In this document: positions 1-44,257 of the stretch, piece by piece
How positions within the stretch are numbered: position 1 is the first letter of the stretch
Layout of the letters: each line of letters begins with the position of its first letter
Assembly: GCA_900128585.1 (NCBI GenBank)
Contig: LT642174.1
Span: 1 to 44,257, forward strand
DNA: 44,257 bases
Origin: Stramenopiles sp. TOSAG23-3
Taxonomy: Eukaryota
Direction: 5' to 3'
The notes under the pieces: model-generated
Databases searched by the model: none
Told to the model about the DNA's origin: nothing
What the model saw: the letters and a program-made list of their open reading frames with translations, nothing else
Position numbers and translations under genes: made by a program

Positions 1-24
1 AACTAACTAGATATGTCTCCGAAT

Positions 25-209
25 GACCAAACGTAAACGAAAGTAAGTCAAGAACCAAATGGACCAAACGTAAACGAAAGTAAATCAAGAACCAACTGGA
101 CCAAACGTAAACGAAAGTAAGTCAAGAACCAACTGGAACAAACGTAAACGAAAGTAAGTCAAGAACCAACTGGACCAAACTTAAACGAAAGTAAATCAAG
201 AACCAACTA
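25..209. repeat. Tandem minisatellite, 5 copies of a 37-bp unit (GACCAAACGTAAACGAAAGTAARTCAAGAACCAAMTG)
   Basis: Units start at 25, 62, 99, 136 and 173 with only 1-3 substitutions each. There are no unique spacers. Confidence 0.95.
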
Positions 210-470
210 GATCTTTGATAACAGACATACGGTTAATTATTTTTTGTTAGATCCTAATAAAAATAGGGATGGGATGGTCGATGGATGGACAGGAAAATGT
301 TGTGACCACTGTTCCACAGATGTCTCCAGAGTAAGTAGGAAATAATTATATAGGCAATTATTTAGTATTTTAATAGTATATATGAGCGTAAAACGAATTT
401 CTATTTTAAGGGGGACTTTCGATGGTGAAAATAAGATTTAATAATTTAGTAAGTAAATACAACTAAAAAT

Positions 471-524
471 TAACAGACAGTTTAGCTGTCTGTTATGATT
501 AACAGACAGTTTAGCTGTCTGTTA
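471..524. repeat. Two tandem copies of a perfect 10-bp-stem hairpin (TAACAGACAG-TTTAG-CTGTCTGTTA)
   Basis: Copies lie at 471-495 and 500-524; the arms are exact reverse complements. Confidence 0.9.
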
Positions 525-772
525 TCAAGGAGAGGGATATAATATATGAGATCATTTGTAATGATAAGACTATTGTATATATAAGGATTTAGATTAAATC
601 ACTTATTGATATTAGTTATTACTAAATAGAATTAAAAAATGATAAAATATACCTCTTTTATATATACACAACATATAAAATCGTTATATATAAATATCCT
701 TAATTATATATTATTTTGTCTCTCCTGCCCTTAGCTATGATAGATTGTGATTTAAAAGATGACACTCACCTC

Positions 773-1053
773 TTTCTTCGTTCTTCTTCTTTCTTCTTCT
801 TCTTTCTTTTTTGTTCTTCTTCTTTCTTTTTTGTTCTTCTTCTTCGTTCTTCTTTCTTCTTCTTTCTTCGTTCTTTCTTCGTTCTTTCTTGTTCTTCTTC
901 TTCTTTCTTCTTCTTCTTCTTCTTTCTTCTTCTTTCTTCTTCTTCTTCTTCTTCTTTCTTCTTCTTCTTCTTTCTTCTTCTCTCTTCTTCTTCTTCTTTC
1001 TTCTTCTTTCTTCTTCTTCTTCTTCTTTCTTCTTCTTTCTTTCTTCTTCTTCT
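773..1053. repeat. Imperfect (TTC)n microsatellite
   Basis: About 280 bp of TTC/TTTC repeats; explains the spurious poly-S/F/L and poly-K/E/R ORFs. Confidence 0.95.
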
Positions 1054-2153
1054 TTGGATTCCTTCCAATTCTTCTTGGAACATCCTTTGCTATATCTATA
1101 TTAAAACAACTATTTCACATCATTCACACTTTTGATTTATTTAGACCTGTACATATAAATACAAATACATTCATAAGTTCATATGCTATGTTTATATTAA
1201 TATAATGTATACCTTTCACAGCATTTGGAATCCTTTCAATTAGTTTTAGAGCATACACAGAACTAGACTATATGCACATAGCAAAGAGATCATATTGAAT
1301 GGCTTGGAGAAGTAATTAAGAAATGCAAACCTCCTTTCCAATTTTTAACATAGAAATAAGGAGAAGAACAAACGAGATCGTTGATTGAAGTTCGAGTAGA
1401 GACCGTAGTAGTATGGAGTAGAAGGAAGAAAATGAAATATTAGTGAGAACAAAATAACATAAGAATAGCAAGTCCAACAATCCTAGAATTGGGATAAAAA
1501 AACGAAAGAAGGAAAGGAGGGTTAAAAATGATAGAGAAAACTACTTTTAATATTAAGGATAATATTTTAATATAATTAATACTAATACATTTATAATATA
1601 TACAGCATTCATAACGTTTCATTGTAATTGATATCAATTGATTTAATATTTATACAGCATAGAGTATGGTTAATTTAGTGACTTTAAATATTTTCCTATT
1701 CAAAATAGACATTTATGTAGTTAAATACATAACAATACTATAATATAAAATATTACAGAATGATTTCTATTACTAAAACCATGAAGGAGGAAGAAATTCG
1801 TGGAAGAATTATGGCTCTGCATTTACATACGAATAGCATTGACTTTACCAACTGCATCGCTTTCCTGAAGAAAAAAGACACAACAACATATTTTTAATTG
1901 ATAATAACATAGAAATACTACCTACCTGCCCGGCCAATCGATCTTTTACGAAAAGCAGCTGTAACATCTCATCAATACGTACATGCATGCATGCGTCTTT
2001 CTCACTGCTTCTGTTTGGGATTGCGTTCTTAAAATCAGAGTAAGTTTTGTGAAGAAATGAAACAGCGCGTTGAAGAAATTACAAAAAAAATTAAGAATAG
2101 ACTATTTTTATACAAACAAACAAGGGGGATTCGACAACCAGTTTGCACCCCCC

Positions 2154-2762
2154 ATGCAACAGAACGACGGTGGCTTCGATGGGGGCAACGCTGGCTTCAA
2201 CGGTGGCAATAACTTCAGCCAGGCTCCTCCACAAGGTGGTCGTAGCTATGGTGGTGGCCGTGGACGTGGCGTTTGCTTTGCGTGGCAGCGTGGCGATTGC
2301 TCATACGGGGACACCTGTAAGTTTTCACACAGCGAGGATGGCCAAGCCGCAGCGGGCGGAAACGGCGGCGGCCAAGGTTACGGATTCAACCGCTCGAAGT
2401 CACGCGGCGCTTGCTTTGCGTTTCAACGTGGTGAGTGCGACCGAGGGGACTCGTGCCGCTTCAGCCATAGCGACGGGGCCAGTTCCAGTTCCAACTGGCG
2501 CAGTGGAGGAGGAGGCAGAGGCGGCCGCTCACGCGGGGCCTGCTTTGCGTTTCAACGCGGAGAATGTGACCGTGGGGATGGGTGCCGCTTTTCACATACC
2601 GAAGGGGCTGAATCAACCCCCAGTTCCAACTGGCGAGGCGGTGGCAGCAGTCGACCACGAGGCGTGTGCTTTTCGTGGCAGCGTGGCGAATGTAATTATG
2701 GGGACAGCTGTAAGTTTTCGCACGAGGATGCCAGTGCGAACAGTGGCGGTTTTAAAAATTAA
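2154..2762 (+). CDS. CCCH zinc-finger (4 fingers), Gly/RGG-rich RNA-binding protein; 5' end uncertain
   Basis: Four C-x7-C-x5-C-x3-H repeats (e.g. CFAWQRGDCSYGDTCKFSH, CFAFQRGECDRGDSCRFSH) with RGG-rich linkers. First in-frame ATG is at 2154, although coding-like composition begins near 2124. Confidence 0.9.
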   Translation: MQQNDGGFDGGNAGFNGGNNFSQAPPQGGRSYGGGRGRGVCFAWQRGDCSYGDTCKFSHSEDGQAAAGGNGGGQGYGFNRSKSRGACFAFQRGECDRGDSCRFSHSDGASSSSNWRSGGGGRGGRSRGACFAFQRGECDRGDGCRFSHTEGAESTPSSNWRGGGSSRPRGVCFSWQRGECNYGDSCKFSHEDASANSGGFKN

Positions 2763-3489
2763 GACGCCCAGCCGAGAGAAGCTCATCATCAGGCCCGACA
2801 CCAACTGAACTGAATGTTGCTAACGTTATGGGAGCTCGGTGGGGATTTCTTTGCAAATGAGTCCATCTGTCTGAAGTAACACATCGTCTTTCTGAAAAAT
2901 CATCGAAATGAGGGCGGTCGCCACCACCTCTGCGATCGACCGAAACTGTTTATGGATATATATAAAAATATATAATTTGTTTTTTTTTATATATTATATT
3001 ATTTTGGTTTTACCTTCTTTTTTCTTTTCTTTTTTGAGAGTCTTAAAACATACTATATAATTTGTTTTTTATATTATTTTGATTTTATGTTATTATTATT
3101 TGTTGAATTATTTTTTTAAAACTACTACACCTTCTTACTAACTAATTATAATTACAAATAATATAATAAAAAAAAAAGAAAATGATGAGTTTTTTTTTCT
3201 TCTTTCTTCTTCTTCTTCTTCTTTTCTATAATTACATAGGCTTATTGGTAATATATAAGTACAAAGTATAGTAAACTTAACTGAGTTGGGTGAGTTTAGC
3301 AGGGGGATGGGGGACTTCTTCTTTGTTTGAAAAAAGAAGAAGAGAGAGCAGAGCCTCTTCTTTCTCTCTCTGGGGCTCTGGGCTCTGGGGGTGTTGGATG
3401 AGATTTATTTTTTCTTTTAAATTATATATAGGTGATATATAAGTACAAAGTATAATTTAAATAGTAAAAGACTTGTGAAGTTGTAATGA

Positions 3490-3600
3490 TTTCTTTCTTC
3501 TTCTTTCTTCTTCTTTCTTCTTCTTCTTCTTCTTCTTCTTCTTTCTTCTTCTTCTTCTTCTTCTTCTTCCTTTCTTCTTCTTCTTCTTTTCATTTCTTCT
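3490..3600. repeat. (TTC)n microsatellite
   Basis: Direct reading of the sequence. Confidence 0.9.
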
Positions 3601-3946
3601 CTTTATCCGTTGCTCTTCGAAGAAGTAATAATAGGAAAATAATGAAGGAATTCCATATTTATATTTTAATAAGATCGATATTTTAGAATCTATTGATGTT
3701 GTTCATATATGTTGTATACAATGACCATGTAAAGTTTATTTATCATATTATTTATATATTAAAAATTTAATGAATTGATGTTGTTTTCTTTTGTTGTAGC
3801 TTTACTTTTTTGTTGTAACAAAAACTCATAAAAAAAAATAATAAAAAATTTTTTGTTATCATCCTCCTCTCCTCCTCCTTTTTTGTTGTCTTTTTTGTGT
3901 TTATTAATAATTATATATATATATCAAGTTTTCACAAACCACATGC

Positions 3947-3947
<1 letters not shown>

Positions 3948-3977
<30 letters not shown>

Positions 3978-3986
3978 CATACATAC
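3948..3986. repeat. (TACA)n tetranucleotide microsatellite
   Basis: About 10 perfect units upstream of the 4165 ORF. Confidence 0.9.
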
Positions 3987-4164
3987 ACATTCTACCAAAG
4001 TTTGAATGCTTATCCTTCACGGGTTTTACGCATTTTACCGTTTTCGTTGCTTTCGTTGCTTTTGTTGTTTTCGTTTTGTTCGGAAACGGTAGGTACATAC
4101 ACTTCACTTTTCTACACCCCATTTATACTACGCCCCCATTATACAGGACAATTGCTACAGCACA

Positions 4165-6171
4165 ATGGATTTGGGTTTGGAAGAATTGATCGCGACGACA
4201 AATGCTGAAATTACGAAGAAGACCAGTGGCCCGGAGTCCAAGGAGGAGTCCAAAGAGTCATCCTCTCAGCAGCTGGACACGGACGATTGGGGCATCGGGA
4301 GTTCGATCGTAGAGAACCCGCAAGGAAGCGAACAAGACAGCGGATCATCGTCGATCCTGCCAATGGTTTCTCCGGTGAAGAGACCAATGACCAGCGCAGT
4401 GATGGGAGGCAGTTCCCTCGGAGATTCTTCCTCCTCCTCCATCATCGCGTCGCCCCCGCCCATACAGAAAAACCAGACCCGGCGGCCGCAGACCTCGGCG
4501 AGCGCGCCGAACCTGATGAACAGCAGCATAAGCTCAAGCCTATCGGAAAACAGCAACATGACCCCGGCCCGGGCCCATTTGCTCCCGGCATACGAGACAG
4601 CGCAGGATATGACCCAGCAGAAGGAAAAGTATGCTCGCTGGCTTCGCAAAGAAGGCGTCAAAGCGTCCTGCCATCGGTTGGGTATTAACATAAAGGACTT
4701 AAAGCACCGCTCGCTGGATTTTTTTCGCCGAGAACCCAACCGCCCGTTTGATGTGCCGCCCTACATCCAGATGCAGCGCTTCAAGCACCACGAGCAGCGG
4801 CGCGTGGCCAAAGTGGCACTGGTGCTAACGGACCTCGAGCAGCAGCGTGATCGTTTAAACGGAAAGTTGGGCAACAAGAAGAAGCACGGCGCGCTGAATG
4901 ATGACGATATGAGGAAAACGTTCTCCCGGACAATCGTGAACGAACGAAGACGGCTGAGATCCATAGAAAGCTCGCGCACGAAGGCCTGGGGCGTGCTCAT
5001 GAACGAGAACCACGTCCTGCACGGGATCCGAAATAAATACAAAACTAAGCTGGGCCACACGAAGAAGCGTGAAAAAGTCATGCAGAGACGGAAACAAATG
5101 CAGCAAGAACAGGCGTTAAAGAAATCCCAAGCAAAAGCTTCGTACGCCAAAAAGGTCCGGCAACAGGCCGACGATCGGTTCAACCACAAAATCACCTTGG
5201 CCCGTGGTGAAGTCATGCGCAACGCCAAGCGTGCCGAGGAACGACGGCGACGAGTGGAGGCCGAGAAGAAACGGTTGGTGGTGGACCAGGACTTGGTCGA
5301 GAAACGCAGACAAGACATTAAGGACAGGTTGAAGAACGCGATGGCAGAGCGCGCGCACCGGGCGGACCAGAAGCGAGCTGCGGCCGATAGGAGGAACCGG
5401 CTGCGACGAGAAGAAATGCGCAAACGGTTCGAGCAAGAGCGGGAACGACGGGCCTTAAAGGCTCGGGACCAGGCTGAACAAGTCCAAATGCAGCGAAAGG
5501 CCATGCTGGCGAAGCAAGCCGCTGCGCAGGAGGAGCGCATGGCGTGGAAGAAACGCATGGGGCTCTTGAAAGAGTTGGAAATCGCCATAGCGCACGAACG
5601 CCAATTGGAAAAGAAGAACCGAAGAAAGATGGAATGGGAGCGAAAGCAGAAAACAATATTCCTTCGGGACCAATTGCCTGGCCCGGGAGAGTACGACGTC
5701 CCGACGACGATTGGGAAGGGCAAAGGCGCTGCAAAATGGGGAGATTCTAACCCGAAGAGCGACGTCGAATGGGCCATATACTATGCAAAAGATTTGCCTG
5801 GCCCTGGCCAATACCATGTCAAGGATCAGAGTTCTGCCGCACCGTGCGCAAGGTTCAGCCAGTTTACGCCGAAGAGCGACGTCGATTGGCTTATTTATTA
5901 CGCGTCTCAAAAACCAGGCCCTGGCCAGTACGAGCCCAAGTCCGTCAAATCGCGGGCTGGCGTTACCTTTTCCAAATTCACACCGAAGGGAGAGATTGAT
6001 AAAATTGTTGAAAAGGCCAGAGAAATGCCTGGGCCTTCGGACTATAGTGCTTCTGACCTTCGTCCAGTGAAGCGGCGTTCGTTGTTCGAACTGAAAACGT
6101 TACTTGGGGCAGACATAGATGTTGAGCAAGTACAGTCGAGACACAAGATTGTTGCAGAGGGGGAAGAATAA
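4165..6171 (+). CDS. Coiled-coil protein with C-terminal PGPG-x-Y (SHIPPO/ODF3/STPG-type) repeats; probable axonemal/ciliary protein
   Basis: 668-aa ORF with ATG in ACAATGG context. Ser-rich N-terminus, long R/K/E/Q helical middle, and four repeats PGPGEY, PGPGQY, PGPGQY, PGPSDY, linked by PKSDV(E/D)W-type units. Confidence 0.8.
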   Translation: MDLGLEELIATTNAEITKKTSGPESKEESKESSSQQLDTDDWGIGSSIVENPQGSEQDSGSSSILPMVSPVKRPMTSAVMGGSSLGDSSSSSIIASPPPIQKNQTRRPQTSASAPNLMNSSISSSLSENSNMTPARAHLLPAYETAQDMTQQKEKYARWLRKEGVKASCHRLGINIKDLKHRSLDFFRREPNRPFDVPPYIQMQRFKHHEQRRVAKVALVLTDLEQQRDRLNGKLGNKKKHGALNDDDMRKTFSRTIVNERRRLRSIESSRTKAWGVLMNENHVLHGIRNKYKTKLGHTKKREKVMQRRKQMQQEQALKKSQAKASYAKKVRQQADDRFNHKITLARGEVMRNAKRAEERRRRVEAEKKRLVVDQDLVEKRRQDIKDRLKNAMAERAHRADQKRAAADRRNRLRREEMRKRFEQERERRALKARDQAEQVQMQRKAMLAKQAAAQEERMAWKKRMGLLKELEIAIAHERQLEKKNRRKMEWERKQKTIFLRDQLPGPGEYDVPTTIGKGKGAAKWGDSNPKSDVEWAIYYAKDLPGPGQYHVKDQSSAAPCARFSQFTPKSDVDWLIYYASQKPGPGQYEPKSVKSRAGVTFSKFTPKGEIDKIVEKAREMPGPSDYSASDLRPVKRRSLFELKTLLGADIDVEQVQSRHKIVAEGEE

Positions 6172-6695
6172 GCGTTGATTTTCAAAGCAAAGGAAGGTAA
6201 AAAAGAAGAAAAGTTTTTCGGGTTTATGATCGGAGTGAACCTTAAAACCGTTGTAGACCACCCGAAAGATGGCAATCATTAAACTTTAAATTAAAATTTA
6301 ACCAGCCAGTCGTAGTCCGTGATAATATCACCCACCTTTGGAGACTCTTGATAATATGCTTTTATGTATTCCTTGCTTATCTACCACCACCATTTTTTAC
6401 ATTCCAAAATATTACAGCGCCATTTCGGCCTTTCATTCAGAACAATCGACTGATTTGTAGTAATTCACGGTGTTGAAAAACTCATTCCATACGGCACTCG
6501 CGAGTCGTATTTGGCAAATTATTCCGACTGATGAGTGCGCCGATGCGTTTGAAAAAAAAGGGCTCGAAAGGATTTTGAAGCTTGAAAGTCTGTACAGCAA
6601 TTTCCTGAATAGGTTTTGGGACGAGGTCAACTTACGCCAAGACTATCAGAATACTATTTGGGGCAGATCCAGGCATCTAGCCCAACCCGCGTTAC

Positions 6696-7661
6696 TTACG
6701 GGCGACGACTAAATTTGATGGTCTTGTTGCGATTTTGAAATCCTTTCGTTTTGTCCTTAATGGCCGGGTCGGTGTGCTGTTTTTGTTGCTGCTTCTTCTG
6801 TTTTTTCTTCCCTTTCTCTTTAGGTTTGTCGTTTGCTTTTGGTTTCCCTGGCAATAGGTTGATTGTGATTTTATTTCCTTTTACTTTGTGGTTGTACTTC
6901 GTTTCTCCGTTAATCTCAAACGGTTTCAACCCCTGTGCAACGGCGTACTCGCTGACAGAGTTGATGATGCGATTTGCCAAGTCCACCGATTGGCCGTACG
7001 ACTTTTGCTTCACATTCCATCGCCGCAAAAGCCATATCTGGGCATCGACGCGGTGGCCACTTTTCACAAAATCAAGGATCCGTTCAATATTTCGGTTAAT
7101 ATCGCCTTCATCGATGTTTGATTTAAACTTAAAGGTTTTTAATTCTTTTTGCTTTCCCATTTGCGAGACCCGCTGAGCCTGGGCCTTCTTTCGCGCTTCG
7201 AATTCCAACTTCTTCAGGTCCCCGAACGTGCAGATGACCGGCTTCGACCGCCCATCCAACAAAATCAAATCCGAGTCTTTCGACTTTGCTTCCCGCATCG
7301 CTTTCCTAAATGAAACAGGTTCCCCAACCCTTTGCCTGCTCTCGTCCACGAGCTGTATGGTTTCGTGCTGTCTTAACTGGTTGTTGGCGACGATTCTGGC
7401 AAGCCGGTGTTTCGCACCGACCCTAGCACGTCTTCGAAAGCCAGTGGCAAAACTGTTGTCCGCCTGATGCGCGAACGGACTAATGGTGGGAAAATATATG
7501 GCGCGACGGCTGTGGTTCGACGGGACAACGGGGGCAGCCAAAACAAAGGCAGCGCGACTTCGCACGTGCACTCCCCGCACGCCAGTCACACGGGGAACTG
7601 CCCTTCCAGCATGCCGACAAAGAAGCGCTGACTGTGCCGCAAGGTGGGACGCTAAAAACAT
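6696..7661 (-). CDS. MTIF3: Organellar (probably mitochondrial) translation initiation factor IF-3
   Basis: Arg/Ala-rich, acid-poor N-terminal presequence. IF3-N-like ANNQLRQHETIQLVDE...AMREAKSKDSDLILLD...KPVICTFGDLKKLEFE, then IF3-C-like KELKTFKFKSNIDEGDINRNIERILDFVKSGHRV. Confidence 0.8.
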   Translation of the reverse strand: MFLASHLAAQSALLCRHAGRAVPRVTGVRGVHVRSRAAFVLAAPVVPSNHSRRAIYFPTISPFAHQADNSFATGFRRRARVGAKHRLARIVANNQLRQHETIQLVDESRQRVGEPVSFRKAMREAKSKDSDLILLDGRSKPVICTFGDLKKLEFEARKKAQAQRVSQMGKQKELKTFKFKSNIDEGDINRNIERILDFVKSGHRVDAQIWLLRRWNVKQKSYGQSVDLANRIINSVSEYAVAQGLKPFEINGETKYNHKVKGNKITINLLPGKPKANDKPKEKGKKKQKKQQQKQHTDPAIKDKTKGFQNRNKTIKFSRRP

Positions 7662-8681
7662 CCTTAACGTAAATGCGTATGGTCTGCGAGCGAATTGTTA
7701 TTAATTCCAGGCAACGAAAGTATAGGAATTTAGTTTCTTTCCTATGCTTTCGTGGTAATTCTTAAAATACATTCAAAAGTATGCCGCAGTAAGTGATACA
7801 AAATCCCATTCCTCCCCTCCTCGCTCCAATAAAATCATCTCGTCGGTTTTTTTTCGTATAATTTTTTATTTTTATATTTTTTATTATTATTATTATTTAT
7901 TATTATTATTATTTATTATATATATTAACGATATGCAATTGATGGTATTTCTATATATATTTATAATATTTAATTTATTAGACCGACGCTCACCATCATT
8001 TTCCCTCGCTCTGTTCTTCTTCTTTTTTTTTTGAATTTATTATAATAATAGTTCACATTCTACTTTTTAATTAGATTTTATGGTAATTATGTACTGTTGT
8101 TGTATTAATTATATGTATTTAAATAGGAATGGTGTTATTTCTTCTTCTTATTATTTAAAAACTTATATTGTACTCCTCTTCTTCTCATTTTATCATCTTT
8201 TTCATTCTTCATCTTTCTTCTTCTTCTCAAATAATAATATTGATAATAATAAATATTCTCAAAAAAAAAGAAGAAAAGAAAGAAGAAGAAGACAGAAAGA
8301 AAGAAAGAAAGAAAAAAGAAGATGCAGCAAAAAAAAATGCAACGGCGGCGGCTGTTTTTTGTTGTGTTTATTATTTCTTGTTTCCAGTTTCCACTGTGTG
8401 TTTGTTATTATTATTATTTGTTCTATTATTATAAGTATCGAACGAAGAAGGTGACGTTTACTTAAAACTGTATAGCTGAAATACTCAAAACATATAGATA
8501 TTTAATATAGATATTTGGGGAGGTCGATCGCGCAATTGCAAAGTTTAAAATATCTTTTAGAGTTTGTGGTGCCTGGTATATAGAGGTTGTTTTGAGTTTT
8601 GATAGTGGACTGAGGAGTTAGTTTTGGTATAGAGAAATAGTTTTTCCGTGGGCGAGCGACCGGGCGAGTGTGCGTTTGTAA

Positions 8682-11030
8682 ATGGTTGCGTTTGATATTA
8701 TTTTAACCGCCAAGGCTCTGGCACGGTCGGATGAGGTTAACATTTCGGTGACAAGGGTTATGGAGCTTTCTGCTGTGTACGAACTGCTGCTCCTCCTCCT
8801 GTCCGGAAAAGATGCCGAGACCTACAACATGTATGCGAAGCTCCCCCGGCCTGGACCGGTAGGGTCACCGAGCAACGCTATTAAGAGCTTGAAGCAGAAG
8901 AACAAACTGTCCAGCAGCCCCTCGGATGAAAGCAGCAGTTCGCGGTCAGAGAGCAAAACCGGGGAGGAGACGAAAGAGAACAATTTTTTTGACGGGTACG
9001 AGCTAGCGTTTGGGGCGTTTCTTACCCTGACGTCCGGACCTTTCGCAGCGCAAGTTCGAGCGGCAATGTGCGACAACCCGGAGAAGTACGAGCGCGCGTG
9101 GCGGTTGTTGCTTTTGTGCCCCGGTTCCGCGGCGAATTCGGGATTAAAGTATAGCCTTCACTTCATTGACGGTGGCCTGGGTGGCGGCGGTCAGGGGGGT
9201 AAAAACGTCAACGACCACATTATTGGCCGGTACCTTTCCAGGTTATACATATCATTTTTAGAAAATACTAACTACGCAGTTGTGTTTTTAGAGCAGGTCA
9301 ACAAATGGAATGTAACGCAGCACTTTTTTGAGCGACTACATCTTCCGTCGATGGCACGCTTCTTGGACTTTTTTTTAGACACGCCCACCAACGGTATCAA
9401 GCTTAAAATGGACGGGGGCATGTTGGCGGCAGCGCTCTTTGACGAGGACAAGGCCCTCACGACGTCGTACTTTATGCAAGGGGTTATGTCGAAACCAATG
9501 GAGTCGTCGACCCGAGTGAACGACATGTTGAAGGACCAGTTCTGTGAAAATGCTGACGTGGCAGAGAAGCTTGTCGGTTCCGTTTTTCGGAAACTAGGGA
9601 GTCCGCCGTCGGCAAGCCGCCAGTTGTGCCGTGGTTTGGATGTGTTGACTGCGATAGTCGAATCTCACGATGGGGGCTGTGTCAGTGTTGGCGAGGAGGA
9701 GTGGCAAGAGCATGATTGTGCTTTGGCGGCAATGCCGTTGTTCAAAATGATAGTTGATAAAGTCCCGTTCTGCGTCCAGGTACTGTTGGACCACATACTG
9801 GAGGGCGACGAGCAAGGAACGGACGGGGACGCGTTCATTATGCGCACGCCAAAGAAGAAGACGTCCACGACAAAAAAAACAGAAGATGACATCAGTAGCA
9901 TCCGCCTACCAGTCCACGTAATGCAAATTGCCAAGTTTCTCGTGTCGCTGGTCCGTTTGGAGTGCGCGTTTGTGGACAAGTACTTGCTCCAGCACAAGGT
10001 GCTCCAGGCGTTAGTTAGTTTGTTTTATTGCCACAAGGACAGCCCGATTTTGCTCGCGGCTATTTCCGGTACATTTACGTTTTTACTCTTGCATAAGCAC
10101 CCCGTAACGAACGAGCTGCAATCATATAGAAGGAAAAAGGGAGACAAATTACGGAGGGACTTGATAGACAATACCATATTTTTTTCCAACGCAACGACGA
10201 TGCTCGAAAGCAAGCGCACGAACCACACCGAAGACTCGTTTGGTTTCATGGTGCTTTTGCTTAACGTTTTGAAGCGTTCCAACGAAGAAATAAAAGACGA
10301 GGGCGTAAAGTCATGGATCAAGCAGCATTTGGAAAAGCACAACAAAATTGCGTTTGGAAAGCCCTCAGGACCATTTGATGTCCAAGAGTCCGAAGCAGTG
10401 GTGCAAGAAGTCCTTGCGTCCCCAAAGGCGGATGGTAACTTTGACTGCGATGGGTTCAAAATACAAACCGATGGGGAGATTACGATCGAGAGCCCTTTCA
10501 AAATAACAATGCGGGAAGATGACGAGCGACGGGCAATGGAAGAAAGCAAACGGAACGAGCAGTTGAAGCGGGTCAAGAAGAGAGTCGTGAATCAGGAGAA
10601 AGTGTCGAAGAAGGTGGCATCCGAGCGGCACTCCTCGCGCATGCAGCGGGCGAACAAACGAATGCAGGGTGGGTCGCTTAGCGACGACGAGGAAGAGGGT
10701 GGGATAGACCACCGGGAAGGCCGCCTGGGAAGAATGTTCTCGTCCCCTTCGGGGATGCCCTCTTCCCTCCCATCATTATCGTTCTCTTCGTCCGATGAAG
10801 AGAACGAGATTGATTTCGGTAGCGAAGAGCTTGCGGCGCACAACGATAGAATATTTCGACAACTCAGCAACGGCAGCACAAACAGCCTGGACAACGAAGA
10901 CGACACGCCTGGGTGGCATGCGGTGACGCCGAAAGGAAAGTCCCTCAGTAGCGCTGCCATTTTCGATACCCCTTCGCCGTACGGTTCAGGTGCGGACGTT
11001 TCATCGGGGGGAAGAGGAGACCATAAATAA
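8682..11030 (+). CDS. Divergent SIT4-associated protein (SAPS / PP6 regulatory subunit)-like protein
   Basis: 782-aa ORF. Helical segments FFERLHLPSMARFLDFFL and HVMQIAKFLVSLVRLECAFVDKYLLQHKVLQALVSLFYCHKDSPIL resemble conserved SAPS blocks; acidic, disordered C-terminus. The ORF is clear, the family call is by eye. Confidence 0.6.
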   Translation: MVAFDIILTAKALARSDEVNISVTRVMELSAVYELLLLLLSGKDAETYNMYAKLPRPGPVGSPSNAIKSLKQKNKLSSSPSDESSSSRSESKTGEETKENNFFDGYELAFGAFLTLTSGPFAAQVRAAMCDNPEKYERAWRLLLLCPGSAANSGLKYSLHFIDGGLGGGGQGGKNVNDHIIGRYLSRLYISFLENTNYAVVFLEQVNKWNVTQHFFERLHLPSMARFLDFFLDTPTNGIKLKMDGGMLAAALFDEDKALTTSYFMQGVMSKPMESSTRVNDMLKDQFCENADVAEKLVGSVFRKLGSPPSASRQLCRGLDVLTAIVESHDGGCVSVGEEEWQEHDCALAAMPLFKMIVDKVPFCVQVLLDHILEGDEQGTDGDAFIMRTPKKKTSTTKKTEDDISSIRLPVHVMQIAKFLVSLVRLECAFVDKYLLQHKVLQALVSLFYCHKDSPILLAAISGTFTFLLLHKHPVTNELQSYRRKKGDKLRRDLIDNTIFFSNATTMLESKRTNHTEDSFGFMVLLLNVLKRSNEEIKDEGVKSWIKQHLEKHNKIAFGKPSGPFDVQESEAVVQEVLASPKADGNFDCDGFKIQTDGEITIESPFKITMREDDERRAMEESKRNEQLKRVKKRVVNQEKVSKKVASERHSSRMQRANKRMQGGSLSDDEEEGGIDHREGRLGRMFSSPSGMPSSLPSLSFSSSDEENEIDFGSEELAAHNDRIFRQLSNGSTNSLDNEDDTPGWHAVTPKGKSLSSAAIFDTPSPYGSGADVSSGGRGDHK

Positions 11031-11608
11031 AACACTTTGAAAAAAAAATACAAGAGGAAGACGAGGCCATAAATACAACACTTTGAAAAAAACAAATCGA
11101 AGACGAATATTAAAGAATTTTGCGTTTACATTAAGAAAATATTCTTCTTGGCTTCATAATTTCATATGATGATTGTCGTTCTATCAGTATGTGTTGTGCA
11201 TAGTGGCATCAGACTGACCTGAGCCCGGAGCCTGAGGCCTTTGAGTCATAACCTTAACATTAACCCTAATAGACAATACAGGGAACAGCATCACAATAAA
11301 AAAAAGAAGAAGCAAAAAAAAATAATATATATTTTGTTATTTTTATTACACTGCTGTATGCTGTATTTATATAAATAATTTTTTCTTCTTCTTTCTTCTT
11401 TTTTCTATCTTTCTTCTTCTCTTCTTCTTCGTTTGTTTTGTTTTGATGCGGAGTGAATGTGCACCGGTGTATATCGTATATGTATTATGGAAGAATTTGT
11501 AATACAAACAATTTAAAATAAAGAAATCAAATTCATGACGATTGGAAGAGCAAAACTGTTTTCATAAAAATATTAATACCTATATATTTTACTTGCATCT
11601 TTAAAACA

Positions 11609-13099
11609 ATGCTTAACAAAATTTTACTCGCATGCTTGGTGTGCGCTGCGTCTCTGTACGTTGCGGAGAGTGCACTTGGGCCACAGAAAACGTTTATCCA
11701 CAAGGAGGACCTGCTGCACCCGGAGTGTGAAACTTCCCCGGGTCATTGTGGGGAACCGTTGGACCTTACGGAAACGATAAAGAATCATGGTATCAAGAAG
11801 GCGCGGGAGTTGTCAGAAGTCAAAGGTATTGGTAACATTACTTCTTACAGTGGTTTTTTTACCACAACCCAAGCGGCTGAGTTCACGAGAAAAATGTTTT
11901 ATTGGTATTTCCCCGCACAGAACGGAAACGCAAAAGCCCCACTACTCATTTGGCTACAGGGCGGACCAGGTGGTTCCAGCATGTTCGGCCTGTTCGCCGA
12001 AATGGGACCGTTGGAGCTAACGGAGGACCTACAAGTCACTCTGAGGGATTCCTCGTGGAACAAAGAGTACGCCATGATTTTCATCGACAACCCGGTCGGT
12101 GCTGGCTTCAGTTTTCCTTCGAACGATAAGGGCTACTGCAACAACACGAAAGAGTGCGTGGCATCGAACCTCTACTCGTTGCTCCAGCAATTTTACGTCA
12201 TGTTTCCAGAGCAAATGGAAAACCCTCTATTTGTCACTGGGGAATCTTATGGTGGGCACTACGTTCCGGCGATAAGCTATTACATTCACGAGCGGAACTT
12301 GGATTTAACGAAGTGCAACGGTCCGACCTTGTTGAACACTCCATGCCAAGCGTTGCCATTTCAAGGCATGGCCATTGGGGATGGCTGGATTGATCCTGTG
12401 AACCAGATGACCGGGTACCCAGGACTCCTCTACAATTTTGGATTGGTCGATGACAACCAATTGGTTAAAATCAAAGAGTACTGCGACTCGACGATCAACC
12501 TTATCAACAAGAATGAAATGAAGGAAGCATTCGACGTGTGGGACGAAATGCTCAACGGTGACGTGTACCCTTACCCCTCGTACTTTTTCAACGTAAGTGG
12601 CAGCGACGATTACGACAACATGTTGCGGACCCACGCGCCGACGGCATTTGGGCTTTATCCTAAATACTTGAACCAGCCAGAGGTGCGCCAACAGATTCAC
12701 GTAGGCAATGCCGTGTTTAACTCTGGGCATGAGTGCGAATTGCATCTCTTGAGTGACTTTCACGTTTCGTTCGCCGATGAATTGGTCACCCTCTTGGAGT
12801 ACGGAAAGTACAACATATTCTTGTACAGCGGCCAACTCGACATCATCATTGGCGCTCCATTGACCGAGGCCTTTTTGAAAGTGTTGCCATGGAGTGGAAA
12901 GGACGAATACCTGAATGCCCCCAAAACGGTGTGGCGAGTCGACCCAAGCGACGCCGAGGTTGCAGGTTACGTCAAGACCGTCGGGAAGTTTAGCTACATC
13001 ATTGTGCGCGGTGCTGGGCACATTGCGCCGTACGATCAGCCCCAACGGATGCTGGACATGATTCAAAAGTTTGTTTCGGGGGAGCCATTCAAGCCATAA
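11609..13099 (+). CDS. Secreted/lysosomal serine carboxypeptidase, peptidase family S10 (CPVL-like)
   Basis: Signal peptide, WLQGGPGGSS, FIDNPVGAGFS, nucleophile motif GESYGGHYVP, YSGQLDII (catalytic Asp) and RGAGHIAPYDQP (catalytic His). Confidence 0.95.
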   Translation: MLNKILLACLVCAASLYVAESALGPQKTFIHKEDLLHPECETSPGHCGEPLDLTETIKNHGIKKARELSEVKGIGNITSYSGFFTTTQAAEFTRKMFYWYFPAQNGNAKAPLLIWLQGGPGGSSMFGLFAEMGPLELTEDLQVTLRDSSWNKEYAMIFIDNPVGAGFSFPSNDKGYCNNTKECVASNLYSLLQQFYVMFPEQMENPLFVTGESYGGHYVPAISYYIHERNLDLTKCNGPTLLNTPCQALPFQGMAIGDGWIDPVNQMTGYPGLLYNFGLVDDNQLVKIKEYCDSTINLINKNEMKEAFDVWDEMLNGDVYPYPSYFFNVSGSDDYDNMLRTHAPTAFGLYPKYLNQPEVRQQIHVGNAVFNSGHECELHLLSDFHVSFADELVTLLEYGKYNIFLYSGQLDIIIGAPLTEAFLKVLPWSGKDEYLNAPKTVWRVDPSDAEVAGYVKTVGKFSYIIVRGAGHIAPYDQPQRMLDMIQKFVSGEPFKP

Positions 13100-13543
13100 C
13101 ATGAAGAATGGTTGGGAACCAAAGCGTTTATCTTCTGATGTTTGAATTGGCGAGGACGTTGACACAAAAGTTTTTTTCTTGATTTTAAATTAAAAACAAA
13201 AAATTATTGGCTGTTTTTTATTTTTAGTAGTTAGTAAGTTACATACCATATCATACGTTAAATGATATTATACTATACATTAATTATACGTAAGATATGT
13301 AAGTAACTTTAAAAAAAAACTTTAAAAATCCTCGTGTACCGCGTTTTAAAATTAAATAATGGACTGAGATATTTAAAAACAAATTATATAGTGTGTATGC
13401 ATTAATATTCTTTAAAAAAACAGTAGTTCGTACGGGGTACGTTAAATTACATTTTGTGTTTCCCTTTTTATGTTATTTTGATGTTTGATTTCTTTTTTAC
13501 ACACAGGCCCAGGTTTCGATTTTACATGATTGTCCTGCGAAGC

Positions 13544-15133
13544 TTACTTCTTCGATATTGACGCTAGGTAATCCGCAGTGAACTGATCTGCACTGACCAA
13601 TTCAAACTCAAACTTGTTCAGAATAATGGTGCTTCCAGGCTGAAGGTCCATTGGCTGAACAAATTCTTCCCCATCATCACGCAAATACTTCCGTTTCATC
13701 AGGAAGCGCCCGCCGACGATACCACTATTTCGAATAGGGGGTTCGTACACACGCATCGTCTCGTCGTTGAGAAAATACGTGATAACGAATCTACGCATGG
13801 AATCGTCAGGGTTGTCTGTAATGAGCTTTGCAGTGTAACGAAGGACCATGCCATCCTTTCCGATAAATCGGTTGTAGTCTTTCTTCGGTTGCACAGGGAG
13901 CAAACGTTTCCAGTTCAAGTCGGAGTCGGCCTTGTCCCCGTAGCCGGTGTACGGTGGCGGCTGAAGTTCGGGGCGTTCGGCCTTGATGCCGTACATGAAT
14001 TCGTTTTCTGGTTGTTGAATACCATTTTGCTCGTAAAATGCCCTCGTCTTCGGGTCGATTGCCGTGATCTTCATCTTTCGACCAAAGATATCCAACGTCA
14101 TGCCAACGCGAAATTCATGCCACCTCCAGATTGCTCCTGGTCCATGGTGCTGCCCAACCTCTCGCTTGTGAAGTTCGAGGTACTGCGTGCAGTCCTTTAA
14201 AAGCCTTTCCCTTTGCAAAAGCCTTGGGAAGAATTCCATGCCGGAGTTCGCAACTTTGGACTGGATAATAGAGACTGTGTCGTTTGCCAGGAAGTAATTC
14301 ATGGAGAAGGACAAGTGGTCGCCAAAGAGGGTATTTGTATTGTCCCACGCAAGGGCGAATCGAAGGCTGTCCTGGTCGTAGGACAAGAACTTTTCGAAAC
14401 CTTTGCTATCGTGATAGTGCTTTCCGAGCGAGGCTTCCATGAACGTTTTCGCTGGGAACATTACCTTGCCGGCCCACTGCCTAGCTTTGTAGTCGACGCG
14501 GTCTAGCACTTCTGGCGCGGCCCGGTTGGGGGCCTGGTCAATTCCGTGATCAGCGTACCAGTTGCGCGTAAATTCATCGCACGCGTACAGCAGGAAGGTC
14601 TTTCCGTAGATGGTGACCATCTGACCAATCTTAAGGTCGGACTCGTCCATCGGGGATCCGTCCTCGCGCCGCACCGATGCACGGTTCAGAAATATCCCTT
14701 GGGGGAGGCCACTGTTCTCTTGCTTCGGTTCAGAAATTTCAATCGTCCCATCTTTCCGGAAGTACTTGACCTTGACCAAACGGATGCGTTCGTTTTCTAC
14801 TTGACTTTCGCTGATCGCTTCGCGGTAAAAACCGTTGAGGCACAATATTTCCTCCAAGTCTACGTTCTGCAGGTTGCTCCCGATGTTCGTGCTGGTCCGG
14901 GCAAACCGCTGAAAGCTCGGGTCCGCAATCTTCTGCTCTAATTACACCCCTGGAATGTTCTTTCCTTCCATGTTTGCAATGGTTGCGATGGATGCACCGC
15001 CTGCCTTGCGGTAGTACAATGTTTGCTTCAACGTCTTTGCAACTTGCTGGTTCGTTGCCCGGTTCCACCCGGGAATTTTTGGCAAATCGCCTGCACTCAC
15101 GTATTGCGTCGCTACAAGTTCTGGCGCTTGCAT
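13544..15133 (-). CDS. EFHC1/EFHC2/Rib72-family axonemal protein with three DM10 domains; one in-frame TAA at 14942-14944
   Basis: N-terminal LPKIPG...KQTLYYR resembles the EFHC1 LPFLPG...QTLSYR block. Three DM10 repeats (EISEPKQENSGLPQGIFL, YFLANDTVSI...NSG, YFLNDETMRVYEPPIRNSGIVGGRFL). ORFs 14942..15133 and 13544..14857 share a frame and are separated by a single stop. No C-terminal EF-hand seen. Confidence 0.9.
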
Positions 15134-16031
15134 AGTTCGTGTGTTTTAATATGTGTTTTGCTTGAGAATAATAAAAGTGTTTACTTGGACCCTGTTGGTT
15201 CAATCGTTTGTTCTTCTTCCGCTTATCTAAACAGTCAATTGTGCTCTGAAACTACGATTCGTTAAAATAAAAAGAAACGTAAACGAATTGAAAACTATAC
15301 GAACTGAACTTAAGATCGTATATATATATTTACCAAACAAACATCTCAAACGATCATTGATTACTTCGTAATAATGTTTTTTTGAGGAGGCGCGAAGGAG
15401 GAGAAGATATAATAATGAAAGAAGAAGCAGCACCCCTTACATTAGCATAGCATCAACAAAAACAAAATGCCGTTTTGTGACTAAAATTTATACTAAAAAA
15501 ACAATATTAACATCACCACAGCATAAACAAATAAATAAAAAAGGAAATAGAAAATGATTTATTTTATGCCCTGATCGTTTCGGTTCGCATTGGGAATAAT
15601 TAATATAGATATAACATTGGCATAATAAATAAAAACCATCCCCCCCCAACGATTATATACAAATAGAACAGTGAAACTGTTGGAGATGGTATTATACTTG
15701 TATGTTGTATTTATTAATTCCTATTTAAAAAATAGAGATTCCATCCATCCATCGCGGTAAACAAACGGATAAATAAAATAATAAATAATATGAATGAATG
15801 ATGGATTATTAATTAAAATATATTTAAAATTAAAGAGAAAGGAAAGAAGAAGATATAGAAGAAGAGAAAGGGACTATATTATAATACGTAGAATTTAAAC
15901 TAGTCGTCTATGTATATATAAATAAAATGAGAAGGAGGGAGGACAGTGCAGGCCCTTCTTCGTCTTTTCAAAAATAAAAGCGGTTCAATTTTGTTGCAGG
16001 CAAGGTAAGGAATGGGCAACGGAGAGACGCA

Positions 16032-17741
16032 ATGAGTAAACACAATGCAGCGACCCGGGCGTCCCGAAATTCCCCATATAACATTGATCAATACCACGAT
16101 CTCCACGGCAGGGAGAGATGGACCGGACTATTTAGTGAAAATGCAGTCACTGACGACTTCAATAGAGGAAACATGATCGTTGGTGATATTTTGGTTCGGG
16201 AGCAATCTGGGTCTCTGACCGATCCGTCAAAAACAAGTTTAGCGAGCGAAAGCACACTGTCCGTCCCCCCAATTTTCATCGCAGCAGTGCGGCATCGCTC
16301 CAATGATTCCGACGGGCGAGAACAAGGCTCGGTCGAGAACATTGAAAGAGAAATAGAAAAAACTAATGGGGTCCTCGATCGAGCATTTTTTTCTATAAAG
16401 AAGCGGGGTTTAAGCGCAGGAGAGAGCATTGTCGCGGAGCAGCTGGAGAGCAAGGAGGATGTGGATAGGGGCGTTGAGCGGTGGATCAAAAGCAATTATC
16501 GGGAAAGCATGCAAAATTCCCCACTTCATTTAAAGCCCGTTTTACACGGCATGAGAAAAAGGAGGGGTAATGGCGTGCGGCGCCCTCGGACCAGGGCAAA
16601 GTCTGGTGCGAAGATGCCGTACGGCTTGGTTCCGCCGGGGGTTGATATCAAGCGTCCCACGACGACGGCGACGGAGGTGAAGCCAAACAATAACGACAGA
16701 ATCTATACCACGCAATCAAAGCTAATCCAAAAATTTGGTGTCGACCTGTGGGGCAAGTACTACCAAGACGCGAAGAGGGCGCAAAAGAATAAGAAGAGGC
16801 GCGAAAAAGAGTCCAGGCGGAAGAAGTTCAAGTCGAAGCGGTCCAAAATATACGGAGAGCACAAGCATAAATCGGCGGCCAAGAGCAAACGGCGGCCGAA
16901 ATGTCCGTCACCTGCCCAGCCCTTCATGCCTGTACTCGATTCACGCCGCCCTATGACATCTCAAGAAATCGGGATAGAACCTTCAGGCTTCAGCAATTCG
17001 ACCCATCACCAGCGCTCCAGCATTTCCAGCCTCTCTAGTGCCACTCGAAGCAAAGTGCTGCGGCGGGCACGAACTAGTCACGGTGTAATAAGTGGTGGCT
17101 CCTCACTTTCCTCTCGGGGGCCCGAGAGTGTATTCAACCTTAAAATGGCCGGGCTGCACCTCCCCAACGACGCAAGGAGAAAAGAGAGCGACTTTGAAAA
17201 GAGAGTACGGAAGAAGAGGGACAGGCAGCAAAAGGTAAACTACAAAATCGAGTTGCAGACCCTGCAAAATCGTGTGAAGCAGCTGGAAATCGTTCTGTTG
17301 GAGGATAAATTGAAGAGGGAAAGCCAGAGCACACGAAAGAAGCCGAAGCGAAAGAAAAAAGGGAATTACAAAGCAAAAGAGCGGCTGATGAAGAAAAAAA
17401 TGTTTGTGGAATTGGCCCCGTTTAAAAAGAGTGCTACGTCTGCCACCACGGCCATGGCTGCGGCGTTGGCAGCAGCTGCATCGGCGGAACGATTTGATAT
17501 GGCCGCATCTAGGTTGGAGGACACCCTCGGGGAATTGGGAATGGACGACGAGTTGGCAACGACGTGCGCCCGTGCAGTAGACCGGGCTGCCAAAGTTGCT
17601 GGAAAAGCCATCAATGCTGCGTCCACTGCGGTGTCAGTTGCCGCGTCGTTGCAAAACAACCCACACACGCATGAAATGTTCACTTACGCCGGTGATGAGG
17701 AGCGCATGATGAGTTTAGAAAATTATTCCTTCCTGAAATAA
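16032..17741 (+). CDS. Hypothetical basic, low-complexity protein (569 aa) with coiled-coil and Ala-rich C-terminal helices
   Basis: Long ATG-started ORF filling a higher-GC island between AT-rich spacers. No recognisable domain. Confidence 0.75.
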   Translation: MSKHNAATRASRNSPYNIDQYHDLHGRERWTGLFSENAVTDDFNRGNMIVGDILVREQSGSLTDPSKTSLASESTLSVPPIFIAAVRHRSNDSDGREQGSVENIEREIEKTNGVLDRAFFSIKKRGLSAGESIVAEQLESKEDVDRGVERWIKSNYRESMQNSPLHLKPVLHGMRKRRGNGVRRPRTRAKSGAKMPYGLVPPGVDIKRPTTTATEVKPNNNDRIYTTQSKLIQKFGVDLWGKYYQDAKRAQKNKKRREKESRRKKFKSKRSKIYGEHKHKSAAKSKRRPKCPSPAQPFMPVLDSRRPMTSQEIGIEPSGFSNSTHHQRSSISSLSSATRSKVLRRARTSHGVISGGSSLSSRGPESVFNLKMAGLHLPNDARRKESDFEKRVRKKRDRQQKVNYKIELQTLQNRVKQLEIVLLEDKLKRESQSTRKKPKRKKKGNYKAKERLMKKKMFVELAPFKKSATSATTAMAAALAAAASAERFDMAASRLEDTLGELGMDDELATTCARAVDRAAKVAGKAINAASTAVSVAASLQNNPHTHEMFTYAGDEERMMSLENYSFLK

Positions 17742-18266
17742 AAAGAGGAGCTTCATTCTTTATAGTACAGTTCATTTTGTATTCTAATGTGTTTTGGGAT
17801 AGGGACATATATTACATAGACATATCATTGGATTGGTTTCCAAAATAATTTTAAAATGCGACATGACAACATGACAACATGACTCATCACTTGGATTATG
17901 AACCTTTAATGATGATGTTTATAAGATGGTGTGTCCTCGTTAATTTAATGCAATCAAATAGATATTAATTGTACTTGTATTATTGTACATTACGGCTTCA
18001 GCTAAACGAAGAAGCCAGTTTATTTCGCCTTGTATTTTATGAAAAAAAAGGGGGGGATCTCATGATTTCATCTGTCGTCTGCTCGTGTCTGTATTAAATA
18101 TTAAATACTGCATGCAAAACAAATGACTAAAAAATAATATTTATAAAGATAGATAATTGGGACCATATATCACATCTTGTGTATTATATTCATTGTATAT
18201 GGAAAGTTGGGGTCATTAATTTAATTTAAAATATGCATTCTTCTGGATAGGATAGGATTCGTAGAT

Positions 18267-18444
18267 AAGGAAAGAAGGAAAGAAAGAAGGAAAGAAAGTA
18301 GGAAAGAAAGAAGGAAAGAAAGAAGGAAAGAAAGAAGGAATAAGAAAGAAAGAAGGAAAGAAGGAAAGAAAGAAAGTAAGAAAGAAGGAAAGAAAGAAGG
18401 AAAGAAAGAAGGAAAGAAAGAAGGAAAGAAAGAAAGAAGGAAGG
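18267..18444. repeat. Purine-rich (GAAA/GAAG) compound microsatellite
   Basis: Direct reading of the sequence; a short (GATAG)n run follows at about 18492-18513. Confidence 0.9.
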
Positions 18445-19008
18445 ACACTTGGGATTTATTTCTACACCCACCGAAGTCTAGAAAGAAGGACGATAGGATA
18501 GGATAGGATAGGATTGGGTATGTAGGTATATAATACAGTACAGTGTACAGTTTTTAAACTAAGAAGGAAGGAAGATTTCTTGGAGTTGGTTTGAAGGAAG
18601 GAGCTGCCTTGAACCAACTGATATGCTGATATGATATATAACTGATTATGATTGATTGCTATATTTATTAAAAAATCACAACAACATCCAGAATGCCTAA
18701 TTAAATACTTCTACTTAACCTATGCTGTGTAAGGTAAGGTAAATTATCATAATCACAAAATTCTTCTGTAGTTAGTAGGAATGATGGAATAGACAACACA
18801 AACAAATAGTGATAATTTTTACTAACAGTCGTTCCTTCCGTTCGTTAAAGGAAGTAGGAACTTTATCCTTGAGAGCACGTGGTGTCCCAGCTCTCAGAGG
18901 TTTATGACGACAAAAATATTGCCCAGGCACAAGGAAATTTATATAGCATAAATTGCATATTGCACAATAGTAGACGATTACAGAAACGATACGTTGCACT
19001 CAAGCACC

Positions 19009-21198
19009 ATGTTCCGAAAAATTGCGCTTTGCTTCGTCTTTGCGACTGTCCTTTTCTGCTTCTTATCCTCATGTGAAGGTCATCGTTTCGGTCGTCACGG
19101 AAGGACCACCAGACAGATGACAGGAACATTTCACGAGATCAAGAATAGAGCACGCCCCACACTTAGCAGGCGTGTTGTGAACTTTGGCAACTCTATCCGG
19201 CAGAAAAGTACCGACCATGCTAAGAAACTCATAGATATGGTCTTCCCCAGTTCCTCTCCCGTTAACTGTCCCCAGGTCAGGTGTGCGTTGGGATTATCGC
19301 AGAACTGTGTTATCATCCAAGTTGACACGAAAAAGAAGAACGGTTGCCCCGAATATCCCTGCGGGAAGAAAATATGTGGTCCTGATGGGACTAGCCACTT
19401 TTCACAGCCGAAGCTTACTGACAAACTGAAGCTCGACAAATGGGAAGACTGCGTCGGCGGGGCCGAACAGGCGTGCAATTCTCTTTGCGGCGCGGGGAAC
19501 GTTGATTACGAAGAGGAAAGCAGAAAAAAAATGTTAAATGAAGAAAACACGAAAGAGAAGAAGAAAACTTCCAAGAAAATTGAAGAAATGCGTAAAAAGA
19601 AAGTGAAACAAGACGAAGAAGACCTGAAGGCTGCCGAGAACATCCAAAAGAAGAGAGCGGAAGAAGAACTCAAGGCGTCCGAGGCACAAAAACAAAGGGA
19701 CGAAGAATCACAAAAAGCCCACATGGCCCACGAGGCCATTTTGAAAGAGAAGGAAAGAAAAGACAAAGCAAGGCGCGAAGAGCTGGAAAAGAAGGCCCAC
19801 CAAACCGAACAGCTTGAGAAAGCAGCCACGGAGAAAGCGGAAGAAGCGAAGAAAGCCGAAGTAGCCGCAAAGAAACGATTAGAGCTCGCAAAGAAGGAAC
19901 TAGATGCCGTTGCGCACAGGAGTGAGGTGAGAAAAAAAGCGAAAGAAGCAGATGAACGAAAACAAGAAGAAGCGGAGAAGCGGCGAAAGTCACTGCTGCC
20001 AGACCCACACGGCAAATGTGTGGAAATCAAAGGCGGAGAAAAAATAGGCTGCGCGTCGGATTCATATTTTGGGACGATCGAAGGCGACTACAGTATGGCC
20101 GATGTCAAGACAGCATCAGACAAATTGATGCAGGTGTTGCCCATGTTGTCCATGATCGGAGTAACCATTAGCGACGACTGCCGGAGTAAAATCATGAGTG
20201 ATGTTTGCGAAACAGCCCTTCCCCCTTGCACCGAAACATGTCAACCAACAAAAACATGCGCTCAATCGTGCAGAAGTTTCCAGTCCAGCTGTGTCTCATT
20301 TAAGGACTCACTGCAAATGATATCGAAGAAAGGAAGCTTTCGTAGCTATGTTTCATTTGTTGGGCTGAAGGAAGGCACAAAGTCTATGGCAGTGATTGAT
20401 GCATGGATCGAAAAAATGATGTCTTGTGATGGCAAAAGTGTCTCAACCAAACCCAATTGTATAGGGGAAGGTTTTAAGGGAAAATGCAACCCAGGTGTCA
20501 TGAGAGCGGCAAAATCCTTTCTGGAAACTGGATCGCGCCCCGTGATCCCCACCCAGCCAGTCAAGAAGTGTGAAAACATTGCATGCGATTTCAAGGGATG
20601 CTCGAACTCCGAGTATTTCGGTACCGTGGCGGAGGGTGCGTCCCCAAAGAGCGTCAAAAATGGCAGGGCCAATGATCGGGCTTACAATAACCGAAAAATG
20701 CATGGGCGTATTTGCCAGTGATTTAGTAGAAACAATGCTGCCACGATGCTCAGACAAGTGCAAGCCGCTTAAAACATGCAAAAGCGCATGTACTGAAATA
20801 CAGCGAACGTGCTTAGGAAATGGTTTGAAAGGTCAACTTCAAATGGCAATGGGCATGGGTTCAATTGTTGATTCGTTTTTGGGAACAAGCGCCCCACTCA
20901 TCAAGTCGTGGGTGACGAAATTGACGAGCTGCAGTGGAGATTCGATATCGAGCTCCTCCACAGAATGTTTGAGTCCGACATACAATGCCCCGATGTGTGA
21001 CCCGACCGTCACGACCGCAAGGCTATGACCAAGACTTGTCTGGCATGCGCAGCAGGTATTACCGTAGAAACCTATTGCGCAAAATACCCAGGTAAATTTG
21101 GGTGCCCTAGGGGACAGAAACCAAAGGTCGTAGTCTTACAGGGTGAGTTGTTTTGTCCAGTACACATGCCTTTTGAGCTCGTAGCTAGGAGGTTGTGA
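19009..21198 (+). CDS. Secreted modular Cys-rich protein with a coiled coil and two Frizzled-like CRDs; frameshifted at about 20659 and about 21017 (pseudogene or assembly error)
   Basis: Signal peptide MFRKIALCFVFATVLFCFLSSCEG and a K/E coiled coil. Domain 1 (CETALPPCTETCQPTKTCAQSCRSFQSSC) is paralogous to domain 2 (VETMLPRCSDKCKPLKTCKSACTEIQRTC), which lies in a different frame. A third frame gives KAMTKTCLACAAGITVETYCAKYPGKFGC, ending at TGA 21196-21198. Confidence 0.75.
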
Positions 21199-21424
21199 GT
21201 TGATGGAGAGAATTAATTAAAAAACTAAAAACTTAATTCAGTAACAAAGTATTTTATAAAGTGAGAAAATTATACGTGTTGTTGTGTGTGTAAATATCTT
21301 ATCTTAGTTTTTTGTGTTGCTCTTTCTGTTTTTTCTCCTCTATAAATTTGTTTTTAAAGTTTACTCGTGCTTCCCTTATATACACATTTGGAACCCCCCA
21401 CAAGCGGCCGTGAAACTGTTTAAG

Positions 21425-24400
21425 TTACAGGGCATGCATCTTTTTCAAACTTTTTTCCTTGCTATAAATGTTTACATATTTGGAGGCTATTTCATTTGCA
21501 CTGTGGTTATTGCGCAGCGCCTCATGAACGAAATGGTATTCTAGCAATTTATACCCGATCTTAATTGCACCATATTCTCTGCATAAAAGAGAAGCAATGA
21601 ATATCCTCGCCCGCGAAGGCAACACCACCAAATGTGCATTAAACAACGAAGATGCTTCTTGGCGAACGAATTGTTTGTCTGAAAATATAGCCGAGGACTC
21701 AAAACATTCTAACAGGAACGCTTTTTCAACATGTTTTTTGTCAAGCGACGTGTAATAATCCAATAGCGTTTCTGTTGTCATCTCGAGGACAGCTTTGTTT
21801 GGATCATCCCTGATGTGCAGCAATGAAACGTACAAGTCATACAAAATATCGTTTTGATCAGGAGACTGGCCCTCGGCCACCTTTCGAACGCCACTTAAAT
21901 TTAACTGTAAACCCTTTCGATAAAACGCCAACACCGATGGCAGCCCCCCACCATTTTCTCTGGTACTAGGATGGAATTCCCCTGAGAAGGAGCCCAAGAC
22001 CCTTGATAAAAGAAGAGGAGGGACACCTTTTGATGCCATCTTGGTAAAATAATTTTCAATATTGGCAAAATCGGATATCCGTTCCAATTCAAAGGCAATT
22101 TCTGAAAGATTTGATGACAGCAAAGGGTAATCGTTCATTGCCACTGATGCTTCCAATTCTTCGACAGCGCTAAGCATGCAGCGCCACCTCTTGACCTTCT
22201 CATACTCCGTCGAATCAGGCAAAAGAAGCCGGAGTGCGTCGTCGACCGTCGCACATCTAACACCCAGAGGCTGAAGGTCGTCGTTTCCCTCTGGGGACAC
22301 GAGTGACTGAACAAACTTCACTACTTGCTCCGGACTTAAATCTTTCAAAAATTCGTGGGTTAACAAATATTGCCCGACTGTATCGCTTACACGCCCCCTC
22401 TTACGGATCGCGTCACCAGCAAAATTGTTTGCAATAGATTTGCATGCCTTGAAATGGCTGAGGTTGGGCGGGGGGATTTCGCCCAAATTGACATTCTTAA
22501 CCTTGTCCAACAGTTGGGAAAAAGACATATGAACACAGTAAAAAAACACTTTCCCGTGCGACCGATCCTTTTTTGACGACGCCAATATGGCCTCAATACA
22601 AAACACACTGCACGCAAGTGCCAAGATTCTTTTGTTGCTGCCTTTATTGTCTGGGTTTGCTAACCCAGAGTAATATTTTTGAACTTCCTCTGGGAAGCCG
22701 TTTACTTTAGAAAGCGACAATGCCAGCGATAGCTGGAAGGGATACCTATCGTCCGAGTCAATTGAATCTAAACTTGACGTTACTGCAGGCGGGGGATTTC
22801 TATCCCCAGCCTTTGCATGCTTCCAAAATTTTGCAAATTGGTAAGGTTTGTGCAAATCATATAGCGATAAATTGTCTGCTTTCTTCGGTGGGGAGGAGTT
22901 TGGCACGAGCGCCTTCCACGTCCGCAAAACCGTTTGTAGTTCACTACCCGGACAGCTTGCAATGAGTTTTTTCATAATCTTTTGCTTGCTGCTGTGGTTG
23001 GCCCAACGCTTATCTTGTAAAAACAGCAGTGTCTTCTTACATATATCATGTTGCGTCTTAGCGGAGCATTTGACATCTAACAGTGACAGAATAAGCCGCG
23101 CGGCTTCTGGAAAATCGCCGGCTTGAATTGCACCGTTAAGAAGCATGAGTTGTATCTGAGCATTTCCATCTAAGGCATCATTTATATTTAACAACACACA
23201 AAGCTTCCTAACGGATGCGGCGTCTGCGTAAATTGATGGGTTGTCTTTCAACACCCTGGCAATAACATCACTACGATTGTTCATCAGACGCAGTTGTAGT
23301 GGCAAAAGAGACGATCCAAGATTAGTTATGAGCATGGACGCTTCAATCAAGTGCAGCTCTGCCATTATTTTGTCTCCCAGTTTTGGAGCCATGTTAAGTG
23401 TTTGTTTTGCATGCCCAAGCGCAGGATCCTGAGCCCCAGAAGCGCTGTTAAAGAACTCGATGGAAATATCCAACAATATCTGCTCGATGCTTTCGTGGGT
23501 CAGAGTTTGCCCGCCGGTGCCATCAGTAAAACTGTCTCTAGACAGCATGCTTGAGGCAACTTTGAAGTGACAATTTCCAACGAGATGTTTCAACACCATT
23601 TGGTGGCAAAAGGAGAGAGGGATGGATGGTAAGGCTACCCTAATATATCTCAAATCTTCCATCAATCGGTTAATTTTTAAGTCTTTCCCCTGTTGTCCCT
23701 CTGCTAAAAATTTTCGGCACACGTTTTCAATAAGCAACCTTCCTTGATTGTACGTGCTGTCGTCCGCTTCCATGTTTTCATGGGAAATAGAGTCTTCGAA
23801 TTCATCGAAGAAAGAGATCAGGGGGGATATACCGTACGTTCGCAGTACTTCTACTGCATTCAGATGCACATCAAGTTTGTCAACCCTTCGGTCTAACTCT
23901 TCAATCCCAGTAAACTCCGTTCTGTGTGTTTCGTTAATTACCGGTATCATGTTGAATATACCTGTCATTGCATTAACGAGGTTGACAGACGGACATGCAT
24001 ATATACACGCGAGCGCCGTCCTTATCAACATGGGCGGTTGTCGAATAATTGCGTCGCGGGGAGCGTTCCGTAAGTCGCATGCTTTGAAAATAGCTTCGCA
24101 CAATAAAAAACCATCCTCCCGTTTTGCAGCCTGGATCATAAAGTCAACAATCTCGTTACACCACTCCTTTTCGGTTACGCTCACGTCGTCATCGGGCCTG
24201 GCACCCATGAGTGGTACAAGAAGTTTGCGAATGCGATAAACTACATTTTCTGAATTTGCCCCGCGCAAAACAAGGTCTAGTTTGTTAGTTTTGCTTAACT
24301 CAAGCCATGACTCTAAAGAAAGACCAGAAAATGAAAATCCGTTCCCTCCAAATCCATAAACTAAACGTTCTAAACTTGACAAAGCCACCGACAACCGAAG

Positions 24401-27142
24401 AAGAACGGGACAGGGGCGTCCCACATTTCCTTTGATACATTGAAAACTGAGCCGACCTTGCACAAGGTCCAAGTAAGCCTGCTGTGTAACCTCTTCCGAA
24501 TCGAGGGCAACTTTGTCAACAATTGTTAGCCCAAGTGTACTTAGGGCCAATGCGTTAGATAACTGCCCCGAGCAAGTTTCCATTCTGTAAGCTCGGGAGA
24601 CGTACCATTTGACAACCGTGTTGGCCTGCATCAGCGCTCGGATGTTGGAATCTTCACAGGATGATGCAATGGATGACGCCCACGATACAACTTTTTCATG
24701 CTTCCTGTTTTCCAGAACTGCGCGCAGAATATGGGGATCGAAGCTCCAATCACACATGATGGATTTATACACGGCATGGTGGAAGTCCATTGTTTCAATC
24801 TTGCCCGACGCTCGGTCCATATACACGTATCTTGGGGTTTTGATGCCTGATGACAAACATGGGTGCGGCAACAGCCACCCGTAAGAATCAACTGGGACCG
24901 TGTCCGGTATGTGGTTTAATATATCAAGACGGGCATGTAGTACTTCTGTCCGCGCAATCGCAAATATACCAGCAATTGCATCAAATGCCCCATTTGAAGC
25001 TAGGACTTTGCAGTAATTCGTCAAACAACAGTCTCGATAATTGAGCCAGCTGAGCATGATACGGTCGCTATGTTGGCTTTGAAAGTGGCCGAGCAGCCAT
25101 TTGTAACTTTCCAACCGACATTTATACTTTAAAAACTGGACCCGCATGGAAATTGTTTCCCTGTGTGGTGCAATAACGTTGCCAATCTCGTCTAACACCG
25201 CGCTCATGATTGTTTCGTTTTGTGAGATTGGAGTAATTGCGCGGGTTTCACTTTCCTCCTTGCTACTTTCGCTTGTTTCGTCTTCCTCGTCGACACTCCA
25301 GTCGTCATCACTCCAACCATCTTCATCGTCGCCGGAACTTTCATCCCCCCCCCCAACACTTTCGTCGTCGCTTGGAAGCTCGCGTTCTTCCTCGTTGTCT
25401 TCGCCGGTAAACGCTTTCCCTTGGGAATTTGGTTTTTGACCAAGAATGCGAGCAAGATCGGCGCTAATATCGGGGCAGGCGGTGAGTTTCACCCCGAGAT
25501 CCAATAGCATTTCTATTACGTCAACATTTGCCTCATTGTAGGCAAGGCACTTTTGCAAGACCCACGGTCGATCTTCAATTTTGTTCAGCGTTTCGTGCAC
25601 ATCAGCAGCTGTCGCCGTGTCGCAACTATCCCATCGTCCCTTCCGTACAACATCCATCGATAAGTTGAAGTGTTCTGCAATTTCTGTCGCTTTGTTGAAC
25701 TTGCCTTGGCTAACGTACATGTTCAATAACTGGGCTTTCTCTATTCGTTGAAAATTAATAAAAGACAAAGAGTTGGCGCCAGGACGTTCTACCGATGCAA
25801 AAAGGTTCCCCTCTTCGACACGGCGCAAACAAAGTGATGTGCTGCTGATGTTCGTTGGTTCCCAAAGTGTATTCTCCGCACTTTGCCTATCAACCACAGC
25901 CACATTACCACTTCGGTACGTCAGAAAAAGTTTTCCACTCTCCCACCACGCAATACTAGTAGCATAAGTAGAAACATCATTGGTGGAGTACGATACATTT
26001 TGGGAGACAAAATTTTCGTCCTGGAAGGTCCACATATTTACAGTTCCACAAAAATCAAGGCTGGCCACCTGCAAGGCTTCGCTACCATCGCTTTCAGGCA
26101 CAATACTGAGCGAGTGCGTGAGGTGCTTCGCATCTTGGAACACTAAACGGTCTTCTGCAACCCACCCCAACAGTTGTCGAACTGCTGCCACGACTTTGCC
26201 ACAAAAACCATGTTCTTTCCGCAATGCATGGTTCTTCTTGGAAAATGTTTTTCCAGCGCCCGTTTCGGATTTCGCAACTGAAAAAAATAATTCGCCGAAC
26301 TCGCTCTCTGTCGAGTTTGTCTTGATCGTCGAAATTGCAACTTGCCGTAATGCCCCAGGCAGGGCCTTCCATGCCGACATGACAAAATTGTTTGTGTTGT
26401 TCGGGGCCTGCCCCGCCTGCCGCGTTTCCATCCCAGCAACAAAAATAAGGCGAGATGATTTACCAGCTGCCGAAACCTTTAAGCCCTGGTCCTTCATTGC
26501 CGTGCTTACCAAGGGTGGGGTGGTGCTAGCAAGCACGGGGTGGTTGTTGCCCGGGTCGACAGGGTATCTCACGACTTTGCCATTCATAGAAAACATAAAA
26601 AATTCAACATGGCACCTAGTCTTGTGCGGGCCAGTCGCCCGATGGAAAAGGATGCTAACGATGGGCCCGTCTTCGTTCTCCCTATAATATTCCGAAGAAA
26701 TCATTGCGGGCCCTAGGACACACGTGCAACTGCAATCAAAGCCCACTATACGCGTAGAACCGCGCTCATCGAGCGACAAAAAATAGAAAAAATTACCAGT
26801 CTCGCTCCAGCAAAATGGGCGGTGTTCCAACAACAGTGTATGATCGTCTTCTACATAGGCCTCGGCTGACTTTTCAACCATATTGCCACTTTCCGACAGT
26901 TGTATGACGTTAATCTGCTTCTGCTGAACCACGACTGCAAACCGCTTGTCAGGTGACGTAGAGACTAAGTACTTGGACAGCACACACTTCGAAATTGACG
27001 CATAAAGGTTACCTGCCGTTACCACCTCTGAAGTAGGTGCGTCGTTTTCATTAGATGCTTCCAACCGAACTTGATCCTCTGCGGACACGTGGACGTCACT
27101 GTGCGAGAGAAGCGTCGCAGCGGCCCGCTCCCCGCGGTCCAT
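21425..27142 (-). CDS. NBAS: NBAS / Sec39 / MIP2 family subunit of the Dsl1/NRZ Golgi-to-ER tethering complex
   Basis: 1905-aa ORF. Beta-rich N-terminus, then ATEIAEHFNLSMDVVRK, RLDILNHIPDTVPVDSYGWLLP, WYVSRAYRMETCSGQLSNALAL, EFFNSAS and LLPLQLRL, which match Sec39-domain blocks. Confidence 0.85.
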   Translation of the reverse strand: MDRGERAAATLLSHSDVHVSAEDQVRLEASNENDAPTSEVVTAGNLYASISKCVLSKYLVSTSPDKRFAVVVQQKQINVIQLSESGNMVEKSAEAYVEDDHTLLLEHRPFCWSETGNFFYFLSLDERGSTRIVGFDCSCTCVLGPAMISSEYYRENEDGPIVSILFHRATGPHKTRCHVEFFMFSMNGKVVRYPVDPGNNHPVLASTTPPLVSTAMKDQGLKVSAAGKSSRLIFVAGMETRQAGQAPNNTNNFVMSAWKALPGALRQVAISTIKTNSTESEFGELFFSVAKSETGAGKTFSKKNHALRKEHGFCGKVVAAVRQLLGWVAEDRLVFQDAKHLTHSLSIVPESDGSEALQVASLDFCGTVNMWTFQDENFVSQNVSYSTNDVSTYATSIAWWESGKLFLTYRSGNVAVVDRQSAENTLWEPTNISSTSLCLRRVEEGNLFASVERPGANSLSFINFQRIEKAQLLNMYVSQGKFNKATEIAEHFNLSMDVVRKGRWDSCDTATAADVHETLNKIEDRPWVLQKCLAYNEANVDVIEMLLDLGVKLTACPDISADLARILGQKPNSQGKAFTGEDNEEERELPSDDESVGGGDESSGDDEDGWSDDDWSVDEEDETSESSKEESETRAITPISQNETIMSAVLDEIGNVIAPHRETISMRVQFLKYKCRLESYKWLLGHFQSQHSDRIMLSWLNYRDCCLTNYCKVLASNGAFDAIAGIFAIARTEVLHARLDILNHIPDTVPVDSYGWLLPHPCLSSGIKTPRYVYMDRASGKIETMDFHHAVYKSIMCDWSFDPHILRAVLENRKHEKVVSWASSIASSCEDSNIRALMQANTVVKWYVSRAYRMETCSGQLSNALALSTLGLTIVDKVALDSEEVTQQAYLDLVQGRLSFQCIKGNVGRPCPVLLRLSVALSSLERLVYGFGGNGFSFSGLSLESWLELSKTNKLDLVLRGANSENVVYRIRKLLVPLMGARPDDDVSVTEKEWCNEIVDFMIQAAKREDGFLLCEAIFKACDLRNAPRDAIIRQPPMLIRTALACIYACPSVNLVNAMTGIFNMIPVINETHRTEFTGIEELDRRVDKLDVHLNAVEVLRTYGISPLISFFDEFEDSISHENMEADDSTYNQGRLLIENVCRKFLAEGQQGKDLKINRLMEDLRYIRVALPSIPLSFCHQMVLKHLVGNCHFKVASSMLSRDSFTDGTGGQTLTHESIEQILLDISIEFFNSASGAQDPALGHAKQTLNMAPKLGDKIMAELHLIEASMLITNLGSSLLPLQLRLMNNRSDVIARVLKDNPSIYADAASVRKLCVLLNINDALDGNAQIQLMLLNGAIQAGDFPEAARLILSLLDVKCSAKTQHDICKKTLLFLQDKRWANHSSKQKIMKKLIASCPGSELQTVLRTWKALVPNSSPPKKADNLSLYDLHKPYQFAKFWKHAKAGDRNPPPAVTSSLDSIDSDDRYPFQLSLALSLSKVNGFPEEVQKYYSGLANPDNKGSNKRILALACSVFCIEAILASSKKDRSHGKVFFYCVHMSFSQLLDKVKNVNLGEIPPPNLSHFKACKSIANNFAGDAIRKRGRVSDTVGQYLLTHEFLKDLSPEQVVKFVQSLVSPEGNDDLQPLGVRCATVDDALRLLLPDSTEYEKVKRWRCMLSAVEELEASVAMNDYPLLSSNLSEIAFELERISDFANIENYFTKMASKGVPPLLLSRVLGSFSGEFHPSTRENGGGLPSVLAFYRKGLQLNLSGVRKVAEGQSPDQNDILYDLYVSLLHIRDDPNKAVLEMTTETLLDYYTSLDKKHVEKAFLLECFESSAIFSDKQFVRQEASSLFNAHLVVLPSRARIFIASLLCREYGAIKIGYKLLEYHFVHEALRNNHSANEIASKYVNIYSKEKSLKKMHAL

Positions 27143-28334
27143 GGTTTAAGCACCCAGGGGGGTTGAACTGAATAGACACTGGCTACGGCTAGCTACGGCA
27201 AGTACTAAATCGTGGAACTAACAAACCGGGTGGTGTAACATTTAACTTTAAAGAAGAACAAAAATAACAGAACGAAACGCAAGAAATGCTTATCAATTTA
27301 TTGATCTCATAAATAATAATCCCACTATGTATTATACAATAATGATAATTTTTTTTTTTTAATATAATAAAAAATAATAATAATAATAATATTATAATAG
27401 ACTAGTAGTCGGTATAATTATAATAATAATTTTTATTGTTGCCATCTTCTTCTTGTTCCTTATCTCCTTTTTTCTTTTTCTTCTTCTTCTATTGTATTAT
27501 ACAGTAGCTTATTATCTATAAAAAAATAAAAAATATTTTTATTTTTTTATTATTATATTTTATTTATCTTCTTCTTCTTCTTTTTTTTATGTCATATATT
27601 TTATACATACACGTATTAGGCTAATAGCACAAAAATTATTGTTAAAATTATTATTGGTTTCTTCGACGACACTTCTTCATTTCTTCTTCCACGAATTCAT
27701 TCGAATATCTTTCTTCTAAAAATAACATTTTGTATTTTCTTGTTTTTTGTGGTATTATTGTTGGTTGTTGGTAGACCTACTATTAATAGTTGTAATAAGT
27801 TATAAACGATTTCGTCTTCTGGTGGTTTTCAATTTCTTCGTGGAAGAAAAAAAGGGTGTTTGTTTGTTTGTTTGTTCTCAGAGCCCATTTTTTTTTCTCT
27901 TCTCCTCACTCCTCCTCCTCCCTCCTCTTCTTCTATTTCTTCTTTTATTATTATATTATTTTTTTCAATAATAATAATTTTTTTCAATAATAATAATTTT
28001 TTAAAAAATAAATCCGTTTTCGAAAAAAATAATATGACCCAACAAAAACAAGAAGAATGAAAATATAATAGGAACACAGCATTATACTACTACTACAACA
28101 AAAACGACAACACAAACGTAGTATAATAAAAAATCATTTTATTATGATGCGCTCTTTTCGCACACTTCTCGCACACATCCACATTCTTATATATATATAT
28201 ATAGTCATTGTGAGTGTAAGGGTTCTTTCTTTGCACGTTTTTAACAAAACTAATACGCAAAGATAAAAAGTGCTCGACCCGGTCTGGTACAAACACAATA
28301 AAATATTTTGAGGGTTGCAATAAATTGTAAGATA

Positions 28335-29801
28335 ATGGTGCTTGGGACGGGGCAATTGATTCGTAGGGGGCATCGCCCCAACGTCGCGTTGGGGACACGC
28401 CCTTCGTTGGAAACACGGAATCATGCGTCGAACAACGTGCAGCTCGGAAAATCGCTGCCCTTAAAAAGTAAAAACCCGTACGCAGTCATATACACCAGCG
28501 TCGGAGACTGCAGAAGAGGATCAACAGAGCGACGTAAACGCACTCCCATTTCTTACCCCAATGACATGAAAGAGCCATCCATCAGCGAAGACAAAGGAAA
28601 GGAAGAACGCTGTAACGTAGCACCGTTTTGGTACGATCGTTCTGCAAAGATTGAACGACAAAAATTAGATTTTAGGTTAATAACGCAAAAGCAAAGGGCC
28701 GAACTTTCTCAGGAGGTTCTATCAGAACTTCAACGCCGTTTGAAGAGTATGCATGACAACACCACTCGGGGCTCCGGCGATTTCAGCGATATGCCATTGG
28801 GAGATTATGGGGCCCTTGCCGTCATATCAACGTTGGAAAGCAATACGTCAGCAACGAGTCTCGACTTGCACAACACACAAATGGGAAGCGACGCTGTTAG
28901 GCGTCTGGCCATTGCTCTTGAAAAAAACGACCGAATCAATTCTATTCGTTTAGGGGGGGCAATTCACCAAGGCTCGCACGAACACAACCGCATTGGGGAT
29001 TCCGGCGTCCTAGCGCTTGCAACGACTATCCGAGCGCACCCATCCCTTTCAAATTTAGAAATAGAATCCGACAGCATGAGCAACAACGGGATAGATGCAA
29101 TAGCAGAGTCGTTGGATTTCGAAGATGAAGTAGAAACAGACGAGGGAAAGAAAACGATACGGAACATAGGTGTTATTTCGCGATTGGCCTTGAACAGTCG
29201 CCGGGTGTCAAATATTAGGCGGTTTGCGAAATCGATTTTGGCCACACCGTGTCACATTGTTTCCCTAGATTTGTCCAAATGTGCAATTCGAAACAAAGGG
29301 GCGATGGAGCTAGCGTACGTGCTGAAAAAGAACATGACAATTACCAGCCTATCGCTTCGCTTTAGTAGCATTGAAGAGAAAGGCCTCGTTGGAATTTGTA
29401 ATGCTGTTCGCAAGTACAGTGTAGTAGTTTCCCACCTCGACCTGGCTGGCAACAGCTTTTCCGACGAGGTTGGGATAGCAGTCGGACGAATGCTTCAATT
29501 CACCAGGGCACCTCTTATGCACGTGGGTGTACGAGGGGGAGGATGGTTAAAGGGCATAGGCGAATCCGGCGGCAATGCCATAGCGGAAGCGTTGGAAAGT
29601 GGTAGAATTAAACACTTGAGAGTGCTAGACATGCGCGGGCATACTCTTCCCCCCCGAGTCGAACTCCGGCTGTGGCACAGTGGGCGTAGAAATAAAAAAA
29701 GCAAGAAAAAGAGGAAATCCTTAGTTCTAAGTCCAAAAAGCAAAAAGTTTCACTGGGGAAGCACTTCGGAAGACATCGTCGTATTGACGGGGGAACATTA
29801 A
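28335..29801 (+). CDS. Ribonuclease-inhibitor-type leucine-rich repeat protein (NLRC3-like LRRs, no NACHT domain seen)
   Basis: Repeats such as TSLDLHNTQMGSDAVRRLAIAL, VSLDLSKCAIRNKGAMELAYVL and SHLDLAGNSFSDEVGIAVGRML. First ATG is at 28335; basic C-terminal tail. Confidence 0.85.
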   Translation: MVLGTGQLIRRGHRPNVALGTRPSLETRNHASNNVQLGKSLPLKSKNPYAVIYTSVGDCRRGSTERRKRTPISYPNDMKEPSISEDKGKEERCNVAPFWYDRSAKIERQKLDFRLITQKQRAELSQEVLSELQRRLKSMHDNTTRGSGDFSDMPLGDYGALAVISTLESNTSATSLDLHNTQMGSDAVRRLAIALEKNDRINSIRLGGAIHQGSHEHNRIGDSGVLALATTIRAHPSLSNLEIESDSMSNNGIDAIAESLDFEDEVETDEGKKTIRNIGVISRLALNSRRVSNIRRFAKSILATPCHIVSLDLSKCAIRNKGAMELAYVLKKNMTITSLSLRFSSIEEKGLVGICNAVRKYSVVVSHLDLAGNSFSDEVGIAVGRMLQFTRAPLMHVGVRGGGWLKGIGESGGNAIAEALESGRIKHLRVLDMRGHTLPPRVELRLWHSGRRNKKSKKKRKSLVLSPKSKKFHWGSTSEDIVVLTGEH

Positions 29802-30053
29802 TTGATAGGTAAGGGAGAGGAAAACACAGAGAAACACATTAATTTAAATAATAATAACGGTGGGTACGTACGGAGGAAAAGAAGAAGAAGAGGAGCGAGA
29901 GAGGGAGTCCGATTTTTTAAAACTTGTGTACTTTAAATAACAATAGAGTATAGAGTTAGGCCTATTATTATAGAATAAACTGTACTGATTTTTTTTCGCG
30001 ATTTTAAACGTACACACTATTGCTGTATCTATATTATTAAGTATACAGTATGC

Positions 30054-30492
30054 TCCTTATTTTCACGATATTCGTTCTTTCTTCTGCTAACAAAAAAAAA
30101 GACAAAATAACAATTTAAACTTTAAGAAGAACAGAACTTTTTTTTCCATAATTATAGTCCATGTTGTGTAATATTAATTTTGATTAAAGTCTTAAAGTTT
30201 TAATTTTTTATAGTAATTTTCGCACTTCTTCTTTTTCACTTTTTATAATATTTTAACAATGCTGTGTATAGGTTAAAATAAAATATAATATTTTACCCTT
30301 TTAACTCTCCTCCACTCCAGTTCCATCCTCAGAAGTGAAAAAAGCCCCTTTCATTTTTTATTTTTCATTCTGTGTAAATGCTATTATTATTCTTCCACTT
30401 TTATTTTTTGTTTTTTAGAAACGAAGAAGTGATTTTTTGTCAAGAAGATGATTTAAAAAAAAAAAAGAAAACGAATATCGTGAAAATAAGGA
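30054..30492. mobile_element. Putative MITE / foldback element with perfect 23-bp terminal inverted repeats
   Basis: TCCTTATTTTCACGATATTCGTT (30054-30076) is the exact reverse complement of AACGAATATCGTGAAAATAAGGA (30470-30492). Interior is AT-rich and non-coding; no clear target-site duplication. Confidence 0.5.
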
Positions 30493-31284
30493 ATTCTCCT
30501 CTCTAATATTATACTGTACGAGTATGCCCCCCCTGCCCCAACTTCACTAACCGTGCAAGGTGCAAAGGCACAATAGATGTACGTCCCTCTTTATTGAAAA
30601 TTTCAGGACCCACCAACACAAACACAAATTCCTTGTTCTAGATCTACTTGGTACCGTAGGAGTACGGGGTTTAATATTTGTATATTGAATAATTGGATAA
30701 TACAAAACGACACACCACCACCACCACGCACAAAGATAAAAAATTCAAATAATAATAAATATAATAACCAAATAATAAGCTCACAGCAGAAACGAATTGA
30801 AGAAAAGTAGTTAGTCGTCATCGTCTATATATTGTTATACAAAGGACAAACGACATTTGAATCGCATTCTTCCTCAATCATTAGTTAAGGTACATTACTT
30901 TCATTATATATCATTATCGCTTCCGAAATAAATATACATTTTATAGCCAGTGTATTTAAATAATAAATATGCGAGAAGGAATAATATTTGTTTTTATATA
31001 TATATCCTTAATTATAAATTGAAAGGTGGATAAAAATATGCCACGAACGGAGGACGACCATTCATCATCTTCTATCTCTCCTCCATTTTTTCTCTCTCGA
31101 TAACATGATTGGTGATGCCAACTGACTTAAAAAGGTTGTGAAAAAGGGATTATAGCCAGCGAGTCAGACAGACACGCACGCACACACATACACACACAGA
31201 TACGCACGCACACACATACGCAGAAAGAAGCGTCTCACACAAGTACTAACTTATACAACCAAGCAAAACCAAAGATAATTTGAA

Positions 31285-33477
31285 ATGAAATTGGTACAAC
31301 TGGTTTTGCTGCTTTCCTTGGCCGTAGGGTTGAGGGCAAACACCGAAAACGCAGACGAAGGGGTCGTTAAAATCGACGATGCTAAAGGCATTTCGGATGT
31401 ACCTGTGTGCCAGAACATTGAAGTCAGTGGGGCATACGCCGAAGCGGCCGCAAAGGCCAAAGAACAGGACATTGTTGGTAACCTTGCTAAATCAAGGGAA
31501 ACGGTGGACCCGTCGCTCGATACCCTCTGGAAACAAAGTGCAGACCCCAATAACGAAGACGACATTTCGTCTTCAGCACCAGAGTATGGTTTGTCGTTTG
31601 CGATCTATCTGGGACTCCCAGCCCTGTGTCTCGTTCTCACTATACTAATTTATCCCATCTGCGGTTGTTGCCACCTGTGCGCAAATTGCTGCGGCTACTA
31701 TGGGTGTGAATGCTGCTGTTGCCCCCCCAAGAAGGGGACAGACGGGTCAGACAATTATTATTCGCGCAAGGAACAGACGATTAGTTTCGTGAAGTACTTC
31801 TTTCTGGCACTCGCGACTTTCATATGCGTGTTGATTGGGATCACCGGGGGAAACACCTTTGCCACCGGTTTGCTGGAAATGTCATGTCAATTCGATGGAA
31901 TGCGTGTGACGGGGAAAAATTTGTTCTTTCAGCTGTTGAAACCAGCTGACAACTTGGTAAGCAAAATCGATGGTATTGTGAACGAAACGAACGTGTCGAT
32001 GTATGTCGCCCATCAGAAACGGGGTTACAAATACACCCACGAGCGCCTCACATTGTACCAGGAGGCTATTGGAAACCTGGCAACAAAAGCGAAGGCAGTG
32101 AACGCGTCAAGCCCTCCTTATGATAACACGGGGTTTTGTACCATTTTTATTACGGGCTGCAAAACTGATGCCGCGTTCAACGACGATGACTTCGATTGCC
32201 AACTGTGTACCGAGCCGGGCGTGGTATCCTTGACAACACTGAAAGAAAAAATAGAAGATACTCTGCGCGAACCGTCCGAATCAATTAAGAAAGAGACCAA
32301 TGGTATTCTGACGCATCTAGTTGGAGCACAATCTATGATCAAAAGTGGAGTTGGTGGTATCAGGACCAGTTTGGAAAGCGTTACCTCGTTTATGGACGAC
32401 GGGGGCGTATGGCAAACGACAGCATCGGAGCTTATACAAGGTTCCATCGTAGCGAAGGACAACGCAACTTACGCATTCGGACTCCCGTTTGGCCTCGTCA
32501 TGTTTGGCATGTTCTTAACAGTCCTCGGGTTTTTTGCGATGAAAACATCCCAAGGCTCTGGCAAGACCTTGTACTCGGACAACAACCCGTACAAGCACCC
32601 GATGTCGTTAGGCTGCGTCGGAAAATGCGGAAGCTGCTGTGTTGGTTGCGGCTGGAATCTGACGTGCCTCACGATGCTGATATTTTTTCTGCTATGTGCG
32701 GTCTTGTGGCCAATTATGTATTTGTCTGTCGACATATGTGTGATATTGGAAGATAAGTTTCCAAACAAGGTTAGTGATTATATTCCCTTGGATTCAGGGT
32801 CGGCCAAAATGGTCCAATCGTGCTTCACCCCGGGCGGAAATGCATCGTTTATTCCTGACGATTTAGTTGCTAATTTTGACTTTAGTGGGTCAGTGACCTT
32901 CAACTCGGCCAAGCTGAAAGGGGACATCGATGAACTATTTCAAAATCTGCCAATGAACAAGGTGCGCTCTGCCGTAAACAATATGACCACTTTCACTCAA
33001 AATCAGTGCGATACCGAAGCTGATGCCGTCGCAAAGAAGCGCATCTGTGACATCAGGGAATTAAAAGAGCTTATGACCAAGGTCGATACCGCAGAGACGA
33101 ACTACAAAAATGCCATGATCATCTCGATCGATAACATTGGCCAAATACAAAATATAACGAAACCAATGTTTAATTTTGCAGATGGCCTATTGGAAGACTT
33201 CAGTTGCCTGGCTGTTGGGGAGGAGTTCAGGGCGACCACTGGGATTCTCTGTGGGTCAATTGTTCCAGGACTGTCGCTGTTCGTTATGGCTATGCTGCTC
33301 ACGGCTCTCTTGGGATGCCCACTGGCGTGTGCGGGCATTGGCATAAATAAGACAATGGGTGGGCATGGCTTACCAAAAAACCACGACTTGTACGCGCAAA
33401 ATGGTGATGTCGAACTTACCGGCTTCCCTATGGGCCCCGATTCCGAGGGGTTCAAAGGAAAAACGAACTACATATAA
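31285..33477 (+). CDS. Prominin/Tweety-like five-transmembrane glycoprotein
   Basis: Signal peptide, TM1 followed by a very Cys-rich cytosolic loop, TM2, large N-glycosylation-site-bearing loop, TM3, Cys-rich loop, TM4 followed by VDIC, second large loop, and TM5 near the C-terminus. Call rests on topology. Confidence 0.65.
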   Translation: MKLVQLVLLLSLAVGLRANTENADEGVVKIDDAKGISDVPVCQNIEVSGAYAEAAAKAKEQDIVGNLAKSRETVDPSLDTLWKQSADPNNEDDISSSAPEYGLSFAIYLGLPALCLVLTILIYPICGCCHLCANCCGYYGCECCCCPPKKGTDGSDNYYSRKEQTISFVKYFFLALATFICVLIGITGGNTFATGLLEMSCQFDGMRVTGKNLFFQLLKPADNLVSKIDGIVNETNVSMYVAHQKRGYKYTHERLTLYQEAIGNLATKAKAVNASSPPYDNTGFCTIFITGCKTDAAFNDDDFDCQLCTEPGVVSLTTLKEKIEDTLREPSESIKKETNGILTHLVGAQSMIKSGVGGIRTSLESVTSFMDDGGVWQTTASELIQGSIVAKDNATYAFGLPFGLVMFGMFLTVLGFFAMKTSQGSGKTLYSDNNPYKHPMSLGCVGKCGSCCVGCGWNLTCLTMLIFFLLCAVLWPIMYLSVDICVILEDKFPNKVSDYIPLDSGSAKMVQSCFTPGGNASFIPDDLVANFDFSGSVTFNSAKLKGDIDELFQNLPMNKVRSAVNNMTTFTQNQCDTEADAVAKKRICDIRELKELMTKVDTAETNYKNAMIISIDNIGQIQNITKPMFNFADGLLEDFSCLAVGEEFRATTGILCGSIVPGLSLFVMAMLLTALLGCPLACAGIGINKTMGGHGLPKNHDLYAQNGDVELTGFPMGPDSEGFKGKTNYI

Positions 33478-33813
33478 AATTTTTTGAGACCAAAGCGTCC
33501 GAGGATAACGAAGTTTCACGACATGTTACGCCCGTACCGTAACCAGTTTAGGCAGTATACGTGTCTGTGATAAATATTTAGAACACATAGAACACATTAA
33601 CTTACAATGTAAACTTAAAAACAAAATTATGGCTGTTATTTAAGTAATTAACGTACTGCGAACTGCATGATCCGAATCAGTGAGTGAAATCGCATTAAAA
33701 TTGTAAACTTAAACCCTTTGTTTTACATATCAATGACAATCATTAAAATTTAACACGAGGATTATCTTTGACATTACATATAATATACTCTTGAAAACTT
33801 ATGCCAATGAATT

Positions 33814-36060
33814 TTATATCACAATAGTCGTGGTATTGCCACTCGGATCGACAATTGCAGAAGCATCTGCGTCGCATGGCAAGCGGTGGGACATGTTTGT
33901 GACTGCCAGGCTGTAGTACGGGTCCATGCCCACATGAAGGCCAATAATAATAATTGACAAAAACAGACGTCTATCCTGCAATTTGAATAGAATCCCCAAA
34001 TCTACATTAGCATCTGTATTCGGTATTACTTTCTGCAAGTATTTTCCAAACATGAAGTTTCCCGCAACAGTGAAAACCGCGTACAGAAACAGAAAGAACA
34101 CGACATCCCAGTCCTTCCCCGAATGTGCAAAGTAGGGATAAACATTTCCATTGTTCGTTTGTTTTGCAATAATAAAGAACACCACAAAGACGGTAAAATA
34201 CATAACTGTAGTAAACCCGTCAATGATATTGTTCAACTTGAATTCGCACCCCATGGAAGGGTACGACCGCCGCTCCAAGTAAATTATTATGAAATCGTGG
34301 AACCGCTTTGACGACAAAACAAATTGGGTGATCACGGTCGCAAACAGGGACCCAAAGCCCATTGCGACAAAAGATGTTAAATCAGTAGCTTCTGCGAACA
34401 ATGAAATGTAGAAACTGCGCTTGAATGCGATGAAACAGAATGCCATTCTATGGCTGAGACGCCATAGCGCATAATTGTCATACCGGTTGTGTTTGCGCAC
34501 TTTGGACAGTAGGTGCCCAGGCGCGGCGGTATGCAGCGCGATGACATCTGCCTCCTCCGCTAGGACCAATCCAGAGACTTCAAAAAATTTCGTCAAGAAG
34601 TGAAAAACCCCAGTCAGTATTAGACGGTTGGTATTGCTCCCTTTGGCGTACGTAACAAAAAACGCAGAAAATATGGACAGGACCCAAAAGCAAGTGGCAG
34701 CCCATGTGGCTGTAATAGCCGTCCAGAATATCTGCTTCATTTTTTTGTTGACAAACACACGAGATGCGACTTTGACTCGACTTTTTGCTTCGAAATCAAA
34801 GGCAATCATGCTGTGGCGACGCCGTTTGTGCTCTTTCTTGCGAGCCAGTTCCTCCCCTCGCCTTTGAGCAGCGCTGACCCGCCGTGACACTTTGCGATTC
34901 GGCTTGTTTGAATTGTGTCTCTTCTCTACATCAAGGCATTCCTCCGCGTGGTGCAAAATTCGGGACTCCGTTTCGGAGGGTGTTTTGGATAAAATTCCAC
35001 GGACGTCACCCAGTGCGTCGGTCGGCTGGTCCATGTTCCACGCGTTATAACGGTCCTTAATGACAGCACTCTGTCGTTTTTGGATATGTTTTTCCGCTTT
35101 CTTCACTTCGTTTATAATTTTCCACCCGATGTAAAATAATATTTGAAACAGACCAATGGAGGTTATCACGAAATGAAACATGCTGGAATCCAGGCAATTA
35201 TCCCAAAAAGAGGTAGACCCTCGAGCAGCATAAACTATTGCGTGTACTGACACGCAGACCCCGGACATCACACACGCAAGGGCGGTTTTTTCTGGAAAAG
35301 ATAGCTTCACAATCAACTCAAACATAGAGAAAAAGAAAAACACGGCAGACATCAGCCAAAAGAACCAGTAGACAAGAAAAAGGCCGTAATGTTTATCCTG
35401 GTATGCGTCTTCATGAGCAGCGATCGGGAAGCAAATCCAGAGCCCAACTACTACAATGGGGACGAAAAACATCAAGAGCGTTTGGTTTTTAAAATTTGGG
35501 GTATGGAAAGTATCTGTATTATGGGTCCAATCGAGATTGTCTATCAGGTTCGAATGGTCATAAATATGACGAAGTTCTCTTAGCCGCTTCTCCATCATCG
35601 GCTTTGCAGAAGTTCGCATAATCTTCCAGCATTGCTTTATATGCGCCGTTTTGCGAGCTTTGTGCATCCGGAAGACCGACTGGACCTTCATAACCGCATG
35701 GATTAAGGTATTCAGTTCTTCAGCACTTTCCACGCCCAACAGTACTAACAATTTTTGATCTGTTTCGAGGAAAAGCCTTTCACTGTTTTTGCGAACAATC
35801 TTTCTGCGTCTATCACGCCCCTGTTCGTATGTTTCTAACCGCAGCTGGTCTAGTTTTGGGCTTACACGGGTCCTCAATACTTCGTGGGCTTTGTCCATTT
35901 GCACCTTATGGGCGTTTAAGCTGTTCTCTAACTCAAGCTCACTCCGTTGCTTGTTTAGTACTTCGTGGGCTTGGTCCATTTGTACCCTATGGGCGTTTAA
36001 ACTGTTCTCTAACTCAAGCTCACTCCGTTGCTTGTTTAGTACTTCGTGGGCTTGGTCCAT
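33814..36060 (-). CDS. Multi-pass membrane protein with N-terminal 27-aa repeats and an IQ-like calmodulin-binding motif; true start may be ATG 36187 across a poly-G frameshift
   Basis: 748-aa ORF. AVMKVQSVFRMHKARK IQ-like motif, about 4 hydrophobic segments, a basic cytosolic loop, then about 7 further hydrophobic segments. Confidence 0.8.
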   Translation of the reverse strand: MDQAHEVLNKQRSELELENSLNAHRVQMDQAHEVLNKQRSELELENSLNAHKVQMDKAHEVLRTRVSPKLDQLRLETYEQGRDRRRKIVRKNSERLFLETDQKLLVLLGVESAEELNTLIHAVMKVQSVFRMHKARKTAHIKQCWKIMRTSAKPMMEKRLRELRHIYDHSNLIDNLDWTHNTDTFHTPNFKNQTLLMFFVPIVVVGLWICFPIAAHEDAYQDKHYGLFLVYWFFWLMSAVFFFFSMFELIVKLSFPEKTALACVMSGVCVSVHAIVYAARGSTSFWDNCLDSSMFHFVITSIGLFQILFYIGWKIINEVKKAEKHIQKRQSAVIKDRYNAWNMDQPTDALGDVRGILSKTPSETESRILHHAEECLDVEKRHNSNKPNRKVSRRVSAAQRRGEELARKKEHKRRRHSMIAFDFEAKSRVKVASRVFVNKKMKQIFWTAITATWAATCFWVLSIFSAFFVTYAKGSNTNRLILTGVFHFLTKFFEVSGLVLAEEADVIALHTAAPGHLLSKVRKHNRYDNYALWRLSHRMAFCFIAFKRSFYISLFAEATDLTSFVAMGFGSLFATVITQFVLSSKRFHDFIIIYLERRSYPSMGCEFKLNNIIDGFTTVMYFTVFVVFFIIAKQTNNGNVYPYFAHSGKDWDVVFFLFLYAVFTVAGNFMFGKYLQKVIPNTDANVDLGILFKLQDRRLFLSIIIIGLHVGMDPYYSLAVTNMSHRLPCDADASAIVDPSGNTTTIVI

Positions 36061-36081
36061 TTGTACCCTATGCGCGTTTAA
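35878..36081. repeat. Coding tandem repeat, 81-bp unit, about 2.5 copies
   Basis: Units start at 35878, 35959 and 36040; they encode MDQAHEVLNKQRSELELENSLNAHRVQ on the minus strand. Confidence 0.95.
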
Positions 36082-37452
36082 AGTGGCAGTGAGCTCAACT
36101 TCGCTGTTTTGTTTGTCCAGCCCCCCCCCCCCCCTCCAGGAATTGTTGGTCGCCCGCGGTCAGCGGTGGGGCTTGGCCTTCATCCATGGGTGTACAGTGT
36201 GTCCCTACCTTTGCGCGTCTTGAAGAAACAACAGCAATTTCTGACTTCCACAAATTGTCACAACTTTCGCACGGTTTTCCGGTTTGCTCGGGTGCATGCT
36301 TGCCCTTCGTTGCTGAGGTGTTTATGGAAAATGTCACAGTATTATTGAAGAAGAGTCGGAAATAATATTTAAAAAATACAATAATATATATAGTTTTACA
36401 ATAATAATAAAATAATAATATGCTACCACCACCGCCGACCCACCACCGCTACGGTGTACCGGTAGCTGTCATCCCATTAACTGGTTGGGTGGCCCTGCTG
36501 GTATAACATTTAAATAGTGTCTTCTACCAAGGTTCTAGGAATCAATAATTAGCAAATGAAAGCAGGACGGAGGAAGAAGGAAGGAGGTAATCAACAACAA
36601 AAATAGAAACGATAATAAAGAATATAGTAGTAACACACTGTTGATGTCACTCTACTTCTTACTACGGTACGGTACTCGGTAAAATAAAGTTAGTTGCACA
36701 GCATTGAACATGCGCCGACCCTCTGCACTCTCCTCTCTGCACTGCAGCATATTCTTCCATTTTTACTTTTTCATTTTAATTAAGTATGTATAGCTAAATA
36801 AGGAGCTTTTGATTACATTTTTTATATCCCTTCGTGATAAAAGTTAGTAGTACGATATTATTATATACATAATTAAAAAGGAGAAATATATATTAAAGCG
36901 TATGGATATCTCCTTAATTAGTTTTTGGCGTTTTACCATCGTTTTTTAATGTTCTATTTAATTATTATTATAATGTTGTAATGTTGTAATAAAAACCAGC
37001 CTATAAAGAGTATACATTATGTACTAAAAAGAACGCGAAAGACACAAACAACAGAAAAACAAAAAAAATAATTGTTTTACGTACTTTACAAGCAAAAGTA
37101 ATGGTTATTTATTGTTGCACCACACAAAATAAAGTAGTTATTATATATAAAACATAATATATATTAATATTATTATTAAGAAGAACAACAACAAGCCAAC
37201 AAAACGAAGGCGGGTGGGACGGACCGGACGCCAGACGCCGTGTATGCCGGCCGTGCCGTGTTCGCCATTCTTCTATCCACTTTCCACATCTTCAGTCAAT
37301 CTTTCCCTACAAGTGAAAAATAAAATAAAAAATAAACCCACCCATTCGCACTTCAAAAGGCGCAAAGGTTACCCACACGACTGCAACTCTGGGTTAAAGC
37401 ATTCTTACCCCACCCATGCTTTCCCGGGCGGTGCGTTCTTACAAGTAAGGGC

Positions 37453-38856
37453 ATGAAGAAAGGGGCATTGCGAAATGCAGAAAAAAATCGAACGGCGACT
37501 TGCCCGTTTGCGAACACCATCGCCACTGTTGCTATACAACAGTACAGGAATGTCGTACAGGATATTGGTGGCATACAATTCCAACAAACAGCACTTGCTG
37601 CTTTTGTTTTGCAAATATTTGAAGAGGAGAAAGAGACTGAATTTTTGGTTGCATCGTTGGGCATCGGAACTAAATTTTTGACAAAAGAAAAGATTTTAGA
37701 GGACGTTGAAGGAGAGTGCGTCAGAGATATGCACGCCGAGGTGACAGCCCGTAGAGGCTTTGTCAGTTTTTTGTACGAGCAACTAGAAAAGTGCACTGAA
37801 AAGGAAGGGAGCATTGTTTTCGACCGCGACTTATCTGGCAACAAATTCCATCTCAAAACCAATGTACATATTCATTTTTATACTAGTTCTCAACCTTGTG
37901 GAAACGCCTGTTTGAAAAAGTTCGCAAAGAATAGAAAGGAGGGAGACCAGTATGGTACCACGTCCGCTTCGATCTGCCCGGATATAGCCCACGCGCCAAA
38001 ATCATTTTCTGCAGTCCGCGAAGGAGAAATTTCATTGCTTTTGAAGGGTTCTCCCCCTGCGTCTGAAGGACATGCTGGTAGAAATCGCATTTTGTCTCCA
38101 ACGGGAACTCATTTTGTTTCTCAAGCGAACTTTGAGGCTTCAAATTCATGTGTGCACACGTGCAGCGATAAAATCGCACGGTGGAATCTCCTCGGACTGC
38201 AAGGCAGTCTCTTGCGCCATTTTATCCCGGGCACTATTCATATGCGATCATGTACTATAGGGAGAAAATTCGGAAGACCATTTTCAGAGCGAGCGCTTTG
38301 TTGCCGGTTGCAGAATATTGAAATGCCCACGGTCAACCACCCTGTTCTACTTTGTACCAGCGTTAAACTTGACGAGTCTGTTTACGAAGGTGCCAATGCC
38401 GGCGCTGTCTTCGCAGAAACGCGTTGTATTGCATGGGCGTATGGTTCATCTGGGGCAAGTATGATAGACGGTGCAACAGGCAAACAGCTGGATGGGTCCT
38501 CATCGTTTATATCGAAACGTGCTTTTGCGCAACGTTTCGAGCATATTGTGAAGTTGCTGTGGCGGAACGGCAGAACCGCCGGTGGTGACCCAGACCAGTC
38601 TGTTCCGTACGATGAGCTCAAGCAGTTGCTGGAAACTTCATATATGGACGCAAAGGCACGCTTACTGTCAGAGCGCGGGTTTAATTTTCGCAAAGCGAGT
38701 TTTCGTTCTAGCATTGGCACATGGGTGCGCAGTCCAAGATGCCGCTCATTGATGCTGAAGCTTCCTTCGTCCTTTGTCAACGATCGACGAAATACCAAGA
38801 CTGTATCTCAACTCGCTGCGGAATCGAGGCGGAAGAAGCGAAAATTGGCAGAGTAA
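37453..38856 (+). CDS. ADAT1/ADAR-family RNA adenosine deaminase (stand-alone A_deamin domain)
   Basis: SLGIGTK, DMHAEVTARRGF (Zn-binding His, catalytic Glu), HFYTSSQPCGNA, TCSDKIARWNLLGLQGSLL, ISKRAF and YMDAKARL; C-terminal RRKKRK NLS-like motif. Confidence 0.92.
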   Translation: MKKGALRNAEKNRTATCPFANTIATVAIQQYRNVVQDIGGIQFQQTALAAFVLQIFEEEKETEFLVASLGIGTKFLTKEKILEDVEGECVRDMHAEVTARRGFVSFLYEQLEKCTEKEGSIVFDRDLSGNKFHLKTNVHIHFYTSSQPCGNACLKKFAKNRKEGDQYGTTSASICPDIAHAPKSFSAVREGEISLLLKGSPPASEGHAGRNRILSPTGTHFVSQANFEASNSCVHTCSDKIARWNLLGLQGSLLRHFIPGTIHMRSCTIGRKFGRPFSERALCCRLQNIEMPTVNHPVLLCTSVKLDESVYEGANAGAVFAETRCIAWAYGSSGASMIDGATGKQLDGSSSFISKRAFAQRFEHIVKLLWRNGRTAGGDPDQSVPYDELKQLLETSYMDAKARLLSERGFNFRKASFRSSIGTWVRSPRCRSLMLKLPSSFVNDRRNTKTVSQLAAESRRKKRKLAE

Positions 38857-38993
38857 GCATTATAGGAAAGAAAGAGCGTTTACCCGCCTTTTCCCCTCTG
38901 TGTGATATATTTATAAATAAAAATGCTTTTAAAAAAATGTAAGTTAAAAAAACGTTTTACCTCGCTTGGTAATTTGAAACCATTGTTACAATC

Positions 38994-40151
38994 TTACACG
39001 CCCGCAGCTTCGTCCGTATCGTTTTTCATTTCTCCGTAAAGCCACCCACCTGCTTCGCTTGGAGGCTGTAACACCATCTTGTACGGAACTTTAGCAGACT
39101 CTTCTTCTTCCTTCGCCTTTTGCCACATCTTATTATTTTCCTCAAAGTTCTTTAAATAAACGGCGCCAATTTTTGGCAGAAGCTTGGCCAGTAGCAGAAA
39201 CAACGGCTTTATGATGAAGGCACCAAAACCGAGCTGGCATGTTGGTGTGCTGACAGTGTCCCTATCACAGTTCATGGAGAGAGGCAAATTAAGTCGTTTT
39301 TCAGAGTCACCTTGGCCAAAAAACTCATGCATGACCAGAACGGCCCATCGCTCGCAGTACGACCAATGCTTCACGGGGTTGCTTACATCAGCACAGTGCA
39401 AAATAAAAGCAGCAAGCATTTGTTTATGCTCAGGTGAGAGGACAGCGCTCAAATCGATCCCTGCGTCTAGATCACTTTGGTCAAGGCCCGTCTCTTTCTC
39501 TTCCAAGTCTAATTTTTTGCGCTCTGCGTTCAACACCAGAAGAAAGCCCGGGAAAAACGCTTCGACGTCTTTCATCAGGGCCCCGTGTTTTGACATGTCC
39601 GTCCATTCGATCGACTGGACAAAAATCTTTTCCGAAACTTCCGTTGTTATAATGTTGTACTGTTTGACCAGAGGCAACGCAAAATCGATGGACTGGAGTT
39701 CCAATATGGACTTGTTATCGTACTTCACCGCTAAAGCATCCTGTCGGTTTACAAAATAACCGTTGTTAACGCCTGGGTGCAGCACGTCGTGGCAGAATGC
39801 AGCGGCAATCAAGCTAGTTCTTTCATTTGGAGTTAAAAATACATAGGCGGAATCATGCATGATACTGTGCGTAGTGAGCATGACGTCAAAGGCGTGCGTC
39901 AGCGTGTGGTAACTTTTGTAGCCAATGTTGTCTGGCAATTTGGCGGTCAAGTACCCGTCCCGGATTGCATCTAAAAACGCAGCCTGGTCCTCTTCACTGC
40001 TTTCACAGCGGTACCCGCTATCCCCAGAGAGCAAGGTCTTCATCACGAGGCGTTGACCTTCGACCGTCCCAGCCACCTCGAAAGCATCTACTCCAGGCTT
40101 GGCCAGGGCCTCAACAGTAAGCGCGCCTTCAGTCGATACTCCACTTCCCAT
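38994..40151 (-). CDS. Class I 3',5'-cyclic nucleotide phosphodiesterase, catalytic domain only, probably N-myristoylated
   Basis: YHTLTHAFDV, CHDVLHPGVNNGY, SILE, TDMSKH, HCADVSNP, EFFGQGDSEK and invariant Gln in CQLGF. N-terminus MGSGVS fits MGxxxS. Confidence 0.95.
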   Translation of the reverse strand: MGSGVSTEGALTVEALAKPGVDAFEVAGTVEGQRLVMKTLLSGDSGYRCESSEEDQAAFLDAIRDGYLTAKLPDNIGYKSYHTLTHAFDVMLTTHSIMHDSAYVFLTPNERTSLIAAAFCHDVLHPGVNNGYFVNRQDALAVKYDNKSILELQSIDFALPLVKQYNIITTEVSEKIFVQSIEWTDMSKHGALMKDVEAFFPGFLLVLNAERKKLDLEEKETGLDQSDLDAGIDLSAVLSPEHKQMLAAFILHCADVSNPVKHWSYCERWAVLVMHEFFGQGDSEKRLNLPLSMNCDRDTVSTPTCQLGFGAFIIKPLFLLLAKLLPKIGAVYLKNFEENNKMWQKAKEEEESAKVPYKMVLQPPSEAGGWLYGEMKNDTDEAAGV

Positions 40152-40883
40152 TCTTCTTGTGTAATTCTAATTCAATAGTTTTCGAATTACTAAATGGTCC
40201 AATCGCACTCTGAATGTTCACTTCCAATCAAAACGATTTTCGTAATCCAGTACATTTTTATTCTCATCGCCGTTCGTCTTCTTCACGTTTTATATATTTT
40301 CTCAATTTGTAATTCGTTACCACCTATAATAATATACGTATACTACTACAAGCTTTATTAATAAAAAACGTGGAGGAGGAGGATGGGGATGATGGATGGT
40401 AGTATTCATCATCATCCATCATGGAACAAAGTATATTAATATAAAATACGTACGATCGTTCCATCCATATATTATTTTCACGAGCTGTTGTTGTTCATTT
40501 TGCTGTCTTCCTGTTGGTTGTATTTTTTCACTTATTTATTATAGAATTTAGAATTTAGAATCAATAATTAGTATAATGTAATGATCGATCGATCAGTCTG
40601 TCATGTCAGTCCGTCTCAACACAAATAGAAAACATCAATGCTGTGTAAGCTATATATAGAGCTGTTTATTTGTGAGGATAACAATAAATTTATCGGTTAT
40701 ACTCAAGCGTTTTATATATAAACACAGCATAGGGATAATAAATCTAATATTCACCGTACTTTTTGTTTACATGTTACATATCAACAGCAGCTATTTGTAC
40801 ATCAAAAAAAGTACGATTATAAATTATAAATGTACAGTATACAACATCTGTAAATAGGAAAAAAAGGAGAAAGGAATTACAAT

Positions 40884-43508
40884 ATGGATGGGGGGGGGGG
40901 GGGGTCCGAAGCTTTTCTCTCAATTGGCTTCAGCGCGGAGACGTCTACCATCTACGCTTCGATATTGGCAGCAGCAAACATGGGGCATGATAACTTGATT
41001 ACCCTGACCACGGACCAACTCGTCTCGCTGAATATAACGGACAAAGCGGATATATCGCGTATTATCCACCTCAGCGAACTAGCAGCCCAGCTTGACGATG
41101 AAATCGGTTATGGAAAGGCAACCCAAAACACCAGCGGGGGAAACGCCGGTGAAAAGGAAGCGGGGGGAGAGGAAACAACGGTCGGTGACACCAATGATGA
41201 GTGGGAGAGGCTTGAAGATCCGAACACTGGAAAATATTATTATTGGAATAAGATGACCAACGTCACGTCATGGGTCAATCCCCACGCAGCCGCGCAGGTG
41301 AAGAGTGTGGCCCATAAGCATCGCCACCAAGTTATCGCTTCGGAGAGTGTCGATAATGAGGGGTACGAGAAGAAGGTTTACTACAAGGATGCCAGTGCCG
41401 CTCAATTGATTCAGGGAGCCCTGAAGGACAATTTTGTTTTTGAAAGTTTGGATGACAAAGATCGTGCTGAACTGTCAGACGCGTTCTTCCAAAGGCAAGT
41501 TCCGGCGGGGATAAACGTCATCGAACAGGGAGACAAAGGGGACTACTTTTACGTGGTCGAAAAGGGTTCATTCGATATTTTTGTAGACTCCCAAAAGGTA
41601 GTAGAAATCACTGCGGGGGGCAGCTTTGGGGAACTGGCCCTCCTTTATAACTGCCCTCGTGCAGCAACAGTACGGTCCGCCGTCGACGGGGTCCTTTGGG
41701 CGATTGATCGTAGCTCGTTCAAACATATTATCAAGGACGCTTCCGAGGCGGCGTACAAGAGCGCGAAGGAAGCCCTGCAAGACGTTCACATCTTGCGAAC
41801 GCTGAAAGAAAACCAACTGGACGCAATAGCGTCGGCGGTAAAGATTACCAGGTTCAAAGCAGGCGACTACATCATCAGGAAGGGAGATCAAGGAGAGATA
41901 TTTTACATGGTGAAAGACGGTGCGGTGATGTGCGTCATACCACCCGACCCGTCTAAAGGTCGTAGGAAAAGCAAACCAATAAAACTGGTCAAAGGGCAGT
42001 ACTTTGGAGAGCGAGCTTTGCAGCGTGGAGAACCGAGGGCGGCCGACGTAGTATGTTTGTCGGAGACGTGCACGTGCATGACCTTGGACAGGCAGGCCTT
42101 TCAAACGCTGCTTGGCCCCCTGCACCAGCTCATTGCTAACAATGTTGCGGTATCGTACTTGCAAACTATCCCGTCGTTCCAAGACAAACGCGCAGAGGAG
42201 CTGTACGCAATTGCTGAATTGGTCGAAGAAAAAGAGTTTTCTGCGGGAGCCGTCATACAAGATGAAGGAAAACCCGTGGAAAACTTGTACATTATCCGTG
42301 AAGGGGACGCGGTCGTTTACCATGACGACCAGCACGTTGCGAATTTGTGCGCGGGACAATTTTTCAATGACACCGCTATGCCGAGCAGTCGGCAGAGCGT
42401 TATGGCTTTTAACCAAGTTAGTGTCATGTGCGTGCCCCTGTCCGCAACAAATGAGCTGGCGGTAAGGAACCAACGGTGGAGTGTTGCAATCGCAAGTCCA
42501 GACACAAAGGTCCAAAAGAAAGAGAAAGTTCTAAACCCTTACGGCATACGGTTCGAAGACTTGCACGAAATCAAAGTGTTGGGGGAGGGCTCGTTTGGGC
42601 GAGTGTCCCTCGTGCAAGTCCAAAGGCCGGAAGAAAGTTTTTCTGAACCCTGGGCGTTAAAACGAATGAGCAAGGCAGTAATCGATAAGATGAAGCAGAA
42701 GAAAAACATTATGAACGAGAAAAAAATACTTGCACTGCTGGACCATCCGTTCGTTTTGGCCCTGGAAGCAACGTTTCAAGACAGCAGAAGCCTGTACATG
42801 CTTCTGGAAATCGTTCCCGGCGGCGAATTGTTCAATTATTTGGACCAGCAAGAGGGGGGCATTGTGCCCGCAACATCGGCATGGTTTTATATGGCGTGCA
42901 TGGTGTCTGCGTTCAACCATATACACTCCCAAAATGTTATTTACCGCGATATCAAATCGGAAAATGTAATGATAGACCGCGAGGGATATTTGAAAGTAAT
43001 TGACTTTGGGTTTGCAAAAGTGATTGAAAATCGCACCCATACGCTTTTGGGCACCCCGGAATATTTTGCGCCCGAAGTGCTAAAAGGGAAAGGGTATGGT
43101 TTTCCTGTTGATAATTGGGGCATAGGCATTTTGCTGTTCGAAATGCTCGTGGGATCCACCCCGTTTGCGGCCGAGGATACGGCGGTAGTGTGCAAGCGAA
43201 TTCTTCACAACGATGTACTGATTCCTGCTACAGTCACGGACCAACACTGCAGGGATTTGTTGACGAAACTTTTGGTGAAAGACCCTTTGAAGAGAATGGG
43301 CAGTAGCACGAAGCGGACAAAGGAAATTATGGCACACTCATGGTTTTCGTCGATGGACTGGAATGCATTAGAAGCGAAGAGTTACGACGCTCCGTGGACG
43401 CCGACTCTGAACGGGGGCTTCGACACGGTTGAAGTTGAGCAGTATTGGGAAGACCACGTTGAGGTAGAGGTTTACGAGAACGACTCTTCGTGGTGCGCTG
43501 AGTTTTAA
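40884..43508 (+). CDS. Single-chain cyclic-nucleotide-dependent protein kinase (PKG-like layout): SAM-like, WW, three cNMP-binding domains, AGC kinase
   Basis: WW: WERLEDPNTGKYYYWNKMTNVTSWVNP. CNB cassettes FGELALLYNCPRAATV and FGERALQRGEPRAADV plus a degenerate third. Kinase motifs GEGSFGRV, ALK, YRDIKSEN, DFGFAK, GTPEYFAPE; C-terminal WCAEF. Confidence 0.95.
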   Translation: MDGGGGGSEAFLSIGFSAETSTIYASILAAANMGHDNLITLTTDQLVSLNITDKADISRIIHLSELAAQLDDEIGYGKATQNTSGGNAGEKEAGGEETTVGDTNDEWERLEDPNTGKYYYWNKMTNVTSWVNPHAAAQVKSVAHKHRHQVIASESVDNEGYEKKVYYKDASAAQLIQGALKDNFVFESLDDKDRAELSDAFFQRQVPAGINVIEQGDKGDYFYVVEKGSFDIFVDSQKVVEITAGGSFGELALLYNCPRAATVRSAVDGVLWAIDRSSFKHIIKDASEAAYKSAKEALQDVHILRTLKENQLDAIASAVKITRFKAGDYIIRKGDQGEIFYMVKDGAVMCVIPPDPSKGRRKSKPIKLVKGQYFGERALQRGEPRAADVVCLSETCTCMTLDRQAFQTLLGPLHQLIANNVAVSYLQTIPSFQDKRAEELYAIAELVEEKEFSAGAVIQDEGKPVENLYIIREGDAVVYHDDQHVANLCAGQFFNDTAMPSSRQSVMAFNQVSVMCVPLSATNELAVRNQRWSVAIASPDTKVQKKEKVLNPYGIRFEDLHEIKVLGEGSFGRVSLVQVQRPEESFSEPWALKRMSKAVIDKMKQKKNIMNEKKILALLDHPFVLALEATFQDSRSLYMLLEIVPGGELFNYLDQQEGGIVPATSAWFYMACMVSAFNHIHSQNVIYRDIKSENVMIDREGYLKVIDFGFAKVIENRTHTLLGTPEYFAPEVLKGKGYGFPVDNWGIGILLFEMLVGSTPFAAEDTAVVCKRILHNDVLIPATVTDQHCRDLLTKLLVKDPLKRMGSSTKRTKEIMAHSWFSSMDWNALEAKSYDAPWTPTLNGGFDTVEVEQYWEDHVEVEVYENDSSWCAEF

Positions 43509-43658
43509 GAACTTCATTCTTAATAAATACAAACACCTTACGTTTTACATCACAATAAATGTACATTTACACACCCAATGGTCGACCCTTTAAAATGGGA
43601 TTAACAAAACACTATGCAGAGAGAGAGGACGTAACACACTCTAAAATCTGCGTGTATC

Positions 43659-43961
43659 TCAATAGTTGAACTTCCGCACTTTGGAGTGTTCCTGAAACAC
43701 GCCAGGAGAGGGGCCACAATCGTCTACCTTACGTTTCTTGCTAAACTGATTCTGCGCTCCCATGTATTGCGCAGTCGAATTAACCGATTGCCGGGGCAAA
43801 TGATTCTCAATATTTATCGACGGGTTGCTATAGTGCGCATTCTGCGTGGGTTCAGGGGAAGGGGCGTGGGCAGTGACCCAACTGGAACTCGAGAACTCTG
43901 CACCCTCGTGTTGCCCGCACAAATACGCTAGCCATCTGTTATGGTTGTTGCCGGACGCCAT
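43659..43961 (-). CDS. Small hypothetical protein (100 aa) with KKRK NLS-like motif
   Basis: ATG-started ORF spanning a higher-GC island, convergent on the kinase gene and flanked upstream by AT-rich sequence. No recognisable family. Confidence 0.5.
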   Translation of the reverse strand: MASGNNHNRWLAYLCGQHEGAEFSSSSWVTAHAPSPEPTQNAHYSNPSINIENHLPRQSVNSTAQYMGAQNQFSKKRKVDDCGPSPGVFQEHSKVRKFNY

Positions 43962-44257
43962 ACCCTATATATACACACACACAAAACCGTCGAAAGGGCG
44001 CTGCTTGCTATTTATTCAAATAATGCAATTTTACTTAAACGTTCGAACCATTTTAATTTTTATATTAAAGTATACCATTCATTTGACCATGATTGTCCCC
44101 CGAAAAAGAATAATTCTGTCTTCTTCTTTTTCTTCTTCTTCTTCTTCTCTTCTTCTTCTTCTATTTTTTTTTGTCCTCTTCTCCTCCTCCTCTCTCCTCA
44201 GGTCTCGTACTCAGGACTCAGGACTACTCAGGACCACATAAAATAGTAATAATCCGC

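Follow-up and report, generated by a model that had tools for sequence, protein, structure and literature searches.

What kind of cyclic nucleotide-dependent kinase is encoded toward the end of this contig, and is all of it there? The window (the whole stretch of DNA analyzed here, 44,257 bp; contig LT642174.1 of the Stramenopiles sp. TOSAG23-3 assembly GCA_900128585.1) contains an open reading frame (ORF) of 874 amino acids at 40884..43508 on the forward strand. A preliminary description had taken it to be a SAM-WW-CNB-kinase with three cyclic nucleotide-binding (CNB) domains, activated by cAMP. All of the motifs quoted in that description were located in the ORF, and the fusion of regulatory and catalytic parts was borne out, as Pfam finds three cNMP_binding stretches and a Pkinase domain in the one frame. 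We consider it the best explanation, at a probability of roughly 0.6 for the whole, that what lies in the window is the 3′ two thirds of a gene without introns, from a marine protist that is uncultured and probably a stramenopile. The gene would encode a single-chain kinase of ~1341 residues with a FERM-WW-SAM-WW N-terminus, predicted from its sequence to be inhibited by a pseudosubstrate and activated by a cyclic nucleotide, and the ATG-GAT-G15 start seen in the window would be a product of assembly.

The 5′ boundary of the ORF and its surroundings include the following features.

38994..40151, minus strand: class I cyclic-nucleotide phosphodiesterase (PDE) gene (Pfam PDEase_I, E 1.7e-57)
40890..40904, no strand: run of 15 G, the point at which the window and independent assemblies diverge
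40903..43508, plus strand: portion of the real gene present in the window, ~residues 474-1341 of a P0002-type protein plus the stop codon

The first seven codons of the 874-residue ORF are ATG, GAT, and then 15 G. The contigs covering the kinase in all three independent DNA-type runs (X3, X4, and X5) agree with the window from 40903 on and depart from it upstream of that position, with 404-2010 differing letters. Directly upstream of 40903 the contigs of the three runs carry an identical 30-letter sequence, and those of X4 and X5 extend ~2.0 kb further. Translated by hand, the contig sequence upstream of 40903 continues in frame into the residues that precede SEAFL in P0002, a database protein of 1341 amino acids that is ~99% identical to the ORF and joins it at SEAFL. 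The contig frame is continuous, with no intron at the junction. A tblastn of P0002 against the window matched only residues 463-1341, at 40854-43505. The left-hand contigs end at the G-run (X5 record 23 at 40904, X4 record 18 at 40900), and no contig bridging 40890-40904 was found among the listed pieces of X3, X4, and X5. The break is either an assembly join or a loss of ~2 kb. Because the contig frame runs on upstream into P0002-type residues, the SAM-like part is internal, not N-terminal as first described, and the window lacks the 5′ part of the gene; by comparison with P0002, the real gene adds ~467 residues upstream.

A deletion or rearrangement at the G-run, in the one cell or strain that was sequenced, could instead have produced a real short gene, starting at the ATG at 40884 and encoding an 874-residue SAM-WW-CNB-kinase. 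An in-frame ATG does lie 19 bases upstream of the break, and the possible source runs (X1 and X2) contain 1.00 and 0.98 of sampled words of 40100-43600, but these runs may simply be the data from which the window was assembled. We regard a short form as quite improbable, given that the frame extends upstream in each of the three independent runs, that all three related clusters are full length (1318-1367 amino acids), that the five homopolymer glycine codons exactly at the break look like a join, and that the AT-rich stretch preceding 40884 has no homology to P0002. Annotation based on this assembly would miss one third of the protein, since its gene model breaks off at a homopolymer join.

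Three further observations concern the surroundings of the gene. An ORF at 37453..38856 was considered as a missing upstream exon, with the PDE gene nested in an intron, and was rejected: it is an adenosine-deaminase (A_deamin) gene, and the contigs have no intron at the junction. A metagenome scan for DNA upstream of P0002 returned only two unrelated kinase loci (27% identity). The RNA run X15 has contigs that match parts of the gene (≥95% identity), which hints only weakly at expression, as DNA may be present in such a library. The PDE gene is continuous only with the left-hand contigs, left of the junction, and whether it truly adjoins the kinase gene is uncertain. Its product scores 105 bits against PDE4B, 97 against PDE9A, and 96 against PDE7A, values too close for a substrate call.

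The full architecture is seen in P0002 and in two more distant relatives, P0003 (64% identity) and P0004 (59%). In all three of these full-length proteins Pfam places RA_2 at 31.8-41.6 bits against a cut-off of 27 and FERM_M at 30.5-42.3 bits against one of 23.8; each also contains two stretches of WW, three of CNB, and a Pkinase domain. The F1 ubiquitin/RA-like lobe and the F2 acyl-CoA-binding-like lobe of a FERM domain are thus present in P0002-4, in the part of the protein that lies outside the window. The F3 PH/PTB-like lobe had no Pfam match; a language-model search (Atlas) with residues 257-400 of P0002 pointed to PTB/IRS and FERM_C at 0.81-0.90, which we treat as a lead only. The full domain order is RA-like/FERM, WW, SAM fold, WW, inhibitor site, CNB-A, CNB-B, degenerate CNB-C, and AGC kinase. 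At least 670 database proteins were found at E ≤ 0.001, and domain content was taken from the 120 listed. Among these, WW occurs in seven and PH in three, and the FERM and SAM-fold modules only in P0002, P0003, and P0004. The proposal that the architecture is unusual was therefore upheld in part: the new N-terminus is confined to three clusters among the relatives listed, but the order is not SAM-first, as a FERM and a WW domain precede. A literature search turned up neither a description of a FERM-WW-SAM-WW-CNB-kinase architecture nor a serine/threonine AGC kinase with a FERM domain, and we know of no such kinase in model organisms. In a FastTree phylogeny, with long branches flagged, the clade of this gene nests inside a stramenopile/protist CNB-kinase family, where three of the four remaining WW-bearing members (P0010, P0014, and P0021) fall in the same subclade.

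Within the window, the domains and motifs of the kinase are as follows, with residues numbered by the 874-residue ORF.

40905..41117, plus strand: SAM-fold five-helix module, residues 8-78 (AF2, Foldseek)
41196..41282, plus strand: WW domain (PF00397), residues 105-133, the second WW of the full-length protein
41316..41348, plus strand: pseudosubstrate-like site KHRHQVIASES, residues 145-155, ~20 residues before CNB-A
41397..41759, plus strand: CNB-A, ~residues 172-292, with the best cNMP_binding stretch; aligns to Plasmodium PKG CNB-A (cassette ends RSA)
41628-41666, plus strand: CNB-A cassette GELALLYNCPRAA, PRAA at residues 258-261
41760..42143, plus strand: CNB-B, ~residues 293-420; aligns to Plasmodium PKG CNB-B (cassette ends RSA)
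41961-41972, plus strand: basic insertion in CNB-B containing RRKS, opposite an 8-residue gap in the Plasmodium PKG alignment
42006-42044, plus strand: CNB-B cassette GERALQRGEPRAA, PRAA at residues 384-387
42144..42488, plus strand: degenerate CNB-C, ~residues 421-535, collinear with the third CNB of Plasmodium PKG
42360-42401, plus strand: degenerate CNB-C cassette FFNDTAMPSSRQSV, starting at residue 493 (from the sequence)
42564..43346, plus strand: AGC protein kinase domain, residues 561-821 (Pfam Pkinase, E 1.3e-62)
43347..43505, plus strand: AGC C-terminal tail ending W-C-A-E-F, aligned to the PKA-C tail

The SAM domain proposed earlier is supported as a fold but not as a match to a curated profile. 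An AF2 model built from an alignment of three sequences (A1) has a pLDDT of 80 and five helices (2-6, 11-23, 28-31, 36-41, and 47-68). The Foldseek matches listed from the pdb are SAM domains (Anks3/6, SASH1, BICC1, Eph receptors, tankyrase) with the exception of rank 2, the Sla1 homology domain 2; probabilities are mostly 0.8-0.99, with TM 0.5-0.7 and E 0.4-3. Language-model leads (Atlas) at 0.81 also point to SAM families. Pfam returned no SAM family for the ORF at E ≤ 1, and a profile of the three sequences against the PDB found only the SAM domains of neurabin (E 0.25) and EphB4 (E 1.2). An HMMER search with the 71-residue module among 1.84 billion representatives gave 14 matches. Their listed best stretches span only parts of the query, with many stretches in most matches, so we read them as compositional and not as relatives. 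Pfam scans of eight of the 14 identified seven repeat proteins, the majority of which carry bacterial Ig or cadherin-like domains, and a single ankyrin/NACHT protein. The WW domain is clear, at 35.1 bits against a gathering cut-off of 26.9, with W107, W130, and P133 in place.

The pseudosubstrate-like site was found where it had been described. In an alignment of 119 homologues (A2), the position of K145 is occupied by Arg in 106 rows and by Lys in 5. V150 falls in a column with V, I, or L in 109 rows, and Q149 in one with N, A, G, D, or Q, where Ser and Thr are absent from the top residues listed. From these columns, the putative inhibitor site is conserved across the CNB-kinase family. In the whole-protein model (pLDDT 84) this segment reaches only 52-67, and residues 519-555 form a helix and a low-confidence linker leading into the kinase. 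The kinase domain has the motifs GEGSFGRV, ALK, YRDIKSEN, DFG, and TPEY. The catalytic columns K593, D689, K691, N694, and D707 are invariant in A2, and the terminal Phe of the tail is nearly so. The activation loop RTHTLLGTPEY begins at residue 717. It does have Leu in place of Cys, as noted before, but the difference is trivial, as P0004 has Cys there.

The three cNMP_binding stretches (E 1.4e-43; best stretch 204-284) differ in how well they retain the phosphate-binding cassette. Across the 119 rows of A2, G249, R259, A261, and G375 are invariant and E250, E376, and R385 nearly invariant. The third CNB was correctly described as having lost its signature: it has Asn-Asp instead of Gly-Glu, and Val in the family's Arg column. 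The Gly column of the third cassette is Gly in 111/119 homologues, and the protein encoded here is among five with Asn. CNB-C is still modeled as a beta-sandwich, with pLDDT 82-95. Both intact cassettes do read PRAA. In Table 1 of PMC2246266, this is the PKA type: the consensus cassettes are GELALIYGTPRAATVVA (ending PRAAT) for PKA-R, with endings of PRTAT for PKG and PRSAT for parasite PKG. The motif is not distinctive, however. Ala follows the cassette Arg in 100/119 first and 55/119 second cassettes of the homologues. The remaining second cassettes include V (17), M (7), I (6), Q (6), N (5), and K (4). PRAA is thus the rule in a large family of CNB-kinases automatically named PKG, and it does not set this gene apart.

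Is the activator, then, cAMP or cGMP? The description of the kinase as cAMP-activated rests on one selectivity position, and the scores, domain by domain, are mixed. These are bit scores against PDB sequences and not a tree. The CNB-A/B tandem scores 172 bits against PKA RI-beta, with RI-beta and RI-alpha (168-172) the best, and 136-138 against human PKG I. CNB-A scores best with PKA. CNB-B alone scores 62-64 bits against the CNB-B domains of PKG II and PKG I and 49 against that of PKA RI-alpha. The kinase domain alone has PKA-C alpha as its best solved match (250 bits vs. 225-227 for Plasmodium PKG), and the whole ORF scores 456 bits (E ~1e-135) against Plasmodium PKG vs. 347 against PKG I-beta. 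One residue does not fix selectivity: HCN channels have R-T-A and yet prefer cAMP, and CNB-A of PKG I discriminates poorly between nucleotides. Given that Ala occupies, in both working cassettes, the position of Thr or Ser in PKGs, cAMP is perhaps the more probable activator, with cGMP or dual sensitivity as the alternative.

The protein could be a true PKG, with cGMP as the physiological activator despite the cassette Ala and with selectivity coming from contacts elsewhere in CNB-B. Overall, the apicomplexan PKGs do match best, the three CNBs are collinear with PKG CNB-A to CNB-C, and CNB-B is closer in score to PKG. Relatives are also named cGMP-dependent protein kinase in databases, although these names are automatic, and oomycete relatives are classed as PKG in the P. 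infestans kinome paper (PMC3019232). We nevertheless find a true PKG unlikely. The two cassettes lack the Thr or Ser found in all three working Plasmodium cassettes (RSA, RSA, and RTA in the same alignment) and in the PKG consensus tabulated in PMC2246266, Ser or Thr is rare at this position among the homologues (7/119 first and 14/119 second cassettes), and PKA gives the higher scores for both the kinase domain and CNB-A. It is less likely again that the CNBs bind some other ligand, such as a nucleoside, or that the kinase is regulated mainly via its targeting modules. Trypanosomatid PKA regulatory subunits respond to purine nucleosides, according to PMC10959531, and the residue after the Arg varies widely in the family's second cassettes, but neither CNB-A nor CNB-B has lost the canonical Gly-Glu or the phosphate-binding Arg, which are invariant or nearly so in A2.

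For the preferred reading of a single-chain kinase activated by a cyclic nucleotide, we propose the following mechanism. At rest, the pseudosubstrate before CNB-A would fill the catalytic cleft, as in PKA RI and PKG I, and cyclic nucleotide on CNB-A and CNB-B would free it. CNB-C would bind no nucleotide; its role would be that of a structural spacer, as for the third CNB in apicomplexan PKG. The FERM domain, the two WW domains, and the SAM module may recruit the enzyme to a membrane, to a cortical site, or into an assembly, and such targeting modules would replace the AKAPs and docking domains of PKA. More tentatively, the protein may be a self-contained cAMP-dependent kinase, i.e., a PKA holoenzyme on one chain with its own anchoring (FERM, two WW, SAM), and most protist kinases automatically named "cGMP-dependent" may be single-chain cAMP effectors. 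The cGMP label of the family would then be wrong. If this reading of the cassettes is true, a large family of protist kinases, many from marine plankton, diatoms, and oomycetes, is mislabeled, and cAMP signaling in these lineages would run via single-chain enzymes rather than a dissociable PKA. The FERM-WW-SAM-WW version would be an example of how such a kinase might be tethered to a membrane or cortical site with no AKAP involved.

Among known systems, the apicomplexan PKGs (P. falciparum and P. vivax; PDB 5dyk, 5dzc, 4rz7) are likewise single chains with CNBs followed by an AGC kinase, and Plasmodium PKG is the best match both in sequence (E ~1e-135) and in fold (TM 0.56-0.62). Its CNB-A, B, and C (PKG residues 38-363) are collinear with the CNBs of the ORF, and the third is degenerate in both. 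Apicomplexan PKG has four CNBs, whereas the ORF has three and no counterpart of the working CNB-D, which abuts the kinase; the cassettes are RSA/RTA in the former and RAA in the latter. The ORF also has a pseudosubstrate-like site before CNB-A, and the full-length protein FERM, WW, SAM, and WW. The stramenopile/protist CNB-kinases (oomycete, diatom, and bolidophyte; the P. infestans "PKG" subfamily of PMC3019232) share the same core at 31-47% identity, namely an inhibitor site, CNB-A and CNB-B that are mostly RAA, a third CNB, and the kinase; the third cassette is more degenerate in the ORF. PKA type I resembles the ORF in having PRAA-type cassettes in two tandem CNBs and an inhibitor site at a similar distance before CNB-A, and the tail of PKA-C likewise ends in aromatic-x-x-Phe. 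PKA has separate regulatory and catalytic subunits, whereas the ORF fuses both in one continuous frame, has an extra degenerate third CNB, and has no detected docking/dimerization domain.

Like the ORF, the animal PKGs I and II combine two working CNBs and an AGC kinase with an autoinhibitory site on the same chain. The CNB-B cassette of the ORF, GERALQ..E.RAA, resembles the PKG CNB-B type except at the Thr position: animal PKG has Thr in its cassettes, whereas the ORF has Ala in both and an additional degenerate CNB. Animal PKG begins with an N-terminal leucine-zipper dimerization domain, in place of which FERM, WW, a five-helix SAM fold, and WW precede the inhibitor site here, as judged from domain matches and the model. 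FAK and JAK also carry an N-terminal FERM domain and a kinase on one chain, and their FERM domain targets and regulates the kinase. They are tyrosine kinases without CNB domains, and we know of no sequence relationship between them and the FERM-bearing CNB-kinase beyond the shared domain type.

The kinase ORF encodes 874 residues (translation), and all strings quoted for it in the preliminary description are present in the translated protein. Its WW domain was confirmed by Pfam.

Features of the window, and of the kinase ORF protein in its own residue numbering
4165-6168, +, SHIPPO-repeat protein (flagellar/ciliary)
11609-13096, +, serine carboxypeptidase
13547-14857, -, protein with three DM10 domains (flagellar/ciliary; E 1.6e-74)
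21428-27142, -, Sec39-domain protein, 1905 aa
37453-38856, +, adenosine-deaminase, editase-type (A_deamin, E 3.9e-50)
38994-40151, -, class I cyclic-nucleotide phosphodiesterase, PDE (PDEase_I, E 1.7e-57; protein starts MGSGVS)
40884-43508, +, kinase ORF
residues 105-133, WW domain (Pfam, 35.1 bits, cut-off 26.9)
from residue 145, KHRHQVIASES
three stretches, cNMP-binding (Pfam, E 1.4e-43)
from residue 249, phosphate-binding cassette GELALLYNCPRAA
from residue 375, phosphate-binding cassette GERALQRGEPRAA
from residue 493, third-cassette string FFNDTAMPSSRQSV
residues 561-821, protein kinase domain (Pfam, E 1.3e-62)
from residue 717, RTHTLLGTPEY

The ORF does not truly start at 40884. Its first seven codons are ATG, GAT and five GGG, the latter from a 15-G run at 40890-40904, and this start is preceded by AT-rich sequence. 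The best database match, P0002 (~99% identity, 1341 residues), meets the ORF protein at SEAFL, directly after the G-run. Because tblastn matches only P0002 residues 463-1341 in the whole window, the first 460-odd residues are absent from the 44 kb. At least half of the region's sampled words are present in 14 sequencing runs. Two of them are possible sources of the window, and the remaining 12 are mostly labeled marine or seawater metagenomes. Logan contigs from three of those 12 (X3, X4 and X5, independent DNA-type runs) and from an RNA run with a smaller word share (X15) were compared with 36000-44257. In all three DNA-type runs the kinase-covering contig fits the window only from 40903, and upstream of that position the three carry an identical 30-letter sequence, which translates (by hand) to P-E-Q-E-H-N-Y-H-M. 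The GG at 40903-40904 then gives W-S-E-A, exactly matching P0002, and the X4 and X5 contigs extend ~2.0 kb further upstream. There is no intron at the junction, since the DNA-type contigs read through it in frame. Contigs from the left side (deaminase gene, PDE gene, AT-rich spacer) end at 40900-40904, and no piece bridging the G-run was found among those listed for X3, X4, X5 and X15. The kinase gene is truncated in the window by an assembly join; a real deletion here in the window's own source organism, with the three other runs carrying the upstream sequence, is possible but unlikely. The gene first described is thus a real observation and not a whole unit, and its SAM-like region is not the N-terminus, as P0002 continues ~460 residues further upstream and the contig frame runs on. 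All gene models beginning at 40884 are affected. The G-run is the point at which the window and three independent assemblies disagree, and its two flanks are not joined like this elsewhere.

The PDE gene is divergent to the kinase gene in the window. Their true adjacency is uncertain because of the G-run junction, and the PDE substrate is not assignable from scores (PDE4B 105 bits, PDE9A 97 bits). The deaminase gene at 37453-38856 (+) was considered as the kinase's missing upstream exon and rejected, being an A_deamin gene. Given the flagellar/ciliary genes, the organism is likely flagellated.

The full-length architecture is seen in P0002 and in two further homologs, P0003 (64% identical, 1318 aa) and P0004 (59%, 1367 aa). 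All three have RA_2 (an RA-like lobe), FERM_M (the FERM central lobe), two WW stretches, three cyclic-nucleotide-binding (CNB) stretches and the kinase (Pfam). For P0002 residues 257-400, a feature search suggests PTB/IRS and FERM_C families (0.81-0.90), a lead toward a candidate third FERM lobe. With P0002 residues 1-560 as query, only the P0002-P0004 clusters were found among 5.8 billion sequences, under length and word limits. Precomputed WW domains occur in seven, and PH domains in three, of 120 listed core homologs. In a FastTree tree of 119 rows (midpoint root only, long branches flagged), the four FERM-type rows form one clade (100% local support), nested in a nine-row group (97%) with the WW-bearing P0010, P0014 and P0021. 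Its closest relative outside the clade, P0006, has the same Gly-to-Asn change in the third cassette and is 676 aa on a 2299-base contig that barely exceeds the protein's own length. P0006 is possibly a piece of a longer FERM-type gene, in which case this architecture would be somewhat commoner than three clusters. The core belongs to a large, biochemically uncharacterized protist family with PKA-type cassettes, in which an added FERM-WW-SAM-WW N-terminus is rare. Near the N-terminus of P0002 (residues ~24-29), P0003 and P0004, ahead of FERM and outside the window, is R-R-V-S-[I/V], by its sequence a classic RII-type consensus site for PKA/PKG. The kinase could autophosphorylate there, or the site could act as a second inhibitor.

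Named relatives are from oomycetes, diatoms, bolidophytes and Pinguiococcus, plus one haptophyte and one green alga, which makes a stramenopile origin probable. The Phytophthora infestans kinome, as classified by catalytic domain, includes six PKG-class kinases with cNMP-binding domains, and PKG is noted in ciliates, apicomplexans and diatoms (PMC3019232). Judged by title and abstract, the papers listed in our literature searches contain no description of a FERM-CNB-kinase and no measurement of nucleotide preference for a stramenopile CNB-kinase.

The inter-WW region is without a curated profile match, and the ORF protein has no Pfam SAM match at E<=1. A three-sequence profile gave only weak PDB matches, two of the four being SAM (neurabin, E 0.25; EphB4, E 1.2). 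AlphaFold2 on the three-row alignment predicts five helices in SAM order (pLDDT 80). The Foldseek PDB matches listed are nearly all SAM domains (Anks3/Anks6, SASH1, BICC1, Eph receptors, tankyrase, CNK), mostly with probabilities of 0.8-0.99, TM 0.5-0.7 and rmsd ~1-2 Å; their E-values are all 0.38 or higher, and Sla1 homology domain 2, at rank 2, is the one clear non-SAM match. We accept a predicted SAM fold, a claim distinct from SAM sequence-family membership and self-association. The SAM of the preliminary description therefore stands as a fold and not as a curated profile.

The three CNBs are collinear with Plasmodium PKG CNB-A, B and C (chain residues 38-363). In Plasmodium PKG the aligned cassettes of A, B and D have the endings RSA, RSA and RTA, respectively; in both proteins the third CNB is degenerate. 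Published consensus cassettes are GELALIYGTPRAATVVA for PKA-R, GELALLYNDPRTATVIA for PKG and GERALLYDEPRSATIKA for parasite PKG, and an 'other eukaryotic' class, GELALLYNAPRAATVVA, is attached to protein kinases among others (Kannan et al., 2007; PMC2246266, Table 1). The contrast originally drawn between PKA-type and PKG-type cassettes is therefore sound, but not specific to this gene: in a regular-expression census of the 120 homologs (cassettes counted by order; one protein without the motif), the residue after Arg is A in 100 first cassettes (S 6, G 5, Q 3, R 2, N 2, T 1) and in 55 second cassettes (V 17, S 13, M 7, Q 6, I 6, N 5, K 4, H 3, L 2, T 1). The third cassette, already recognized as degenerate, has Asn at a column kept as Gly in 111/119 rows and Val at the family Arg column, itself Arg in only 38/119. 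The cyclic-nucleotide and catalysis motifs are intact in CNB-A, CNB-B and the kinase. PKA and PKG score comparisons point both ways: for the CNB-A/B tandem, PKA RI-beta gives 172 bits and RI-alpha 168 vs. 136-138 for human PKG I, and CNB-B alone scores 62-64 bits with CNB-B of PKG II and PKG I vs. 49 with that of RI-alpha. The preferred ligand is probably cAMP (about 55%); cGMP or dual sensitivity, toward which CNB-B alone leans, is a serious if less favored candidate, and any other ligand is highly improbable. A CNB-B insertion, PPDPSKGRRKSKPIKL at 41961-41972 (residues 360-363), lies opposite an 8-residue gap in Plasmodium PKG. It is identical across P0002-P0004 save one residue in P0003 (N for G) and contains R-R-K-S, a further PKA/PKG consensus site.

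Catalytic K593, D689, K691, N694 and D707 are invariant columns in the 119-row alignment. Taken by itself, the kinase domain matches PKA-C alpha at 250 bits, yeast TPK1 at 229 and Plasmodium PKG at 225-227. For the full model, pLDDT is 84 and pTM 0.76, but the inhibitor segment reaches a pLDDT of 52-67 only. Over the whole chain the model's fold matches Plasmodium PKG best (TM 0.56-0.62), but the rmsd is large, so the arrangement of the domains is different or uncertain. The analysis shows the domain composition described here and the conservation of an inhibitor-like motif. This motif may autoinhibit the kinase until nucleotide binding releases it, with CNB-C as a putative spacer and FERM, WW and SAM perhaps targeting the kinase. 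PKA RI pseudosubstrates have basic P-3 and P-2, a non-phosphorylatable P0 and a hydrophobic P+1 (PKA numbering). The KHRHQVIASES region, noted earlier as pseudosubstrate-like, fits this pattern as part of a family-wide motif: the K145 column is Arg in 106/119 rows, the would-be P0 column between K145 and V150 is N, A, G, D or Q, and the V150 column is V, I or L in 109/119.
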